NCBI GenBank assembly: GCA_000004985.1
Contig: GG738855.1
Strand: one strand, 5' to 3'
DNA: 64,000 nucleotides
Origin: Naegleria gruberi
Lineage: Eukaryota
Below the pieces are notes generated by a model that saw nothing but the letters and a program-made list of their open reading frames with translations, did no database searches and was not told the DNA's origin. Positions 1 through 64,000 of this stretch are shown here, one piece after another. Numbering within the stretch: the first letter of the stretch is position 1; every line of letters starts with the position of its first letter. Both the position numbers and the translations under genes were made by a program.

Positions 1-2898
1 CAGGCTCTTGGTACAAAATTACCAAGAAGTAGTAGTGAGTTGAGAATTACGGAAAAGACAACATTACAACCTCTCTCACCACTTTCATTCCATGATGAAG
101 ATAACGAATTTGATGACAATAATCAACAAACTCCAGATAAAAAAGAGGAAGATAAATATCCAGAATTTAAAGTACCAGAATCGGAGTTAAAACAAACAAG
201 TGATTATTTGAAATTTGTAGGTGATGATGTAGATTTGGATAAGGAAACAGATTCAGATCAAAGTGATGAAGAATTGGATTTAACATCAAATTCTGTTGGA
301 GAAGATCCAAGATTGAGGAATGTCCACAATCTTCCTGAGGAATTCTTTTACAATCACGAAAAGCTGGGGAAAACAATGGATAGATTATTATCTATTTTTG
401 ACGAAACTCTTATTTTCAAGACTGGGCAACTAATTGAATCAAAAGATAATGGAGGAAACCATCAAGTTAATATTGGTAAAGTTATTCAACCAAACATATT
501 CTCTGAGAGTAGGAATGAGTTTGCCAAATGTTCCAAAAAAGTATCATTTCGTTTAAAGGAGATGGAGATTATTTTGAACACCAAGATTAATGATCTGAAA
601 CAAGAATTGACCATTGCAAAGAAAGAGAAGGACGTAAAAGCACTAGAGTGGAAGGAAAGATATGATAAATTGCAAAAGAGATGGCAAGATGTAATCTCTG
701 ACATGAACAGCTTACAAAAAGAAAAGGAAGAGATAAGAAAAGAAAGAGACTCACTCTATGGATTAGTTAGACTAAGTGAAACAATACCAGTTGTACCTCA
801 TCACATTCAAATGCCAACATCTGTTTCTTTAAATGCATTTACTGACGAAGTTGACAAAACCCACCCTCCAATTTCTGAAACTCCTTCACTAATGACAAGT
901 AAGGTCGAACCTGCCACTACACCAAACAGAATGACAAAAACAAATCTTTTGTCTAAGGAAATCTCTCCTAAACCCCAACGTCTGGAGATGCTTAAAGCTG
1001 TTTCCCAAAGATTGTTAACATCTATGGCGGATTCTCTCTCTTCACAAATGGCAACCATATTTCTCTATAACCCTAGGATTAACGAATTGCAAAGTTTTTG
1101 CATTGTTTGTAAATATGATTTTAACAATCCAGTATTGTATACATTAGTGGAAAATAAGAATCTAAGTAATGCAACACAATACTCGAATAATACACATATA
1201 CTGATTGGAGGACCAAAAGCATTCCCAAAGCAGATATCTGTTCCTGCAAATCAAGGAATCATTGGAGAGACCTTTGCAAAAACAACTGCTTTGAATATTT
1301 TCGATGTTCCAACATTCAAAAAGCATTACAGACAAATAGACAAAGATACTGGGCTTAAAACAAAGGTCGCAATTTCATATCCACTCATTACAAAGAAGAT
1401 GAATAATTGTTTTGGAGTTTTGGAAATTATGAATAAGACACCAAATCCAGATAATCTAGAAGAAATTGAACCTTATGACATTCAGGACGAAGCCAAAATG
1501 CATGAATATTCGACAATAATATCTGACCTTCTCGAAAGCGAAGCAGATTGCTTACCTTATTCAATTTTTGTTGGAAGAAGATCCAATACTCCCGTTGTTG
1601 CAAAAGAAAAGGATGATAAAAATACAGATCTTTCCAGGATCAATGTCACTAGGGTTTATGCACAAAATGCAATGAGAGTTTTTGAGGATTTGGAAGACTC
1701 GAGGACACCTGGAAGTCCGAGTAGCCCAGTTTCTAATCTTGCCCGTCCTACTAACGCTCTGGTTCCAAAAGATATTGAAGAGTACATTAAAAAGTTGGAA
1801 TCTTGTTGGAGGAAATCGGTGAGTGAAACAGCTCAATTCAAGAATGCTGCCACTCAATTGGAAGATCAATTAAATGACAGACAGGGGTATATCAAAAATT
1901 TGGAGAGAAAAGTTGGTGAAATGGAGAAAAATATGGAAGAAGCAAGGGATAAGATGATTTCAGACTTTAAGGAACAAAAGATTGCCAAGCAAGAGTGGAA
2001 AATTAAAGAAAATGAAATGAGAGTGGAATTGGATTTTATTAAAAAGGCTCACAATACCATTGTACAGGAACACATGTTCAGATTGAAGGAAGAAAGTATC
2101 AAGTCACTCTTACTACCTGTGAACCAGAATGAATCGAACTCTTCAAAACCTTCACCCCCACAGCCCCAACAGGAAGCTAAAAGAGATCGAGTTGAATTGC
2201 CCTATCTTGACAAGACTGTAAACCAATCGAAAAGGGTTCAAAATAATAGCACGAACAGTGGCTCCTCAAGAAAGACACCTGTAACAAAGAATGAAAGAGT
2301 CTCTATTGATTTTGCTGAGAGAAATTCTGTATACTATCCGCCAATATTTTACGAGCTTTTTTCTCAATACGCTCTCCCAACTTTGATTCTCAATAGCAAA
2401 TTTAGAATTTGGAAGTACAATGTAAGATTCCTCACTTTAATTGGTTGCAAGACTGAGCAGAACGAAATATTCCTCTCTCAAATATTGGGAATGCAATTTT
2501 CTGATATTTGTGTTGGTATTGAGGCTGATGCTCTGCCGAGACTATTGCAGTATGATGTTTTGCAAGGTTTGGGAATTGCCAAGTTGGGAAATGACAATTC
2601 AACTGATGCATTTAACTCTAATGGATCTAGGTCAGCCTCTCCAATTTTGAATAATTCAGGATTCAATACTTTAGATTTGCGATCAGACTCGAAATCTCCA
2701 ACTCAAAATCTACTTAGTAAGAAGACGTTTGTGAGAGTGACTGCCTACATCAGCAAACTAGGTCAAAATGGACAAAAGTTTTCTACCTACCAAGGAGGAT
2801 CTAAAATATCAGCCTCTCCTATCATGGATGAATCATCTGTTGGTAACAGTAATACATTAATTAAGGGACCTCTCTACAGCATTATTTTCACCAAATAA
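1..2898 (+). CDS. 5'-partial CDS, open from position 1 with the upstream part outside the window. It encodes a coiled-coil plus GAF-domain protein.
   Basis: The frame is open from nt 1, so the track 'start' at 40 is only an in-frame TTG. A heptad-rich segment (KINDLKQELTIAKKEK...) is followed by a GAF-like core (GIIGETFAKTTALNIFDV). Confidence 0.55.
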   Translation, partial: QALGTKLPRSSSELRITEKTTLQPLSPLSFHDEDNEFDDNNQQTPDKKEEDKYPEFKVPESELKQTSDYLKFVGDDVDLDKETDSDQSDEELDLTSNSVGEDPRLRNVHNLPEEFFYNHEKLGKTMDRLLSIFDETLIFKTGQLIESKDNGGNHQVNIGKVIQPNIFSESRNEFAKCSKKVSFRLKEMEIILNTKINDLKQELTIAKKEKDVKALEWKERYDKLQKRWQDVISDMNSLQKEKEEIRKERDSLYGLVRLSETIPVVPHHIQMPTSVSLNAFTDEVDKTHPPISETPSLMTSKVEPATTPNRMTKTNLLSKEISPKPQRLEMLKAVSQRLLTSMADSLSSQMATIFLYNPRINELQSFCIVCKYDFNNPVLYTLVENKNLSNATQYSNNTHILIGGPKAFPKQISVPANQGIIGETFAKTTALNIFDVPTFKKHYRQIDKDTGLKTKVAISYPLITKKMNNCFGVLEIMNKTPNPDNLEEIEPYDIQDEAKMHEYSTIISDLLESEADCLPYSIFVGRRSNTPVVAKEKDDKNTDLSRINVTRVYAQNAMRVFEDLEDSRTPGSPSSPVSNLARPTNALVPKDIEEYIKKLESCWRKSVSETAQFKNAATQLEDQLNDRQGYIKNLERKVGEMEKNMEEARDKMISDFKEQKIAKQEWKIKENEMRVELDFIKKAHNTIVQEHMFRLKEESIKSLLLPVNQNESNSSKPSPPQPQQEAKRDRVELPYLDKTVNQSKRVQNNSTNSGSSRKTPVTKNERVSIDFAERNSVYYPPIFYELFSQYALPTLILNSKFRIWKYNVRFLTLIGCKTEQNEIFLSQILGMQFSDICVGIEADALPRLLQYDVLQGLGIAKLGNDNSTDAFNSNGSRSASPILNNSGFNTLDLRSDSKSPTQNLLSKKTFVRVTAYISKLGQNGQKFSTYQGGSKISASPIMDESSVGNSNTLIKGPLYSIIFTK

Positions 2899-2996
2899 CA
2901 ATAAAGAGTCGCACTTAATTTGAAACCCACTTTCTCCTTTGTTACAAAAAAAGATTCCAAACAATATCTTGTTCTCTAATGAAAACCGATTAACTG

Positions 2997-5813
2997 TTGG
3001 TTTGCCACACAATGACCGAACATGATCATCATGAAGAAGAGAACAAACATGCTACTAGTTTACCGACAGGTTCCATAGAATTGGATGAAGTCATAACAAC
3101 AATTTCAACGACAAATAATCAATTGCAACAAACTTCTAATAACCATTCCGAAAATTCATCATCAAATCATTCTTCAACAACCTCTACAACAACTCGGAAT
3201 CACCCTAACCTTCCGGAAATAATAATTCCAAAGAATGAAGATATTATCGTAGCCATTTCCAAACATCATACCTCTCCAAATTCTCACCATATTCCCAATA
3301 ATAATACATCTACAGATATTGTCTTTGAGGATAATGGTGAATCCAATACTAGTTTTATGAATACAGAAGATGATATAATTTCAGATTCAACACAAGAGGA
3401 AAACCTCTATGATGATATTGTTCTATCAAATCCGACCCAACCAAACTCTGCGCGATCCAATAGTAACAATAGTACGGCAACAACAACAAGTAGTAACCAA
3501 CCCTCTCCTCTTCAACAATTAAACATTCAGCCCCATCATCAAATACAGGATGGTAGAGTTTCTCCCTCTGCAAATCCCTATCCGACAAGTTCTAATTCAT
3601 CAATTAAACAACAACATTCGGTAATCACGACTCCATCTCCTCCTTCGATTCCTTTTTCATCAGCTGCTACAAGACACCATGTAAATAATAATACACCAAC
3701 ATCATCACTACACAAACATACCACCACTACACCAACCGTAAATATATCAAGACATTATAGTGGCACCAGTAACAAATCTGATATTATCAGTATTGAATCA
3801 TCTTACTCTGAAACTTCGAGTTACAAAGCTAAAAGACATAGAGAAAGGAATATACAATACCAAACCAATACTGTATCTGAAAGGTCAAACAATTCTCATA
3901 GACAATCCAAATTACCTCCCTCTCTCATTTCTGATTTTACACCAAATAGAAACTCTCTAGTAAGGTTTCAAGAAGATAATATCATTGATAATAATTTACA
4001 TCATCAAATTTCCAAGAGACTCACATCCTCTCCAAGGGCTGAAGATGATCAAAGAATGATTGCAAGCAATTTCTTCACCAATGCCTCAGTGCCTAATCTT
4101 TTATCAATTGGAAGTAATATTTTCTTTTCTGGAAACAAGACCTCTACTGTCACAAGTAATAATGTAGACAAGTATAAGGATACTACAAATGTTCTAAGCT
4201 TACCAGATAATATTATGCTGCACATTTTCTCATTTGTTGGAATTCAATATGCAGAGGATAACAATTACAACATGCTCTGTAAGAGGTGGTATGTCTTGTT
4301 GTGCTTGGATTATTTGTGGAAGGAGAGATACTTTAATTTTTTCAATTCGAGATCAATTCAAGCAAATCCAATGCTTCTTTCATATTCTAAAGATTTTGAT
4401 TTTCCTCAAAGAAGCAAATTTAGATATAATTTAATCTTATTGAGAAAGAAGAAGCACCTCCTCAAGCAACGTCTTCTATCTCAAAACAGACACGAAAAAT
4501 CAAGAAGATACTTCCTATTCAACTCATTTGTATTGAATCCATTAGTTGCAATAATATGTTTCATGATTTCCACTGTAGTGTTTGGCCTACAAGAGGATGG
4601 TGTAATTCCAAAGAATGATAGAAATACTTTACTCTTTGTTTTTTTGCCTTTCTTCACATCATTCCTGTTTTCCATTGTTGGAAATGTTTCACTTGGTTTG
4701 AGAGAGACCATTTTCTGCAAGAATGGATTTTATGACATTTCTCACTTTATCCATTTTCTTGTTATTGTACTCGGACAGTACACATTCTATTTTTGCTCTT
4801 TACTGTTTGGTTTAAAGTGGTTTTGGTTTAAAACCTCTTTATGGACTTCCTTCTCCATTCCATGCCTTTGTATCTATATCATGTTTGTTGGATTTTGCTT
4901 TGCATATATTTTGCATAAGTATGTCAAAAGAAGAATTCAATTCCAAGATATGAGAAAGGATAGACCCAACCTGAGTGTAAATAGTCCTGAATACTTTTAT
5001 TTTGCTTATAGACTGAGATCTCATAAGAGAAGAGAATTCTACTCAAAAGCCAAATATATTGCACAACCATACGATGATGATTTTATAGAGTTGAGTGAAG
5101 ATGAAGATATGGGAAATGATACAGATGAGGATCTTGAGGATACTTTTGATGACTCTACTGCATTTGATGATGAAACTGAAACAACATCAAGAAAAACTGA
5201 TGAAATGGTTTCAACACCAAAGACCAGGGAAAGAAAGAAAGAGACAGCCAAGCTTTCTGTCTTTAAAGAGTTTGATAATCAAATGCATATTCAAGATATT
5301 ACTGACATATCCACACTTACCATTATTGTATTTATATTTCTCATACTATTTATGGTAGGATTGGAGATGATTCTGGTACCCCTCAAAATTGATGGGATTA
5401 TTGTATCTTCTTGGAGTTCTGTGTTTGTACCTCTATGGATAGTAATGTTCATTCTTTTATGTGGATTGCCGTCGTGGATAACATGGGAAATTTGCACCAA
5501 AACCAATTTAGACAAGAAAACAATAAGCACTTCAGTGGATGTCATTACTGAAGAATTTTCAAAGGCAACCACCAAAAATAAGAATGACCCAGAAAGATAC
5601 CAACGAGCATATTATTCGTTTGTTGCATGTCCATGGTGTTTTACCATTCCATTGTTTGTTGCTTTGGTTGTTCTTGCAGCCACTCTTGATGGAGCCAACA
5701 TTCCATATGTTGTTTCCTGTGCATTATTTGCATTTTGTGAGTTTGTAATTGGTGGCCTTTACTTGATGATTGTTATACCTTATACTCTAGCACACAACGT
5801 TTGGGATGTTTGA
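2997..5813 (+). CDS. F-box-like motif followed by a multi-pass transmembrane region; hypothetical membrane protein with an N-terminal S/T/N-rich low-complexity region
   Basis: Single 938-aa ORF. It has an LPDNIMLHIFSFVG F-box-like motif and at least 8 hydrophobic segments in the C-terminal half. Confidence 0.5.
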   Translation: MVCHTMTEHDHHEEENKHATSLPTGSIELDEVITTISTTNNQLQQTSNNHSENSSSNHSSTTSTTTRNHPNLPEIIIPKNEDIIVAISKHHTSPNSHHIPNNNTSTDIVFEDNGESNTSFMNTEDDIISDSTQEENLYDDIVLSNPTQPNSARSNSNNSTATTTSSNQPSPLQQLNIQPHHQIQDGRVSPSANPYPTSSNSSIKQQHSVITTPSPPSIPFSSAATRHHVNNNTPTSSLHKHTTTTPTVNISRHYSGTSNKSDIISIESSYSETSSYKAKRHRERNIQYQTNTVSERSNNSHRQSKLPPSLISDFTPNRNSLVRFQEDNIIDNNLHHQISKRLTSSPRAEDDQRMIASNFFTNASVPNLLSIGSNIFFSGNKTSTVTSNNVDKYKDTTNVLSLPDNIMLHIFSFVGIQYAEDNNYNMLCKRWYVLLCLDYLWKERYFNFFNSRSIQANPMLLSYSKDFDFPQRSKFRYNLILLRKKKHLLKQRLLSQNRHEKSRRYFLFNSFVLNPLVAIICFMISTVVFGLQEDGVIPKNDRNTLLFVFLPFFTSFLFSIVGNVSLGLRETIFCKNGFYDISHFIHFLVIVLGQYTFYFCSLLFGLKWFWFKTSLWTSFSIPCLCIYIMFVGFCFAYILHKYVKRRIQFQDMRKDRPNLSVNSPEYFYFAYRLRSHKRREFYSKAKYIAQPYDDDFIELSEDEDMGNDTDEDLEDTFDDSTAFDDETETTSRKTDEMVSTPKTRERKKETAKLSVFKEFDNQMHIQDITDISTLTIIVFIFLILFMVGLEMILVPLKIDGIIVSSWSSVFVPLWIVMFILLCGLPSWITWEICTKTNLDKKTISTSVDVITEEFSKATTKNKNDPERYQRAYYSFVACPWCFTIPLFVALVVLAATLDGANIPYVVSCALFAFCEFVIGGLYLMIVIPYTLAHNVWDV

Positions 5814-6041
5814 GATTCTTTATTTGCCAAATCCAAATGAAATTCAAAATATCCTCCGTCAAAATAAATTTAAAAATGACAAGTGAATCTCAATTTAAGT
5901 AAGAGAGAATAAAGGGATTGAAATCATTGAATTTGTAATGCTCGCCCTTAGTTTAGAGTCATACAGACAGTGCGCGTATGTTATAATGTTTCACCTCTTA
6001 AACATGCAATATTCAAATTTAAACAAATCAAATAGAGAAAG

Positions 6042-7446
6042 TTGAAAAAAATTAATTCAAACATCATGAATACTCAACACCTTTCTAATGAGCCATTCCA
6101 TAACACAATACCCTACCTGGAGCTTCTAGGCGTAACTGAATCTCTGGCCAGCAATTCAACAAGTAGCAGCAAAGGTATCAATTTTACTTCTGGCAAAATA
6201 CCTGAAGCTGCTGAAAACATTGGAAGTCTGGTCAATTCTGGCTTCTTCATATTGACTTTAGTTCCTGTTTTTATCATCCTAATTGCCTTTTATTATAAAC
6301 AAAGACAAGAGATGAAACGTAACCAGAGATTACTTTTCATTCTCGTGGCCATCCTAATTGTGGTGGAGGTTGTTGGGTTGTGCATTAGAGTTGTCTACAA
6401 TGCAACTGCACTTCACATGAACCAAATCGATTGGCAATCACTGCCTGACTTGCCTAGTTACAGAATTGTATTGTGGATTTCAGGTGTCTTGGAAAATGCT
6501 ATTGTCTATTCAGTCGTTGTAGCCATCACACTCATTATGGCCTTCGTTCAAGATATTTTGTAAGTTTATCACATTTATTCATGTTGAAATATTAAAGTTA
6601 TTTAGTTTGACAACTGCTGCAGCTGCTGGTTCCATGTCTAAAAAAGTTTACAGAAGATTACGTTACTCACTCATTGTTTTCTCAGTTGTGGCTTCCATCA
6701 TCTTGGGTCTTGTCATTGTAATTAATGCAACACTCAATTTACTAGTGAAAATGTCTATTATTGATAAGAATGCTGGTATTCCACTCCAAGTAGTTCTTTT
6801 AATTGTTTATTTCCTCACAAGTGTCCTCACACTCATTGTATTTTCAATTGTGGCAATCAGATTAATTGGTATTGTGAAAAAAACTTCAAGCAACATTTCC
6901 AGTGCAGTTTCTCCAACTCAAAAGAAGAAACAAAAAAAGGATGTGCCTTATATGAAGATTGTTGGCTTAATGTTTGGTATGATTATCAGTTCCTTCTTTC
7001 AAATCTTGTCAGCAATTATTGGCTTCCTCACCTCTTCATTTGCAGGATATTTACACATTTTGGACTATTTCTGCCAAGCTGTTGGTATTCTAATCTTTGT
7101 CGTTTTCGTTTTATTGTTGTACAATCCATTGTGGAGACGTGAAGTTGCTGAAGATCAACAACGTGCTTTGGATGATACTCAAACAGATACCTCTTCTCAC
7201 ACTCATCCAAATGCAACAAGAAAGAGTTTGAAAATTGAAACTACTTCCAAAATGCAACAATTAGATGATTTGGAAATGACACCTGTCTCACCAATGGTGC
7301 AATCTCCAAAGGCAGAGACAATCACAACAATGAGTGGAGCTGGAGAGGGTTCATCACTAGCTAATTCAATCGTTAATGGAGAATCTCAAGATGAAAACTC
7401 TCATTCTTTGATGGGAAATACTGAAACACCTCAATCTGTTGTTTAA
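6042..7446 (+). CDS. Seven-transmembrane receptor-like protein, join(6042..6559,6606..7446) with a 46-nt intron
   Basis: Track ORFs 6042..6563 and 6607..7446 join in frame. The GTAAGT donor overlaps the apparent stop, and TTTAG is the acceptor. The spliced product has 7 predicted TM helices and an acidic, S/T-rich tail. Confidence 0.55.
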
Positions 7447-7614
7447 GCTAAGATCACGTCATAACAGCTATTATTGTATCATATATCCTCAAAACATTAA
7501 GAAATAACCCTTTAAATATGAAATGCAGAGTCTATTAATAAATATTGATTTTATTCGCTTTCAAAATTTTGTAATCTCTATATTTTGTTTTTCAACCAGG
7601 TCAATTGAATTAAT

Positions 7615-8811
7615 TTAAGCAAGACGTTCAATAACAACTGCTGAAGCACCACCACCACCATTACAAATGGAAGCACAACCAATTTCTTGATTTCTATGTT
7701 GGAGAGCACTGATCAAAGTACAGAGAATTCTAGCACCTGAACAACCAATTGGGTGACCCAATGAAACAGCACCACCAAAGATGTTTACATTACTAACATC
7801 CAATCCAAGAATCTTCATATTAGCAAGGGCAACAACAGAGAAAGCTTCATTAACTTCCCACAAATCAACATCACCAATATTAACACCAGCATGTCTCAAA
7901 GCAATTGGAACAGCAGCAGAAGGAGCAGTTGGGAAATCAATTGGAGCCTTTTCAGCATCACCATAACCCAAAATTCTAGCAATTGGCTTCAAACCAGCAT
8001 TCTTGGCCTTTTGTTCACTCATCAAAACTAAAGCAGCACCACCATCAGACAGTGTGGAAGCATTGGCAGCGGTGACAGTACCATCCTTCATAAAAACTGG
8101 CTTGAGTTGTGGAACCTTATCAAAGTTAATGTTAGTATATTCTTCATCTTTTTGGAGATAGCTGACAACATCACCCTTCTTCTTTGTTGGAAGAGCAATC
8201 GAGAACATTTCATTAGCCATATATCCCTTTTCATTAGCTTCACGAGCTCTATTATATGATTCAATTGCATAGTTATCTTGATCTTCACGAGTAATACCAA
8301 ATGATTTGGCAGTATGTTCAGCACACCAACCCATATGTTCATTACTGAAGGCATCAGTCAAACCATCCTTCAAAATTGAGTCAACCAATTTACCATCACC
8401 TAATCTGTGACCAGATCTTCCGTGTGGAACATAATATGGTGCATTACTCATAGATTCAAAACCACCAGCAACAACACAATTATGGATTCCTAATTCAATT
8501 GATTGAGTACCATACATGACAGCCTTCATACCAGAAGCACACATCTTGTTGAGTGTTGTACAAACGACACTATCTGGAAGACCAGCATGAATACAAGCTT
8601 GGCGAGCTGGAGCTTGACCCAAATTAGCAGAAATAACATTGCCCATAATTACTTCTTGTACTTCGGAGAGTGTAACACCTGATTTTTGAAGGGCAGAACG
8701 AATGGCCAATGAACCTAATTTTGGTGCATCAAATCCAGAGAGTTTACCAAGGAAGGAACCGATTGGTGTTCTTTGAGCGGCAACAATAACAGCACGAGTC
8801 TTTAAAGTCAT
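7615..8811 (-). CDS. ACAT: acetyl-CoA acetyltransferase (thiolase II)
   Basis: Strong full-length thiolase similarity (VIVAAQRTPIGSFLG, NKMCASGMKAV, NEAFS, GHPIGCSGARI, CNGGGGASA). The first ATG is at 8811 (MTLKTRAV), so the track ORF start at 8925 is upstream read-through. Confidence 0.9.
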   Translation of the reverse strand: MTLKTRAVIVAAQRTPIGSFLGKLSGFDAPKLGSLAIRSALQKSGVTLSEVQEVIMGNVISANLGQAPARQACIHAGLPDSVVCTTLNKMCASGMKAVMYGTQSIELGIHNCVVAGGFESMSNAPYYVPHGRSGHRLGDGKLVDSILKDGLTDAFSNEHMGWCAEHTAKSFGITREDQDNYAIESYNRAREANEKGYMANEMFSIALPTKKKGDVVSYLQKDEEYTNINFDKVPQLKPVFMKDGTVTAANASTLSDGGAALVLMSEQKAKNAGLKPIARILGYGDAEKAPIDFPTAPSAAVPIALRHAGVNIGDVDLWEVNEAFSVVALANMKILGLDVSNVNIFGGAVSLGHPIGCSGARILCTLISALQHRNQEIGCASICNGGGGASAVVIERLA

Positions 8812-8948
8812 TTTTTTATAATAATTTAATAAATAAATTTTCGCGTTTTTCCATTCAACCAAGAGTATGGACCATTTTAGTTTTGGAAGGAAAAGCGGAT
8901 CTCCATTTTGTAAAGTTAAGCTCAATTGAAATTAATTAATTGAATAAG

Positions 8949-9911
8949 CTAATTGAAAATCTTCCAAATGCCTCTGATTGACTTTTGGTGAACAGCATAT
9001 GGAACCTCAAGAAGACCTCTCAACATTTTCATAATATCTAACCCCATTGTTAAACCGATAATACCAGCAATAGAACCCAATAAACCTGGAATATCTGTCG
9101 ATAGGACTTCATCAATAACTTGAACATCAAGCGTTCCATAAGAGACAGAGATAATAATATCTGCAGAACTGGCATTCGATATTTTGATTTGTGACAAGGT
9201 TGGCTCCCACAGTGTAGTTGAATTCCCATCAAGAAAGTTCTTTGTCACCTTATTCAGAGTATACATATTATCCTTGTATGGAGAAGCAAATTGTGTCTCT
9301 GCAAAAATGTCAGCTTCAGCAGCTATTTCATGGAATGAAATCTGAGCACCATATTTCCCTGCAGTAGGAGCTTTCATTTTAAAGTTCAATGATATTGATC
9401 CTCCAAATCCTGCAGTTGATGTTGTCTTAATACTCTTAATTTCATTATTAAGAAAATAACAATTAAATTTCAGTCCAGAAGTTACAATCTCCTTCTTTTG
9501 ATTTGTAATGGTTGTTGAAGACTTTACTCCAGAGCTGGAGTAAGAATAAGCTCCAGTAAAAGTAATATCACAATAATCACAAGCTTCGGAAGGAGGCTTG
9601 GCATTATAATTACAAATGGTCATCCCAGGAAATTCCATCTTATCCTGAGTGACATACGAGATTGTTGTTGTAGGCTGGTTTTTACTCTTCTCATAGGTAT
9701 CCGATACGTCATAAATATACCAGCCACTAAATCCTAGAAAAATCAACCAACCAATAATTGCGAAAATATCCCTTACTGCAAATTTCCATTTCTTTTTAGG
9801 AGCAGCTGGAGCAGAAATTTGTATACCTATTTTCTCTCCAACCTTTTCAACTCCTTCTACAAGAGTATGCACGGGAACAGTTGAATTCATTTTTTTAAGC
9901 ATGTAGTTCAT
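8949..9911 (-). CDS. ENaC/ASIC/degenerin-family two-TM channel-like protein, paralogue A
   Basis: It has an N-terminal TM helix followed by the FPGMTICNYN motif (compare FPAVTICN of ENaC/ASIC), a roughly 230-aa extracellular-type loop, and a C-terminal TM2 LLGSIAGIIGLTMGLDIMKM (compare [20 protein letters not shown]). Confidence 0.65.
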   Translation of the reverse strand: MNYMLKKMNSTVPVHTLVEGVEKVGEKIGIQISAPAAPKKKWKFAVRDIFAIIGWLIFLGFSGWYIYDVSDTYEKSKNQPTTTISYVTQDKMEFPGMTICNYNAKPPSEACDYCDITFTGAYSYSSSGVKSSTTITNQKKEIVTSGLKFNCYFLNNEIKSIKTTSTAGFGGSISLNFKMKAPTAGKYGAQISFHEIAAEADIFAETQFASPYKDNMYTLNKVTKNFLDGNSTTLWEPTLSQIKISNASSADIIISVSYGTLDVQVIDEVLSTDIPGLLGSIAGIIGLTMGLDIMKMLRGLLEVPYAVHQKSIRGIWKIFN

Positions 9912-10035
9912 ATTGTATTTGGGGTGTTTCTACAGAGAGTGTATGAACTTGAACATAAAAGCGGGAGATGAATGGCTTCTCGATTATGTTTATTAAATTC
10001 ATAATGTATTATATTACATTGTTGGTTATTAAACC

Positions 10036-10977
10036 TTAATTCAAAGCTTCATAGACCAGTCTGTGTTGTTTAGTTTTGACTGCTTCGAATATAATAAACC
10101 CAACTCTTATCATTTTTAGGAGATCCAGGCCGAACAATACACCCAACATACCAGCAATTTCTCCCATCAATTCAGTCCAAGTTTTAGACTCGAATTCATT
10201 TCTAGTTGTAATGTCCAATTTACCATAACCAACAGAAACCACAACTGTTCCATCAGAATAGTTAATTAATTTTACAGAAGACTTCACTGCCTTATAGAGT
10301 GTGTTATCAGTTCTATACTCGACTGATGTCTTTAATCTCTTAATGTTCTCTAAAGAGAGAGTGAAAAAGTTATCATCTCCAACTGATGCAAAATTGAACT
10401 TGGCATGGTCATTATCGACAGAAACACCTTCATCATAAGTATTGAAAAATACATAAAGACCAGCTCTTTTAAGACTATTAATCTTTGAGAAATCATCAAG
10501 TGTAAACTCAAAAGCAATTGATCCACCATATCCACTTTGATTTGATTTGTATTTTGATTTTCCATCTCCATTAAATGTAAAACACTGATACGTGTAGACA
10601 GTACCTGCCTGTGTTACTGTAATTTTTGATGATGAAAGAGTTTCAGTGCAACTCCCTCCAGGAATTGTGCATCCAGTAAAACTTAGTGCTGTATCTGGTA
10701 TTGATGAACAAAATGTTGTCTTGGGAAAGTTCAATGATGAATAAGAAGTGACATCCACTGATACTGGAGGATGGGTCTGAAGATAAGAGTAGCCAGATAT
10801 AACACTCCACATATAAACTCCCAACATTGCAATACTTCCTAGCCATCCGAAAATTACAAGAAATTCTCCATAAGTGTATCCATATTTCTTCTCAAGCTCA
10901 TCTCTTGCTCCTTCTCCACTTCCATCATCGGAATCTTCTTCTGCTCCTAAAACATCAACAGGTTGATCGGTGGTCAT
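10036..10977 (-). CDS. ENaC/ASIC/degenerin-family channel-like protein, paralogue B (tandem duplicate of 8949..9911)
   Basis: Same architecture as paralogue A, with NFPKTTFCSS after TM1, GGSIAFEF, SVGYGKLDI, and TM2 LMGEIAGMLGVLFGLDLLKM. It is colinear with paralogue A. Confidence 0.65.
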   Translation of the reverse strand: MTTDQPVDVLGAEEDSDDGSGEGARDELEKKYGYTYGEFLVIFGWLGSIAMLGVYMWSVISGYSYLQTHPPVSVDVTSYSSLNFPKTTFCSSIPDTALSFTGCTIPGGSCTETLSSSKITVTQAGTVYTYQCFTFNGDGKSKYKSNQSGYGGSIAFEFTLDDFSKINSLKRAGLYVFFNTYDEGVSVDNDHAKFNFASVGDDNFFTLSLENIKRLKTSVEYRTDNTLYKAVKSSVKLINYSDGTVVVSVGYGKLDITTRNEFESKTWTELMGEIAGMLGVLFGLDLLKMIRVGFIIFEAVKTKQHRLVYEALN

Positions 10978-11282
10978 TCTCTATTTCTTCTCTATGTATC
11001 CCTTAATGATGAAAATTTATTAATTTTTTTGAATATGAACTTGTTATTCCCGCGCATTGTACTCTGGAGACATTATTGTAGTGCGATTGATCAGAATGGC
11101 TTGAGGGTTTTGAGGTGAAAGAATGGAAATTGAGCTCCAACTAAGAATAAGTTCCCATTTCAAATAATTGTCAATGGCTCAATGGATTGTTGAGCTTGTA
11201 TGTCAAATTATCACTGTGGCAAAGATTAGACCAAAGAATTCAAGTTTGGTTGCTATGTTTGTCTAAACTTATTGTACTCTAA

Positions 11283-11972
11283 ATGTTTGGTGAAGGAAGA
11301 AAAGAAAAAATGTCATCAAGCAACAACACTCATTCATCATCATCTTCCCTTCTCTTGGATATTGAAGACAATTTGAACAAAAAGAAAGAAAATTCAAATC
11401 CTATTAGTAAACCATCCTTTCTCAAATTATCACAGCAACAAGATGGCACAAATGAAGGAATGCCTAGATTTGCTCCTTCCGAGCTCTTGTCCAGACTACA
11501 AAGCTTTTTACCACAAATTAAAGAAGCAAACGAAAAGCTAGAAAGTGGTGAAGTTGAAGGCTTTTCGGATTGTGTTGAAATTATTGAGAATGATGATGAG
11601 GAGGAACAAGATGGTGCTCAACTTCAAGAGGAAAATTATAATGATGAAGAAGAATCCGAACATAAACCCTATGTGGAGATGAATGTAGTATTGGGAGTAT
11701 TAGAACAAAAACAAAAAACAAGCCTAATTACAGATATAGATGGACCAACAGAGGATGAACAAAAATTGGAAGAAAAAGATGAAGTTGTAAATTTGAGAAT
11801 TGGAAAGGATTTTACTCCACAAGAAAGCAAAAATATTGAACAGGATATGGTGGCATATATGAATATTATGAATTCTCTTCTCGGTTCTTCATCAGCATTG
11901 AAAAGAAAACGAGTAGAGGACAACAGTGATAGTGGCAGTAGTGGTGATAGTAGTGACAGTGATCAAGATTAG
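11283..11972 (+). CDS. hypothetical acidic, Ser-rich protein
   Basis: 229-aa ORF with an acidic low-complexity composition and a C-terminal DSGSSGDSSDSDQD tail. No recognisable domain. Confidence 0.35.
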   Translation: MFGEGRKEKMSSSNNTHSSSSSLLLDIEDNLNKKKENSNPISKPSFLKLSQQQDGTNEGMPRFAPSELLSRLQSFLPQIKEANEKLESGEVEGFSDCVEIIENDDEEEQDGAQLQEENYNDEEESEHKPYVEMNVVLGVLEQKQKTSLITDIDGPTEDEQKLEEKDEVVNLRIGKDFTPQESKNIEQDMVAYMNIMNSLLGSSSALKRKRVEDNSDSGSSGDSSDSDQD

Positions 11973-13420
11973 AACATTACATTTGCTACATATTTACGTT
12001 TCAAGTATTCAGCCATGGTTCTATCCTCTTTTGCTAATTCTGTTTGACCCAATGCCTCATAGGCTTCGCATCTATCTCTGAAAGCAGGGAAGAAGGTATT
12101 ATCAATATTAATTGCTTCAGTATTGTCATTTACACATTTCCAATACTCCTTCTTTCTGAAATATGACAGACCTCTCTTATTAAGTGCATTGACCTTGTAT
12201 TGTTTCAATATTTGTGCATTTGCTGGATTCTTCTTTAAACAAGTGTCAATATATTCCATACAGTATGCGAAATGAGAACGTGCCATTTCATGATCCTCAT
12301 ACTTTGTGTAAGCAATACCTAATTTCACCAAAATATCCACATAAACTGCATTAAAATCAATATTATTTCCTTTGGCAACACAATCCTTCACAAATAAATT
12401 AAAGTGATCAATAAATCTATTGTAGAATGAAAGAGCAACTTGATCATTACCCAATTTTGAGTGACAATCACCAGCATTCATCTCTGCATGGTATTCAGTT
12501 GGATCTATCTTTAAGATCTTATCATAACAACTGACTGCCTCTTTCAGATAATTTTCTCTTTCTTCAACTCGTGTGATTGGCAAAATTTTGGATAATTCTT
12601 CCAAAAAGATACCCTTAGCATAGAGTAGTCCACAATGTGTGTCGTCCTTTTCAATTGCTCCAGAAACGAGCTTGATTCCCTCCTTCAACATGTCAGTTTT
12701 TTGACTGAGGTCATACCTCTTATCTTGTGAAATTGATAACAAGTTGTAAGATAATTTTTCAATAATAGTTGAGGCCAAAACCGATCTATTTTCACACAAT
12801 TCCAAAGATTTTTCGAGAATTTGATTGGCTTCATTAATATTTCCAGTAGCTACATAACAATCATGTAAATTTACACAAATGTCAGAAATTTCATATTTTG
12901 TCAAAGATTCAGTTGGGATCTTTTCACATTGTTCCAGGTAGAATGATCTTAATTCCTCAAATAATGGCTTTGATTTTTCATATTCTCCCAAAGAAAAGAA
13001 CATTGTGCCAAGAAGTTCTTTCAGCTTGTAAATACTGACTTGGTAATGTTCATCACTTTCATCAATTTCTTCCGAAAAAGTAACAATTTTCTTTTCCAAA
13101 TACTTGATGGCATCCTTGTTATCTAAAACCCAAAATTCCTCTGCATTCTTAGCAGCATCACTAATCTTTTTCGAAAGTATTGATTCGTGAAATGGTGCCT
13201 GTATGAGGTGTGATGGTTTTTCTGGTTTTAAATTTGGATTTGTATCGATGGCCTTGTTGGACAAACCTGGCTTTTGATTTAATACCACACCACCATGATG
13301 AAGTGAGAAAGTTTTCAATTGTACTCTAGTATTTCCGAAAAATGTCAATGATGAAGAAGTTTTATAAAGACGATTGAGTCTGAGAATGCTTTGTCCAATC
13401 TTTTTCATTTTTTCTTTCAA
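11969..13420 (-). CDS. TPR-like helical repeat protein
   Basis: 483-aa ORF with repeated roughly 34-aa amphipathic helices (A..Y/F..G pattern). Its stop overlaps the stop of the convergent upstream gene by 4 nt. Confidence 0.45.
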   Translation of the reverse strand: MKEKMKKIGQSILRLNRLYKTSSSLTFFGNTRVQLKTFSLHHGGVVLNQKPGLSNKAIDTNPNLKPEKPSHLIQAPFHESILSKKISDAAKNAEEFWVLDNKDAIKYLEKKIVTFSEEIDESDEHYQVSIYKLKELLGTMFFSLGEYEKSKPLFEELRSFYLEQCEKIPTESLTKYEISDICVNLHDCYVATGNINEANQILEKSLELCENRSVLASTIIEKLSYNLLSISQDKRYDLSQKTDMLKEGIKLVSGAIEKDDTHCGLLYAKGIFLEELSKILPITRVEERENYLKEAVSCYDKILKIDPTEYHAEMNAGDCHSKLGNDQVALSFYNRFIDHFNLFVKDCVAKGNNIDFNAVYVDILVKLGIAYTKYEDHEMARSHFAYCMEYIDTCLKKNPANAQILKQYKVNALNKRGLSYFRKKEYWKCVNDNTEAINIDNTFFPAFRDRCEAYEALGQTELAKEDRTMAEYLKRKYVANVMF

Positions 13421-13465
13421 TTTTAATATTAAATAATTTATGATGAATACGAAATTATTAAAAAA

Positions 13466-14650
13466 ATGTCCTTTCTCTCATCACAATATCAACCAACATC
13501 TGATAATAATTCATCGGCATCAAGCCGATCATCAATTTCCATGTTTCAGCCAACATTCTTTGAAATAATGACACAGGAAAGAATGATTTCTGGATTAAAA
13601 TCAGCGCTCCGATACATCTTGTCAATGGCTGCACAACGCAATTTTAGATATTTGAACATTTTGAAATATTATGATGAATTATTTGGAATACTTCAACTTG
13701 TGATCGAGAGACATTTTCTCTCAAATTTTGACTCTTCTTTTGCCGAGCATTTATTTGGATTGAAACGAGTGGATGCAAATCAATTTACACCTGATAATCA
13801 ATCAAAACCTTCATTTCTTACCAGCAAACAGAGAGCACAAAGTCTTGCATATCTTGTCTTTGTTCCTTATATAAAGGATAAATTGGAAAATTTATATGTT
13901 GATTTGAGAAGAGAGCATGCCTTGTCAGATATTAGAAATTCTACAGAATTGGATAATTCAATTATTCCTTCGGAAATGCTGCAAGAGGAGTCAAGTAATA
14001 TGGGATATCATAGATTTTCAAAAATTGTTAGGACATACTTTATGAAATTATGGCCATATATTAGTACTGCCTATGAGGGCTCTCATTTCTTTTTCATGTT
14101 CCTCTATCTGTTAAAGAGAGATTTCAAATATCATAATCCTTTCATGTATTTGATTGGACTATGTCTTAAGAGATTATCACCATCAGAACATGTACAACAT
14201 TTGAGTGCTATGAATATCAAGAGAAATAATCTCATTGAATCTTTCAAAAAATTGGGGGGAAATTTATTTGGATCTCTTTTTGGTTACATTATCAAATTTT
14301 TATACTCAATTTCTGATTACTCAACTCATTTACTCTTAGCAATAGCCTTCCTTTTCAAATTCTTTGAATGGTATTTCAATAATGAATCATCACTTCTCAC
14401 AAAGGGAAATATCATCATTCCACCTCCACCTTCACAACCAGAGAGAACTCCAGGAGGTCTAGAAATACCAACAAACCCAAGATTATGTCCATTGTGTAAG
14501 AAGGAAAGAAGAAATGCCACTTTATTGACAGTTTCTGGCTTTGTATTCTGTTACAAGTGTATTCAAAATCATTTGATAAGTCATTCAACCTGTCCAATCA
14601 CACTCTCTCCCTGTAACAAATCACATCTTGTAAAGATATTTGAAAATTAG
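13466..14650 (+). CDS. PEX12: peroxin PEX12 (RING-type peroxisomal import ubiquitin ligase subunit)
   Basis: The N-terminus matches the PEX12 Pex2_Pex12 domain (PTFFEIMTQERMISGLKSALRYI...FAEHLFGLKRV). The C-terminus is a degenerate RING (CPLCKKER...CYKCIQNH...CP). Confidence 0.8.
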   Translation: MSFLSSQYQPTSDNNSSASSRSSISMFQPTFFEIMTQERMISGLKSALRYILSMAAQRNFRYLNILKYYDELFGILQLVIERHFLSNFDSSFAEHLFGLKRVDANQFTPDNQSKPSFLTSKQRAQSLAYLVFVPYIKDKLENLYVDLRREHALSDIRNSTELDNSIIPSEMLQEESSNMGYHRFSKIVRTYFMKLWPYISTAYEGSHFFFMFLYLLKRDFKYHNPFMYLIGLCLKRLSPSEHVQHLSAMNIKRNNLIESFKKLGGNLFGSLFGYIIKFLYSISDYSTHLLLAIAFLFKFFEWYFNNESSLLTKGNIIIPPPPSQPERTPGGLEIPTNPRLCPLCKKERRNATLLTVSGFVFCYKCIQNHLISHSTCPITLSPCNKSHLVKIFEN

Positions 14651-14701
14651 TACTAACTGAAATAACAGTCTAGGAGCTATCTGTTACTACTCAACAAAAA
14701 T

Positions 14702-14717
14702 AGTTTCCCGCCAATCA
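14702..14717. promoter_or_regulatory. TTTCCCGCCAATCAG, an E2F-like core fused to a CCAAT box, about 300 bp upstream of CEP41
   Basis: Direct observation. TTTCCCGCC is the reverse-orientation E2F consensus. CCAATCAG resembles an NF-Y site. Confidence 0.35.
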
Positions 14718-15014
14718 GAGTACAAATTTCAAATCAAAAAAAAATTCAACTTTGGATTTTTAATCTCCATTATACTGCACTGTTGTATTATGAGCTGCTA
14801 TTTTAAACCTATTGGTGATGCTAAGGTAGGTTGGGAATATATTGTATGATGATGATGGTCTAATTATTCTTTTGTTTTAATTTAAATCAAAATAACAACA
14901 ATAGATTTTGGAGAAGAAGGCACCATCAAGTGTTTGTTTTAAAGATGTAAGATCATCACTGGATACAGGAAAAGTAAAAAAGAAGGATGATTCAGGTAAG
15001 TTCAAAGATCTTGA

Positions 15015-15787
15015 ATGTTTCCGAACATTACTTTCCTAACAACAGGCGATTCTAAATTATTTAAAAAAGTTGAAAACTTTAAGAGAATGAAAGGAACTGA
15101 ATTAATGAAACTCATTCTTCTCAAATTAAATTCGCAAAATAACACCTCACAAACAGAGCCTCTAGAACATGCTCCACCATCACCAAGTGGATCAAAAAGC
15201 TTGTATTCATCTATGGCTTCTTGCACATTCTCTGAAGCCAAATTAGCAGTGCATCAATCTGATCCAATCCTTGTAAAAACCAGATTGAAGGAAGATGTTC
15301 ATGATGTGGATAATATGGTACTCTTATTGGATGTTAGAGATACAGATGAATATTCAGTATGTCACATCCAGACAGCTTATAGATATCCAGCTGCTACAGT
15401 GAATAGAACTGTTAATCCATTTACACCTGAAATGCTTTCTTTTGTAAGTGTTTAAATCTTTAAAATTGGAACCTTATTGGAATTATTAAGAAAAATCATC
15501 CTCTCAAAAAAATTGTAATATATGACAGGGACGAAAAGATTGCTTGTCCTGCTGCCAACCTTCTCTTTGAAAAGGGTTTTGATAATATTGTAGTTCTTAG
15601 TGGAGGCTTACAAGAATTCTTCCAAAAACACCCAGAGCTCATTGTTGGAGAAGTGCCAAAGGAATGGTATCCTCCTGTTCTAAAGAAGAAAACAAGACCT
15701 CCTTCTGTCGCTAGCTTGAACTCAACAAAGAAGGCTTCGATTACAAAAGAGAAGACGAAATCAACAGGACCAAAACCATTCAAGTAA
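15015..15787 (+). CDS. CEP41: centrosomal/ciliary protein CEP41 (inactive rhodanese domain), join(15015..15443,15491..15787)
   Basis: [41 protein letters not shown]|[41 protein letters not shown] aligns with human CEP41 across the splice. The 47-nt intron has a GTAAGT donor. An additional 5' exon is possible. Confidence 0.75.
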
Positions 15788-16006
15788 TTTAGAGGCAGTT
15801 TTTGTCAAGCAAAGACTTCAATTTGTGCATTAAATTCGCAGCGATGTTAACTCGTGTAACATCATTGATAAATACCAACAACAAGAACACGAATAAATTT
15901 TAAATTATGTTTTATTGTTTGATGATGATTAGGAAAAGGTGTTGGGTGGTAGAGAGGGAAAATTGAGAGTGAGTAAATAATCTGAGATTATTAAACATTG
16001 AAATGT

Positions 16007-16351
16007 TTAGAAACCGTGGACTTTAAGAGATTCCTTGGTGACAATACCTTCTTCGAGCAAAAATTCAGAAATATTGCCTCGTTGATCTCCAGAAACTTGG
16101 ATAACTTTACCTGCCTTTTCATCTTCTACTATTGTTCCGTTGCAACAGAATTTATGCTTGACACCACTGATGAATTTCTTAAACTTGAAATTACGAGGCA
16201 ATCCTTCAACAATAGTAACACATTTTCTACCGTTACGCTTTTGGACTCTGATGTGAACGAAGTTTTGTTCAGTAACAGTGGTTGAAAGTTGGTTGTTGTC
16301 TGCGGAATCTCTGAAAGGATCGAATGTTTGGAAGTTTTGAATTTCAGACAT
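16007..16351 (-). CDS. SUI1: translation initiation factor eIF1 (SUI1)
   Basis: MSEIQNFQTFDPF...HIRVQKRNGRKCVTIVEGL...IQVSGDQRGNISEFL...LKVHGF is near-identical in pattern to eIF1. The first ATG is at 16351, and the track start at 16366 is a TTG. Confidence 0.9.
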   Translation of the reverse strand: MSEIQNFQTFDPFRDSADNNQLSTTVTEQNFVHIRVQKRNGRKCVTIVEGLPRNFKFKKFISGVKHKFCCNGTIVEDEKAGKVIQVSGDQRGNISEFLLEEGIVTKESLKVHGF

Positions 16352-16513
16352 GATGATGCGATGCAATATTTTTTTGTGTTTTTTATTTAAAAAAATAATA
16401 TTACTTGTTTTTTATTGATGATTATTTTTAGTTTGACAAAGTCCATTTGAAATTTGTTATGCTCTGTTTACAATTCAAATTAAAGATGTAAGCCGATTCT
16501 AAAATATTAGCAT

Positions 16514-17152
16514 CTATTGACTGGTTGAAGTACCATTCTTATTTTCAATATCTTTTTTAATGTAAGAGAAATTAGCTTCGAGCTCTCTTTCCAATTCTTG
16601 TTCCTTCTCTTCACTCTTTTTAATCTTGTCATTGAACTTTTTAACCTTGGCTTCCAAATTCTTCCTCTTTACAGCCCAAATCAATAAACAAACAGAAATA
16701 AACAGAACACCAAATGCACGAATACCTCTATAAATAACCTTCTTTAACATGACTTCTGCATCCTTACGGGATTCCAATTCTTTTTGTAACATTTCTCTCT
16801 TTTGTTTCAGACTTTCGGCAGAGTCCATGATGAGAGAAGCTGTCGATTGCAAATTAAAAACATTTTCTGATGTTGTTGATTGTTCTGATGAGGTATTGGT
16901 TTGTTGTTCGTTGGTTGTTGTGGTAGGTTCTTGGGCTGGTGAATTTTCTACCACTGGTTCCGATAATGTTGAGGTTTTTTCTTCTTTACTTTCTGATTGT
17001 TCTGATGAGGTATTTGTTGTTGTTGTATTATTGGATAATAATCTATTAGAAAATTGAGTGGAAAAACATCTTGATGAGAAGGTAGTGGCCAATCTTTGGT
17101 TATATCCTGTTGGCAATCGGAGTAATTGTTTGGTAAATTGTCGTGATAACAT
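16514..17152 (-). CDS. hypothetical mitochondrial-type membrane protein (presequence-like N-terminus, T/S-rich region, one TM helix, C-terminal coiled coil)
   Basis: 212-aa ORF. It has a basic, hydroxylated N-terminus without acidic residues (MLSRQFTKQLLRLPTGYNQR), a TM helix AFGVLFISVCLLIWAV, and a KKSEEKEQELERELE tail. Confidence 0.35.
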   Translation of the reverse strand: MLSRQFTKQLLRLPTGYNQRLATTFSSRCFSTQFSNRLLSNNTTTTNTSSEQSESKEEKTSTLSEPVVENSPAQEPTTTTNEQQTNTSSEQSTTSENVFNLQSTASLIMDSAESLKQKREMLQKELESRKDAEVMLKKVIYRGIRAFGVLFISVCLLIWAVKRKNLEAKVKKFNDKIKKSEEKEQELERELEANFSYIKKDIENKNGTSTSQ

Positions 17153-17248
17153 TTTTTTGTTGTGAATTTAAAAATTGAAAATTATTACACAAGTACCTGC
17201 AAGGTAAATTGAAAATCTAAATCATTTCTTTAGGGTTTTATGGTACAA

Positions 17249-18123
17249 TTAATGAGAGAGTAAATTCAAACGATCTTTCCATGCTGTATCTGCCGAGTGG
17301 AAGGTAATAATTCTCTTTTCGTCTTGCTCATCTGCCACTTCAGAGTTCATGTCTGTATCGACTGGTTCGAAAATAATACAGAGAATGTGACATTTGGTTG
17401 TGTCTGACATGGCATCTTTGATGATAGTGTGATGTGGTTGCTTCATCACATCTTCTTCCAATAATCTATTTCCCCATTCAATGAGCGAAATTCCACTTGA
17501 AAAAACAGATGGTAAATCCAATCTATCAAATCGTTCCAATCTATAGAGGTCAATATGATGAATAGGACTATTAAATTATTATATTTGTTAAATTAAAATT
17601 CATTGTAATAATACGAAACTTACACTTTCTTGCTCGTCATTTTGGATTCGTAAATATTATCTAGCAAAAATGTTGGTGATGGAACATTGAGATTCATATC
17701 CTTTTCCAATACTCTGATAACGTGTCTTGCAAAAACAGATTTTCCACTTCCCATATCACCAATTAATAAGACAACATCTGTAGATTCCAACATGGATGAA
17801 AATCTTTCGGCCAAATTTCTAGTTTCTTCAACTGAATTGACAACAAAAGTTGCTTCAAAATAGGTGGGAGTGACCTGGGATGGTATTTCTCTAGCCGAAT
17901 ATTTATAATCATCCATTTTCTGTTGCTTTTTCAACTCTGGCCCATTTAAACAAGAGTGAGTACTGAATGTTCTTTCTCCGATGAATTTTGTAGATTGATT
18001 CCAATTAGTGGTAGTCCAGTTGGCCGCACTTCCAAGTATAAACTTTCCATTGTTTTTGGTGATGGATTGAATTTGATGGATGAGATTGATACTTCTTCTT
18101 CTGCTGCTGTTGCTCGATAACAT
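17249..18123 (-). CDS. tsaE: TsaE/YjeE-family P-loop protein (bacterial t6A tRNA-modification component), complement(join(17249..17567,17624..18123)). A long N-terminal extension suggests organellar targeting.
   Basis: It carries the P-loop LIGDMGSGKSVFARHVIR, then VPSPTFLL, then IHHIDLYRL, then ISLIEWG, which are the TsaE signature blocks. They are split by a 56-nt intron with a GTAAGT donor. Confidence 0.7.
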
Positions 18124-18477
18124 ATTGATTAATGGACAATAGAAGTCTACTACTGTGTGTGTTAATCAAAAATGAAGCTTTGAGGCAAGTTAAAGTTGTG
18201 TGATGATATTTTTTTTTTGTATGAAAGAAGGGTTTGATTCTGATCTTGTTTGTGTGGCTTAGAGTCTATTTATACAATGAAGCCGAAAATAGGAAGTATT
18301 ATTCAAGAATGTACTTGATAAATGACTACTTTAAATAATTTGATTTTACAATGCAAAGTATCATCTACAGAGAGTTTCTATTAAAAGTCAACTCTTGTCG
18401 AACTAAAGTATTTATCCTGTAGAACACAATGATGGAAATTAGTCATCTCCTTGTTCAGGAATAAGTATTTATTAAGC

Positions 18478-19865
18478 TTACTTTTCATAAATTCTATGCA
18501 AATAAATGGTTAGTGGTTCATATTGATCAGTGGCTTCTTCAATGTCAAAACAGTAAGCTTTTGGATATTTTGGTGGTTCTTTTGAAGAGATAGATAGTCC
18601 CTCTGATTCGGCCTCTACTCTTGATATTCCACAAAATGTTTGAAGAGATTCAACAAGGGATGTTGCATTTTCACTCAAAGGATACTCAATTGAATCATTT
18701 TCTGCCTTCTTTCTCCTTTCGTTTGTATAAATTGCTTGTTGATGAAAGGAAAAAATGTTTTCTTTAGTTTCTGATAAGGCAACATCTATTTTGATTCCAC
18801 TCCATTCAGTATCATACTCCTCTGAATCAAATCTATTATCCCTTATTGTAAAGTAGTGTAAATTATCCTTATTGGGAGTATCACATGATTGTCTCATCAT
18901 TTTCTTGAGGAGATCAATAGGAGAACGGTCAATTTGAATTTTCATTGAACGATTGCCAGAGAGAGAACCATCCCAACTACGTAATTGACCCTTCTTGATT
19001 TGTACTGGCTTGTTTGGTTTAACCTTGAGTTTCCAACTCAAAATCATTTCATCTGAATTACCTCCAGGATATCGACTGAATAAAAATTAATAAACTCATT
19101 GAATTAAGAAACATACTCTAGTGCCATGAATAGAATACTGATTGATAGTGAGCAATTCTTCTTGTACTCTTCAACAACAGATGGTAGATTTGAGGTTAGG
19201 TGAACACTAAATCTAGGATCCACCTTCTTACTTCTCATCACTTGTACAAACTCATTTCTATTCATCATATCACAAATGCACGAGTTAAACTTTCCATACA
19301 TTCTAGAATTCAACACTGCCAAATTTGCAAATGATTCAGCATTGAGAAACTTTGAAATTTCATAAATCAAATCATTGGTAAACTCTTCCAATGCACTTGT
19401 TCGTGTGAGTGTTGAGCTTGACATTTTAATCTTTTTAGAAAGATTTTCCTCTTCATCAATTGTAATTTCCAAACTTCTCTTCTTCTCTTGTTTTAACAAT
19501 TCCTCAATTCTTTTCTTATCATTGGCTTTTAATTTTTTTAATCCGTGTATTTCGTGATTCTTCAATTTTTCAACCAAATCATCATCTTTGATATATTCTA
19601 AATTAAATATTATTTGTTATTGATGATGATGGTGGTGTGTGATTATAAAGTATTTACCTTCAAAATTGTACCATTCTGGATAATTTCCACCAAAACTATC
19701 AACCTCTGATCTGACAATCTTTCCAATCCTAAGAACACTTTGTGGAATATTCTTGCCAGTCAACTTGCATTTTGATCGGCTTGATTTACTGTACTCGATC
19801 ATATAATCACCTAGTGGTGGAAATTCAGGCATTTTTTCTTGTGTTTTCTTTCTGTTTGCAAACAT
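18478..19865 (-). CDS. hypothetical protein of three exons, complement(join(18478..19075,19117..19597,19658..19865))
   Basis: Three track ORFs join in frame through a 60-nt intron (GTAAAT donor) and a 41-nt intron (GTATGT donor). The ATG is at 19865. No confident domain. Confidence 0.45.
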
Positions 19866-20151
19866 TTCTGGTTTTTATCTGTGGCCACTGGATGGTTGTT
19901 TGGAAGTAAAAGAATAGAAATTGTAAACTAATGAAAAGTGCGCGCAACGGGATGTGTTTGTGTTGTTTCTGCGAGTCAATTTTGTAAAACTCATGCTGGG
20001 GTTGAATTTATTTTGATACAATGTTATTGAAAAAGCTGACAAACAAACCTTATTGGAATATTTCACACACCACAAAAGAAAATTAGGAATCACAAATTGA
20101 TAAGGACCTTAACGATTCTTACTATACGCACATCAATAGTGAAAACAATAT

Positions 20152-20757
20152 TTATTGAGAGTAATAATCCTTTCTTGGTTTCCAAGTTTTCATTAGTTCA
20201 TTCTTTTGTTTCAAATTCTTAATAGCCTCATTTGGGTCAATAATTGCTAAATATCCAAAATTGAGTGGATGAGTTTGACACAAAGATGGTGTAGCTGTTT
20301 CAGATAATCTCTGATTGACCTCTACTAATTTTCCTTTCACATATGATTGTATTTCCAATGAGCAAATTGTTTCTGGAGACTCATTTGAGGCATATTCAAT
20401 TTTACAAATTATTGTGTTTGGTTGAATTGAGTGACATGGTAATTTTTGTTTGTTCTTTTTTCCATTGTTGTTATTTTGTTGTTTGACCTCCTTTGGTTTT
20501 TCATCATCCTCCATGGCATTATCGGATGGTGTTGTTGTAGTTGGTGGTTGAATTGGAAAATGCACTTTTACTACTCGGAAAGTATTTTGGCAAAGAAAGT
20601 GCTTCGGAGATAAACAAATCACAAATAAACCATTCTTATGTTCTTGAATACATAAATCATAATTTAAAATTGGGTCATTACTGGTTGTTGCAGGTTGAAT
20701 ATAGTAATCATCAATATTCTCGTTGATTAAAAGTTGGGTACGTTCACATTTACTCAT
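20152..20757 (-). CDS. hypothetical protein
   Basis: 201-aa ORF with an ATG start. It has a Cys/His-containing N-terminal half and an N/K-rich linker. Confidence 0.35.
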   Translation of the reverse strand: MSKCERTQLLINENIDDYYIQPATTSNDPILNYDLCIQEHKNGLFVICLSPKHFLCQNTFRVVKVHFPIQPPTTTTPSDNAMEDDEKPKEVKQQNNNNGKKNKQKLPCHSIQPNTIICKIEYASNESPETICSLEIQSYVKGKLVEVNQRLSETATPSLCQTHPLNFGYLAIIDPNEAIKNLKQKNELMKTWKPRKDYYSQ

Positions 20758-20784
20758 TTTTTTAAATTAATTTTAAATTATTAA

Positions 20785-22906
20785 TTATTTATTGAGAGTG
20801 AATTTCTTTCGTTGTTGCTGAGAGTAAGCTAGTGTATTATACATGTTCTTGATTTCTGCTAATTGACGTTTCAATTGATCATTTTCTTCAAGTAATCGTT
20901 TCTGTTCTTCTTCTAATTCTGATTGTTGTGCTTCTGGGTCTAATCTTGGTGGAGTTCTTTGTCTAATAGATGGTAGCTCAAAGCTCGAAGATAATTGTGA
21001 AGATTCTCCTAGTTTATCCTTGAGTGCAGTTATGTGTTGTTCATAATTTCTTTTCTGTGTTTCAATAATTTCTTGGTAGGTCCTGATTTCCTCTTCCTTA
21101 GATCGTTTACTATGCTCAATTGTGAGTTTAAGAGCTTCATTTTCATCTCTGAGGAGCATTATTTCTTCCTGGAGTTGTGATGTTGAAGGATAATCGAACG
21201 TATTTCTTTCTCCTTTCAAGAATTGACATTTTCTTTCCAGTTCTGAAGTTTGCAATCGTTCTTTCATCAGTATTTCATTAGTCTCGTTCAGCTTTTGCTC
21301 CAGCTCTGTTATTTTAGATCCAGTAACTTTTTTAAGTTCTTTCAACTTTTCCAATTCTATAGTTGTAATAGTGAGTTTTAATCTTAATTCCTCATCCGGT
21401 GTGGTATTGGAAATTGGCTGTTTGAGATCGAAACTAGTATTTTGAAATTGTAGAGTGTCTAGTGCTCTTCTACTTGTGCTTTGAAGCTCATTTTTCAAAT
21501 ATTTGATGATTTCATCCTTTTGTTCAATGTCTTTGCCCTATAGAAAATATTAAGCAAAGCTTCATTAAAAGTACTACCTACCAGCCTTTTGATTTCTTGC
21601 TCTAATTGTGGAGCAGATGGTATAGATGCTCCAGATTTTGGCCTTCTTTTCTTTAAATTGTCAATTTCTGCTTTCAACAAATCGACAAGCTTGTTGTCAT
21701 TCTCGGATTTCTCAATCATTCTGGCCTGTTTGGCCTTAATCTCATTGTAGGTCTTTTCTAAAATTTTGTTTCTAGCCACAGATGCATCCAACTTATTCTT
21801 GACAGCTTTGATTTCTTCCACTTTTTCAGTAATTTCTTTTTTCAAATCGACAACTTCATTCCTTCTTTCTTGTTCAAGTTTTTCAATTGCTTTTCTTTGC
21901 CTCTCATCCACAGAAACAGTAGATAGTGTTGAAATGGAGCTGTTTTCATTGGCAGAGACTGATTGAGGAGATATACTATTAATTGTTGATGAGAGAGGAC
22001 TTGGAATATTTGAAATTGTAGGAGAAGAGATTGTTTGTGATTCTAACTTCTTTTGGAGATCCTTGACCTTATTTTTAAGTAAATAAATTTGTTGAGCTCT
22101 TCCTCTAAACCCGTCGCTATTGGTAAGAAGTGAATCAATCGACAAGTCATCACCAACTTCTTTTTGAATAAGAGCTCTCAGTTTCAAATTTTCATTCTTG
22201 TGCTTTTCTCCTTGCTCTCTAAGCATTTTCATTCGTTTCTCATAAGTTGCAGCCCTTTCTTTAAATTGTTTAAGTAATTTCATTGTTTCATCCTCTCCGT
22301 CCTCTTCTTCCACAGATCCTGAATTGGTTTCATTTAAGTTTTCCCTCACCTTAGAACTAAAATGTCTCAGATTGTTATTATTTGTGACTGTTATTGATCG
22401 ACTCGATTGTTGTAATTGTTGTACCTGTTGAGTAAGAACTGCAACTTTAGACTTTTCCTTATTCAATTTTACAATTATATTCTTATTTTTTTTTGCCAGC
22501 TCAATGAGCTTTTTGTCTCTCAAGTCTATTAATTCCTCCGAATCTTGATCATGAAGTCATTAAATTGAATCTTGTTGTAATATTACATACCATCCAAAAA
22601 CAAAGCTTCTACTTCTCGGTTTGTATTCCTCAACTCTTCCACAACTTCTTTTAAATCTCGTATTTCACTCTCCTTTGCTTCAAGCTCCTCTAGGAGAGAT
22701 TTATTTACATCTGGAGAGCCTTCCATTGCAAGTTTATCCAACTTGGCATAGGATGATGGTTTGTTGTTTCCTAAATCCTCAATATTTGGAGGAGTTTCGT
22801 CTCCGCTACTATTCTCTTCATCCAATTCCTTTTTTTTGATGATCTCCTTTGATTTTAATTCTTGTTTTGATGACGATTTTTGTAGTTGTTGTTTACTTGT
22901 CGACAT
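20785..22906 (-). CDS. long coiled-coil protein, complement(join(20785..21537,21582..22543,22591..22906))
   Basis: Three track ORFs join in frame through a 44-nt intron (GTAGGT donor) and a 47-nt intron (GTATGT donor). The product is continuous heptad-repeat sequence. Confidence 0.6.
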
Positions 22907-22925
22907 TTTTTTATTTGAATGAAAA

Positions 22926-22941
22926 TTGTACTCTACTTTTG
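22926..22941. promoter_or_regulatory. E2F-like site TTTTGGCGGGAAAG immediately upstream of the coiled-coil gene ATG at 22906
   Basis: Perfect TTTGGCGGGAAA 20-35 bp upstream of the ATG. Confidence 0.4.
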
Positions 22942-23005
22942 GCGGGAAAGTTTATTCAACCTCCCAACTGTTATCAAGACTTAAAACAGAGGAAATATAT
23001 TTTGA

Positions 23006-25585
23006 TTACATGATCGAACAACACTTAGCCTCCTTTTCTTGGACTGGTTTTCCTGGGTTCTTATTTGGGAGTGGTGTTGGTGGCATGAAAATAGGAGATA
23101 GTTGAATATCATCTGTGTGAAGAGTGTCATTAACATTCTTCGTTTGATTATTCTGTTTAGTGAGTGGAGGAGAGTTGGACTCAGAAGCATTAAGGTTGAC
23201 TGCAAAAATATTCTCATCAGTTTTGAGAGCACTGTTACTGGAGGAGGGTTTTTCCTTGACTGGAGTTTGTGGAGGAGATAGCTGGTATGGTGTGATGTAC
23301 TTTTCATTTTCTGGACCTTTCAAATCCTTGATATGAAAAAGAGAAAAGAATGTAGACTGAAGGGATGGATCCATTGGGTGTGGCTCCAACTTTTGTTTTC
23401 TATCAGCAAAAGGTACTGGTAAATAGAGATTTTCTCGTAATTTCCACTCATATTTGGCTCCTCTTTCGAATGGTATAGTTCTATTGTTCTGCACAACATC
23501 AATATTGTAATAGAAGGATTTGGACAGCTCATCTCTTTCCAACAAATTAGATCCTCCTCCCACGTTTACAAATGAATAGTAGAATGCAAATATTTTGAAT
23601 AATGATTGATTTCTTGAAGGGTCATTTTCAAAAATCTTGTAAAACTCTACAAAACAAGGCACATCTTCCTCAACCCAATCAAGCTCAGTAAGCTTTTTGT
23701 CAAGGAAAAGAGAAATACTGACATTGAGTATAAGTCTATAAGAATTATGGTGTGAGGAAGATATTATATCATCAACGTATCTGGTAACATCAGTTTTTCC
23801 AAAAAATGCTATTGAATGTTGCTCAATAGATCTCTTTTCAATAGCCTTGTTAAAGCTCATATCTATTACTTCCATAACAAAGTCTCGAGCTATAACTATG
23901 GAATCATAGGAGGGCTTGTGTTGTGGACTGGTTGGAGGAGAATAGAAAACGTCAGAAATATATCCAACTGGTGTTGGAGTACTAGACTTGGACTCACCAC
24001 TCATTTTAGAGAATGAAGATGATCGTGTTCTTTCCTTGTAGTTTTCCCTTCTCCACTGCATTAGTTTCCAATTTTTTGGTTGGCTTCTATCGTGCACTTC
24101 AAAAGAAGAAAAATCATTGTCATACATTTCAACACTCTCCGCAGTACTTATTTCACTAAACGTATCAGTGACATCATATTGATCTAGCTCTTGTTTAGTT
24201 TCAGGCAAAGAAGTTGCAACTGTAAGAGGACTGTTTGGCCGAGATGTGGTGAAACTTTTAGAATTTCCAGTTGTGTTGGGCCTAGAAGGTTTCTTCTTTG
24301 CTTTCATGTCCCCTATTGTTGGAGTTTTCACTCTTTGTATTTGAGTATTTACAGGAACTCTTTCCACACTCTTCCTTACATCAGTTACTATGGATGTAAG
24401 TGATGATATACTTCCTCTTCGAGGTGAATTTTGGGCTGATGGTGGTGGAAACATTGTGGAATTTGTGGGTATGGCATCTTTAAGACTTGGTTTCTTAACA
24501 GCAGTTGAACCAATACTACCACTCGATGTATTGGCTGTACTTGTCTTATCCCACTGTTGCTTCTTCTTTTCTGAGGGTTCTTTACATTTAATTTCATCGG
24601 TTGGATTGAAAAATTGAGGCTTATATCCCATATCCTTAATTGGTTTTGAAGGTTCCGATCTCCTTAATGGATCAACGGCATTTGTTTTTGTTTTTGGTTT
24701 AGATTTTGTTATTATTACTGGTTGAGGGGGTGGAGGTTGGTTAATTGTTTCAATTGTGGCTTGTTTCTTTGCTTTTTCATCATTTACATATTTTGACTCG
24801 TCTTCAAGAACTGGGGAAGCTTGGAAAAACTCATCCTCAGAAGAATCTCCAATTAAAAAGTCGTCTTCCTCCTTTTTTTCTACTTTGGAGCCGGGCACTG
24901 AGAATGTTATTTGAGTTTTTGGATTGCCTTGAATGTTAGGAGTAAAAAGCCACTCTCCACTTTCGTCTTCTTGAGCCTCGCTCAGTAATTTTGAGGCAGC
25001 CATCAATCTAATGTTATGAGCAACAGATTTTCTGTCACTAATATTGGGTAAAACCTTATCCTCTGTTAGAAGGTCTTTTTGAGATCCAGGTTTAAGGTTG
25101 AGTAGTTTTGCAGAATTTCCTAACGGAGAAGGGTAATGAATATACTTCTCATTAATTAAATAATTATTTACACCTTTCTTTTCAATTAGATTTCCACTTG
25201 GAGTTTCATATTTGATGTCTGGCATTAGAGAATCCATTTTTGTAATATAATATGCTTTGTCCCTCTCCTTTTTTACCATTATCTCCTTTTCAAAGAATTC
25301 CCCATCCATAAAACGTTTCTCTTCATCACCCATTGAGAGGTTTGCTCTCGGCGTTAGAATTGTTGGAGAAAGCAAAATGTCACTCATTTCAAGAGGTGAT
25401 AATTTACTTCCTGTTGGATCAAAGAAAGATCCTCCTAAAGATCCATTCAAATCATCAAATTCATCATCCAAAATACTTGTTTGTTTGAGCATGGTAAGAT
25501 TGGTATCCATCTCCCGCTGCATCTCCTCAATGGATTGTTGATTATCAAACAAATCCAACTCGCTATTGTCCAACAAACTAGACAT
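23006..25585 (-). CDS. large S/T/P-rich hypothetical protein with a conserved-looking C-terminal globular region
   Basis: 859-aa single ORF with an ATG start (MSSLLDNSELDLFD). It has proline/serine-rich low complexity. The C-terminal roughly 250 aa are compositionally normal. Confidence 0.45.
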   Translation of the reverse strand: MSSLLDNSELDLFDNQQSIEEMQREMDTNLTMLKQTSILDDEFDDLNGSLGGSFFDPTGSKLSPLEMSDILLSPTILTPRANLSMGDEEKRFMDGEFFEKEIMVKKERDKAYYITKMDSLMPDIKYETPSGNLIEKKGVNNYLINEKYIHYPSPLGNSAKLLNLKPGSQKDLLTEDKVLPNISDRKSVAHNIRLMAASKLLSEAQEDESGEWLFTPNIQGNPKTQITFSVPGSKVEKKEEDDFLIGDSSEDEFFQASPVLEDESKYVNDEKAKKQATIETINQPPPPQPVIITKSKPKTKTNAVDPLRRSEPSKPIKDMGYKPQFFNPTDEIKCKEPSEKKKQQWDKTSTANTSSGSIGSTAVKKPSLKDAIPTNSTMFPPPSAQNSPRRGSISSLTSIVTDVRKSVERVPVNTQIQRVKTPTIGDMKAKKKPSRPNTTGNSKSFTTSRPNSPLTVATSLPETKQELDQYDVTDTFSEISTAESVEMYDNDFSSFEVHDRSQPKNWKLMQWRRENYKERTRSSSFSKMSGESKSSTPTPVGYISDVFYSPPTSPQHKPSYDSIVIARDFVMEVIDMSFNKAIEKRSIEQHSIAFFGKTDVTRYVDDIISSSHHNSYRLILNVSISLFLDKKLTELDWVEEDVPCFVEFYKIFENDPSRNQSLFKIFAFYYSFVNVGGGSNLLERDELSKSFYYNIDVVQNNRTIPFERGAKYEWKLRENLYLPVPFADRKQKLEPHPMDPSLQSTFFSLFHIKDLKGPENEKYITPYQLSPPQTPVKEKPSSSNSALKTDENIFAVNLNASESNSPPLTKQNNQTKNVNDTLHTDDIQLSPIFMPPTPLPNKNPGKPVQEKEAKCCSIM

Positions 25586-25689
25586 TTAAAATGTTTTTCA
25601 ATGATAATGGTGCAGATGATGTTTTGATCTATCAAATTAAGTAGTGCCTTAAATCGTCCTAGTCGTATTTTTTTTTAAATTTTTAAATC

Positions 25690-25703
25690 ATTTGGCGCCA
25701 ACT
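25690..25703. promoter_or_regulatory. Palindromic TTTGGCGCCAAC motif in the divergent promoter between the genes starting at 25585 (minus strand) and 25998 (plus strand)
   Basis: Direct observation. It is GC-rich within an AT-rich spacer. Confidence 0.35.
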
Positions 25704-25997
25704 CCTTTCAACGGCAACAAAGGGCCTGTTCTTTTTTCTAAGGACAAACCATATCAATCCTATGATACGATAACGTATTAATAAATTAATTTGTTTGATT
25801 CAGATCTACAGGATTCTTAGAAGATATATAATACTCTTTGTAAGGAATTGAAAATGATCTCTTCAATATTGAACTAGATACTTTGTTACTACCATATATC
25901 AGCCCAACTCACGGCAATTTATTTAATAATCGTGATAGACCTTGAAATTAGAGGCCTTGAAATTGTTGGCAGGGAAGATGCGTATGGCAAATAAAAA

Positions 25998-26803
25998 ATG
26001 GCTAAACAACTCTTCCAAGTTCATCATCAGCAGAATCAACAACAACAACATGAAGAGGTGAAAGATGTCATCACGGGATTTGGTATTATCATAGTATTAT
26101 GTTTTTCTCAATATTTGATTGGATTCTTTTTAAATTATAATAACTTTACTTTATACGAATACTTTGCCACATGTGTTGTTTCTTTATTTGCATTTGTTGG
26201 AGGATTTGAACTATATTTCAAAGTAAGTGATTATGATTGATAGGTCAATATCTTAATTATCCACAGTCACAAAGAATTGTAATGGCCAAACCTAGAGATT
26301 TTATCAATTTACATTGTAAATTAGATGACTGGATACCCTTTATTCCTCATGCTATTTATTTGTATTCTTTTGGAGATTTATTTATCATGTCTCTGATTAT
26401 ACCCACCTCACCTGATTTGGAATATTTATTTAGAGTCTTATTTGGAATGCTTCTAGTGACAATTACACAATGTATTTTCTTTGTAATTTTCCCATCCAAT
26501 ACTCCAGATTTCTATCGGGATAGCATAGCTCACTATGAGTCAAAAAACGGAAAGTTGGACAACTTGACAAAGTATTTCTATGAAAAGATGCACAAAGCAG
26601 ATCTGAATATCAACACAGTACCATCAGGCCATTGCTCTCTGGCTACCTATTTGTCACTCACTCAACTCCACATTTTTGGATATTGGACTTTATTGAATCC
26701 ATTGGCAATTGGAATAAGTTGTGTCCTCACCAAACAACATTCAATACTGGACACTTTTGCAGGAGCACTATTTGGATATTTTCTCTTCATTCTCATTCAT
26801 TAA
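25998..26803 (+). CDS. PAP2-superfamily (lipid phosphatase or phosphotransferase-like) membrane protein, join(25998..26222,26267..26803)
   Basis: It has a PSGH motif followed by a QHSILD (HxxxD) motif in a multi-TM context. The two track ORFs are joined by a 44-nt GTAAGT...CAG intron. Confidence 0.55.
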
Positions 26804-26899
26804 ATTCGCTGTATTTCCTTCCTCAATAATATCAAATCACAATTAGAATCTACTCTTTTCCCAACAGCAAAGAAATTAAAAAATCAATTCACATAAAAA

Positions 26900-29637
26900 A
26901 TGGCTGGATTGAAAAAACTTTTAAATAAGAAAAAGTATGTCCTCTCCATGTTTCCCTATCCGAGTGGTAATTTGCACATGGGACATGTTAGAGTGTACAC
27001 AATTTCGGACCTCATTGCTAGGACTCATAAAATGTTAGGGTACAATGTTATTCATCCATTTGGTTTTGATGCCTTTGGATTACCTGCAGAGAATGCTGCC
27101 ATTGAGAGAGGTGTTTCTCCAGCAGATTGGACTCACAAGAATATTGCTCACATGAAGGAACAAATTAAAGCCTTGGATTTTGATTTTGATTGGGAGAGAG
27201 AAGTGATAACTTGCAATCCGGAATATTACAAGTGGACACAATGGCTTTTCCTTCAACTCCACAAGAAGGGATTAGCCTATCAACAAGAAGCTTTGGTAAA
27301 TTGGGATCCGATTGATAATACTGTATTGGCCAATGAACAAGTTGATAGTCAGGGAAGATCTTGGAGATCTGGTGCTTTGGTGGAGAGAAAGAATTTGAGA
27401 CAATGGTTTTTCAAAATTAGAGAATTTGCAAACGTATGTTTAATGCAATATGATTCAGTATTATTTAGTGATGATGATTTTTAAATTTGGAATTTATTAA
27501 TAATTATTCTGTAATTCTGATTTAATGATAATTAATTGATGATTTAATGTTGGATGAATAATATTAATAATAGGAATTATTGGAAGATGCTGATACTTTG
27601 GAAAATTGGCCAATTAATGTTAGAACAATGCAAAAACAATGGATTGGAAAATCGGAAGGAGCTGAATTTTCTTTTGAAACAACTAGTGGAAGTAAGATTA
27701 CTGTCTTTACAACAAGACCAGACACAATTTATGGTGTCACTTATTTAGCTGTTGCTCCAGAAAATGATAAATTAATTGCTGCAATGGTTCCAGAATCGGA
27801 TAAATCTAGAGTTGATGCTTTTATTAAGCGTCTTTCATCATTGACAAGTGTGAAGAGAAATGAAGTTGCCAGCAACTCAAAAGAAGGTTGTTATACTGGT
27901 GTTGATGCTATTCATCCAATCACCAAAGAACGTATTCCAATTTATATTGCCGATTATGTCATTGCTGACTTTGCTGAGGGATGTGTTATGGGAGTCCCAG
28001 CTCACGATACCAGAGATTTTGAATTTGCTCAAAAACACTCCATCCAAGTTAAGAGAGTAATCAAACCACTCGATGATATTGTCGATGAAAATCAATGCTA
28101 CACTGAAAAGAATGGTATTCTCGTTAATTCTGCACAATTTAATGGTATGAAAATTGCTGAAGCTACACCAAAAATTATTCAATTTGCTAAAGAACAAGGT
28201 TTTGGTGGGCCATCTGTCCAATTCAAATTGAGAGATTGGTTAGTTTCAAGACAAAGATACTGGGGTGCACCAATTCCAATCATTCATTGTCCTCAATGTG
28301 GACCTGTTCCAGTTCCTGAAAAGGACTTGCCAGTTCTTTTGCCAACAAATATTGAATTTACTGGTAAGGGACCATCTCCATTGGCCAAAGTTGAAGATTG
28401 GATTAATGTCAAATGTCCATGTGGAAAGGGTATCGATTGTAAACGTGATACTGATACTATGGATACCTTTGTTGATTCATCTTGGTATTTCCACAGATAT
28501 ACCGATGCCAAGAATGATAAGGAGGCATTTAGTGTAGAAAAATCCGATAAGGAAATGAATGTAGATATCTATATTGGAGGTATTGAACATGCCATTCTTC
28601 ACTTGCTCTATTCTAGATTCATTCACAAATTCCTCCACAGTGAAGGATATATGAAACATAAGGAACCATTTGATACTCTCCTCACTCAAGGAATGGTCCA
28701 AGGTGAAACATTCAAAGATTTGGATAACAATAAGTATTACAAACCAGAAGAAATGACAAGATTGGAAGATGGCACAGTTGTAGATAAGAATACTCTCAAA
28801 CCATTGACAAGCGTTTGGGAAAAGATGTCCAAATCCAAATATAATGGTGTAGATCCAGAAGCTGTTGTGAAAGAATTTGGTTCAGATACTGTTCGTCTCT
28901 ACATTCTATTCAAAGCTCCATATGATAAGGAGTTGATGTGGGAACAAAATCAAATTTTGGGGCAACAAAGATTCCTTGCTCGTTTGGATGGTTTGATTTC
29001 CAACTTTGCTAAACGTAAATCTGAAAATGTACAACAATCTGAAGTGGAAACATCTGATGATGAATTCAAATTCTTGAAGGAGATTTATTCTCTCATTGAA
29101 CAAACACGTGAAGGTGTGACATCTCGTTATACATTCAATGTTTGTGTTTCTAATCTCCACAAATATGGTATTGCTCTCCAAGAATATGAAGAAAAGATTG
29201 GAAATACTAAGGCTTATGAAGAAGCAATGCTTTTGTTACCATCTGTTATGGCCCCTTTCACACCAATATTTGCTGAAAAGACCTTCAAGACAGTGACAGC
29301 TCATTTACCAAAAGATCACCCACTCAAACAATGTACATCTGTGTTCGAAACTGCCTTCCCAACTGTTACTCCAAGCGAAATTAAGGTTGAAAAGAAGAGT
29401 CAACTCTGTGTCGTGCAAGTGAACGGTAAGAGAAGAGACGAGCTCCAAATTCCAATGTCCCTTTTAAAGATTGCCAACAATTCTGAAAGACAAACAGCTG
29501 TTGAATCATTTGTTATGAGTAACAGTAGAGTTATTGCTATCAAGAGGGAACAAAATGAAACATTCAAAAAGATTATTCACGTCGACAAGATGAAACATCA
29601 ATATGTAATCAATTACATTGTCGAAGAAAAAGAATAA
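26900..29637 (+). CDS. LARS2: leucyl-tRNA synthetase, bacterial/mitochondrial type, join(26900..27433,27574..29637)
   Basis: It has the HMGH motif ([15 protein letters not shown]) and a bacterial LeuRS layout. FAN|[13 protein letters not shown] aligns with the E. coli sequence ADELLNDLDKLDHWPD. A KMSKS-like [11 protein letters not shown] motif is present. The 140-nt intron has a GTATGT donor. Confidence 0.9.
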
Positions 29638-29641
29638 AAAT

Positions 29642-31129
29642 TTATCTCTTTGGTGGCCTTATCAATTGTTTCTTCACTTTCATTGGGAACATGTTGGCAA
29701 AGAACATTGGATCTTTCATCATTTGTTCACTCATTTTCTTTGGATCCTTCATGGCTGCTGAACCAGCCTTACTGATGAATGATTTCATCTTTTCGTACAT
29801 CTTGAGCATCTTGTTTACATCGGTAACTTCAACCTTAGCTCTCTTAGCCAAGTCCAATCTTCTGGCACTCGATGATTCAACCAAGAGAGGTTGCAATTTT
29901 TCTTGTTCAGACATGCAACTAATGATATGTTCGTGATTATCAATGAATGACAAGTCCATATTATCCAATTTATCTCTGAATTTACCAATAAATTGTTCTG
30001 GAAGGTAACTGGCCATATTTTTCAGAGATCCCATCTTTTTAAGCATTTGAATTTGATCTTGATAATCCTTGAATGTGTATGCACCCTTACTGAATTGAAC
30101 AAGTTTTTGTTGAGCTTGAGCAGCATCCAAATTCATGGCATCCTTAGCTTTTTGAGCGAGAGTCATAATGTCACCTCCACCCAAAATTCTCTTAGCCAAA
30201 CTTTGGGGATCAAAAGTTTCCAAATCATCCATCCTTTCACCAATACCAATATATTTAACACTCAAACCAACAACTTGTTTCATACTGATAGCACAACCAC
30301 CACTGCTAGTACCATCCATTCTTGTCAAAACAATACCAGATAAACCAACACGATCGTGGAATTGAGTAGCAATATTCACAGCGTCGTTACCAAGCATAGA
30401 GTCTGCAACCAACAAGGTTTCATTTGGTTGAACAATAGCTCTTAATTCTTCCAATTCTGTCATGAGTTGTTCGTCAATGTGCATTCTACCAGCTGTATCG
30501 AAAATTACAGTATCAAATTGTTCACCATTTGGACCCACATATTCCATAGCTCTCTTTGCAATTTCAATTGGATTTTGTTCTGGAATAATTGGAAGTGATT
30601 CGACTTGAATTTGTTGAGCCAATGTTTGAAGCTGCATTTGAGCTGCAGGTCTGTAAGTATCAAGTGATACCAACAAGACTCTTCTATTTTCCTTTCTCTT
30701 TAATTGTAAAGCCAACTTGGCACTCGATGTGGTTTTACCAGAACCTTGAATACCTGTCACCATGATAACTGATTTACCTTCAGTGGATGGAATTAATTCC
30801 AAAGGAGCAACACCTCCACCCAACAATTCTGAAAGTCTATCCATCACCATCAAGTAAACAGTAGCAGATTTTGGTAATTCTTCAGCTTTTTGATTCGGAC
30901 CAACCCATTTTGCAATACGTGACAGTATTCCCTTATTTTCCTGTGATTCAACTTGTTTAACAGCTGCAATACCAATGGCATCCTCAGTGGCTTCCTTCAC
31001 AAATTGTGAAACAACAGATTCAGCAACATCAGCATCCAACAAGGCAACTCTAACTTTTTGCATGGCCTCTTCGACATCTTCCTTGGTGAGTGTCTTCTTT
31101 TTGAAGAGATTAGTAAAAGCATCAGACAT
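29642..31129 (-). CDS. ffh: Ffh-type (bacterial/organellar) signal recognition particle protein SRP54 homologue
   Basis: N, G and M domains are present, and the diagnostic residues are bacterial: DTYRPAAQMQL against eukaryotic DTFRAGAF, and DTAGRMHIDEQLM against eukaryotic DTSGRHKQ. It carries a Met-rich M domain. The first ATG is at 31129. The track extension to 31189 starts at GTG. Confidence 0.85.
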   Translation of the reverse strand: MSDAFTNLFKKKTLTKEDVEEAMQKVRVALLDADVAESVVSQFVKEATEDAIGIAAVKQVESQENKGILSRIAKWVGPNQKAEELPKSATVYLMVMDRLSELLGGGVAPLELIPSTEGKSVIMVTGIQGSGKTTSSAKLALQLKRKENRRVLLVSLDTYRPAAQMQLQTLAQQIQVESLPIIPEQNPIEIAKRAMEYVGPNGEQFDTVIFDTAGRMHIDEQLMTELEELRAIVQPNETLLVADSMLGNDAVNIATQFHDRVGLSGIVLTRMDGTSSGGCAISMKQVVGLSVKYIGIGERMDDLETFDPQSLAKRILGGGDIMTLAQKAKDAMNLDAAQAQQKLVQFSKGAYTFKDYQDQIQMLKKMGSLKNMASYLPEQFIGKFRDKLDNMDLSFIDNHEHIISCMSEQEKLQPLLVESSSARRLDLAKRAKVEVTDVNKMLKMYEKMKSFISKAGSAAMKDPKKMSEQMMKDPMFFANMFPMKVKKQLIRPPKR

Positions 31130-31617
31130 ATTAGAGGTCAAGTTTGAAAATAGACCATATTGTTTTGGTGAAGAGTGGAAGAATCTCACTTGTTGTTGAT
31201 TGTATTGTTGAAGAACATTTGGAGCCCAACATTCTTGTTATTTGATGAAAATAAACTTGTATGATGGCACAAGGCTGGTGAAAATACTTCCGATGATGAA
31301 AAGACAATTTTACAGTGATGATGTGTGTTGGCTGTCTTTAAAAATCGTGAGAGGAGAGAACGACTATTACTTTTAAACATTTTTTTCTAATCTGTGTTGT
31401 TTTATTATTATAATTGTTTCTTCATGTATCTAATTGATGTGATGATAACAAATTGTTGTACTATTAGATATTATGAACGACGACAATTAAATAATTAATA
31501 TTATATTATAGTTTTTATTGTTTGAAAAAGGTGTCGAAAATTAAAATCAACCAAAACAAAGACCCATTTTGGTTAATATTGTTGTTATTGTTGGTGTTAA
31601 AAGGTGGTAGAGTAGAA

Positions 31618-32286
31618 TTATTGTTTACCTCCGATGATAGACTTCAAGTGTTCGTTGAGCTTGGTTGGTGTATTCTTCCATGAGTGAGAAGTAACAAGAT
31701 TGTAGGTGGAAATGGTTGGTTTGACTGGATATTGAACAAAGAAAGTTTGAGCAGCTTCTTCTTCTCCATTGACAAGATAAGAGTACAGCAAAGCATTACG
31801 CAAGGAAGCAACTTCTCTATCAGTTGAAGCTCTCTTAATATATAATCCAAAGGTAAGTTCAGCATCAGGTACGCTACCAACTTGACCGAAAGCAGCAATA
31901 ATCTTGGCCATATCATCAATTTCCAAATCACGTGGGTGAGCATCGTAGTGTTGCTTGAGAGAAATGAGAGACTTGTAGTCGCTTGCCTTGGCAAATTCTA
32001 AAGCAGCATCACCACGTGATACCTTTCCTTCTCTTTCCTTTTTCAATTCGGCCAATCCATTCCAATTTCCTTCATAAACAAGGTCGAAAACCTTCTTGGC
32101 ATCTTGTTGTTTGAAAGAACTGGATCCAATTTTATATTCGTCTTCGCCGAATGGTGTAATAGAAAGAGATCTTGTTGTGGTGTGGAAAGAGTGTGATGAG
32201 AGGAAGACTCTTGAAGGAAGAACGGAAGAAGACTTCTTTGTACAAGCCTTGCAGATGTTGATGAGGGTGGATTTTTGGGCTGGCAT
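31618..32286 (-). CDS. hypothetical mitochondrial-type helical (PPR/TPR-like) protein
   Basis: It has a presequence-like N-terminus (MPAQKSTLINICKACTKKSSSVLPSRVFLSSHSFHTTTRSL) followed by roughly 35-aa helical repeats. Confidence 0.4.
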   Translation of the reverse strand: MPAQKSTLINICKACTKKSSSVLPSRVFLSSHSFHTTTRSLSITPFGEDEYKIGSSSFKQQDAKKVFDLVYEGNWNGLAELKKEREGKVSRGDAALEFAKASDYKSLISLKQHYDAHPRDLEIDDMAKIIAAFGQVGSVPDAELTFGLYIKRASTDREVASLRNALLYSYLVNGEEEAAQTFFVQYPVKPTISTYNLVTSHSWKNTPTKLNEHLKSIIGGKQ

Positions 32287-32370
32287 TTTTTTTAAATTTA
32301 TTTTTTAAAAATAAAATGGAATTGCATTTGAATGGCATACATTAATTTTCAATTTCATACCTTATTGAAA

Positions 32371-34459
32371 TTAGAATAGGTTTTTGAGTTGCTTATTTTC
32401 TTCTCTTAATGATCTCACTTCCTCGGTTAAATTTTCTACTTGTTTTGAAAGTTGTTCAATTAGAGAGAATGTCTGCTCTTGTTGAATACAGAATTGACGT
32501 AAAACATCTACATGAATGTTGGTGAGATCTTGGTGAATTGAACTCTGAAGATTGAAAATGGATTCTTGAAGTACATCCTTCATCACATCTTTCATTCTTT
32601 CCTCAGAAATACTATTTGACACAACTGGGGACCCAGTCGAGAGAGTTTGTTTCTGTTGTTGCTGTTGTCTAGATAGATGTGGTGATGAACTAGTTGCTAT
32701 TATTGAGGATGGAAGGGATTCGTCATCGATCATTTCATTGTGTTTTTGATTGTCTTCAAAAGATAACTCATCAACATTTTCGAGTGAGGGAGGAGTTTGG
32801 GGATGATAGTTAGAGGGTGGGAGAATATTCTCATTATTGGTGTCATCGACAGTGGGAGAGTTAAATTTAGGCTTTTTGGTTGGTCCTGAGGGAGAAAATA
32901 CAGACCTATCATCCTGAGTTGGTTTTAGGGATTTGTATATGGATAATCGATTATTTGTAGAATTTTCTAACATCTGACTGCTATTCAGATCAAGACTTTT
33001 GAAAGTGGTTGGTTTAAAAGGGTTTTCCAGGGAGAGTTTTGTGTTAATTTTGGAACTCAAGTGTTCCATTTGAGCTTGTTTTTTGATGTCCTCCAGTGTT
33101 GGAAATTGTGTAGATCCAATCTCAATACTTTTACCTGTTTTAACAGGAGAGAAAACATCCATACCATGATTTCTGTCTATGTTAAGTGTAGGTGGTTTAA
33201 CTTGTCTTTCTTGAGGAATGGAAGGAGGGGTTGATGGCTTTTTGAGAGATGAATAGGATTCAATGGTTGGGGATTCTCGTGGTCTTTGTACTTCAGATTG
33301 AGCTGTCTGCTGTTTAGCAGTGGATTTCTTAGATTTAGATTGAAAGGTTAGTGTTCTAATATATCCCATATCGACAGTAAGTTCAGTAATTGGACTCGTT
33401 GTTGATTTTTTCAAATCATAAAGGAAAACACTTCCATTAGATGTTCCTACAGCCATTATTGATCCATTATCCAAGTATGAAAATGAAGATATTGGTTGAG
33501 AAACTCGAATATTTTCCACAATCCTAATTTTAAAATTATATGATTATTCTACTAAACTATATGAAAATGCTTACTTTTTTTCCTTAATATCATAAAAGTA
33601 AATGTTCTTATCCAATCCTGCTGAAGCAAGGAGAGCAACATTTTGCTTTGAAAAATGTACTGCTACACATGGAGCTTGATGTTGATTAGGAAATGAGCAA
33701 TATGGCTTTCCAGAGATGGTATCCCATATTGTTACACTTCCATCATCACTGGCACTTGCCAATAGGGTTTTGTAAAAAGGTGAATATTCCAAAAATTTGA
33801 TTGATTGTTGTGTATTCGAAAGGGTGCATGAGAGAGTATTCGATACAATATTATGAATCAGAATTGTACCACTGGCATCACCACTCGCAACATGTTGATC
33901 ACCCTCGCTGAATGTGACACACGTGATAATTTCCTTATGTCCCTTAAATGTATTGATGACTTCCTTCTTTTTCAGATCCCAAATTTTTACGATACATGAG
34001 CTGCCTCCCGAACAAAGTTTGAGAGATGATTCTCCTATAGAAATTGATTGTACTTGTTCTTCAATATTTAATTTTCCAAATATTTCACCTTCAGGTGTTC
34101 CCATAATTACACTTCCATCATCACTACACGAAATGAGTACCTTATCTTGTTTTCACTCATTGGTTACAAATATTTTAATTGAAATACATACTATTGTGAT
34201 TCCATTTGGTGTCATTAATTGTTCGGTTTGGGAAATTTAACGAATTATAAGGACTCAATTTTCCATCCAATGTATTCAATTCTAATATCGATATTTGTTC
34301 GGATCCCACTATGGCCAATTTGTACAATGTTGTGGCAGATGTTGTGTTCGCATCTGATGATGAAGATGTCTTTGCATTTGTCCTATTACTGTTAGAAGCA
34401 ACACTTCTGGAACCTATTGGTGCAAAAGTTGAAGATGAAGGGTATTGTTTTGGATTCAT
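32371..34459 (-). CDS. NEDD1: NEDD1/GCP-WD (gamma-tubulin complex recruiting WD40 protein), complement(join(32371..33523,33575..34145,34192..34459))
   Basis: The WD40 blocks align with NEDD1 (IVKIWDLKKKEVINTFKGHKEIITCVTF...SDDGSVTIWD...GLDKNIYFYD). The C-terminal helix ...VRSLREENKQLKNLF matches the NEDD1 ...EIERLREENKRLRAHF. The two introns are 51 nt and 46 nt, with GTAAGC and GTATGT donors. Confidence 0.8.
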
Positions 34460-34474
34460 TTTTTTTGATACTAT

Positions 34475-34487
34475 TTTGGCGGGAATA
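34475..34487. promoter_or_regulatory. E2F-like site TTTTGGCGGGAAT in the 250-bp divergent NEDD1/NARFL promoter
   Basis: It lies about 20 bp upstream of the NEDD1 ATG at 34459 and is a consensus TTTGGCGGGAA. Confidence 0.4.
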
Positions 34488-34709
34488 GTTAAAAGCCTTC
34501 ACTTTCATACAAAAACGAACTGCCACTATTATCTGACTGCTAGGTTAAGAGCAAGTTTTTGATCCAATTCATTCTTTTCATTAACATCGGTTGGTCTCCA
34601 TTAATATTATTAGAAAAAGAAGAATCACAGAGTCGGATGAAGGAAATGCGTGGTCTGTGTCCATTCCTCCTCAATTAATAAGAAGAAAAAAACGCCACAA
34701 CAATAATCA

Positions 34710-36554
34710 ATGTCCTCCTACATTCCTCAACAGGAACCAACCATGTCGACAGCACTCATGCTGGCCGATTTGGACGACTTTCTACCAATGAATAGACAAG
34801 ATTGCATAAAACCCTTTCTCATGACCAATTCAAAGTCAGATTCAACAACATCTAGCAAAAACATCACATCGGAGAATGGTACTGCTGCAGTCAGTGTTTC
34901 TCTTGACAATGATGATTCTGTGGGAGGAGTTTCGATAAATAGAAATCCCACAAGAAGAATCGGAAGAAGCAATAATAGAGGAACCATTAATTTGAACAAT
35001 AGTCAACAAGCCGAACCAAAGAAAATTGCAAAAATTGAATTGGCTGATTGTTTGGCTTGTTCTGGTTGTGTTACTACTGCAGAAAGTGTTTTGGTAAATC
35101 AACAAAGTGTGGAACAATTCTTGACAAGCTTAAAGGAAATGAAATTATTTTCCCCATTTATTGAGAAAATTCAAGATAAGGTGAATGTTTCGGATTTGGA
35201 AGATGATCTTGATTCGATCCTATTGTCTGGATCGAAAAGAGTTGTGAAACCACAACCAAATTCTATATTTGTAATTACAATTTCTCAACAAAGTGCAGCC
35301 TCATTATCTTCCTATTATCAGTGCTCATCAGTGAGAGAGTGTCTCTCTCGGTTGTCATACCTGTTTAAGGTTAAGTTTGGAGCTGTTGCAGTTTTTGAGA
35401 CTTCAACCCTTGCAAGATTGGTTTCTCATTTGGAATTGTGTGAAGATTTTCTCAATCGATACAAGGAAGGCAAGGGACCTGTTTTTGCTAGTGCTTGCCC
35501 TGGGTGGATTTGTTATGCAGAAAAAACTCAACCTGAAATTATTCCATCCATTTCAACAGTTAAATCTCCCCAACAAATTATGGGTACTTTTGTCAAAAAG
35601 TTCATAACCAGCAACATGAAACAGTTATCCAATGAGATTTCACTTGAAAATTTGAAGGTTTACCATACTACTGTAATGCCTTGCTTTGATAAGAAATTAG
35701 AGGCTAGCAGACCAGACTTTACCAATGATCCTTTCGATAAAGTTGATATGGTATTGACTAGTAGCGAAATTACAGAACTCCTTCAGAAGGAACTTCAAAT
35801 AGAAACTCCTGAAGATTTCATTAGAAACACAGAAAATTTCATCAAAAACGAAAAGTATCAATTGGATAGCATTTTTGAAATTTTGTCTCAATCCACACAT
35901 CATTCCACCCAAGATATTAGTGAGGATGCCACTTTACTTGAATGGCTTGGATCTGAAAGTGATGCCACAGGATCTGGTGGTTATTGTGAGATTGTATTCA
36001 AATATGCTGCCAAGAAATTATTTGGAATTGACCTCAGAGATAAGACTCTTATATTTGAAAGCAAGAGAAATAGCGACTATAGAGAAACTGTACTAGTTGA
36101 TCCAACTGATTCTTCAAAGATTTTATTGAGATTTGTAATTGCAAATGGATTTAGAAATATTCAAAACTTGGTAAGAAGAATGAAACAAGCAGACAATTCT
36201 GAACCTTTCCATTTTGTTGAAGTTATGGCTTGTCCTATTGGATGCCTGAATGGAGGAGGTCAAGTGAAGGTCAAACAACCAAAGATCACATTGGATATCG
36301 ACTCACCTTCTTCTGTAACCATTACCCCAAAGCAGCATTTGGCCCAAACTGAAAAGCTTTATAGGGATGACATTTCTAACATCAAATCTCTTTGTGAAAA
36401 TAATTCGAATCTTGTCAAGGAAGGTTTGAATAATTTATATTACAATTGGATTAAGGGGTCTGTGGGTTCTGTACAAGCAAAATCAATCCTTCACACTCAA
36501 TATCATGCTGTTGAAAAGTTGAATATTGTTACGCCAACTGCCCTCAAATGGTAA
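34710..36554 (+). CDS. NARFL: cytosolic Fe-S cluster assembly factor NARFL/Nar1/CIAO3 (Fe-hydrogenase-like)
   Basis: It has the diagnostic blocks LADLDDF..DCIKP, ADCLACSGCVT, ACPGWICYAEK, MPCFDKKLEASRPDF, MACPIGCLNGGGQ and HTQYHAVEK. Confidence 0.9.
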   Translation: MSSYIPQQEPTMSTALMLADLDDFLPMNRQDCIKPFLMTNSKSDSTTSSKNITSENGTAAVSVSLDNDDSVGGVSINRNPTRRIGRSNNRGTINLNNSQQAEPKKIAKIELADCLACSGCVTTAESVLVNQQSVEQFLTSLKEMKLFSPFIEKIQDKVNVSDLEDDLDSILLSGSKRVVKPQPNSIFVITISQQSAASLSSYYQCSSVRECLSRLSYLFKVKFGAVAVFETSTLARLVSHLELCEDFLNRYKEGKGPVFASACPGWICYAEKTQPEIIPSISTVKSPQQIMGTFVKKFITSNMKQLSNEISLENLKVYHTTVMPCFDKKLEASRPDFTNDPFDKVDMVLTSSEITELLQKELQIETPEDFIRNTENFIKNEKYQLDSIFEILSQSTHHSTQDISEDATLLEWLGSESDATGSGGYCEIVFKYAAKKLFGIDLRDKTLIFESKRNSDYRETVLVDPTDSSKILLRFVIANGFRNIQNLVRRMKQADNSEPFHFVEVMACPIGCLNGGGQVKVKQPKITLDIDSPSSVTITPKQHLAQTEKLYRDDISNIKSLCENNSNLVKEGLNNLYYNWIKGSVGSVQAKSILHTQYHAVEKLNIVTPTALKW

Positions 36555-36577
36555 AATATACACTGTACCTGTTAACT

Positions 36578-37204
36578 CTAATACAATATGCAACCTCGAC
36601 TAACTTTTCCTTTGTATGTGAATGCCACACAATGTCCAGCATCACTGTGATACTTGAATGATTCTAAATGCCTCACTCTGAAAACAGTTTCATTACAAAC
36701 TTTACACAGGGCAGTTTCCTGATAATTTTCTCCAATTAGAGTAAAATTGATTGGGCACTTGTACACCCATTCACAATTCTCAATAAAATCATCATCAACA
36801 TGTAAGAAGTTGTTTTTTGGAAATTTTCGCAAATGTTTAATTCTTCTCTGAAGAACTGCTAAATAATTCTTTACATTAATTTCTGGATTGAATCTTGGAA
36901 AGTAGTGTATTAATAATCGCTTCCAAATAAATCTCTGAATGAGTGTGTAATCATCTAATTCTTGAGCTTTCTCAGTCGTTAAACCAAGATTAAACCAATT
37001 CTTCAACCCTTGAACAAGACCATTTTCATTCTTTAAATTCCTACAAAATATAAAATCAAACATGGCACTGTCACTCCTCGCCAACTCATTCAATTCCTGC
37101 ACACGTAAATATTGAGCTATTTGAAGCCAAATTTCAGCTGGAATTTTCACCCGATAGTGATCAAATGTAAATTGTCGTTGTTGGGTGATGGGCTCTGTTG
37201 ACAT
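36578..37204 (-). CDS. hypothetical F-box-like protein
   Basis: 208-aa ORF. It has an N-terminal IPAEIWLQIAQYLRVQELNELARS F-box-like helix and a Cys/His-rich C-terminus. Confidence 0.4.
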   Translation of the reverse strand: MSTEPITQQRQFTFDHYRVKIPAEIWLQIAQYLRVQELNELARSDSAMFDFIFCRNLKNENGLVQGLKNWFNLGLTTEKAQELDDYTLIQRFIWKRLLIHYFPRFNPEINVKNYLAVLQRRIKHLRKFPKNNFLHVDDDFIENCEWVYKCPINFTLIGENYQETALCKVCNETVFRVRHLESFKYHSDAGHCVAFTYKGKVSRGCILY

Positions 37205-38166
37205 TTTTTTAAATTGGATTTTAAGAAAAAGTACTTTGAATTTTAAAATGGCAGAAAGCTATCCGTTATGACGTGTTTAGTTCATCAATTATGAAATTGT
37301 TACAAGCCCTACTGAGTTCTTAATTCTTCAAATCTTTAATCAACTTGGCGAACTAAAAATTGTAGTTTGGTTTTCTGTAAATCTGTCGGTATTCAAAAGG
37401 AGTTATTAGGACAGGATAACGTACGATAGGATAACATTCTAATACATAGTTAAACCATCTGTCGGTACCTCTTCAACTTTGACACCAAATACACTCTTTA
37501 ATACACAATTGTTTAATCCAATCTCATTGAGAATTTGAATGACCTGATTGCGAAATAAACTTTGCCATCAAAAGCATTAAAATTGATATTGTAAACTATT
37601 ACCAATGTAAACGAATACCCATCAAGCTTATTGAAATACAAATTAAAGCAACCACCATCCAAGCTTATTTGTAATTGACAAGGAATGAGGTACATAAAAG
37701 AGATGAATACATCACCATCCAACAAATCCTTTTAGCAAATTCGGTAGACGCAACGTACAAAAACACTGGACGCCCTCCTCACATGGTAACCAATAACAAC
37801 TCCTCCCTTCTGTCATGTTGTGACTCAGTTGCGTCCTCAGAACACGCCATCACAACATTAAAAAAATTTGCATCACCTATTGTTGTGGGAAGGTTTAACA
37901 CAAAACAACCAACCCAATCTAGAGTACCAATAATTTGTTGTTGGCAGTTAAATTCCGTTGTTGCGCGTTTCATTTTGTGTTGCCGGCAGTCTTGATTTAA
38001 ACAATCACGTGATAGTAACCAGCACGTTCTTAAACGATCTTGAAAAATTTCCGTCCCTATTGTTGAAATTTGTAGTGCAAATAGCTATACAACAACAATA
38101 TATATTACGCAATTATAGTTTAAAATTTAAATAGTTTGTGTGAATAGAATCCCTACTTATATTAAA

Positions 38167-38961
38167 ATGTCAGAGAGTGGTGAAACAAAGAAAAAGTACA
38201 ACACTGGAGGATCTTCTAAAAAGTATTTACCTTCCTTCTTTTCCGAAGCAGACTGCATTGTTGGTTTGCATAATTATGATCCCTTTGATCAACAACCCTT
38301 GCTCACACCTGATGAAGTTGTCATCTCAACAAAGAATTTGGTTTTTGAAAAGTACAATGGAGAGAATCACTTGTTGAGCTCACTCAAGTATACATTGCGT
38401 GTGTGCACTGTGAATTGTGGCTTACCCAATCTATGGGTAAAAATTGAATTAGTATGTGGCAATACCAATACTCCAATTTTTTGTGTTAAAAAGGAAAGAA
38501 AAGGCAAGAGAGGTATTAAAGGTAGATGTTATCAAGAATTTGACGTTTCAAAGGTAAGCTAAACTGAGGTGCATTCCATGTTTAATTAACTCTTCATTTT
38601 CATGATTTCTTTTATTGGATTTTGTTCAACCTGTCAACTTTCTTTATACCATTACAATTTTTTAATACAATGAATTACAGCACGGATACAACAAAGCCAA
38701 GCTGGAGTTTAGGTTCAGAGAAACAAGCAGTGACAATGTAACAGACAAGTTCAGACTCAATGTAAATATTTATAATGACACAACACTTCTCCTCACCTTC
38801 CAGTCACCACGGTTCAGAACTGTTGTACGTTCTCCACAGAGAGGTAAATTCAAGTTACTGAGAGAGCAATTAAACAGTAACAATATTGTTGTACCATATG
38901 AAAAGGCTGATGATGAAGAAGATAATCCAGTGGAGGAAAAGAAAAGGAAAAGAAGTACTAA
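38167..38961 (+). CDS. hypothetical protein of two exons, approximately join(38167..38553,38680..38961). The 3' exon frame could not be checked against the ORF track.
   Basis: The track ORF starts at a GTG and the first ATG is at 38167. A GTAAGC donor follows ...FDVSK, and a 126-nt intron ends at ATTACAG. The downstream frame stays open for about 94 codons. Confidence 0.35.
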
Positions 38962-39080
38962 AAATTAATGTAAATACATAAGAGCTGCAATTGTTTTTCA
39001 AGTGTTAAACCAGCAACAATCATTTTATTTAGACTTAATTGCCATTGATTTAATATGACAATTATTTTTAATTAATGAAT

Positions 39081-39199
39081 GGTTACGGCCATATCACGAT
39101 GAATGCACCTCATCCCGTCCGATTTGAGAAGTTAAGCATCGTCGAGCCACATCAGTACTGAGGTTGGAGACAACTTGGGAACCTCTGGTGCTGTAGTCT
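39081..39199 (+). rRNA. rrn5: 5S ribosomal RNA gene (119 nt), dispersed single copy
   Basis: The 5' end GGTTACGGCCATA and the 3' end GGTGCTGTAGTCT pair as 5S helix I. An internal ...CCGATTTGAGAAGTTAAGC... matches the loop B and helix III region. A T6 run at the 3' end (CTTTTTT) is a Pol III terminator. Confidence 0.85.
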
Positions 39200-39238
39200 T
39201 TTTTAAACAGAACAATAATGATTTAGAATATAATGAAA

Positions 39239-39685
39239 TTAATTTAAAGTTTTAATAAAGTGATGACAACCTAAAATATATCCATTATTCAAATAAACCT
39301 TATGAGCTGCATTTCTTTGATATCCAGAATCCAAATGAACTTGTTTACATCCATTCTCCTTTGCAAAATTATCCACAAAATGTAACAATTGACTTCCCAA
39401 TCCTTTTCCTCTATGAGATTCCTTACAAACCAAATCATCAATATACACAATTTTACCCCATGCAGTTGTTGTCATAATTCTATATCCAACGAGTGCAACA
39501 ATTTCATCACCGATCGAAATTGCATTCAATCTAAAACCATCTTGTTTTTGTTGATGTTCAATTTGCAAAACGAATTGTTGTTCATCTATCAGGTGTGGAC
39601 GTAATTCTTGATACGTTGCCAGACAAGAAGCAATTTGTGATGGTGTGGAAATGCAGAGAATAGTGTGGGAAGATGGTGATGACAT
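39239..39685 (-). CDS. GNAT-family N-acetyltransferase, bacterial-like and intronless
   Basis: 148-aa ORF carrying the acetyl-CoA binding motif QxxGxG/A (ESHRGKGLGSQLL) and GNAT motif B (VHLDSGYQRNAAHKVYLNNGY). Confidence 0.7.
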   Translation of the reverse strand: MSSPSSHTILCISTPSQIASCLATYQELRPHLIDEQQFVLQIEHQQKQDGFRLNAISIGDEIVALVGYRIMTTTAWGKIVYIDDLVCKESHRGKGLGSQLLHFVDNFAKENGCKQVHLDSGYQRNAAHKVYLNNGYILGCHHFIKTLN

Positions 39686-39854
39686 TTTTTTTTGGAGCGG
39701 GCTTATTCAATCTGCAATTTGGAAAATAAATAGTATGTGAAATACTGTGGTCAACTACTGTTGATTCCGTAAAATTGATTATACTCTTCTATTATTAATT
39801 ATATTTATGTAAATATTATAAAATTGTTTACAATAAATTGTAAACCACAAAAAA

Positions 39855-40169
39855 ATGAGAGAAATTATTTCTATTCACGTAGGCAATGCTGGAATCTCTT
39901 TCCAAGAAGTTTTAACAAGTAACTCTATATTTTGCTTTAAAACAAAATTATTTCGCCCAGTTCAATTTGAAGAAATTTCCAAATTTTCTGATTTGATCGT
40001 TTTAGCTTCGGATGATGGAAATTGTAATCAAAATGATGATTTGCAAAGTAAAAGAGGAAAACAAGAGAAGAGACTGAAGGAAAATGAATTTAGAAATAGG
40101 GGATTTTCTCAAGTTGTTATTGATGTTCACAATAGGAAATTTAAATTTATTTATGAAAATAGAAAATGA
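39855..40169 (+). pseudogene. Tubulin N-terminal fragment. Only the first roughly 14 codons (MREIISIHVGNAG) are tubulin-like, and the remainder of the ORF is unrelated.
   Basis: ATGAGAGAAATTATTTCTATTCACGTAGGCAATGCTGGA is about 80 percent identical to the 5' end of the alpha-tubulin gene at 59206. Similarity is lost after codon 14. Confidence 0.35.
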
Positions 40170-40291
40170 AATTTTATTGGAAATATTTCTAGTCAACTAG
40201 ACAATCAATTTTCACAAGATGAATAAGCACAACAGCAAAATCTTCTTCCATGGTTGTGTGAATATTTTGAAAGAAACTTTCAGTAAATTTA

Positions 40292-43012
40292 CTAGTTTAG
40301 GAAAATTTTTACCTTGGATTCAATCTTTCCTCGACATGTTGGACAATTGACTTGATTGGAAATACAATCCAAACAAAATAAGTGTCCACACGGAACACTC
40401 ACATGATCTACCTTATTATCCATACAAATAATACATTCAAATAGTTCTTGTTGATGTAAATGTTCATGATTATTGACTTTGGGTTCTTGTGATTCTAAAT
40501 CTTCATAATATTTAGCAAGTTTTCCAATCAAATCTTGATTTTCCTTTTCCTTCTCCTCCAAGTCACATAAAAATTGATGAGTTTGAGTTTCCAATTGAGT
40601 ACATTCCCTATTAAGTTTTAAAACTTGTTGTTCGAGATTAGTGTTGGAGAGTCGAAGATTTTGAATGATATTCGATTGTTCTACAGTCTTTTTCTTGAGA
40701 TTTTCCTTTTCCAAATCTAATTGCTTGTTAGATTGGGTCATTTCATTAAGTTTAGTTTCTAATTGTTGAACTTTCTTTTCCACTTGTTGACTTTTCTTTG
40801 AATCAATTTCCTTAACTTTCCTTTCGAATTGTCTATTTTCATTTTCCAATCGTGATTTTTCTTGGTGTAAAATTTCCATTCTCTTTTCATACTTTAAATT
40901 GGATGTGATCAACTCTTTGGATATATTTTCTAAATTGAACTTGGATCGATTGAGTTCAAGTGTCAAATCCTTTACTGAAATCTCCAAATTCTGAACTTGA
41001 AATTCTCTGTCTGAAAGAGTTTTCTTCAAATTATCCATTTCAGAGACTTGGTCGATGAGCTGGTGCATTGTATTTGTTTTTCTTTTCAATGCAAATTGTA
41101 ACAATTCCACTTGTTCTCTTAATTCCACTTCTCTTAATGATTCACTTGATGATTCTTTAATTTCTTTCATTGATTGTTCAGGAATTTTCTGTTGTGGAAT
41201 ATCTTTAACAGGTTCTGGATGTTTTTTGCTATAATTTTCCTCACATTTACCAGAGCAACATGAAAACTTTCCACATTTGGTCTTTTGTGTTGTGTATTTT
41301 TGACATTCCACACATTGCCAATCATACAATTCCAAATTATCCTTCAAATTTCTAAAGTGATATCTCAAATCAAAGCAATAAATCTTGTTGCTTAATTTTT
41401 TCAATCTATCCATTCCTCCATAAACATACAATCTCATTTTTGAAACATGATTACAATATCCAGTTAATGCTTCCATATTCTTTGAAGTAGTCAGAACCTT
41501 TTCCCAATTGAATGTATTCAAGTCGAGTGACCAAATTTCATTACTTGCCACTCCATTCATTCCTGTACCCCCATAAAACACTAAAGCCCTGTCCTTTCCA
41601 TTGATTTTCACTTTAGACCAACCACAGTGAGTCATTGGAGGTGGTTTAGTCTTGGAAATGTTAGAAATTTCAATCCATTCGAGAGAAGAACAATCAAATA
41701 GCCACATATCGTTCAAAGAATCCAATCTTGATCCATCTCCACCATATAAAATCAAATATTTTCCATTGCAAATACTAGTCATGCAAGATTTTGATTTGTC
41801 TGAAGGACAAGGTTTGGAAATGTTCAATTTTTGAAGCTTTTCATTCTTGATATCATATCTGAAAAAGGTTCCAACATTTTTACATAATTCACCTGAATAC
41901 TGTCTACCTCCATAAATGTAAATAAATCCAGGAACACTTGCTGCACATGAAAGAACCAAATTAAACTTGAATTTTAACTTTTTCCATTCGAATGTCTTTA
42001 AACAGAGTCGAAAGGATCCATCATTAACTCCATCATCTCCTCCACCAATTAAATAAGCATACTTTTCCTCAAAATCAGAAATGAAAACATGTCCATTTCT
42101 TCTTCCAGCTTCAGGAATTTCTCCACTAACCACTGGAGTAATAAGTATATTCGAGTAAGTATCCAACATGATTAATTCACCAAAAGTTTCACTCATTTGT
42201 CGAGAAATCAAATCCTTTTCTGTATGAGAAATACCTCCCCAATAGAAAATTGAAGAATCATTGTAAATAAATCCAGAATGTAAAACTCTTTCTGTCATTA
42301 CATAATCTGTTACAATAATTTTCCATTTTGGAGGTTCAGTCAACTCTTCTACTTTTTGTTTGTGAGATTCTTTCAGTTGTGAAATAATTTTCTGATCATC
42401 CACAAAAAACAATTCATTAGGATTGTCAATTCTCAATCCTGGCCATTCATCCGAATAGATTTTGTAATATGGATTCTTAATAATGACATATCTACCAACT
42501 CTAAACTCTTCAGATATATTAACTTTTCCATAATTGTAAATAGCTAATTGAACAATATTAGTATTTAAATCAGTCAACCCATTTTCTACAATAGTCATCA
42601 CTGATGTCATTCTAAACACTGGTTGACAAATTCTAGCAAATAAATATTTCCCTCTATTTGGATGATTTGGTGAATTATTTGGTGAGAGTTTCAATTGTTC
42701 AATCTGAATCAATTCCATTCCCTTTACAATTTCCAAATCTTTCACAACCTGACCTTTCCACACTTGTCCTCTATCCTTCCATGCACAAACATCCCCTTCC
42801 GATGGTCGATATTTAATCAATGCTGTTGAATGATGTTTGAGAATGGCTGCTCGTGTAAATCTTTCCTTGGAAACTTGATTTGTAGTTGGAGGTTGAAAGG
42901 CAGTGGCTTGTTCTGTGTAGTTGTGTAGACCGTGATCACCCATTTCGTTTCGCATTTCTGTCATGAGAGCATGATAAACCTCGGGTGAGAGATTGGAGAG
43001 CAAGTCATCCAT
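40292..43012 (-). CDS. Kelch-repeat, B-box-like, coiled-coil and C-terminal RING finger protein (TRIM/LZTR-like putative E3 ligase)
   Basis: It has six Kelch-like blades (xIYVYGG/ILYGG/LVFYGG...W), a CVECQK...CGKFSCCSGKCEENY zinc module, a long heptad region, and a C3HC4 RING (CIICMDNKVDHVSVPCGHLFCLDCISNQVNCPTCRG). The first ATG (MDDLLSNL) is at 43012. The track start at 43135 is a TTG. Confidence 0.7.
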   Translation of the reverse strand: MDDLLSNLSPEVYHALMTEMRNEMGDHGLHNYTEQATAFQPPTTNQVSKERFTRAAILKHHSTALIKYRPSEGDVCAWKDRGQVWKGQVVKDLEIVKGMELIQIEQLKLSPNNSPNHPNRGKYLFARICQPVFRMTSVMTIVENGLTDLNTNIVQLAIYNYGKVNISEEFRVGRYVIIKNPYYKIYSDEWPGLRIDNPNELFFVDDQKIISQLKESHKQKVEELTEPPKWKIIVTDYVMTERVLHSGFIYNDSSIFYWGGISHTEKDLISRQMSETFGELIMLDTYSNILITPVVSGEIPEAGRRNGHVFISDFEEKYAYLIGGGDDGVNDGSFRLCLKTFEWKKLKFKFNLVLSCAASVPGFIYIYGGRQYSGELCKNVGTFFRYDIKNEKLQKLNISKPCPSDKSKSCMTSICNGKYLILYGGDGSRLDSLNDMWLFDCSSLEWIEISNISKTKPPPMTHCGWSKVKINGKDRALVFYGGTGMNGVASNEIWSLDLNTFNWEKVLTTSKNMEALTGYCNHVSKMRLYVYGGMDRLKKLSNKIYCFDLRYHFRNLKDNLELYDWQCVECQKYTTQKTKCGKFSCCSGKCEENYSKKHPEPVKDIPQQKIPEQSMKEIKESSSESLREVELREQVELLQFALKRKTNTMHQLIDQVSEMDNLKKTLSDREFQVQNLEISVKDLTLELNRSKFNLENISKELITSNLKYEKRMEILHQEKSRLENENRQFERKVKEIDSKKSQQVEKKVQQLETKLNEMTQSNKQLDLEKENLKKKTVEQSNIIQNLRLSNTNLEQQVLKLNRECTQLETQTHQFLCDLEEKEKENQDLIGKLAKYYEDLESQEPKVNNHEHLHQQELFECIICMDNKVDHVSVPCGHLFCLDCISNQVNCPTCRGKIESKVKIFLN

Positions 43013-43537
43013 TTTGTTTTGATATTTTTTTCGAAAAAGAAATGAAAGTAAAGAAATTGGTTTTTTGAAGAATTGGGAATTGTTAAAAATGCCTGAATGG
43101 AATAGTTTATCAAGAATTCCTTGCCATAAACACAATATATGAAAAAAGAATGTTTGAAAGAAGGTAGTACATTGAATACATTGATTTAATGAATTAGTGA
43201 AATAGCAACTACTAGTAAGAGAAAGGATTCTACCATTGAATCAACTCCACCAACCAAACAATTCAATCTTGGAAGAATTCCTTCCCATATTGGATAATGT
43301 TAAACTCAACAAGTGTCCTCCAAGACCTTCATCCAATATTTCTCATGAATATGGTTTGAAATTGGCAAGGGCTTATCTTGAATATGTCCAAGAATTGTAT
43401 GATCATTTCCCAGATAAATTCAAGAATAATGAAAAGAGAATGGAAACTTGGCAGAAATTCAAAAATGCATGTTGAACACATATAATTTTATTTGATGAAA
43501 AACAACATTTTAGGTCGTAACTTTTTTAAGTGAAGTA

Positions 43538-44188
43538 TTGGAGAAGGATGATTTGTCAATCAAGTGCAATAGATGTCGTATTGAAATGGAACATTTACAT
43601 GAGGTTAATGCATTCACTCTTCATCATGTCATGTATAAGGATCACGACTTTACAAAGACATTTAGGAGTACAACAAAATTCATTCCCGAGTTCAAAAAGT
43701 TTGGTGCTGATTGGTTCAAGAAGAATGAAAAGTTGGAAGTATTGTGTAGACCTTGTCATGGTTTGGAACATGCAAGGAATGTTGAAGGTGGTTCTAATTG
43801 GCAATATTGTCATGAAAAGATGATCAACCTGATGGGAGGAAAATGTCAGGAATGTGGTCTGTCTTTTGAATCCAATTCAGAATTGGGAAAGATCTTTCAT
43901 GTGCATCACAAGAATAGGGATGGTGTGAAGAAGAGAGCCCAAGCAACAGAAGATATTGATGATGAAGAGAGGGAAATAGCCAATAATGTTAATGAGTACA
44001 AGTTAATTCTTGCAATGACTGAAGAACAACAATTAGAAAAGTTGAAGGAATTTGAATTGCTCTGTGATGGATGCCATTATTTTGAGCACATGGAAAAGCA
44101 TGCAAGATCGGAAGTTATTGATTTAGGAATGAAGGAGAGAATGATGAACTTGTTGAGTTTTCAGAGAGTATTGTCTATGGAAAAATAA
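43538..44188 (+). CDS. Protein with two HNH-nuclease-like motifs and a zinc ribbon. The start is uncertain, and the first ATG is at 43586.
   Basis: Motif 1 is LHHVMYKDHD...NEKLEVLCRPCHGLEH. Motif 2 is HVHHKNRDG...LLCDGCHYFEH. Both fit the HH-N-LCxxCH-H pattern of HNH (His-Me finger) endonucleases. An N-terminal CNRC is present. Confidence 0.5.
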   Translation: MEKDDLSIKCNRCRIEMEHLHEVNAFTLHHVMYKDHDFTKTFRSTTKFIPEFKKFGADWFKKNEKLEVLCRPCHGLEHARNVEGGSNWQYCHEKMINLMGGKCQECGLSFESNSELGKIFHVHHKNRDGVKKRAQATEDIDDEEREIANNVNEYKLILAMTEEQQLEKLKEFELLCDGCHYFEHMEKHARSEVIDLGMKERMMNLLSFQRVLSMEK

Positions 44189-44584
44189 GCAGCCAGGGTT
44201 TTGCACAACAAAGCACATTGTACAATTGCACACTGATTGGTTTTGCTAAATTAATTGCAGATATTTTTTGAAAATAATAAAATAAATTGGTTAATTAAAA
44301 AATATAATAAGCTTTTCTGTAAAATTTTTCAACCATTAATAGACTTTATAACCAAGCAAACGATTACTTTACAACAGTCAAATGAAAACATGAAAATGTG
44401 AAAATGAAAATTTTTGTTTGTTGAAAATGAATATTATCCATTTTGCAATCGAATTAGTAATTGCGGATCCGTAATTAGACCTCACTTGCCAGGTTTGCCT
44501 GTTGTGTCTTTAAGCAATGGAGTACACTACAATTTCCTTTTTGCTTTAAATTTTAATCTCAAAACGTGGCATCTTAAATATTTC

Positions 44585-44612
44585 GAATTTACAAGAATTT
44601 ACAAGAATTACA
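44585..44612 (+). repeat. Short tandem repeat, (GAATTTACAA) about 2.7 copies
   Basis: gaatttacaa gaatttacaa gaattaca, in an intergenic spacer near the tRNA-Thr gene. Confidence 0.5.
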
Positions 44613-44850
44613 CGTTTGGTACTGAATGACAACTTGAAAATTTTTAAAAAATCGGAATTAATTTCCGAAAAGAAAAATTCAAGCCAAAAACCTATCGACA
44701 CTTTAGAACAGCTCGTTCTCGATAACTACTTGGAGATGGAAGGTAATATTTCAGATATAGGTAGCACAGCATGTGAATGTGAAGATATAGAAAGTTGAAA
44801 GATCGAAAAAGTAAAAGGATGGTGAAAATAGCAAAAGATTAAAATTCAAA

Positions 44851-44922
44851 TGGCTATTGAGGGGATTGAACCCTCGACCTTCTCCTTACGAGAGAGAAGC
44901 TCTACCACTGAGCTAAACAGCC
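44851..44922 (-). tRNA. tRNA-Thr(CGU): tRNA-Thr (anticodon CGU)
   Basis: The reverse complement folds as a cloverleaf. The acceptor pairs GGCTGTT with AATAGCC. The D-arm is GCTC-AGTGGTA-GAGC. The anticodon loop is CTCGTAA. The T-arm is GAGGG-TTCAATC-CCCTC. A T-run lies 8 nt downstream. Confidence 0.85.
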
Positions 44923-45393
44923 TGTGGTGATTTATTAAAAAAATTGAATTTCACTTTACCTCATTGATAGGATGAAAAATATTGACTAATAAAATTATTT
45001 TCAAATTCTAGCTTGGAATAAAAATGTTTTTCCCACTCTAGTTTTTTATTACAATACGCTATACATGTTCGTATACGTGAAAATTCTCTAGACTTGTCGT
45101 CAGTTTTTTAATTTACTTTTGAAAACACTGTAGTGTAACTAGTCTTTTATTTGTTGGAGTGAATTAATGAAAATTGAAATTAAAGTACATTAATACACAA
45201 TTTATATTAACGTTTAATATCTTATAAAATTGAATTCTTCTAAATCCTAATATTAAAAATTACGTTGTGGGCAACAACAAAAGCACATTTCATTCTTTTT
45301 CATGAAAGTTGTAATCTAAAGCTCCATACTATTCAACATGACAACTCCGAAATATCAATAATATAATCATCATTTAAAAAATCAAAAAAAAAA

Positions 45394-46597
45394 ATGCTAC
45401 TCCATCCACGTACATTTATTCTCATCCTTGCCATTCTCTTTTGTGGATGTAATACATTGATTATCAACGGAGCCGAGCTCGGCTTCAAGTTGAAACACAA
45501 TATTAAATTATTAAAAACCAATGATCGTCCAATTATAGGAATTATTGCACAACCAACAGGACGTACATTGAGTAGATATGGTAACACCTATATTGCTGCA
45601 TCCTATGTTAAATATGTTGAATCTGGTGGTGCTCGTGTTGTTCCAATTCCATATAATTTACCTGAAAGTCAATTACGTACATTATTTGAATCTTTGAATG
45701 GTGTTGTTTTTCCAGGAGGTAAATATTAATAATTTGAAATTTCATGATGTGAATAATTGAATATTTATATTGATGATGATGATCAATGAAATTTATGAAT
45801 GAAATTTATATTGAATATTTAAATTGGAATTTAATATATGAAAATATATGAAATTCATAAATGAAAATACATGATTTGTATAATGAAAATATATAGGTGG
45901 TACCGATTTAACCAATAATGATGGTTCTTGGACTCCATATTTAAAAACTTTAGGATTATTTGTCAAGTGGTCAATGGAATCCTATGATAAAAATCAAGAT
46001 TCCTTCCCAATTTGGGGAACTTGTTTGGGAATGCAATCCTTGACAATTATCTTGTCTGGTGATTCTAACATTCTTGCTGGTGGATTTGATAGTTATAACA
46101 TTTCAATGCCATTGAATTTTACAAATTCAATTCCAGACACTAAAAAGATGAGTAGAATTTTCAATAATTGTCCAATTTCATACATGAATACTTTGGCAAC
46201 TCAACCTGTCACTCTTAATAATCATCATTATGGTGTTCCTATTCCATCTTGGATGACCAATCAAAAGCTCACTTCTGAAAATTTACTTTTAGCAATTAAT
46301 AAGGATAGAAATGGAAAGGGATTTATTTCACTTTATGAAAACAAGAGATATCCAATCTATGCCAGTCAATTCCATCCAGAAAAAATTGCCTTTGAATGGT
46401 GTCATGAAGATATCGATCATTCATTTGATAGTTTACAAGCTAACATGTACTTTTCTCAATTCTTTGTCAATGAAGCTAGAAAGAGTCAACACAAATTCCA
46501 AAATGAACAAAGTGAACTTGCCTCATTGATTTACAATTACAATCCAGTTTACACTTATCCAGTTGAACCAGATTTTGCTCAATGTTATTTCTTTTAA
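45394..46597 (+). CDS. GGH: gamma-glutamyl hydrolase (peptidase C26) with signal peptide, join(45394..45718,45897..46597)
   Basis: It has a signal peptide (MLLHPRTFILILAILFCG), then IIGIIAQP...VVFPGG|GGTDL...FPIWGTCLGMQSL...HHYGV...SQFHPEK. A 178-nt AT-rich intron has a GTAAAT donor. Confidence 0.85.
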
Positions 46598-46810
46598 ATT
46601 ATTTAATTGTATATATTATGAGTTTCATTTATAAAATTCAATAAAGAAATTGATAATTTTAACAAATACTTTATTGCACTCTCTGACATTTTCAGATGAT
46701 GAAAATGTAAAATTGAATAATGAAATGAAAATTCAATTGTTTGTCTCGAATGGTTGAATATTCGGAATTTACAGTTTTCAATATAATAGAAATTACTTTA
46801 CAATTTTTAT

Positions 46811-47341
46811 TTACACATTTTCGTTAGGTTTCTTTATTTCCTCAGTAATGAAATAGTCCAAAATCCATTCATACAAAATTTCAAACAGAAATTCATAAAT
46901 AGTTCTACCAAACAATGTAACAGCAATCACAATAGAACCTCTAGAAATCCATGAATTCTTTGGTTGTGTTATAACATCCAATGTAATTAGTCCTCCCATC
47001 ACAATTAATAAAAACAATGAATAAACAACACGTCCAATCTTTTTAGCCAATTCAATCTTTTTTGCTTTTGTGGTGAGTGGAGGTTTTGTTGGATGGTGGT
47101 GGTGATGATGATGGTGGTGTTGTTTTGGTGTTGATGCACCATCTACTAGTTCGGAATCTCCAAAATATTTTCTATTAGATAATGGAGTAGGAATTCCATT
47201 GATTTGCTGGTGCTGCTGTTCATCTAATGTTGTTGTTGTTGATAGTGATGACATTTTACCTCTGCTCATTGATGATGTTAATAAGGGTACCTGGCTCTTG
47301 GTTGTTAAAGATGATCTGTCCTCTAGTTCTTGTTCAAACAT
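46811..47341 (-). CDS. hypothetical His-rich membrane protein
   Basis: 176-aa ORF with a (CAC/CAT)n-encoded H9 run, a TM helix VVYSLFLLIVMGGLITL and a second hydrophobic segment. Confidence 0.35.
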   Translation of the reverse strand: MFEQELEDRSSLTTKSQVPLLTSSMSRGKMSSLSTTTTLDEQQHQQINGIPTPLSNRKYFGDSELVDGASTPKQHHHHHHHHHPTKPPLTTKAKKIELAKKIGRVVYSLFLLIVMGGLITLDVITQPKNSWISRGSIVIAVTLFGRTIYEFLFEILYEWILDYFITEEIKKPNENV

Positions 47342-47453
47342 TTTTTTTTGAGAGTGGAAAATAGTTGAGGTTTTTTATTATCGTTTCCATAAAAGATACT
47401 TTAATAGTTGAGTGAACTATTTTAGATAAAATTAAAATTTCACTCTTGATTTT

Positions 47454-50400
47454 TTATTTCTTCTTGTTGAGTCTGGATAATTCCTTCTTGTAATTTTCAA
47501 CCTTGAGCTTTTCTTCATTGTAATTCTTTGTAATTTTGGCTTTGGAATCTTCAGCGAGGGCTAATTGCTTCTTTAACTTTTCAACTTCTGCCATTACTTG
47601 AGCTGCATTTCCACTCTTCAAAATGTTGAGCTGATCCATCAATTTGGAAATGTTTTCTCTCAAATCATTTACCTCAATATCTTTCTTGACAATTATTGTT
47701 TTCAATTCCTCAACTTCTTGAGATGATGTTTCCTTAACAATAATTGGTTCCACAACTGCCTTCTTAGATTCTTCCAGTTCAATATTCATCTTTTCCAAAA
47801 TTGAAACCTTAAGTGAGAGGTCTTGTACAACCTTCATTTGTTCATTGATTTCTTCCTTATCCTTTACAGATGAATTTTCGGCTGAGCTAACTTTGTCTGT
47901 CAAGTTCTTAATTGTTGCTTCCAAAGCATCAATCTTCTTCTTACTTTCAGTTCTTTCAGCATTTTGTTTTTCCTTAGCTTCCTTGAGAGCCTTTTCTTTG
48001 GCACTTTTCTCCTTGTCCAATTGTTGGTTGAGTGAGGATTGAGACTTTTCCAGAGATTCAATTCTTTTAGTAAATGAAGATACATCCTTTGAGTCTTTTG
48101 ATTTCGAGCAAACTAGATCGAAATCTGCTCTCAACTTTTCAAATTCTGATTGTCTCTTTGATAATTCGCTCATTAATTTTTCCACTCTATTATTCACTTC
48201 TGTCAATTCTGATGATTGTTTTTCTGCTTGTTGAGATTTTTGTTTGAGTTGATTTTCAATTTCTTCTCTTTCTGCCTGCATTTCCTTAATACGGGCTTCA
48301 AAAGATTCCTTGATTGAAGAAGTGTCTTGTTCGGACAATTGTTTTTCTAGAAGTTCAACCTTCGTTTGAGATTGTTCCCTTTCTGTTGCAGAAACTTCTT
48401 GCAACTCTTTAAGGGTTTGTTGAGCCTTTGTTAATTGCAATTGAATATCATCTCTTTCCTTTAAATTTTGTACAGTATCGGAAGCCTTTGATTGAATCAA
48501 TTCGAGTATCTTGGCGTCCTTTTCTTTTACAATCTTGGTTAATTCTTGATTGGAGTGTTTGAATTGCTCCATCATCTTTCTAACCTCATCAACTTCAGAC
48601 ATGGCAGTGTTCATAACAGTCTTCATTTGAGCCTGTTGTTCAGCCACCTTCTTGTGTTTTTCAATCTCTTCTTGGAAAGATTTGATTTGTTGTTTCAACT
48701 CAATATTCTCGGAAGCAACAACTTTGCTCTCGGAATCTTTGTTATCATCTTGTTTAAGAATTTCAATTTCTTCTTGGAGTGTTGTAATAGTGTTCTTGAG
48801 CTCTTGATTTTCAGTTGAAGCCTTCTCCGTTAATTCCTTTAATATGTTGCTTGTTTCTTGGAGAGAATGTTCTAATTTGGTGATCATCTCTGTAGATTTC
48901 TCCTTCTCCCTTGAAAGAGTGGTTAAGGTTTCATTCAACTTTTGCATTTCTCTATAATGTTCTTCTCCCTTTTCCTTGGCAGCAATCAATTCCTTTGTTA
49001 ATGTTGCAACAGTTTCACTTCCCAGAGCAACCTCTTTCTTTAATTTTTCAACTTCACTCATAGTGGAATTAAGAGCATCTTCCTTCTTTTTACGTTGATC
49101 ATTAATTGAAGAAATGGTTTCATCTCTTTTTTGTAAATCTGATTTGAGTGCTTCTACCGTTTGATTCAACTTTTGGATCTGTGATTCCTTTTCTTTGGTG
49201 GTTTTTTGAGTGGTTGTAAGTTTGTCAGTGCATTCTTTTAATTGCTTCTTTCCAGCATCAACATCTACTCTCATTTGATTAATTTCAAAGTTTCTTGTCT
49301 TGAGCTCTGACTTGAGCATTTTGATATTTTCAATATCGTTCTTGTGTTGCTCTCTTTCCTTTTGTAATGTTTCAATGACTTGCTCGTTGTTCTTCAACAC
49401 TTCATTACTTTCATAAATTATCCTTTCTTGTTCTTCCAATGTATTGGTTAATGACAACAATTGGTTCTTTAAACCTTCGGATTCTAAAACCAAACTTTCG
49501 ATAGCTTCTTCCTTTGCATGAATCAAATCCTTATTATCAGAAATTACCTTATCCTTACTCTCAGATTCCGTCTTTGTTTGTTGTAAAGCCTGAATGTTTT
49601 TAGCAATTATTTCCTCTTTTTCTGCAATCTCCTTTTCCAGTTCCTTGTTTCTTGTTTGGTTTGTTTCATCTTGGGAAGAAAGCTTGGTAACTTCAACAAG
49701 CAAGCATTCACTCTTTCTCTTTTCCTCATCCCTTTCATGCTTGATATGTTCAACCTCTTTGGAAATTTCCTTGAATTTGCGAGAGGTTTCTTCAATCTCC
49801 TTGTTCAAGTCGAGATTACAATTTCTGAGCAATTCATCTTTCTGTAACAACTCCTTCTTAGTGTCATCAAGTTGTTTCTTTAATTGTTCAACAACTTCAG
49901 TAGAAGGAGATGGAGAAGTAGCTGGAACAAATGATTGAATCTTTGCCAATAATTCTTCTTTTTCCTTCAAAAGTTTAGCAATTTCCTTGGCATCTCTTTG
50001 TTTGGCTTGAGTGAGTTTTTCAACTTCCTTAGTCTTCTCAAGAACGGATCTTTCCTTTGCGATAACGGTATCCTTCAATGTGGTAATTTCCTTAGTTTTA
50101 GAGGAGACTTGTTTTTCAAGGGAAGCAAATTTAGTCTCTGTTTCGGATTTGATATTTCTCAGCTTTTCAAGCTCCACCTTCATGTTTGATACTTCATTAA
50201 CAAACTGTTCTCTTTCTTCTTTGAGTTGTTTCTTGTCTTCCTTAATTATCTTTGATTCCTTCTTTTGGCTTGTAAGGGCATTGTTCAAATCAAGCTTTTC
50301 CTTCATCAAGGTAGCAATTCTGGAATCTTTCTCTGTTATTTCCTTTTGCAATGTTGCAATTTCTTCCTTTTGTTGATCTTTGATTTTCTCCATGTTGGAC

Positions 50401-50720
50401 AATTTAGATTGAATACTCTTGTTTTCCTTTTCCACAGCCTTTATGCGTTCTGCTTGTTCTTCAAGTTTTCTCTTTGAGGCTTCCTTTTCGGATTTCAGAC
50501 TGAAAACTACTCCCAAAAGAATAGCAATACAAGTAGTCAATATAATTGATTGGTATGAAAGACTACTACTAATAGTATCAAGCAGGAAATTACTACTTGG
50601 TGCACAATAGACCGAAGAAGAAAACAACATTGCTAGGGTCAATGATTTAAGACCCAAGTAGGAAGAATGGTTTACCAAGTTCATATTTTCTATATTGTTG
50701 TTGGTGTTTAAATTAAACAA
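47454..50720 (-). CDS. giant coiled-coil protein with N-terminal membrane anchors (kinectin/golgin-like)
   Basis: 1088-aa single ORF with two N-terminal hydrophobic segments followed by about 1000 aa of uninterrupted heptad repeats rich in E/K/L/Q. Confidence 0.6.
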   Translation of the reverse strand: MFNLNTNNNIENMNLVNHSSYLGLKSLTLAMLFSSSVYCAPSSNFLLDTISSSLSYQSIILTTCIAILLGVVFSLKSEKEASKRKLEEQAERIKAVEKENKSIQSKLSNMEKIKDQQKEEIATLQKEITEKDSRIATLMKEKLDLNNALTSQKKESKIIKEDKKQLKEEREQFVNEVSNMKVELEKLRNIKSETETKFASLEKQVSSKTKEITTLKDTVIAKERSVLEKTKEVEKLTQAKQRDAKEIAKLLKEKEELLAKIQSFVPATSPSPSTEVVEQLKKQLDDTKKELLQKDELLRNCNLDLNKEIEETSRKFKEISKEVEHIKHERDEEKRKSECLLVEVTKLSSQDETNQTRNKELEKEIAEKEEIIAKNIQALQQTKTESESKDKVISDNKDLIHAKEEAIESLVLESEGLKNQLLSLTNTLEEQERIIYESNEVLKNNEQVIETLQKEREQHKNDIENIKMLKSELKTRNFEINQMRVDVDAGKKQLKECTDKLTTTQKTTKEKESQIQKLNQTVEALKSDLQKRDETISSINDQRKKKEDALNSTMSEVEKLKKEVALGSETVATLTKELIAAKEKGEEHYREMQKLNETLTTLSREKEKSTEMITKLEHSLQETSNILKELTEKASTENQELKNTITTLQEEIEILKQDDNKDSESKVVASENIELKQQIKSFQEEIEKHKKVAEQQAQMKTVMNTAMSEVDEVRKMMEQFKHSNQELTKIVKEKDAKILELIQSKASDTVQNLKERDDIQLQLTKAQQTLKELQEVSATEREQSQTKVELLEKQLSEQDTSSIKESFEARIKEMQAEREEIENQLKQKSQQAEKQSSELTEVNNRVEKLMSELSKRQSEFEKLRADFDLVCSKSKDSKDVSSFTKRIESLEKSQSSLNQQLDKEKSAKEKALKEAKEKQNAERTESKKKIDALEATIKNLTDKVSSAENSSVKDKEEINEQMKVVQDLSLKVSILEKMNIELEESKKAVVEPIIVKETSSQEVEELKTIIVKKDIEVNDLRENISKLMDQLNILKSGNAAQVMAEVEKLKKQLALAEDSKAKITKNYNEEKLKVENYKKELSRLNKKK

Positions 50721-50829
50721 GGAATATTTTCAATTTGCTTTAGCAAGTGTTGCAATGTAAGGTTATTGTTGGTATGCTAATTTTTTTTGTTTGCAATTTC
50801 TGTGTGTTTTTATTGAGGAAGTAATTCAA

Positions 50830-50843
50830 ATTTGGCGCCAATA
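50830..50843. promoter_or_regulatory. Palindromic TTTGGCGCCAAT motif about 115 bp upstream of the giant coiled-coil gene ATG at 50720
   Basis: Direct observation. Confidence 0.35.
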
Positions 50844-50850
50844 GAACTCT

Positions 50851-52116
50851 TTATTGTCCATTGTTTGGGTGGTATGTAAACGACTTGTCATTCTCCAAAA
50901 GAAGATCTAAAAAGAGTGCATCCAATTCATCAGTGATAGCTTGGTCATGTTGAGCCCATCTATCTTTGGAATGTTTAACAAATAGTGAACTACAAACAGC
51001 ATTAACTCTATTCAATTCATAAACAATCCATGATTCAACTCGTTGTCCAAAATGTAATGAAGATAATGGAACATTTGGTACTTGTTGCCTTAACAAATAT
51101 AATTCCTCAATTTCTTTTTCAATTTCAATTGTTCTCAGTGCTTTAACAGTATCAAATAATCTTCTAAAATTCAAAATTATTATATTTTCTAATGGTTCAG
51201 CAACATCAGCGTGGTTAGTATTGATTAAATACTTCCATTCCAAAATATTTACACTCAATAGTGTTTGAATAATGAATAGAGTCTTTTTCACATCCAAAAC
51301 ATCTCGTTGTGATGTAGGTGGTTTGTCCTTGCTATCCAAAATATTGTGATAATTCTTTTTTGCAGTATTAAGTTTTGCATACGCCACTGTATAAGGACTT
51401 CCATGAATAATTTTAGCAGCTACATTCTTCAATCTGTCAATATTATTAGTTCGAGAAACGAGCACTCTTTCGGAGGCAAGCCATTCAAGAATTGAAGAAT
51501 TACCAGACCAAATGAATGAAAAAGATCTACGTAACTCCCATCCCAGTATATCAACGCATCGGATTGGATTCACATTACATTTAAAAATGTTTTGAATTGA
51601 TGTAGGAATTTTGCTCTTTTCTCCTCCTCTATAAGTTGCAAGCATATTCCTCAATTTTAAATAATCTCTCAATGATGATGAATACACAAAACGAATATCA
51701 AAATCGGAAAGTGATTCACAATGATATCCATATGAGTGACTTCCTGTCTCGACACAATATAAAATCTTTACATTGTTCTTTCTTTCATATTCTTGCAGTT
51801 TTTCTTGAATAGCCATTGGAATTTCCATAGGAACATAATTATAATATGAAGACATGGTAGATGGTAATTTTTCCAAACTTAAATTATTATTATTACTAAT
51901 GGGAGATGTATTATTTGTAATTGGGCTTGTATTCATAGTACTATTCGATGAAGATGATACTTGTTTTTTCGGATTATGAACAACTTTTCTTGAGTGTTGT
52001 TGTTGTTGTTGTTGTTGAGTAGAATGATGGTAAGCATATACTGGTAGAGTAGTCTTCATCATCATCATGGGATGAAGTGTCTTTCGGAAACGAAGAAGAT
52101 TACTCTGCATCATCAT
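50851..52116 (-). CDS. Nucleotidyltransferase-fold protein (GS...D.D motif), possibly of bacterial ancestry. It has a presequence-like N-terminus and a poly-Q run.
   Basis: KILYCVETGSHSYGYHCESLSDFDIRFVY fits the hG[GS]x9-13DhD Pol-beta-like NTase signature. The N-terminus is MMMQSNLLRFRKTLHPMMMMK. Confidence 0.4.
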   Translation of the reverse strand: MMMQSNLLRFRKTLHPMMMMKTTLPVYAYHHSTQQQQQQQHSRKVVHNPKKQVSSSSNSTMNTSPITNNTSPISNNNNLSLEKLPSTMSSYYNYVPMEIPMAIQEKLQEYERKNNVKILYCVETGSHSYGYHCESLSDFDIRFVYSSSLRDYLKLRNMLATYRGGEKSKIPTSIQNIFKCNVNPIRCVDILGWELRRSFSFIWSGNSSILEWLASERVLVSRTNNIDRLKNVAAKIIHGSPYTVAYAKLNTAKKNYHNILDSKDKPPTSQRDVLDVKKTLFIIQTLLSVNILEWKYLINTNHADVAEPLENIIILNFRRLFDTVKALRTIEIEKEIEELYLLRQQVPNVPLSSLHFGQRVESWIVYELNRVNAVCSSLFVKHSKDRWAQHDQAITDELDALFLDLLLENDKSFTYHPNNGQ

Positions 52117-52341
52117 CAGTCCTATGGATTTAAAATATTTTCTTTTTAATTTTTATTGCAATATTTAAAAAATTCATTTTCTAATTTTTTCAAGTGGCAT
52201 GAAATCAATTTTTCTTTTAATTTGCTTATTCTTCAATTATTTTGAAAAAGACTCACAGTAGAGAATCAAAGAATAATAAGCTTTTTATTTTGATAATGGA
52301 CTTGTGAAATATCTAGTCACTTTCGAATAACATATAAAAAA

Positions 52342-53232
52342 ATGACAACTCCTGCTACTCCTCGAACAGCAGTGAACCAACCACATTATCGTTCAACGTC
52401 ACGTCTTCGTCAGAAGGAAGCCACTCCGATAGAATTTTATCAAACTCTCGATCTGATCAATTCCTTTACTATTCAGACAATTTCTCTGCTCAACCATTTT
52501 TCTCTCCAATGTGAAACTAAACTAAACCGTGTGGAACATGATTTACATCGTGTTGAAATTACACTCTCCCTCTTGGAAAGTAAATTAAAATCTGTTGATG
52601 GAATGGAAAGCAAAATGAAAGAATTCGAATCTTCATCCACCACTGTCTCTAATCCAACAATAACAACAACAATGGAAACAACAACAACAAATTCATCAGG
52701 AGTTCCTCCTCCACCTTCATCAGCTTCTGGCTTTGTCCCTCCTCCACCTGGATCTTCTGGTTTTGTTCCTCCACCTCCAGGTTCGGCTGGTTTCGTCCCA
52801 CCTCCACCATCATCAGCTGGTTTTGTTCCTCCACCTCCTTCAATGTCTTCTTCAGGTAGTATGGGTATTCCACCTCCTCCAGTCATGATGATGAGTGGAA
52901 TGGTTCCTCCTCTCCCTCTAGCAACAACAAATAATTATTCGACAGCAACATCACCTGTAGAGAGTGAAGCTCATAATGATGATGCTGGTAATGTACTCGG
53001 AGAGAATATGTACACTTGTGAAACAGATCCAAGATTGGCCAGATATTTCAGATTATTCTACAAAGTGGGAGCTCCAAGACAACAACTTGAAATGGATATT
53101 AAGAGAGATTTAGGATTGACTGATTCCAGTTTTTTAGATACACCTACTGCTCCATCTCCATTAGGACCATATATTCCACCTCCAGCTGAAAGTGAGAGTG
53201 AAGAAGAGGAAGAAGAGGAAGAAGATAATTGA
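52342..53232 (+). CDS. WASHC3: WASH complex subunit 3 (CCDC53) with an expanded proline-rich repeat
   Basis: It has an N-terminal BRK1/CCDC53-type helix (LLNHFSLQCETKLNRVEHDLHRVEITLSLLESKL). The C-terminus TDPRLARYFRLFYKVGAPRQQLEMDIKRDLG matches CCDC53 KDPRYARYLKMVQVGVP. It has an acidic tail. Confidence 0.7.
   Translation: MTTPATPRTAVNQPHYRSTSRLRQKEATPIEFYQTLDLINSFTIQTISLLNHFSLQCETKLNRVEHDLHRVEITLSLLESKLKSVDGMESKMKEFESSSTTVSNPTITTTMETTTTNSSGVPPPPSSASGFVPPPPGSSGFVPPPPGSAGFVPPPPSSAGFVPPPPSMSSSGSMGIPPPPVMMMSGMVPPLPLATTNNYSTATSPVESEAHNDDAGNVLGENMYTCETDPRLARYFRLFYKVGAPRQQLEMDIKRDLGLTDSSFLDTPTAPSPLGPYIPPPAESESEEEEEEEEDN
52706..52838 (+). repeat. Tandem imperfect roughly 30-nt coding repeats, 4 copies, encoding PPPP(G/S)S(S/A)GFV
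   Basis: The units are cctcctccacct...ggctttgtc, cctcctccacctggatcttctggttttgtt, cctccacctccaggttcggctggtttcgtc and ccacctccaccatcatcagctggttttgtt. Confidence 0.6.
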
Positions 53233-53299
53233 AATAATTGTAAATTTTGTAAATTTAAAGATAATTTTTGTAATGATTTAATAATATTTAATAAATAAT

Positions 53300-55309
53300 T
53301 TAGAGAGTCATTAATTGTTCTTCATTAATCTTGAATGAGTTAATGACAAATAATTTAGAATACAATTCTTCACAGACTTTTCCACATTCTTCTCCCATAG
53401 TCTTCTTAGCTTTGATGAGTTCTTGTTGGATTTGAGAAATCTTTTCATTAATAAAGCTCCAGAAATCCTTCTTGGTGACTTGTGCAGCTCTATTGAAAGA
53501 GGCAAGCATTTCAGTCAAATATTCATCAACAATGGTACAACTTTCAATCATCTTGTCACTATATTCAATATTGTCATCTGGAAGTTGGGATGGATATTCC
53601 TTTGATACAACTCTTGAATCTCTCAAAATGGTAGAGTTGGTCAAAATTTCCTTAATCAAGTTATGGAATGGAATGAGTTCCTTTTCAATAGAGATTAAAT
53701 CTTGTTCTTGTTCAACAGATTTAATGAGCCAAGTCTTAATGGAATGATAAATGGCTTCATTCAATGGGGTTAAACCTCTCAACATGAAAAAGTTAGTATC
53801 TCTCCAATCTGCGAAACTATTAACTGCCTTAGTTTGCTTCATCATGAGATTGATATGTTTCATGAGTGCCTTACTATCAGCCTTGACAAATTGAGCATCA
53901 TATGGTTCACCTCTGAATAAATGCAATTGTTCACTGCTTGTTATATTGGTAATGACTGGATTGTAGAATAATAAAAGTCCTCTGTCTTGAATTTCAGATT
54001 GTCTCTTACCATATAAAAAGTTATGGACAAGGATGGTACCAAAATTACCTTGTCCATTAATGTCTCTAGTGGCTTCAAAAGCTTTGATTGCTTCTCCTGA
54101 ACAGACATAGACAAGACCTGCAGAGATTTCTCTCAAAAGAGCAGATGTAACTTCAATATAATTGGAAATAATAGTTCTTGGGAATTCATGATCAGCTGGT
54201 CCCTTATGGAGGAGCATTAAATTCATTGGACGAACCTTCTTTGTTGGATTAGTTTGATTGAATAATTCCTTAAAATCACATTCCTCATAGAAGAGATAGG
54301 ATCTTGGGAATTGTCTAGTAGCCAACATGGATTCCTTATCACCATCAAATTCAGTAAATTCATATTGAGATTTGAGGAATTGTAAAATAGAGTCTTTGAG
54401 ATCTGAAACGAGGTGTGGAATTGTCAAACCCTTACGAATATATTCATTATTTTCATTCAGAATTTCTTCTTGTGTAGAGTCAGCAGTGATTCTAATTTGA
54501 ACCTTGTTATCTTCATCTTGTTGTCTTCCAATCTTATTGACACGAATAACATTAGCAATTCCATTCAATGAAGTTTCTGGTCTCTTCTTTGAAGGCAAAA
54601 ATCTCAATCTATTCACAACATATTCATCCATAACTTTGACTCTGTCAGCATTCAATGAAGTCTTCATTCCTAGAGACAATTCAAAGAATGATGGAAGATC
54701 TTGCTTACAACTATTTCTCCAAGAATCACCAAGAATTTTATCACACAATAAACCATTATATTCAGATGAGAGACAATTGAATTGAGCAACTTTGAGATTG
54801 ACAGCTTTGGATTCTCTTGTTGTGAGAAGAGTTTCATCTGGCAAATTAAAGTTCTTTCCATGTTTTGCTCTAACTTTTTCAATAGTATTAACAATTGAAT
54901 CAAGTAAACTCATTGCATATAAATTATATTCCCTAGCACAATAATCATTGGTATGGAAATAAACAAGTAAATCCATCTCTGACAAGACTTTGTGATAATA
55001 TGAGAGAGCATGATGATTCGGATCAATGAATATATTTTTCAATTCTTCTTCTTGATTTCCAGCAAGAGAAACAGCAGCAATTGAATCTTGTAATTGTATA
55101 AAACTACTATTTAAAGAGGAATCAATTTGAAAAACATCTCGGAGTGCAAAAGAGGGTGAAGTTTTGAATTGATTGTCATCGAGAGCATTTACTTGCAAAC
55201 AACAATAGGAAATTACAATCAAAAGTAAAAGTAATGATGATGCTGATGATTGTTTTATTCTCATCCATATGGATTTTGAAGAGGATGACTGCAATCGTTG
55301 TTGCAACAT
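53300..55309 (-). CDS. hypothetical secreted/luminal glycoprotein (signal peptide)
   Basis: 669-aa ORF. It has an N-terminal hydrophobic leader (SSASSLLLLLIVISYCCLQVNA), many N-x-S/T sites, and scattered Cys. No motif is assigned with confidence. Confidence 0.45.
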   Translation of the reverse strand: MLQQRLQSSSSKSIWMRIKQSSASSLLLLLIVISYCCLQVNALDDNQFKTSPSFALRDVFQIDSSLNSSFIQLQDSIAAVSLAGNQEEELKNIFIDPNHHALSYYHKVLSEMDLLVYFHTNDYCAREYNLYAMSLLDSIVNTIEKVRAKHGKNFNLPDETLLTTRESKAVNLKVAQFNCLSSEYNGLLCDKILGDSWRNSCKQDLPSFFELSLGMKTSLNADRVKVMDEYVVNRLRFLPSKKRPETSLNGIANVIRVNKIGRQQDEDNKVQIRITADSTQEEILNENNEYIRKGLTIPHLVSDLKDSILQFLKSQYEFTEFDGDKESMLATRQFPRSYLFYEECDFKELFNQTNPTKKVRPMNLMLLHKGPADHEFPRTIISNYIEVTSALLREISAGLVYVCSGEAIKAFEATRDINGQGNFGTILVHNFLYGKRQSEIQDRGLLLFYNPVITNITSSEQLHLFRGEPYDAQFVKADSKALMKHINLMMKQTKAVNSFADWRDTNFFMLRGLTPLNEAIYHSIKTWLIKSVEQEQDLISIEKELIPFHNLIKEILTNSTILRDSRVVSKEYPSQLPDDNIEYSDKMIESCTIVDEYLTEMLASFNRAAQVTKKDFWSFINEKISQIQQELIKAKKTMGEECGKVCEELYSKLFVINSFKINEEQLMTL

Positions 55310-55491
55310 TTTTTCGGAATTTGTTTGAGTGTGGATAATTAGGAAACACGTTTTTTCATTCCTAAGATTCCGGAGATGAAGAACTCCGAAATATCCAATA
55401 GTTTAATATTATTAAAAATCATCATTACCCAATGCAATGCATAAGAGATTATAGATCATGTTTAAAAGATTAAAAACTTCAAATTCTATTA

Positions 55492-56993
55492 ATGCAAGAA
55501 TTATTTAATAAAAAAATGTTTAAACAATCATCGTTGAAATCCTTGTACATTTCATCTTGTTGGATGAAAATTCCGAAAGCCTTTGCAAATCACCATGCTC
55601 CAATAGTTACTTCAATCAATAACAATCGTGATTGTTTTACTACTAACGAATTTTCTCATCAATGGGAGAGAAGATTCTATGCAACCATCATGTAAGTCTT
55701 TTAATTTGGAATTTTCTCAAGTATTCATACAATTATTTAAATTATAATATTAATTGATATATTACTAATGTATGAAATTTCAATATAATTAGGAATAAGA
55801 GTGTTCAAGTGAGTAAACCAAAGGCAGAGGCCAAGAACAAATCAAACTTTGCCAAATCTCAAGAAAAAATCAAAAAACAAAAGGTACAACAAGTTCAACA
55901 AAGAAATGAAAAGGATTACATTTCGGATAAAACTCAATTGGAAAAAACACTCAAAATACAAGAATTAATTGGAAAATATGCTACTTTGAAAGGAAAGAGT
56001 GAATTATCGGAACAAGATGAAAAATTGCAAATTGAATTTTTAAGAAAAATAGTTCAATATCCTAATTTTATATTTATGAACATGTTGGAAGCTGGAAGCT
56101 CAATGGATCCTTCAATTTTAGGAAATGTAAATATATTCTCGAGTAAGCTTAAATATGATCAATATCTGGAAAGATTTGAGTCAAAATTACTCAAAAAGGA
56201 ATATGCAAGTGTAAAAGTGTCAAGTGCACCAAATATTGCTCAAATATTGGCTGCCACCTCATCCACATCAAGTATTGATGTCTTGACTGCCACCATTGAT
56301 GACACTATCAAGTTATCGCCACCGGAACTGAGAGAAATTATGGATTGGACTTCAATTGTTTGGTCAGAGCTGTTATATTCAGTACTGATAAAATCTATAA
56401 AGGAGCAAAATCAAACAGCTGGTGAGCTTAAAGATTTGGATATTCAATTGCAAAATGTTTCACATGATTTGAAACAAAATAAGGGCTCATACCTAGCCAT
56501 GCAAAATAAGTACCAAAAGCTCATTGATGAAAAAGTTAAACTCTTGCAATCTCAAGAATCTAAATCAGAGGGATACAAATCCAGACTCTATCTCACTGAA
56601 AAGATCTATGTTGCCCAGAGGGATAATGAAAGTTTGAGTGAGGTCGATAAATTTGCTGTCCCATCTCGAAAGGATCCATCTAAGAAGATTGTTCACATTT
56701 ATTCAGCTCCAGATGTAGCTGCATTGGAAATTCACAACTTTATGAAAACAGCCAAAGACAACTCTGTCAGTATTGCTGTTGTTTCTGGAAGTGAATTATT
56801 TGAATTTCTGGTGAGAAATAAGATTGATTTATTGAGGATTTCATTCTTGGGCAATTATGATGATCTTATCACTCATAAATTGAACTTGGAGGAAATTGAA
56901 GAAATTGCAGATATTGGTAGAAGGGAAGCACAAAAGAGACAAACAGATAATGAGAACAATCAACAAGAAGAAAAGGAACCAAAGCAAGAATAA
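55492..56993 (+). CDS. hypothetical protein with a presequence-like N-terminus and coiled-coil regions, join(55492..55691,55793..56993)
   Basis: The exon-1 ORF ends in ...ATIM with a GTAAGT donor overlapping the stop codon. A 101-nt AT-rich intron ends at AATTAG. Exon 2 is in frame. Confidence 0.5.
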
Positions 56994-56998
56994 AAAAA

Positions 56999-57781
56999 AT
57001 GATGAACAACCAAAACACTGACCCATCACTGCAACTTTGTGCAAACCATTTGTTTGACATGATAAATCGGAAGTTGAGTGAATTGAATGCATATGAAGAA
57101 AGATTAAAAAAGAAGGAATTGGAATTAGAAAGGAGAGAAAGGGATTTGGAAAAGTTAATATTATCAAACAATTCACAATCTTCTCCAATAATAAGCGAAA
57201 ATAATATTTTAAATAATTTATCATCATTGGATGCAACTATCACAACAAGGGTTTTTAATGTCACTGAATTTGATACGGAATATACTAGTAACAAATTGAA
57301 AGTACTAAATGACAATAGAACAGTTCAGAAAATTTATAATGATGATTGGCCATGTGCTTGTATGGGGCTGATTCCAGATCACATAATTGATTCTAATAAT
57401 TTTGACATTGTTAGATTTCAAACAAAATTCACCAATAATTGTTGGAATAATTTATTTGTTGGATATGCATTTAAGGATGATTTTTACTTGTCAGGAAAAA
57501 ACTATTCTGTCTGCTCCTATATGATCTGTTTGCATAAATTGGACAACGAAATCAAGATTTACAAATATTGGCCAGAAAATGAGTCGGGTTCTGAAATTGA
57601 AAATTACTATTTTGGAACTAACATTCAAACACTAGAAATGATTCATAACAAGGTAGAGGGTAAAATTTCGTTAATTATTAATGGTCAACCAAATACATTA
57701 TTCAAAGATGAATTGCTGAAATCAACTTTGCATCCTGCTTTTGAATTGAGTCAATATCAAGCTACTTGTGAGCTGATATAA
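56999..57781 (+). CDS. coiled-coil plus SPRY/B30.2-like domain protein
   Basis: It has an N-terminal coiled coil (KKKELELERRERDLEKL) and a C-terminal beta-rich region with a WNNLFVGYAFK...YSVCSYMICLH pattern typical of SPRY. Confidence 0.45.
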   Translation: MMNNQNTDPSLQLCANHLFDMINRKLSELNAYEERLKKKELELERRERDLEKLILSNNSQSSPIISENNILNNLSSLDATITTRVFNVTEFDTEYTSNKLKVLNDNRTVQKIYNDDWPCACMGLIPDHIIDSNNFDIVRFQTKFTNNCWNNLFVGYAFKDDFYLSGKNYSVCSYMICLHKLDNEIKIYKYWPENESGSEIENYYFGTNIQTLEMIHNKVEGKISLIINGQPNTLFKDELLKSTLHPAFELSQYQATCELI

Positions 57782-57844
57782 ATTTTTTCAGATTTGAGAA
57801 TAATCTTAATAATTTTTTGAAAAAGTCTCAATGGAGTAATTAAT

Positions 57845-59212
<1,368 letters not shown>

Positions 59213-59335
59213 TTATTAAGGATTGTATTTTGCAAGTTTCTCTATAATGGAGGACGAGCGATTTTTTTTAATTTTGTTTCTAAGAACAAGCAACCCTGTT
59301 ACGTTATTTAAACAAAACTACAACCTTTTGTAATA

Positions 59336-59426
59336 TTGTGGCGCCAAAATAAAATACAAAAATTTGGCGGGTTCAGTACAATTCCTTATTAATAACATTT
59401 TTACAGTTATTTTGGCGGTAAAATAT
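59336..59426. promoter_or_regulatory. Cluster of three E2F-like GC-rich motifs 130-220 bp upstream of the alpha-tubulin ATG
   Basis: The motifs TGTGGCGCCAAAA, ATTTGGCGGGTT and TTTTGGCGGTAAAA lie in an otherwise roughly 80 percent AT spacer. Each is approximately TTTSGCGS, and the first is palindromic. Confidence 0.4.
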
Positions 59427-59501
59427 GTGAGTACTCATTTCTGTTGTAAACTTTAAAATTAATCCAAAAAATCTTTCCAATGTACTATTGTAATAAGTTA
59501 A

Positions 59502-61472
59502 CTATTTATTATTATTATTATTGTTATTGTTATTATTATTGGCATTATTCCTATTGTTTGGATTATTCATAAGGTTCATACCACCATTTACCATATACAT
59601 TGGTTGATTGAAAGGAAGATTTGGCATGTTTGGCATATTTGGCATGTTTGCCATGTTGAATGGCATAACAAAATTATATGGAAATGGCATTGGATTGGAC
59701 AAGATTAATCCTTGTGTATTTTGATAACCAGGTATTGTAGTTGGCACTGTTGGTGCTGTGGGAGGGTTCAAGTTTGGTGGTAATGCTTGAGATGGTTGTG
59801 GTTGTGTTGGTGGTGGCTTTTCTGAACATTTTTCAATCAGTTCAGTACCTATTGGGAATGATACAAAAACAGGTTCAGAGGCAATGGTGTTGGCGGTGAT
59901 GGTTTCCTGTTCCTTTGTTTTATCAAAGTATATCTTCAAGTATTGATAAGGGAATAGTAATAGGGATGACTTGTCATCAATTGGAGCAGTAATGAAATAT
60001 TTCTTCTTGGCCATATTGTTCAATAGAGTTGGAATTTTAGTTGCCTGGGTTGACGGTGTTAATTTCCATAAATGAACTTTCATATCCTTCTTTACAAGAT
60101 TTGCAATTATACTAGTTTTAAGGGACATGAGATTCTTGGTAATCTTGATATCTTTTGGCCATTTACTGGAATCAACAACAATTTCACTTTTAGCATAACC
60201 TTCCAAATGTCCAATAATAGAGTTAGGAGAATCAATACTGAATGTTAATTTGTGAATTTGTACATGGTTAGGACCAATTGTGTAGTCATTAATAGTTTTG
60301 GCAGCAGTACTAGATGTAGAATTTCCACTAGGTGTGCTTCCTGTAGAATTTGGAGTTGAAGTAGTTCCAGATGTGGTTGAATTGGTAGGAGTACTTCCAT
60401 TTGTTGGAGTTGTGGTAGTTGATTGATTGTTGGGAGTGGTTACAGTGGTTGGAGGTGTGGTTGAGGTATTATTGGTTGCTGAGCTAACTGTAGTTGGTGC
60501 AGTACTTGGAGCCAGAAAGCTTGGTGGTGGAGTTGTGACAGTTGTAATGACAGGAGGAATTACAACACCTTTAGCAACACTGGCTTTTGGTGGCAACTTT
60601 GGAGTAACATCCTTTTCTGTTTTGATATGGGTTGTGTTGGAGGCATTTGTGTTGATGCTACTATTGTTGGTATTAGCGCTGGCATTACTGTTTGAATCAT
60701 CATTCTTTTCATTCTTGTCATTCTTCTCCAAAGGTTGCAGTTTGAGTTTGTCTTTTTCAACTCCTCTCAAATCTATCAAAAGACCATATTCTGTATTGGG
60801 ATAATGTAAATTCATAGCATCTAGAATGAGTCTCGATAATCCTTCACTAATACTGAAAGGATCTGTAGAATTACTTGTGTTAGAGGTAACCATTGATTGT
60901 GGATCTAGCTTGCAAGCCTCTGTTATTTTTTTCCATTTTCTTGAAATGCTAGGGGAGAGTATTGAGATAATAAGACCCTTCTTGACCATATCTTTTACAA
61001 TTTCCATTGCATTCTTTCCAACATACATTCCATTCAAAATGCAAGGGTGCTCTGATGGAGTGGATGAACAAATCATCACATACTTTAAAGCATCCTTGTC
61101 CCATTCCAAATCAGTGATTGAAGTTGCAAGAGCTTCACTGACACAACTATGGGCAATACCACCAGCATAGAATTTTTCCTTCAATCCTTCCAAAATTTGG
61201 TAAAATGTGGAATAATCTTTAATGAAAGGAATTACCTTTACCAAAAAATCACCATTTGGTGGATAATTTTGAAATAAAACAGCAGAAAATTCCGTATTCT
61301 TATTTCTCAAATACAACATGTAGGGCACAATGACTCTGTTTAAAAAGTAGGCAAAATATGTCTTCATTCCTGTTGTTGTGTCGATTAAAATACATATTTG
61401 TTTAGGTTGATTATCAGATGGGCCATGTGCAGAAGATGATTTGGGAATTGAACCCGATCTATTACTTAGCAT
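59502..61472 (-). CDS. MED25: Mediator subunit MED25-like protein (N-terminal vWA-like domain, S/T-rich linker, ACID/PTOV-like domain, Pro-rich and poly-N C-terminus)
   Basis: The vWA blocks ICILIDTTTGMKTYFAYF, FYAGGIAHSCVSEALATSI, YVMICSSTPSE and GLIISILSPSI align in order with the MED25 vWA domain. The poly-N tail is encoded by (AAT/AAC)n. Confidence 0.55.
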   Translation of the reverse strand: MLSNRSGSIPKSSSAHGPSDNQPKQICILIDTTTGMKTYFAYFLNRVIVPYMLYLRNKNTEFSAVLFQNYPPNGDFLVKVIPFIKDYSTFYQILEGLKEKFYAGGIAHSCVSEALATSITDLEWDKDALKYVMICSSTPSEHPCILNGMYVGKNAMEIVKDMVKKGLIISILSPSISRKWKKITEACKLDPQSMVTSNTSNSTDPFSISEGLSRLILDAMNLHYPNTEYGLLIDLRGVEKDKLKLQPLEKNDKNEKNDDSNSNASANTNNSSINTNASNTTHIKTEKDVTPKLPPKASVAKGVVIPPVITTVTTPPPSFLAPSTAPTTVSSATNNTSTTPPTTVTTPNNQSTTTTPTNGSTPTNSTTSGTTSTPNSTGSTPSGNSTSSTAAKTINDYTIGPNHVQIHKLTFSIDSPNSIIGHLEGYAKSEIVVDSSKWPKDIKITKNLMSLKTSIIANLVKKDMKVHLWKLTPSTQATKIPTLLNNMAKKKYFITAPIDDKSSLLLFPYQYLKIYFDKTKEQETITANTIASEPVFVSFPIGTELIEKCSEKPPPTQPQPSQALPPNLNPPTAPTVPTTIPGYQNTQGLILSNPMPFPYNFVMPFNMANMPNMPNMPNLPFNQPMYMVNGGMNLMNNPNNRNNANNNNNNNNNNNK

Positions 61473-61598
61473 GTTATTGTGTTGTTATGATGAGAAGAAA
61501 AAATTATTCTTCTTTCTGCTCCGATTCGTGATTAAAAAAAATATCCAACAACAAGGATGTAATAATTTAAATTAGTTAATTTTTTTTGAATGTTATTT

Positions 61599-62378
61599 TT
61601 AATTTTGGTGCAAAACACTTGAGGCTTTGAGCAATTCATTCAACTTTTCTTCATCGTCCTCCTCTTCTTGTCTTCTTCGAGCTTGTTCTTCCTTCTTATT
61701 CTTTTGAGTTTCTTCCCAAACAGCTGCCCACATTTCCATACACTTACTGTGATAAAATAGTTGAGAATGAACAAACTCTTCAAATACTGTCCTCAAATCT
61801 CCAAGTCCTTCGTAGAGCTTTTTTTTCAATCCTCTATTTTCTCTAAGTTCTCTAATTTGATCATCTACAGATGTTGGCACCTTTCTTCTCTTTTTAATAT
61901 TCTTTTTTTGAGTTTTCACATATTCTGTATTGAAATCTCTTATGAGCTTCCATGTTTTTGAGAAACTCTCTATATCATTCGATTGTAATCTGTCAATTCG
62001 TTCTTGAAGAATAACATTTTGATTATTTGTATAAATGAATCCTTGGTGAAGAATAGCAAGAAATGTTTGTAAATCCTTATGATCCTTAACGTCAAGAGTT
62101 GATATTTTTTCATCGAGTGGGAGAAGAGACTTGTTGACAGTTTGTAAGCTCTTCTCATATTCTCTCAACTGAAATTTAAAAAAGTCAGCAAAGTCTAGCA
62201 CCTTCGTTCCTCTCTCCAGAGACTGTGAGGCGTAAAAGAGCATTGAATCGGAAGAGTTGGGATTAAGTGATGTTCCTAACGATTGTTGAAGTTGTTTTAG
62301 AGAATCATCAGAAGATCCTTGTGTTGGCATTCCACTAAGAGGAGATATTGGTGTTTTTGGTGTTGTTGTTCCTAACAT
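61599..62378 (-). CDS. hypothetical helical protein
   Basis: 259-aa ORF with an ATG start. It is predicted to be alpha-helical, with a basic KKNIKKRRK patch and an acidic C-terminus. Confidence 0.4.
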   Translation of the reverse strand: MLGTTTPKTPISPLSGMPTQGSSDDSLKQLQQSLGTSLNPNSSDSMLFYASQSLERGTKVLDFADFFKFQLREYEKSLQTVNKSLLPLDEKISTLDVKDHKDLQTFLAILHQGFIYTNNQNVILQERIDRLQSNDIESFSKTWKLIRDFNTEYVKTQKKNIKKRRKVPTSVDDQIRELRENRGLKKKLYEGLGDLRTVFEEFVHSQLFYHSKCMEMWAAVWEETQKNKKEEQARRRQEEEDDEEKLNELLKASSVLHQN

Positions 62379-62437
62379 TTTATGTACAATAAATAATAAT
62401 AAGGGAGTTGGTTCTTTTTTTTTAAAAAATGTAACAC

Positions 62438-62480
62438 TGTTGGCGCCAATAATTATGTATAATTTGGCGCCAAATTTACA
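62438..62480. promoter_or_regulatory. Two palindromic GGCGCC motifs (TGTTGGCGCCAATAAT and AATTTGGCGCCAAATTT) 60-100 bp upstream of the gene starting at 62378
   Basis: Direct observation. The second motif is a 17-nt perfect palindrome. Confidence 0.4.
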
Positions 62481-62598
62481 TCTTATTTGAATAATAGAAA
62501 CGAGTGTTCACTACAACATTAACTCTGTTAATGTCAACAGTTAAATCAATAAGAATTGCATCTCAGTTGATTTGTAAATTTCAATTTAAGTTAAAGAA

Positions 62599-62672
62599 TG
62601 GCTACGGCCATATCACGATGAATGCACCTCATCCCGATTTGAGACAACTTGGGAACCTGTGGTGCTGTAGTC
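62599..62672 (+). pseudogene. 5S rRNA pseudogene, 74 nt, with a 45-nt internal deletion
   Basis: Its 5' 37 nt and 3' 29 nt are near-identical to the 5S gene at 39081, with 2 substitutions. The middle segment ...TCCGATTTGAGAAGTTAAGCATCGTCGAGCCACATCAGTACTGAGGTTGGAGA is replaced by ATTTGAGA, and the junction lies within a TTGAGA direct repeat. The T-run is retained. Confidence 0.6.
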
Positions 62673-62777
62673 TTTTATCATAATCATCTCTAATATGACT
62701 GATTAAGGTCAACAGTAAGCTAAGTGCAATTCGTTTATTTTCCTATTAACATAGTGAAAGTCCTATTAGGTTGGATT

Positions 62778-64000
62778 TTAAAGACCAGTCGGATAGGTTT
62801 CTTCAAGTCGCTTTTTAGCCCATTGATGTTGCATATCTATTGGATGGACTGCAGTGGTGGTGTTGAAATGAATAAGGGCATCAAATTGCTTTGCGACCTT
62901 TGCTTCAAAGTAATGAGATTGTCTCTCAGTTTTCGGTCTGTAAATAACACCAATAGCTCTTTCTAGTCTCTCCTTTTCTAATTCCCTTCTCAAAGTTGCA
63001 TTAGTTTCAACACTTGGATCCTTGCTTTTAAATAATAGCATGTAGTCTTTGGTCTTTTGACCGATTGTTGCATCATGAAGCAATTCTTCAATTGAATCCT
63101 TCATACCAGGGTTGACACGTTTATATTCAGGATCTTGATTCCATTTATCAGCAGCTGTTACACTTCCATTAAATGTGGAAAACCCAACAATGTAGACATC
63201 ATCTGGAAAGTTTTCTCTGCACTTTCTTCCAATGTTAATTTCATGGCCCTTATCATAGATACTATCTGTTTGTGAGGCATCTCCAACATGAGAATTGTGA
63301 GCAAACACAATAACTTTGGCCTCTTTTCCATAGCTATTGGAGTAATATTTCATAATCTCAACCAGTGTCTCAAAGAAGTGCTCATCCCGAATATTCCAAC
63401 TTCCATCCACAAACATAACTCTATAATAATGCTCTGCATTCTTTACAACCATTGCATTTTGAATGGCATTGAAGAGATGGTCCTTTTCTTGTAATTCCTT
63501 TGTTTCTCTATTCTGCAAATCCAATAATACCTGCATTACCTTTTCTTGACATGATCCACCAATTACTTTTCTTATTGGCTCCTTCTTTTTGTAATTTTTC
63601 ATGCACTCATATTGCTCCCTCACATGTTTAGCACCTTCATGATCACCAATTGATTCGAAATATTCGAGAACGACCCTCATACTTCTGTCACTACTATACA
63701 AATCAAGACCGTACAATCCAACCATATCCTTCTCCTTATTGAATTGTGTATTATACTCCCTCAGCCACTCCACAAGATTGAGAGTGGGAACATTTCTCCA
63801 CATCCAAGTTGGGAATCGTTTAAATCCACTCAGTGAATCAACACCAGTGCAATCAATTTGGTGCTTGATAAATTCATTCACCCTAGAAGTATCGGGAAAG
63901 TCAGCCTCAAGGCAAATACAATTGAAACCCTTCTCTGATATTAGACGCTTTGTAATGGCTGCTCTGTGTTCGTAGAATTCATGTGTGCCATGAGATGCCT
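62778..64000 (-). CDS. erythromycin esterase (EreA/EreB, PF05139) family protein, 5' end beyond the window
   Basis: It has IVFAHNSHVGDA (the HNSH motif). The frame upstream of the track start at 63881, which is a GTG, continues open to the window edge. That upstream frame encodes ...ASHGTHEFYEHRAAITKRLISEKGFNCICLEADFPDTSR, which contains the EATHGTHEF-type N-terminal motif. Confidence 0.7.
   Translation of the reverse strand, partial: ASHGTHEFYEHRAAITKRLISEKGFNCICLEADFPDTSRVNEFIKHQIDCTGVDSLSGFKRFPTWMWRNVPTLNLVEWLREYNTQFNKEKDMVGLYGLDLYSSDRSMRVVLEYFESIGDHEGAKHVREQYECMKNYKKKEPIRKVIGGSCQEKVMQVLLDLQNRETKELQEKDHLFNAIQNAMVVKNAEHYYRVMFVDGSWNIRDEHFFETLVEIMKYYSNSYGKEAKVIVFAHNSHVGDASQTDSIYDKGHEINIGRKCRENFPDDVYIVGFSTFNGSVTAADKWNQDPEYKRVNPGMKDSIEELLHDATIGQKTKDYMLLFKSKDPSVETNATLRRELEKERLERAIGVIYRPKTERQSHYFEAKVAKQFDALIHFNTTTAVHPIDMQHQWAKKRLEETYPTGL

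Follow-up and report, generated by a model that had tools for sequence, protein, structure and literature searches.

To our knowledge, phages and giant viruses commonly carry HNH genes of the free-standing type, which are hardly known among the nuclear genes of eukaryotes. In Naegleria, the group I introns of the plasmid-borne rDNA encode the His-Cys box homing endonucleases I-NgrI and I-NjaI, which belong to the His-Me finger superfamily. Across this superfamily the Asn of the HNH motif is variable. The fusion of two catalytic modules in one chain is found in I-SceI, a single-chain LAGLIDADG enzyme that cuts both strands at an asymmetric site. Retrotransposons such as TRE5/TRE3 and DGLT-A of Dictyostelium and Ty3 of yeast adjoin many tRNA genes of compact genomes, whatever the identity of the tRNA; they rely on reverse transcriptase or integrase to move, and the Pol III machinery is what they recognise. 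A free-standing homing endonuclease located inside a tRNA cluster is SegB of phage T4, which cuts the tRNA region of a SegB-less genome and is co-inherited with its flanking tRNA genes (PMC2330249). Among the HNH enzymes, T4 MobE is an example of a free-standing phage homing endonuclease (PMC2790892).

Here we describe a genuine and long-resident Naegleria gruberi gene that encodes a predicted single-chain nuclease with two zinc-finger HNH units. It was found in a 64 kb stretch of genomic DNA, hereafter the window, as an open frame at 43514..44188 on the plus strand, with the stop codon TAA at 44186-44188. Counted from a TTG, the frame 43538..44188 has 216 codons, and its first ATG, at 43586, is the annotated CDS start. 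The ORF was 100% identical to the NCBI entry 'predicted protein [Naegleria gruberi]' of 200 aa. Unit 1 (43565..43771, plus strand, residues 10-78) follows the pattern CxxC ... HH ... CxxC-H-x3-H with CNRC (10-13), HH (29-30), CRPC-H (70-74) and H78. Unit 2 (43844..44089, plus strand, residues 103-184) has a longer helical insert and the pattern CxxC ... HVHH ... CxxC-H-x3-H, with CQEC (103-106), HVHH (121-124), CDGC-H (176-180) and H184. All 16 motif residues were intact, and the two halves of the ORF aligned with each other (BLASTP E 4e-6). A first-pass annotation of this DNA had read two tandem HNH signatures and an N-terminal CxxC from the ORF 43538..44188; both units proved to be complete, and every feature listed there was found at the coordinates given.

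The assignment to the HNH fold, for which profile and structure searches had been proposed as a check, was supported by motif invariance, profile matches and predicted structure together. Eight residues (C,C,H,H,C,C,H,H) were invariant in 15 of 15 repeat units from the family and its phage-type relatives. The two CxxC pairs, which form the structural zinc site of the zinc-finger HNH subgroup, were present and invariant in both units. Equally invariant in all 15 were the HH, at the position of the catalytic His at the end of strand 1, and the CxxC-H-x3-H, whose metal-ligand histidines lie in a helix. With an alignment of 13 sequences AF2 gave a model with a pLDDT of 70.8 and beta-beta-alpha topology in both units. 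The HH pairs stood at the ends of strands 26-30 and 120-124, and in unit 1 the first of these was followed by strand 66-70 and by helix 71-80 bearing the H-x3-H. The model computed from the single sequence was uninformative (pLDDT 37.6). No column of the family alignment between the strands and the helix showed a conserved Asn, and the Asn residues taken at first reading for the 'N' of HNH vary among the members. We concluded that each unit keeps a predicted Cys4 zinc site and a colicin-E9-like histidine set.

Profile searches reached the HNH families by several routes. Against the Pfam HNH model (PF01844 type) the query scored 14.1 bits, under the gathering threshold of 21.4, other members scored 11.9-17.8 bits, and for the query other Pfam zinc-finger models scored about as weakly. 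Exhaustive HMMER searches extended to the phage-type HNH proteins P0008 (1.7e-5) and P0009 (9.4e-5). P0008 in turn matched the PHROG HNH families at 1e-34 to 1e-37 and the related ORF at locus L007 did so at about 1e-15 to 1e-17. The query itself reached the PHROG HNH families at 1e-3, family member P0003 matched phrog_8048 at 1.7e-8, and the ZorE HNH model of PADLOC gave a weak match (5.5e-5). Family units aligned to phage-type units in hhalign at 97.6% (E 3e-12), and UniRef labels the N. fowleri member 'HNH domain-containing protein'. In a Foldseek search against viral models (BFVD) the best structural matches were HNH endonucleases of giant viruses with amoeba hosts (E 1.5e-5 to 7e-4), covering approx. 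200 of the 216 residues and thereby both units, at 13-17% sequence identity to the query and as a likeness between predicted models. Nothing significant was found by Foldseek in the PDB (best E 0.59), where the list nonetheless consisted mostly of HNH nucleases, and a sequence-profile search of the PDB gave only a chance FYVE match. Taken together, the N. gruberi ORF very probably has the HNH nuclease fold.

The family shares with the free-standing HNH homing endonucleases of phages (PHROG 2255, 3106 and 8048) the zinc-finger arrangement CxxC...HH...CxxCH...H with a helical insert, the helix ahead of the first CxxC ('..VV.LLGGKC.ECG') and the free-standing, patchy occurrence of the genes. Phage proteins usually have one unit, unlike the family, and P0008, which has two, duplicated its unit independently. 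The phage genes also differ in that they reside in genomes of prokaryotic viruses, in the sampled relatives without a nearby tRNA, and the identity is approx. 30-36% over one unit. I-NgrI and I-NjaI have the genus and the superfamily in common with the N. gruberi protein, but their motif set differs and no sequence relation was detected.

The 5' end of the gene is less clear, and the locus lacks a clean gene model, as the first reading had noted. The first Cys pair is conserved (IKCNRC; IQCNRC in P0002), yet it lies 5' of the annotated ATG. The annotated start at 43586 removes this predicted zinc-ligand pair, and the gene model needs correction. No ATG precedes the conserved Cys pair, and enumeration of GT..AG models for the 5' end gave many possible joins, none of them compelling. 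Upstream, an ATG-less coding segment of 89 codons, ORF A, extends over 43206..43472 on the plus strand and ends with TGA at 43473-43475; the triplet 43203-43205 is the preceding TAG stop and lies outside it. The earlier description of an ATG-less ORF at 43203..43475 was right about the open frame of 43206-43472 and the missing ATG, but the segment is conserved and coding and not junk. ORF A was homologous to an ATG-less ORF just 5' of the P0002 gene at locus L003 (Smith-Waterman score 65 vs 27.3 +/- 4.9 for shuffles, none of 2000 reaching 65) and weakly similar to an ORF upstream of P0006 at L010 (44 vs 25.4 +/- 4.7; 9 of 2000 shuffles). Its codon-usage score of 0.32 resembles that of host genes, and searches of Pfam and the PDB gave no match. 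The identical layout of an ATG-less upstream ORF in L003 argues for a gene structure and not for decay. We concluded that ORF A is a conserved, presently unannotated N-terminal module of the HNH gene, as predicted from its sequence. An N-terminal extension of P0004 or P0007 as the counterpart of ORF A was rejected, because the comparison showed no similarity. P0007 and L013 have an N-terminal module in common that is distinct from ORF A.

The HNH gene is convergent with a tRNA-Thr gene (anticodon CGU; 44851..44922, minus strand; ARAGORN, Rfam RF00005 69.5 bits) that lies 662 bp from the ORF stop, in line with the approx. 660 bp noted at first reading. This proximity holds family-wide. At seven of eight independent family loci a tRNA gene, confirmed by Rfam and differing in identity among the loci, was located within 1.3 kb. 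The two genes were convergent at three loci, in tandem at three and divergent at one, with distances of 22 to 1303 bp. Seven of the eight tRNAs in 127 kb lay no more than 1.5 kb from a family gene, in a zone making up 16% of the sequence (binomial P 2.2e-5, to be read with the fact that the eight loci may include several from one organism and that the distance cut-off was picked after the data had been seen). We judge the association of the family with tRNA genes likely to be real. Because the tRNAs differ among loci, no single target sequence is evident. Three phage contigs carrying HNH relatives contained no tRNA.

A conserved non-coding segment was detected directly 3' of the tRNA-Thr (44703..44837, minus strand). 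By blastn it matched the segment 3' of the tRNA-Leu-CAG beside the P0002 gene at L003, with 78.6% over 70 nt (E 1e-7) and 82.8% over 29 nt. Within the window this trailer is single copy. It was rejected as a coding exon, since all frames contain stops, as a known RNA family, since Rfam gave no match, and as the terminal inverted repeat of an element, since the other side has no inverted copy. At two further loci, L002 and L005, the tRNA 3' end together with the trailer was tandemly duplicated.

The family comprises 12 matches among 1.84 billion representative proteins searched exhaustively with HMMER, whereas a word-indexed homology search retrieves the N. gruberi protein alone. Members come from three Naegleria species, N. 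gruberi contributing one protein, and from a few eukaryote-like metagenomic contigs; the metagenome ERZ27315067 carries four divergent paralogues. A search of phage genomes by tblastn gave no match, a pattern search of IMG/VR yielded no close relative but a single match, 17 residues long, to a phage HNH protein, and the nearest relatives outside the family are phage HNH proteins in sequence and giant-virus HNH endonucleases in structure. Judged by these protein sequences the family is rare and lineage-restricted. With unit 2 of the query, unit 2 of different members shared 38-41% identity and unit 1 shared 15-21%. As the second units are closer to each other than to unit 1, the units already stood in tandem before the family diverged. 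Unit 2 is also the family unit nearest to the phage-type HNH units. In the literature we found no description of the family or of tRNA-linked elements in Naegleria. A two-unit HNH family is confined to Naegleria-like amoebae and stands beside tRNA genes far above chance.

An HNH unit was lost or broken at four of the eight loci. In the N. fowleri copy unit 1 is reduced to its C-terminal part, in the N. lovaniensis copy a frameshift and an H-to-R change break unit 2, and P0006 and P0011 are truncated. Four members retain every catalytic and zinc residue of both units at only 35-40% identity. No synteny was found between the window and the N. fowleri, N. lovaniensis or environmental loci, and no flanking ORF was common to the window and any homologous locus or to any of those loci among themselves. 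The apparent distribution is patchy and non-syntenic, with degeneration, as for homing endonuclease genes. Further mobility-like traits are the tandem duplications of tRNA 3' ends at L002 and L005 and, at L010 alone, direct repeats of approx. 150 nt that enclose the gene and begin 24 nt past a tRNA-Val.

The reading that we tentatively favour overall is that of an old, possibly fossil, homing-endonuclease-like gene tied to tRNA genes. The family would be, or descend from, a free-standing selfish gene of this type that occupies tRNA gene flanks as its niche. Working as a pseudo-dimer in which each unit cuts one strand, the HNH units could together produce a double-strand break at a tRNA gene, at its 3' flank or close by, and repair off the gene-carrying copy could spread the gene to further tRNA loci. 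With I-SceI, whose fold is unrelated, such an enzyme would have only a mechanistic analogy. T4 SegB offers the likeness of a selfish nuclease gene among tRNA genes, but it is a phage gene of the GIY-YIG fold and not HNH, and its target is known experimentally. Selfish or homing-type biology of the family is possible, though we remain somewhat doubtful of it, and the comparative patterns suggest mobility, present or past. With its catalytic motifs intact but its 5' end unclear, the N. gruberi copy may still be active, may have been domesticated or may be a fossil that is well preserved. If homing to tRNA flanks were true, selfish DNA would have a new way of exploiting the 'safe haven' that compact genomes offer next to Pol III genes, and nature would provide a single-chain nuclease that cuts both strands at an unusual target.

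A more specific form of this proposal is an undescribed class of heterolobosean nuclear selfish DNA, in which a free-standing, single-chain tandem-HNH homing endonuclease with a candidate upstream targeting module would recognise tRNA genes or their 3' flanks whatever the tRNA identity, spread by break repair and leave duplications of tRNA 3' ends. We consider this unlikely as a whole. Such a class would parallel the tRNA-targeting retrotransposons of Dictyostelium and yeast, but at the DNA level and with a nuclease alone. The N. gruberi locus differs from these in having an HNH protein and an upstream module but no reverse transcriptase or integrase.

The first proposal, of a selfish or horizontally acquired element, held only in part: the family is tRNA-linked, rare and non-syntenic, but the N. 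gruberi locus itself showed no element boundaries and its composition is host-like. The surroundings are gene-dense and the neighbours ordinary host genes; in the interval 43014-45393, flanked by a Kelch-RING gene and a gamma-glutamyl hydrolase gene, ORF A and the HNH ORF are the only ORFs. The codon score of the HNH ORF was 0.33 vs 0.35 +/- 0.12 for the host and its GC content 0.363 vs 0.353 +/- 0.026. Recent horizontal transfer was rejected on these values, and any acquisition must be old. Target-site duplications and terminal inverted repeats around 43014-44850 were likewise rejected, as the similarity of the flanks equalled that of shuffles (98 of 300 reached the direct score of local alignment and 187 of 300 the inverted one). 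The flanking duplications for which a test had been proposed at first reading were absent around 43000-44850, as were terminal repeats, and a duplicated tRNA fragment on the far side of the gene was rejected as well. No LTRs were found at the locus, and other repeats around it were short AT-rich chance matches. A search for additional copies had also been proposed, and the 64 kb window contained no second copy of the gene. With no flanking repeats, no second copy in 64 kb and host codon usage, an 'element' is not demonstrated at this locus.

These observations bear on the main rival, that the gene encodes a domesticated or ordinary host nuclease, active in DNA repair, in the resolution of branched DNA or in the restriction of giant-virus or other foreign DNA, and that its closeness to tRNA genes is a by-product, e.g. 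of permissive longer intergenic regions. The host-like codon usage, the gene-dense setting, the missing element boundaries, the conserved upstream module and the weak match to the defence nuclease ZorE all fit a host enzyme, and the retention of both sets of residues in four members so far diverged fits purifying selection. A position beside different tRNAs at seven of eight loci is, however, hard to see as a by-product, the loci share no synteny, half of the copies have lost a unit, those of the sister species N. fowleri and N. lovaniensis included, and the family is extremely small and patchy. We regard a host nuclease as somewhat unlikely. Such an enzyme would be a nuclease specific to this lineage, whose genus also contains the pathogen N. 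fowleri, and a possible role against giant viruses would be of interest.

Distinctly less likely, in our view, is a fossil of gene transfer from a giant virus or a phage-like source, decaying, inactive and immobile. The closest structural matches spanning both units of the query are HNH endonucleases of Clandestinovirus, Medusavirus, Barrevirus and Pithovirus-like and Marseillevirus-like viruses, phage-type HNH proteins are the closest sequence relatives beyond the family, several relatives are decayed, and neither the region before the conserved Cys pair nor ORF A has an ATG. No viral hallmark genes were seen near the HNH gene, however, and neither IMG/VR contigs nor phage genomes yielded a close relative. 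Composition is fully host-like, the frame of 216 codons is open with all 16 motif residues in place, and an ATG-less upstream ORF laid out alike in L003 is not expected of a remnant. Endogenization of giant viruses has been stated as not observed in Naegleria (PMC11043551), which also counts against a viral fossil.

Very improbable is a classical tRNA-targeting transposon or retrotransposon that does the targeting and has the gene as its cargo or neighbour. In N. fowleri and N. lovaniensis alike, fragments of DIRS-like retroelements were located 4-5 kb upstream of the HNH relics, and the direct repeats around the gene at L010 would also fit, but reverse transcriptase, transposase and integrase were absent from the window and from the vicinity of the gene in L003, L004, L005, L010 and L013, and the N. 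gruberi locus lacks TIRs as well as LTRs. Hardly credible, too, is a non-catalytic protein whose units are merely DNA- or protein-binding treble-clef fingers, since a finger of purely structural function would not need the invariant HH and H-x3-H, which every unit retains, and the structural neighbours are nucleases, even though the Pfam HNH score is sub-threshold with other zinc-finger models similarly weak and the canonical Asn is not conserved.

We assign no role to the trivial tandem repeat between the HNH gene and the tRNA-Thr, pointed out at 44585 in the first-pass annotation, which consists of 2.5 copies of the 10-mer GAATTTACAA at 44585..44609.

The HNH gene, in nuclear DNA of Naegleria gruberi, is found in an interval of 2.4 kb between a Kelch-repeat and RING finger gene (40292-43013, minus strand, ATG at 43013) and a gamma-glutamyl hydrolase gene (Peptidase_C26/GATase; 45394-46597, plus strand, ATG at 45394, intron at approx. 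45727-45896). Both are ordinary host genes, as is a coiled-coil ORF of 1088 residues at 47454-50720 (minus strand). All the features named in the first-pass annotation were found in place: the ORF with its double HNH motif (43538..44188, plus strand), an upstream ORF without ATG (ORF A, 43206-43472, preceded by a stop at 43203-43205), a 10-mer tandem repeat (44585-44609) and a tRNA-Thr(CGU) gene (44851-44922, minus strand; ARAGORN, Rfam 69.5 bits). At 100% identity, the HNH ORF corresponds to the 200-residue 'predicted protein [Naegleria gruberi]' of NCBI, which has its start at ATG 43586. This start excludes the first CxxC motif (43565-43576), which is conserved ('IKCNRC' in N. gruberi, 'IQCNRC' in its homologue P0002), and the frame can be followed upstream to 43514 without meeting either a stop or an ATG. 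We concluded that the 5' end of the public gene model is probably incorrect; the model also leaves out the conserved ORF A.

ORF A was homologous to an ORF just upstream of the P0002 gene on contig L003, with a Smith-Waterman score of 65 against 27.3 +/- 4.9 for shuffled sequences, none of 2000 reaching it. The counterpart likewise lacks an ATG and likewise lies in another frame than the HNH ORF. A weaker similarity was detected to the ORF upstream of the P0006 gene on L010 (score reached by 9 of 2000 shuffles). As judged from these alignments ORF A is therefore a conserved upstream module of the HNH gene. Searches of Pfam and PDB gave no match for it, and among the many possible GT..AG joins between ORF A and the HNH ORF none was compelling.

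The two HNH units of the protein were confirmed at residues 10-78 and 103-184. In both, a CxxC is followed after 12 to 16 residues by HH and after another 26 to 58 residues by CxxC-H-x3-H, and one half can be aligned with the other (E 4e-6). The Pfam HNH model scored below its threshold of 21.4 bits for the query (14.1 bits), and also remained below threshold for several relatives (11.9-17.8 bits), but the other lines of evidence for the predicted nuclease fold were mutually consistent. Eight residues (C,C,H,H,C,C,H,H) were invariant in 15/15 aligned units of the family and its phage-type relatives; the canonical Asn of HNH was not conserved. The HH ... H-x3-H histidine set is that of colicin E9. 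HMMER, run exhaustively against 1.84 billion representative proteins, reached the phage-type HNH proteins P0008 (1.7e-5), P0009 (9.4e-5) and P0012 (8e-4). Matches to the PHROG families named 'HNH endonuclease' were in turn obtained for P0008 (1e-34 to 1e-37) and for a related phage ORF on the phage-like metagenomic contig L007 (about 1e-15 to 1e-17). Within the family, P0003 matched phrog_8048 (1.7e-8), and the query itself matched two HNH PHROGs (1e-3) and the PADLOC ZorE HNH model (5.5e-5). When a profile of 11 Naegleria-family units was compared with one of six phage-type units, the match had a probability of 97.6% (E 3e-12). The AlphaFold2 model, built from a 13-sequence alignment, was usable (pLDDT 70.8) and showed in each unit a strand ending in HH, a helical insert, a second strand and then a helix with H-x3-H. 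The N. fowleri member is named 'HNH domain-containing protein' in UniRef. We regard the assignment of the HNH fold as secure and catalysis by the protein as likely.

The exhaustive search gave only 12 representatives with E < 1e-3, including the query. Three of them, from public assemblies, are full-length with two units and 35-40% identity to the query: P0002 (Logan assembly), P0003 and P0004 (both in the ENA metagenome ERZ27315067). The others are P0005 (N. fowleri, XP_044568516), P0007 (N. lovaniensis, XP_044541786), the fragments P0006, P0010 and P0011, and the three phage-type proteins. Between members unit 2 is 38-41% alike, compared to 15-21% between unit 2 and unit 1, and the unit duplication is therefore older than the divergence of the family. 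Several of the copies are incomplete. Of unit 1, N. fowleri retains in frame just a C-terminal part, 'LEILCTACHHLLH', which lies ahead of the annotated Met. In N. lovaniensis a stop or frameshift interrupts unit 2 and 'VIHIRHVDKG' replaces the HH motif, the homology of P0006 ends after the HH of unit 2, and P0011 is missing its last His and the whole of unit 2. P0011/P0019 (L012 640-1766 / L013 951-2068) and P0007 (L002 10001-10972) have in common a Cys-rich N-terminal module that is different from ORF A (Smith-Waterman 62 against 32 +/- 5 for shuffles). Both are without unit 2, and they may represent a single-HNH subfamily and not independent pseudogenes.

An unexpected result was the link of the family loci to tRNA genes. 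The tRNA scan took in all homologous loci, 127 kb in total. Convergent tRNA genes were found 662 bp after the HNH stop in N. gruberi (Thr(CGU)), 22 bp after the stop in N. fowleri (L001, Leu(UAA)) and 274 bp after that of P0003 (L005, Arg(CCU)). In N. lovaniensis (L002) a divergent Leu(CAG) lies 423 bp before the start. Tandem tRNA genes precede P0006 (L010, Val(CAC), 660 bp from the start), P0019 (L013, 762 bp from the N-terminal ORF; Cys(ACA) according to ARAGORN) and P0002 (L003, Leu(CAG), 1303 bp from the annotated start, with conserved upstream ORFs nearer to the tRNA). L004 was the sole family locus without a tRNA, and on one side of its gene the sequence extends for only 1.1 kb. All tRNAs at family loci were confirmed by Rfam (54-70 bits). 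Seven of the eight tRNA genes in the 127 kb lie less than 1.5 kb from a family gene, a zone that makes up 16% of the sequence; the binomial P is 2.2e-5, for eight loci only, of which several may share one organism, and with a cut-off picked afterwards (7e-5 for 1 kb, 2e-4 for 700 bp). No tRNA was detected on the three phage contigs with HNH relatives.

The first-pass annotation had read the N. gruberi locus as a candidate selfish or horizontally acquired element, an interpretation that was supported in part. The HNH fold holds up and the tRNA is relevant, but an identifiable inserted element was not found at this locus. The best direct similarity between the flanks of the HNH gene was matched by 98 of 300 shuffles and the best inverted one by 187 of 300, and no duplicate of tRNA-Thr fragments was present near the gene. 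No part of the locus recurs elsewhere in the 64 kb. The codon-usage score of the gene (0.33) and its GC content (0.363) resemble those of the host (0.35 +/- 0.12 and 0.353 +/- 0.026); GC3 was approx. 1.9 sd high. As the locus carries no insertion traces and codon usage and GC are host-like, we concluded that any acquisition of the gene by N. gruberi is ancient.

The data show two complete HNH units in a single chain, a tandem architecture of ancient origin, genes that reside next to tRNA genes, no synteny between loci and frequent decay of one unit. Our tentative reading, to which we give somewhat less than an even chance, is a selfish, tRNA-linked one, in which the family would be, now or formerly, a gene resembling those of free-standing homing endonucleases. 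Its two units would form a pseudo-dimer that cuts both DNA strands close to a tRNA gene, and through repair of the break a copy of the gene would reach further tRNA loci; ORF A might provide targeting. Against homing speak the varying identities, distances and orientations of the tRNAs and the lack of visible boundaries at the N. gruberi copy. Every catalytic residue is kept in four deeply diverged copies, a pattern equally in keeping with a selected host function. A domesticated host nuclease, if on balance unlikely, is a serious alternative. That the family is a decaying fossil of viral transfer we consider improbable; the three readings can overlap in part.

Retrotransposons that target tRNA genes in Dictyostelium and yeast show that in compact genomes the sequence flanking Pol III genes is a favoured niche. 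The nearest functional precedents for the proposed tRNA-linked homing come from phage T4: SegB, a GIY-YIG homing endonuclease that sits in a tRNA gene cluster and cuts within it (PMC2330249), and MobE, a free-standing homing endonuclease of the HNH type (PMC2790892). Known already are HNH nucleases, homing endonucleases with free-standing genes, and niches at tRNA flanks. No description turned up in our literature search of their combination in a nuclear, two-unit, tRNA-linked HNH gene family restricted to Naegleria-like amoebae.

Several oddities were observed at these tRNAs and flanks. On L010 a direct repeat of approx. 150 nt (903-1058 and 2109-2248) lies on either side of the P0006 gene, approx. 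79% identical by gapped blastn and 90% in an 82-nt core; copy 1 begins 24 nt after tRNA-Val(CAC) and copy 2 overlaps the truncated 3' end of the P0006 ORF. The last 11-12 nt of a tRNA together with its trailer up to the T-run are repeated in tandem, adjoining the HNH-family gene, for tRNA-Leu on L002 (9404-9511, 3 x 36 nt) and for tRNA-Arg on L005 (about 2110-2160, 2 x approx. 27 nt). No such duplication was seen at L002 20575-20648, the one tRNA not beside a family gene. Directly 3' of tRNA-Thr in the window (44703-44837, minus strand) and of tRNA-Leu(CAG) on L003 (2626-2760) a segment of approx. 135 nt is 79-83% identical, in the same orientation relative to the tRNA and the opposite one relative to the HNH gene. 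It is single-copy in the window and has neither a conserved reading frame nor an Rfam match. Just upstream of the P0004 gene, L004 contains a 240-nt tandem duplication (5459-5938, 93% identical). No flanking protein gene is common to the window and any of the other loci, or to any two of the latter, apart from DIRS-like retroelement fragments 4-5 kb upstream of the HNH relics of N. fowleri (L001 3771-6749, minus strand) and N. lovaniensis (L002 6097-6719), two loci that otherwise have no genes in common. These fragments matched reverse transcriptase (2.7e-18) and a Dam-like methyltransferase domain (1.5e-4). On the phage-like contig L007 (5776-8155) a single-unit HNH relative lies directly upstream of genes for an RtcB RNA ligase and a GIY-YIG/NUMOD endonuclease, an arrangement suggestive of a cluster of free-standing nucleases of the homing type.

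What the first reader, a model, noticed from the sequence alone, without database searches (positions are those of the whole stretch)
59336..59426. Three E2F-like GGCGCC/GGCGGG motifs clustered in the alpha-tubulin promoter
Within an AT-rich spacer, three GC cores of the form TTTGGCG(C/G) occur within 90 bp, 130-220 bp upstream of the tubulin ATG. The first is the palindrome GGCGCC flanked by T/A runs, the optimal E2F/DP dimer site. Such GC islands are conspicuous in this genome and imply cell-cycle or differentiation-coupled transcriptional control of tubulin.
Basis: seen in the sequence. Interest (0 to 1): 0.55.

Follow-up and report, generated by a model that had tools for sequence, protein, structure and literature searches.

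The report
E2F-type sites before Naegleria flagellar tubulin
Three E2F-type DNA motifs really do sit upstream of a Naegleria gruberi flagellar alpha-tubulin gene; the same motif marks several centriole and cilium genes nearby and is kept in related species, so it may point to the unknown switch that turns these amoebae into flagellates.

Summary
Three sites lie 135-212 bp upstream of the alpha-tubulin ATG: GTGGCGCCAAAA at 59338-59349, TTTGGCGGGT at 59363-59372 and TTTTGGCGGTAAAA at 59410-59423.

The window is Naegleria gruberi NEG-M, and the gene is the flagellate-specific alpha-1/2/3 tubulin.

The motif is not chance.
- TTTGGCGS occurs 9 times against 0.66 expected.
- GGCGCCAA is the most over-represented 8-mer in the window's non-coding DNA.
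- 12 of 15 TTSSCGS sites fall in the 22% of the window that is non-coding.

The perfect 10-mers TTGGCGCCAA and TTCCCGCCAA sit just upstream of six other genes. Three are homologues of CEP41, CCDC13 and NEDD1. The other three are a 259-aa helical protein, a 1076-aa coiled-coil protein and an 859-aa protein, all of unknown function. No recognised housekeeping gene carries a perfect site; a weaker TTCCCGCGC lies between an ASC-channel ORF and a NOPCHAP1-like gene.

Orthologous promoters in N. fowleri, N. lovaniensis and Willaertia keep the motif, with 17-fold enrichment.

The sites match the human E2F1 HT-SELEX motif and the plant E2F site. N. gruberi encodes E2F, DP, DEL and RB, and its E2F DNA-binding domain is close to that of human E2F4.

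My reading is that these are E2F-family sites serving a differentiation (centriole and flagellum) gene set, not ordinary cell-cycle control. Binding and co-expression are untested.

The parts
59338..59349 (-). Proximal E2F-type site of the tubulin promoter. Plus strand GTGGCGCCAAAA; gene-sense strand TTTTGGCGCCAC. About 135-139 bp upstream of the ATG. Matches 9 of 10 bases of TTGGCGCCAA.
59363..59372 (-). Middle E2F-type site. Plus strand TTTGGCGGGT; gene-sense strand ACCCGCCAAA. About 158-164 bp upstream of the ATG.
59410..59423 (-). Distal E2F-type site. Plus strand TTTTGGCGGTAAAA; gene-sense strand TTTTACCGCCAAAA. About 206-212 bp upstream of the ATG and about 80-90 bp downstream of the stop codon of the Med25-like gene.
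59233..59275 (-). Conserved core-promoter block. Gene-sense strand: A-run, then CGCTCGTCCTCCATTATAGAGAAACTTG. It lies 27-69 bp upstream of the ATG and is probably the TATA/initiator region and the start of the 5' UTR.
   Evidence: The block is nearly invariant in the alpha-tubulin loci of N. gruberi, N. fowleri, N. lovaniensis and Willaertia. No transcription start site data were available.
57845..59206 (-). Intronless flagellate alpha-tubulin gene (453 aa, ending in ...GGDQ). It is the presumed target of the three sites.
   Evidence: The exact sequence equals TBA1_NAEGR / EFC47345. Differentiation-specific expression.
14705..14714 (+). Perfect TTCCCGCCAA site in sense orientation, 76-87 bp upstream of the ATG (14791) of a CEP41-like gene.
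   Evidence: The three-exon gene model 14791..15787 was reconstructed by hand.
22939..22948 (-). Perfect TTCCCGCCAA site in sense orientation, 31-43 bp upstream of the first-exon ATG (22906) of a CCDC13 homologue (gene 20785..22906, minus strand).
   Evidence: (E about 1e-15 to bird CCDC13, plus a Paramecium hit). The position is conserved in Willaertia and in a Naegleria metagenome contig.
25692..25701 (.). Perfect palindromic TTGGCGCCAA, 106-116 bp upstream of the 859-aa gene 23006..25585 (minus strand; NAEGRDRAFT_64718; function unknown; CaaX end).
34476..34485 (-). Perfect TTCCCGCCAA site, sense relative to the NEDD1 homologue. It lies 14-27 bp upstream of that gene's probable first-exon ATG at 34459 and 222-235 bp upstream of a divergent NARF-like gene.
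   Evidence: The NEDD1 identity rests on the N-terminal WD40 region (E = 2e-38), the C-terminal helix (E = 1.5e-9) and the listing of jgi_78870 as N. gruberi NEDD1.
50832..50841 (.). Perfect palindromic TTGGCGCCAA, 147-157 bp upstream of the 1076-aa gene 47454..50684 (minus strand), which encodes an N-terminal hydrophobic stretch read by eye as a possible transmembrane segment, followed by a long coiled coil.
62440..62473 (.). Two perfect palindromic TTGGCGCCAA sites (62440-62449 and 62464-62473), 62-96 bp upstream of the 259-aa helical-protein gene 61599..62378 (minus strand; NAEGRDRAFT_64736).
   Evidence: The orthologous promoters in N. lovaniensis and N. fowleri keep E2F-like sites and are shared with a divergently transcribed Enkurin gene.
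11047..11055 (+). Weaker E2F-like TTCCCGCGC in the spacer between an ASC-channel ORF (ATG at 10977, minus strand) and a NOPCHAP1-like gene (ATG at 11283, plus strand). Whether it belongs to the same set is uncertain.

Best explanation
The three GC cores are binding sites for an E2F-family factor: either the N. gruberi E2F-DP heterodimer or the two-domain DEL (E2F7/8-like) protein. They form a cluster of three near-consensus sites in the promoter of a flagellate-specific alpha-tubulin gene.

They belong to a wider set of promoters carrying the same element, either palindromic (A/T)TTGGCGCCAA(A/T) or oriented TTTCCCGCCAAA on the sense strand, 15-210 bp upstream of the ATG. In this window that set is dominated by microtubule, centriole and cilium genes.

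Proposed mechanism. The factor reads these sites to couple the genes to the amoeba-to-flagellate programme, in which basal bodies and flagella are built de novo. This could work by activation at the onset of differentiation, or by relief of RB/DEL-type repression that keeps the genes silent in cycling amoebae.

Shown here: the sites exist, are far above chance, are confined to promoters, are kept in orthologous promoters, and match known E2F specificity; the cognate proteins are encoded in the genome.

Inferred: that E2F proteins actually bind the sites; the direction of the effect; and that the other motif-bearing genes are induced together with tubulin.
For: 1. Enrichment and promoter restriction. 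TTGGCGCCAA occurs 4 times against 0.02 expected, and TTCCCGCCAA 3 times against 0.05. All seven are non-coding and lie 14-157 bp upstream of an ATG.

2. The CpG matters. CCCGCCAA is 4 of 4 non-coding. CCCTCCAA, CCCACCAA and CCCCCCAA occur once each, and only in coding sequence.

3. Match to known specificity. The human E2F1 HT-SELEX motif is ATTGGCGCCAAA and the plant E2F site is TTTCCCGCC.

4. Cognate factors exist. NgruE2F, NgruDP, NgruDEL and NgruRB are in the Medina 2016 source data. The E2F protein is in the N. gruberi proteome with Pfam domains PF02319 and PF16421 and has orthologues in N. fowleri, N. lovaniensis, Willaertia and Acrasis. Its DNA-binding domain matches human E2F4 (1CF7) at E = 7e-25 with the DNA-reading RRIYD helix identical.

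5. Conservation. Alpha-tubulin loci of N. fowleri (two loci) and N. lovaniensis, which have different upstream neighbours, carry sense-strand (T)CCCGCCAA(A) 145-240 bp upstream of the ATG. Willaertia carries only near-sites, CCCGCCATT and TTTCCCTCCAAAA. CCDC13 orthologues carry a site at about -40, and the orthologues of the 259-aa gene at -92 to -137. Pooled, there are 8 sites in 2,340 bp of orthologous promoter against 16 in 79,711 bp elsewhere, a 17-fold difference (Poisson p = 4e-8).

6. Orientation. Where the target gene is unambiguous, every non-palindromic site reads CCCGCCAA on the sense strand of that gene. The site at 34476 fits this rule only if its target is NEDD1 rather than the divergent NARF-like gene.

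7. Coherent gene set. It comprises the flagellar alpha-tubulin and homologues of CEP41, CCDC13 and NEDD1. The 259-aa gene shares its promoter with Enkurin in sister species. Thiolase, Pex, LeuRS, SRP54, TsaE, GNAT, SUI1 and WASH-CCDC53 genes carry no site.

8. The tubulin is induced only in differentiation. Naegleria lacks RFX, FOXJ1 and XAP5, so the factor controlling its cilia genes is unknown (review PMC12183034).
Against: - There is no binding data.
- There is no expression data for any motif-bearing gene other than tubulin. The held copy of the RNA-seq table is cut before these gene ids.
- The sample is one 64-kb window with seven or eight motif-bearing promoters, and the 'centriole/cilium' classification was made after the fact.
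- One alpha-tubulin paralogue of N. lovaniensis (L016) has no strict site.
- Several orthologous positions carry CCCTCCAAA, which lacks the CpG that canonical E2F needs (L002, L008, L010, L013). Either these are decayed sites or the factor is more tolerant than E2F.
- No DNA-replication gene lies in the window, so the canonical E2F target class could not be checked.
- The E2F gene's own locus in N. lovaniensis has no site in 11 kb.
- The three tubulin sites are each one base away from the perfect 10-mers.
Confidence: 0.55

Rival explanations
1. The sites are ordinary cell-cycle (G1/S) E2F sites, as the first reader's 'cell-cycle' option implies. On this reading, tubulin and the centriole genes are simply periodic genes, and the motif has nothing to do with the flagellate programme.
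For: E2F, DP and RB are the ancestral G1/S module (Medina 2016). In animals, centriole-duplication genes are typical E2F targets (general knowledge). Some replication and mitotic genes, such as MCM4, Apc6 and Aurora, also rise transiently during Naegleria differentiation (Data S2).
Against: This alpha-tubulin is not expressed in growing amoebae. Its identical-product paralogue stays at log2FC about -1.2 to +0.4 through synchronised mitosis while rising more than 250-fold in differentiation. Naegleria uses separate, divergent tubulins for mitosis, and amoebae have no centrioles (Kennard et al. introduction).
Confidence: 0.12
2. The element is bound by a different, possibly heterolobosean-specific, factor that recognises CC(G/T)CCAAA. 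On this reading the resemblance to E2F sites is coincidental.
For: CCCTCCAAA variants occupy orthologous or equivalent positions in four loci of other species or strains. Canonical E2F needs the central CGC. There is no evidence of E2F autoregulation in N. lovaniensis.
Against: The sites match two independent E2F-family motifs, one palindromic and one TTTCCCGCC-type, at 10-12 of 12 bases. In N. gruberi only the CpG form is found in promoters. The E2F recognition helix is identical to that of human E2F4, so the organism does have a protein predicted to bind exactly these words.
Confidence: 0.2
3. The GC words are chance, or they are non-regulatory features of the spacer, for example 3'-end signals of the upstream Med25-like gene.
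For: The distal site lies only about 80-90 bp beyond the Med25 stop codon. N. fowleri has a weak GCGCCAAA 16 bp after its Med25 stop codon. A cluster of three sites is only modestly significant on its own (p about 0.03).
Against: Window-wide enrichment is 14- to 200-fold, and no shuffle reached the observed counts. Alpha-tubulin genes with unrelated upstream neighbours (an FHA gene, a rhodanese gene, or an uncharacterised 295-aa gene in Willaertia, L008) keep the motif or a near-variant of it. N. lovaniensis Med25 has no such site at its 3' end.
Confidence: 0.03

Closest known systems
Canonical E2F/DP cis-elements (TTTSSCGC; human E2F1 HT-SELEX ATTGGCGCCAAA; plant E2F site TTTCCCGCC)
   Same: The same words, down to 10-12 bases. 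The sites are promoter-proximal. The organism encodes E2F, DP, a DEL/E2F7-8-like protein and RB, and the E2F winged-helix recognition sequence is identical to the human one.
   Different: The genes carrying the sites here are not DNA-replication or G1/S genes. They are a flagellum-specific tubulin and centriole/cilium genes of an organism whose cycling cells have neither centrioles nor cytoplasmic microtubules. Binding is untested.
Vertebrate multiciliated-cell programme (E2F4/E2F5-DP with MCIDAS/GEMC1 driving centriole amplification and cilia genes)
   Same: E2F-type control would operate outside S phase, during a differentiation that builds centrioles without a template and then builds cilia (review PMC12183034). 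The targets would include centriole-assembly and microtubule-nucleation factors.
   Different: No MCIDAS or GEMC1 homologue was looked for. Naegleria lacks the downstream RFX and FOXJ1 tier. Here the structural axonemal tubulin gene itself carries the sites.
Giardia E2F-like factor activating cyst-wall protein genes during encystation
   Same: A protist using an E2F-family protein for a stress-triggered differentiation rather than for the cell cycle.
   Different: A different lineage, a different target class (cyst wall rather than flagellar apparatus) and a more divergent binding sequence.
RFX X-box / FOXJ1 cilia regulon of animals and choanoflagellates
   Same: The same kind of logic: one short promoter motif shared by many cilium genes.
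   Different: An unrelated motif and an unrelated factor family. Both factors are reported absent from Naegleria.

Membership tests
E2F/DP-family binding site | Sequence matches the E2F consensus (TTTSSCGC; the palindromic TTTGGCGCCAAA or TTTCCCGCC). | tested here: met
   The window holds 4 copies of TTGGCGCCAA and 3 of TTCCCGCCAA. The three tubulin sites are each one base away from these. The reference motifs come from PMC5449588 and PMC8008544.
E2F/DP-family binding site | The organism encodes E2F and DP proteins with an intact winged-helix DNA-reading motif (RRxYD). | tested here: met
   NgruE2F (RRIYD), NgruDP (RRRVYD) and NgruDEL (KRRIYD in its first domain) are in the Medina 2016 source data. 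The E2F protein is in the N. gruberi proteome with PF02319 and PF16421. It matches human E2F4 (1CF7) at E = 7e-25.
E2F/DP-family binding site | Promoter-proximal location close to the start of the gene. | tested here: met
   All perfect sites lie 14-157 bp upstream of an ATG, and the tubulin sites 135-212 bp upstream. 12 of 15 TTSSCGS sites are non-coding. Transcription start sites are not known.
E2F/DP-family binding site | Purifying selection: the site is kept in orthologous promoters. | tested here: met
   17-fold enrichment in orthologous promoters of N. fowleri, N. lovaniensis and Willaertia (details). Exceptions: locus L016 has no strict site, and four loci carry CCCTCC variants.
E2F/DP-family binding site | Physical occupancy by E2F-DP or E2F7/8-type protein. 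| not testable with these tools
   This needs EMSA, DAP-seq or ChIP.
Canonical E2F-RB G1/S regulon | The targets are DNA-replication or G1/S genes that peak before S phase. | tested here: inconclusive
   No replication gene lies in the window. The motif-bearing genes are tubulin, CEP41-, CCDC13- and NEDD1-like genes and three unknowns. The tubulin is not induced in the mitotic time course.
Canonical E2F-RB G1/S regulon | A pocket protein (RB) is present, and the E2F protein carries a C-terminal RB-binding/transactivation motif. | tested here: met
   NgruRB is listed in the Medina source data. NgruE2F ends in ...DDFMFEMESGEGVSDLFL. I read this as resembling the human E2F1 EEGEGIRDLF motif, from memory and by eye only.
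E2F4/5-MCIDAS-type centriole/cilium differentiation programme | E2F sites on centriole-biogenesis and cilium genes that are switched on in a non-dividing, differentiating cell. | tested here: inconclusive
   Sites are found on CEP41-, CCDC13- and NEDD1-like genes and on the flagellar tubulin. Induction during differentiation is documented only for the tubulin.
E2F4/5-MCIDAS-type centriole/cilium differentiation programme | A geminin-family co-activator (MCIDAS or GEMC1). | not tested

The most novel reading that the evidence does not exclude
An E2F-family factor (E2F-DP or the DEL protein) is the long-sought transcriptional switch of the Naegleria amoeba-to-flagellate differentiation. It would directly control the flagellar tubulins and the genes for de novo basal-body assembly. 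If so, the link between E2F and centriole/cilium biogenesis seen in vertebrate multiciliated cells would be an ancient eukaryotic feature rather than an animal invention.
Probability: 0.25. Interest if true: 0.8.

Novelty: new member of a known kind. Interest (0 to 1): 0.6.

Why it matters
Naegleria is the classic model for building centrioles and flagella from nothing within about an hour. Transcription of flagellar tubulin is known to be switched on in this process, but no transcription factor or promoter element has been identified. The organism lacks RFX, FOXJ1 and XAP5, the known regulators of cilia genes.

A short, highly specific motif with an obvious candidate factor gives a hypothesis that can be tested at once using published RNA-seq data and the genome sequence. 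If it holds, E2F control of centriole and cilium assembly would be placed near the root of eukaryotes. It would also explain how a cell-cycle module can be reused for differentiation in a cell that has uncoupled centrioles from mitosis.

Tried and rejected
1. Expression of the other motif-bearing genes. I tried to read it from Kennard et al. Data S2. The held copy is cut at about jgi_39xxx, and the window's genes (jgi_64718, 64736, 78870, 78874, 78876) lie beyond the cut. Searches by id, by product name and for NEDD1 gave only the NEDD1 id and one tubulin row.

2. The papers by Fritz-Laylin & Cande (2010) and the published Kennard (2025) version are not held. Only the abstract of Lai et al. 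(1988) is held, so there are no data on the transcription start site.

3. The N. gruberi genome is not in the positional index. Paralogous N. gruberi tubulin loci could not be fetched; only two metagenome contigs were returned.

4. Function of the 259-aa protein. There is only a marginal PDB hit to CIBAR1 (E = 0.007) and no Pfam hit. The AlphaFold model was poor (pLDDT 55), so I ran no fold search. I do not claim it is CIBAR.

5. The 859-aa and 1076-aa proteins gave no informative Pfam hit; the 859-aa protein alone was also searched against PDB, with no hit.

6. E2F autoregulation. There is no site in 11 kb around the N. lovaniensis E2F gene. In Willaertia there is only a GGAGGG variant plus a TTTGGCGC just inside the called CDS. 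This is not used as support.

7. A second shared element, (C/T)CCATTAT(A/C). It is present in the tubulin and CEP41-like promoters, with a near-match ACCATTATC that falls outside the searched pattern in the 859-aa promoter, but is only weakly enriched (7 against 2.7). I left it as a side note.

8. The exact look-up of my hand-built CEP41-like protein failed, so the annotated model differs from mine.

Full report
**What the window is.** Exact protein look-ups place the window on a 613,270-bp scaffold of Naegleria gruberi NEG-M. The ORF at 57845..59206 on the minus strand encodes a 453-aa alpha-tubulin identical to TBA1_NAEGR, 'Tubulin alpha-1/2/3' (EFC47345). It ends in ...GGDQ. This is the flagellar alpha-tubulin of Lai et al. 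(1988): two residues longer than usual, ending in glutamine, with mRNA undetectable in amoebae and rising sharply in the first hour of differentiation (abstract). In the RNA-seq of Kennard et al., a paralogue with the same product (TUBA2) shows log2 fold changes of +5.6, +8.7, +8.1 and +7.9 at 20-80 min of differentiation. It stays between -1.2 and +0.4 through synchronised mitosis (Data S2). The next gene upstream, on the same strand, is a Med25-like gene at 59502..61472. The promoter must therefore lie in the 295-bp spacer 59207..59501.

**Checking the observation.**
- GTGGCGCCAAAA at 59338-59349
- TTTGGCGGGT at 59363-59372
- TTTTGGCGGTAAAA at 59410-59423

They lie 135 to 212 bp upstream of the ATG. 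On the gene's sense strand they read TTTTACCGCCAAAA, then ACCCGCCAAA, then TTTTGGCGCCAC.

The motif is well above chance.
- TTTGGCGS occurs 9 times in the window against 0.66 expected from dinucleotide shuffles.
- In a scan of every 8-mer in the non-coding fifth of the window, GGCGCCAA is the single most over-represented word (9 against 0.09). CCCGCCAA is also near the top (4 against 0.05). The other high scorers are trinucleotide repeats.
- 12 of 15 TTSSCGS sites are non-coding (p = 2.6e-6).

The cluster of three is itself only mildly unusual (p about 0.03). The claim that the first site is an optimal palindrome is overstated, because each tubulin site is one base away from the perfect forms.

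**The same word elsewhere in the window.** Two perfect 10-mers stand out. TTGGCGCCAA occurs 4 times against 0.02 expected, and TTCCCGCCAA 3 times against 0.05. All seven copies lie just upstream of a start codon.
- 14705, sense orientation: 76-87 bp before a three-exon gene that I rebuilt by hand. It aligns end to end with human CEP41 (E = 2e-36).
- 22939: 31-43 bp before the first exon of a CCDC13 homologue (E about 1e-15 to bird CCDC13, plus a Paramecium hit).
- 34476: 14-27 bp before the probable first exon of the NEDD1 homologue. The WD40 part matches human NEDD1 at E = 2e-38 and the C-terminal helix at E = 1.5e-9. The gene is listed as N. gruberi NEDD1, jgi_78870.
- 25692: before an 859-aa protein of unknown function.
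- 50832: before a 1076-aa coiled-coil protein.
- 62440 and 62464: before a 259-aa helical protein.

The recognisable housekeeping genes of the window carry none of these perfect sites: thiolase, a Pex2/12-family peroxin, leucyl-tRNA synthetase, SRP54, TsaE, a GNAT acetyltransferase, SUI1 and WASH-CCDC53. One weaker TTCCCGCGC at 11047 lies between an ASC-channel ORF and a NOPCHAP1-like gene.

Where the target gene is unambiguous, every non-palindromic site reads CCCGCCAA on the sense strand of the gene it precedes; for the site at 34476 this holds only if NEDD1, not the divergent NARF-like gene, is the target. In N. gruberi the CpG is specific. CCCGCCAA is 4 of 4 non-coding, while CCCTCCAA, CCCACCAA and CCCCCCAA occur once each and only in coding sequence.

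**Conservation.** I fetched alpha-tubulin loci from N. fowleri (L003, L005), N. lovaniensis (L007, L016), Willaertia magna (L008) and a Naegleria-like metagenome contig (L002). Their upstream neighbours differ: an FHA gene, a rhodanese gene and an uncharacterised 295-aa gene (Willaertia). Any shared element therefore belongs to the tubulin gene, not to Med25.

All the loci share a nearly invariant block close to the ATG, an A-run followed by CTTCATTATAGAGAA. Most carry sense-strand (T)CCCGCCAAA elements 130-240 bp upstream.
- L005: TTTTACCCGCCAAAAT and ATGCCCGCCAAAAA
- L003: GGCCCGCCAATT
- L007: GATCCCGCCAAATA
- L008: TCTCCCGCCATTAT and TTTCCCTCCAAAA
- L002: two copies of TTTCCCTCCAAAA
- L016: no strict site

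The CCDC13 orthologues keep a site at about -40: TTGGCGCC in Willaertia and TTTCCCTCCAAAT in contig L013. The orthologues of the 259-aa gene keep GTTGGCGGGAT in N. lovaniensis. N. fowleri has TTTCCCGC plus TTTTGGAGGGAAAA. In both species the spacer is shared with a divergently transcribed Enkurin gene.

Pooling the other-species loci gives 8 sites in 2,340 bp of orthologous promoter against 16 in 79,711 bp elsewhere. That is a 17-fold difference (Poisson p = 4e-8).

**What binds it.** The palindromic form equals the human E2F1 HT-SELEX motif (ATTGGCGCCAAA; PMC5449588). The oriented form equals the plant E2F site (TTTCCCGCC; PMC8008544). From memory, it also equals the E2F7/8 SELEX motif.

The source data of Medina et al. 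(2016) list N. gruberi E2F, DP, DEL (two winged-helix domains, E2F7/8-like) and RB. The E2F protein is in the N. gruberi proteome with Pfam E2F_TDP and E2F_CC-MB domains. It has orthologues in N. lovaniensis, N. fowleri, Willaertia and Acrasis. Its DNA-binding domain matches the crystallised human E2F4 domain at E = 7e-25, with [22 protein letters not shown] identical. The organism therefore has proteins predicted to read exactly these words. Binding itself was not and could not be tested here.

**Most likely mechanism and its rivals.** The best-supported reading is that these are E2F-family sites serving a set of genes for the microtubule, centriole and flagellum apparatus. In Naegleria that apparatus is built only during the amoeba-to-flagellate differentiation. 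Whether the factor activates at the onset of differentiation, or an RB/DEL-type repressor is lifted, cannot be decided from sequence.

An ordinary G1/S role is unlikely for this gene, because it is silent in cycling cells. The canonical target class could not be examined, because no replication gene lies in the window.

A different factor with a CC(G/T)CCAAA preference remains possible, because CpG-less CCCTCCAAA variants sit at equivalent positions in other species.

Chance, or a role at the 3' end of Med25, is effectively excluded by the enrichment and by conservation next to unrelated neighbours.

**Comparison with what is known, and novelty.** E2F sites are a textbook element, so this is a new member of a known kind. 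Literature searches found no paper linking E2F, or any promoter motif, to Naegleria tubulin genes or to its differentiation. A 2025 review states that Naegleria lacks RFX, FOXJ1 and XAP5 and that other, unidentified factors must regulate its cilia genes.

The closest functional parallel is the vertebrate multiciliated-cell programme, in which E2F4/5 with MCIDAS/GEMC1 drives centriole amplification in non-dividing cells. Whether Naegleria has such co-factors was not tested.

The main weaknesses are the small sample (one window and a handful of orthologous loci), the after-the-fact grouping of the genes, and the lack of expression data for any motif-bearing gene other than tubulin. The decisive genome-wide test needs only the public assembly and the full RNA-seq table.

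Noticed in passing
window 39081-39199 (+) and 62600-62673 (+): There is a full-length 5S rRNA gene (Rfam 98.8 bits) at 39081-39199. A short, degenerate 5S-like fragment (19.4 bits, below threshold, middle part missing) lies about 130 bp upstream of the two E2F-type sites of the 259-aa gene.
   Followed up: partly
window 44851-44922 (-): A tRNA gene (Rfam 69.5 bits) lies in an AT-rich stretch with few ORFs.
   Followed up: no
window-wide, 150 bp upstream of 40 start codons: Sense-strand A-runs of 7 or more bases precede 17 of 40 start codons, against 3 with T-runs. This looks like a strand-specific general feature of the core promoter or 5' UTR in this genome. It is not specific to the E2F-motif genes.
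   Followed up: partly
window 59243-59251, 14766-14774 and about 25611-25617; also loci L002, L003, L005, L007, L008, L016: A (C/T)CCATTAT(A/C) word lies 24-44 bp upstream of the ATG in the tubulin and CEP41-like genes; the 859-aa gene has only a near-match, ACCATTATC, which falls outside the searched pattern. All three carry E2F-type sites. The word is embedded in a block (A-run followed by CTTCATTATAGAGAA) that is almost invariant in alpha-tubulin promoters from Naegleria to Willaertia. Window-wide enrichment is weak (7 against 2.7). It may be the initiator or TATA element.
   Followed up: partly
L002 1-30, L008 about 1800, L010 about 3863, L013 about 1923: At positions equivalent to CCCGCCAAA sites, other species or strains carry CCCTCCAAA (G changed to T, so the CpG is lost). 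In the N. gruberi window this variant never occurs in non-coding DNA. These are either decayed sites or a sign that the factor tolerates T at this position.
   Followed up: partly
window 57845-62378, compared with L009 and L010: The adjacency of the 259-aa gene and Med25 is conserved in N. lovaniensis and N. fowleri, but only N. gruberi has an alpha-tubulin gene after Med25. In the sister species the 259-aa gene faces an Enkurin gene, whereas N. gruberi has an erythromycin-esterase-like gene there. Alpha-tubulin copies sit in different neighbourhoods in each species, which suggests the gene copies have moved.
   Followed up: partly
window 62778-63881 (-), 50851-52116 (-), 8949-10977 (-): Several genes belong to bacterial-type or otherwise unusual families. 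One is erythromycin-esterase-like (PF05139, E = 3e-93). One is an RlaP-family nucleotidyltransferase (PF10127). Two adjacent ORFs have amiloride-sensitive sodium-channel (ASC) domains, which may be exons of one gene.
   Followed up: no
L008 about 482; L015 about 10211 and 5047: In Willaertia, E2F-like words also lie in the spacer next to a Nipped-B (cohesin loader) gene, 45 bp upstream of an MGMT-like DNA-repair gene, and at the 5' end of the E2F gene itself. These hint that the motif may also serve chromosome-cycle genes.
   Followed up: no
window 14791-15787 (+) and 31618-34459 (-): The ATG-to-stop ORF list understates these genes. The CEP41-like gene has two short introns (about 88 and 50 bp) and a 12-codon first exon. 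The NEDD1-like gene appears to have a 5' exon of about 118 codons upstream of the listed ORF. My CEP41-like model is not identical to any deposited protein (the exact look-up failed).
   Followed up: partly

Follow-up and report, generated by a model that had tools for sequence, protein, structure and literature searches.

A 74-nt Internally Deleted 5S rRNA Gene Copy in Naegleria gruberi

Introduction

The closest described relatives of the sequence reported here are the 5S rRNA genes of Naegleria gruberi itself, which, in the passages of PMC3369914 that deal with Naegleria, number about 279, are in some cases tandem, are not linked to the rDNA units, and have T-run terminators; box A, the intermediate element, and box C form their predicted internal control region, and a TATA box is predicted upstream of them (PMC3369914). 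According to the same passages, neither BLASTp nor PSI-BLAST recovered TFIIIA from N. gruberi; defective copies are not discussed in the comparison section or in the passages on Naegleria, TFIIIA, and the internal control region (PMC3369914). In a family of the size given there, an occasional dead copy is to be expected.

Dispersed 5S families with pseudogenes and birth-and-death evolution occur in filamentous fungi and fission yeasts, an oocyte 5S pseudogene is known from Xenopus, and some 5S copies in Xenopus, Neurospora, and Aspergillus carry disabling truncations or deletions. For the centromeric 5S genes of fission yeast, “relatively frequent gain and loss” has been described (10.1101/2022.12.06.519325). 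Sequences derived from 5S genes also spread in genomes, as SINE3 and other 5S rRNA-derived SINEs and as Cassandra TRIMs (PMC10946416); these multi-copy elements retain the 5S internal promoter, to which a body and tail or an LTR have been added.

Here we describe a 74-nt 5S-derived copy in a 64,000-nt stretch of N. gruberi DNA (hereafter the window), which is AT-rich (34% G+C) and densely packed with mostly intronless ORFs. The copy derives from the same gene as the N. gruberi 5S family characterized in the Naegleria passages of PMC3369914; unlike the members of that family, it would not be counted as a gene, since it lies below the Rfam threshold and has neither box A nor the intermediate element. 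With the dispersed 5S families of other eukaryotes it shares a position among protein-coding genes, flanks unrelated to those of another copy, and gain or loss between close relatives, but it is damaged internally, without 3′ truncation and with both ends still present, and the lesion can be dated as very recent from a near-identical strain with an intact 3′ part. In contrast to 5S-derived SINEs and Cassandra elements, it is without the promoter and without a tail, and it occurs once in the window, with no match to its junction in JGI metagenome contigs. The 74-nt sequence is an ordinary, young 5S pseudogene and no new kind of element.

Results

A 74-nt 5S Copy with Both Ends Kept

At gathering thresholds, Rfam reports one 5S gene in the window, an intact copy that matches the full model (RF00001) at 98.8 bits (E 2.4e-20). 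Under permissive thresholds, a second stretch aligns end to end with the same model at 19.4 bits (E 0.19), which is below the gathering score of 38 bits.

39081–39199, plus strand: intact 119-nt 5S rRNA gene, the reference copy, followed by a T6 run (Rfam RF00001)
62600–62673, plus strand: internally deleted 5S rRNA gene copy (pseudogene), 74 nt (BLAST to the intact copy, Rfam 5S, enumeration of deletions)

In a BLAST comparison within the window, nt 4–37 of the intact copy match the 74-nt copy at 100% identity (E 2.5e-14) and nt 87–119 match it at 97% (E 2.4e-11), while nt 39–49 correspond to 62634–62644 in an 11-nt exact match across the junction; the matches of both halves, together with the junction match, place the 5S origin of the stretch beyond chance. 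The first-pass annotation had recognized a 5S copy here, an identification that stands, at coordinates one base off (62599–62672, in place of 62600–62673). It had also described a disabled gene copy with both ends and the terminator kept; the homology and the disabling lesion bear out the former, and the ends and the TTTT run at 62673–62676 are indeed present. Relative to the intact copy, 45 nt are missing in total. The parts of the copy and the stretch immediately upstream are as follows.

62589–62599, plus strand: proximal upstream stretch AGTTAAAGAAT, 9/11 identical in a position-anchored comparison to AATTAATGAAT, which precedes the intact copy
62600–62636, plus strand: 5S nt 1–37 (5′ strands of helix I and helices II/III, start of loop C); the C3 variant lies at 62602 (BLAST, enumeration)
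62634–62636, plus strand: junction 1, where the 4-nt deletion (TCCG, nt 38–41 or equivalent) has its CCG microhomology (enumeration)
62637–62644, plus strand: 5S nt 42–49 (ATTTGAGA), of which the last four bases, GAGA at 62641–62644, are the microhomology of junction 2 (BLAST, enumeration)
62645–62673, plus strand: 5S nt 91–119 (3′ part of the box C equivalent, 3′ strand of helix I), with the G105 variant at 62659
62673–62676, plus strand: TTTT, a T-run resembling a Pol III terminator; the intact copy has a longer one, T6 (sequence)

The stretch at 62589–62599 is a possible conserved element proximal to the start site, judging from its similarity to the sequence before the intact copy. The 5S gene of N. 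fowleri has AGAGT at −5 to −1.

Two Deletions at Short Direct Repeats

All derivations of the 74-mer from the 119-mer were enumerated exhaustively. A model with two deletions, of 4 nt and 41 nt, leaves two mismatches, T3C (62602) and C105G (62659); a single 45-nt deletion, which leaves four at best, was rejected. Four placements of the 4-nt deletion are equivalent (nt 35–38 to nt 38–41), with a 3-nt microhomology, CCG, and the affected TCCG is present both in the intact N. gruberi copy and in the 5S gene of N. fowleri. For the 41-nt deletion, five placements (nt 46–86 to nt 50–90) are equivalent, with a 4-nt microhomology, GAGA; this deletion joins nt 49 to nt 91, giving the junction sequence CCCGATTTGAGACAACTT. 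The “precise 45-nt deletion between TTGAGA repeats” of the first-pass annotation is thus correct in its total, but neither the single event nor the 6-nt repeat survives the enumeration: TTGAGA occurs once in the intact 5S gene, and its downstream partner is TTGGAGA, leaving GAGA as the exact repeat. Its proposal that the junction falls within a direct repeat, pointing to slippage or microhomology, is upheld as far as the endpoints do lie in short direct repeats, although the repeat at the longer deletion is 4 nt and not 6 nt in length.

Microhomology-mediated deletion or slippage classically leaves endpoints that cannot be placed uniquely within a short exact repeat, of which one copy is kept, and the CCG and GAGA junctions show both traits. 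By our own estimate, the chance of a microhomology of at least 4 nt at random endpoints is ∼1.5%, which makes slippage or microhomology-mediated repair a reasonable cause. The locus departs from the classic case in having two close deletions instead of one and no predicted hairpin in the deleted interval; DNA folds of that interval, on both strands, were no better than those of shuffles, and hairpin-assisted slippage was rejected for this reason.

The two differences that remain, C3 and G105, are both found in the N. fowleri 5S gene (L005:6–124), and G105 also in the allele of a near-identical strain (contig L004, described below), which makes the parent a normal 5S variant. In the intact copy at 39081, C70 and C105 form a mismatch in helix V (window positions 39150 and 39185; NC flags in cmscan), and the G105 of the 74-nt copy, the L004 allele, and N. 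fowleri would restore pairing with C70, which makes the reference copy at 39081 itself a minor variant.

The Same Locus in Related Strains and Species

The 74-nt copy lies between two protein-coding genes, whose products (P0001 and P0121) are each 100% identical to entries named “predicted protein [Naegleria gruberi],” an identity that marks the window as nuclear DNA of this species.

61599–62378, minus strand: 259-aa gene (protein P0121)
62778–63881, minus strand: erythromycin-esterase family gene (PF05139; protein P0001), which runs on beyond 64000

An exact-protein look-up with the esterase protein led to contig L004, from a metagenome assembly (ENA ERZ929261, run ERR1078381), which is 98–99% identical to the window. 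L004 carries undeleted 5S nt 50–119 on the same strand at the same locus, and the contig ends at nt 50. The match to the Rfam 5S model is 5′-truncated and scores 41.7 bits; the distance from the 5S sequence to the esterase stop codon is 106 nt, versus 104 nt in the window, and the L004 5S shares with the 74-nt copy both G105 and the terminator context TTTTATCAT. The assembly was made at k = 127, so that each k-mer of this part of the 5S sequence is anchored in locus-specific flank. Over 1366 nt, the window and L004 differ by 24 mismatches and 2 gaps, including a diverged block of ∼25 nt just 3′ of the 5S sequence. In a near-identical strain or haplotype, the locus holds a normal 5S gene, at least in its 3′ 70 nt, and the presence of undeleted nt 50–119 in the same flank indicates that the deletion in the window is recent and arose in place.

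More distant Naegleria have no 5S gene here. In contig L011 (ERZ27254845; ∼76% identical DNA), the order of the esterase and 259-aa genes is kept, and the 108-nt syntenic spacer between them contains no 5S sequence; in N. fowleri and N. lovaniensis, the orthologue of the 259-aa gene adjoins an enkurin gene, and no 5S gene lies beside it. These contexts point to a 5S gene at the 62600 site that is specific to the N. gruberi lineage, which fits the gain-and-loss dynamics of dispersed 5S families. The esterase paralogue loci of N. fowleri (L005–L007) were rejected as comparators, as they are not syntenic. At the edge of one of these unrelated loci lies an N. fowleri 5S rRNA gene (L005:6–124, 99.9 bits); it adjoins a protein kinase gene, an indication that 5S genes are dispersed among protein-coding genes in N. 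fowleri too.

Both assemblies catalogued as metagenomes contain Naegleria DNA and can be used as comparators for the N. gruberi genome. The contigs from ERZ929261/ERR1078381 (L001, L003, and L004) are Naegleria nuclear DNA, 98–99.4% identical to the window, from an N. gruberi-like strain; those from ERZ27254845 (L002 and L011) belong to another Naegleria species, L011 being 76% identical and the alpha-tubulin gene on L002 95% identical. Neither a locus-specific 37-mer nor the 26-nt junction had any match in JGI metagenome contigs, collections that may simply lack N. gruberi, and exact-protein look-ups of the 259-aa protein and of the GNAT protein beside the intact 5S gene returned no record.

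Loss of Predicted Promoter Elements and of the 5S Fold

Promoter elements were mapped with the consensus quoted in the Naegleria-related passages of PMC3369914. Box A is nt 50–64 of the intact copy (AGTTAAGC...), which fits that consensus, and the box C equivalent is at about nt 80–98 (GAGGTTGGAGACAACTTGG). The deletion takes out box A and the intermediate element completely, but of box C only the 5′ 7–11 nt. The remainder of box C, GAGACAACTTGG, survives at about +42 to +53, displaced 45 nt toward the start, and the junction recreates TTTGAGACAACTTGG, likewise 45 nt nearer to the start. The first-pass annotation had named box C as the element lost; this is true of its 5′ 7–11 nt, but most of box C is kept, and box A and the intermediate element make up the loss. 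Its broader statement that the segment with the internal control region is missing holds for most of that predicted region; its argument from TFIIIA binding is, given the negative TFIIIA searches in PMC3369914, one borrowed from other eukaryotes.

The set of elements of a type-1 Pol III promoter (box A, intermediate element, and box C, at about +50 to +97) is thus not present in the 74-nt copy, and with most of the predicted internal control region lost, the copy would probably not function as a type-1 Pol III gene. The AT-rich upstream region, the start-proximal motif, and the T4 run are all intact, and with the motif and the T-run in place, some residual transcription may occur. Going by these elements, the copy is most likely silent, or weakly and aberrantly transcribed.

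Any RNA made from it would be altered just as severely. Both strands of helix I, GGCUACGGC and GCUGUAGUC, are kept and are paired in the Rfam alignment; the free minimum-energy fold of the 74-nt RNA does not use helix I. The 3′ strands of helices II/III and the 5′ strands of helices IV/V are gone, nt 50–90 or equivalent being missing, so that helices II–V with loops C, D, and E are not retained, and loop E and the L5-binding region are absent. Since helices II–V cannot form and loop E and the L5-binding region are gone, such an RNA could not serve as ribosomal 5S RNA; of the canonical structure, helix I alone is kept. The predicted fold has an energy of −25.8 kcal/mol (z = −2.78), a stability reached by only 1 of 200 shuffles.

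A 14-nt Direct Repeat around the Copy

A repeat search, evaluated against dinucleotide shuffles, identified a pair of 14-nt direct repeats on either side of the 74-nt copy.

62528–62541, plus strand: upstream copy of the 14-nt direct repeat, TTAATGTCAACAGT
62703–62716, plus strand: downstream copy, TTAAGGTCAACAGT, also present in L004

The two copies are identical at 13 of 14 positions, and such a pair arose in 3 of 500 dinucleotide shuffles. They enclose the 5S sequence with 58 nt upstream and 29 nt downstream, and no equivalent repeat surrounds the intact copy at 39081. The repeat might be a footprint of the arrival, by insertion, of a 5S unit. No A-tail or LINE-like tail is present in the sequence at the 74-nt copy, and the combination of a start at +1, a tail, and a target-site duplication that characterizes a retro-copy or SINE is not found here. 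BLAST returned no further copies of the 74-nt form in the 64-kb window.

Flanks of the Two 5S Loci

The flanks of the two 5S loci are unrelated. Local alignments of the intervals −120 to −1, −1500 to −121, and +1 to +150 and beyond were no better than those of shuffles, as was a gapped local alignment of the 120 nt upstream of both copies, and no collinear similarity extends beyond the 5S gene. The first-pass annotation had suggested that the two loci, each within a few kilobases of tubulin-related sequence, stem from an old segmental duplication, and had proposed a dot-plot to look for wider duplicated flanks. The corresponding comparison, done by BLAST (38–41 versus 57–64 kb), gave none: between 38001–41000 and 57001–64000, only the pieces of the 5S genes match, together with an opposite-strand match of 41 nt to a tubulin start (39852–39892 against the start codon region of the alpha-tubulin gene, 59209–59169; 83% identity). 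The supposed tubulin fragment at 39855 shrinks to 14 tubulin-like residues of a short ORF.

39855–40169, plus strand: 104-aa ORF whose N-terminus, MREIISIHVGNAGI, is tubulin-like (10/14 residues identical to the start of alpha-tubulin) and whose remainder is unrelated; no Pfam match

From its sequence, this ORF would be either a tiny fragment of a tubulin gene or the first exon of something else. It is on the same strand as the intact 5S gene, 650 nt downstream of it, whereas the alpha-tubulin gene proper lies 3.4 kb upstream of the deleted copy, in the opposite orientation. The intervening genes differ as well: the intact 5S gene is followed by a GNAT acetyltransferase gene, while a Med25-VWA gene and the 259-aa gene lie between the alpha-tubulin gene and the deleted copy.

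Discussion

Origin of the 74-nt Copy

We consider it very probable that the 74-nt copy is a dispersed N. gruberi 5S gene disabled in place by two small deletions flanked by microhomology. A 5S gene sitting between the erythromycin-esterase-like gene and the 259-aa gene would have lost 4 nt in place at the CCG repeat in loop C, and 41 nt, again in place, at the GAGA repeat, so that nt 49 became joined to nt 91; the cause would most likely be replication slippage or microhomology-mediated end joining, possibly acting in one complex event. The reverse history, in which the deletion is ancestral and gene conversion from another 5S copy restored the sequence in the L004 lineage, is less parsimonious.

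The deletion could also be an artefact of sequencing, cloning, or assembly, the real locus being full-length and the deletion stemming from a clone or from consensus building. Deletions flanked by short repeats are typical of cloning in E. coli, and an independent assembly of a near-identical strain has the undeleted 3′ 70 nt at this very locus; yet a deletion confined to one clone seldom persists in a multi-clone consensus, and the window and L004 differ elsewhere over the aligned 1366 nt, as different haplotypes or strains would, so that a real polymorphism is unsurprising. We regard an artefact as unlikely. That the copy is instead a functional small RNA derived from 5S, transcribed by Pol III from upstream elements, with a new stable hairpin and a role of its own, seems to us very unlikely. 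Such a reading can draw on the start-proximal motif shared with the intact copy, the retained T4 terminator, the low predicted folding energy, and the combination, in the Naegleria passages of PMC3369914, of no TFIIIA found and a TATA box predicted upstream of 5S genes, so that upstream elements may matter. The folding energy, however, can be traced to chance complementarity between the regions of loop C and helix IV that the deletion brought together; moreover, the form is single-copy in the window, its junction is absent from JGI metagenome contigs, the orthologous L004 allele of a near-identical strain is undeleted, and there is no conservation, the 76% identical L011 having no 5S at the locus.

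An origin as a retro-copy of 5S RNA, which the first-pass annotation had offered as an alternative, or as a 5S-derived SINE-like mobile element, would account for the 14-nt repeat, readable as a target-site duplication, and for the spacer without 5S in L011, from which it follows that the gene either arrived here or was lost there. It meets the difficulty that a retro-copied Pol III transcript would not carry the 58 nt and 29 nt of flank that the repeats bracket, and that the undeleted 5S in the same flank of L004 places the internal deletion later than any arrival, as a change in place; nor is there the expected tail, the internal promoter that 5S-derived SINEs need is mostly gone, and neither the window nor the JGI metagenomes yielded more copies. 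We hold this origin to be extremely unlikely, and an old segmental duplication, of which the two 5S loci and their tubulin-like neighbors would be the remains, to be scarcely credible. Tubulin-like sequence does lie within a few kilobases of both 5S loci, with the 41-nt match and the shared N-terminal residues, but flank alignments do not rise above shuffles in any interval compared, the tubulin-related sequences differ in strand and distance, the genes in between are unrelated, and the 5S gene at 62600 appears lineage-specific, with none in L011. A more far-reaching possibility, to which we give a very small chance, is that the copy yields a Pol III-made small RNA with a new hairpin, that the 14-nt repeats mark a mobile DNA “5S cassette” consisting of the gene and ∼60 nt of promoter, or both; such a cassette, if real, would explain the dispersal of the ∼279 5S copies in Naegleria.

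Significance

As an in-place deletion pseudogene, the 74-nt copy matters little by itself, being one decayed copy among about 279 genes. In annotation, it ought to be treated as a pseudogene, by masking or flagging; at the gathering threshold, Rfam already passes over it. It offers a clean and datable case of microhomology-associated deletion in a heterolobosean genome, with an intact allele (nt 50–119 seen) that still segregates, or exists, in a near-identical strain. Taken with the empty site in L011, it implies that dispersed 5S genes of Naegleria turn over quickly, and this turnover could be used for strain markers or for a genome-wide study of 5S gene movement.

Neighboring Genes and Other Observations

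One tRNA gene was found in the window at Rfam gathering thresholds, 5.6 kb from the intact 5S gene.

44851–44922, minus strand: tRNA-Thr (CGU)

Matches of the spacer to mir-5727, TtnuHACA17, rliB, and TeloSII (Rfam) were far below threshold and were rejected as chance.

The best matches of the esterase (62778–63881) outside Naegleria and Willaertia are mostly unnamed metagenome proteins, the few named ones coming from bdelloid rotifers and bacteria, all at about 40–45% identity; this distribution suggests that the gene was acquired horizontally.

The spacer upstream of the 259-aa gene contains two exact TTGGCGCCAA palindromes (62440–62449 and 62464–62473), 24 nt apart and 60–95 nt upstream of the ATG of this minus-strand gene. 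The second of them reads TTTGGCGCCAAA, which is the textbook E2F site. Both palindromes are conserved in the 76% identical species (L011:308–345), where the other spacer sequence is not alignable, and they are likely to represent an E2F/DP-type promoter element of a Naegleria-specific gene.
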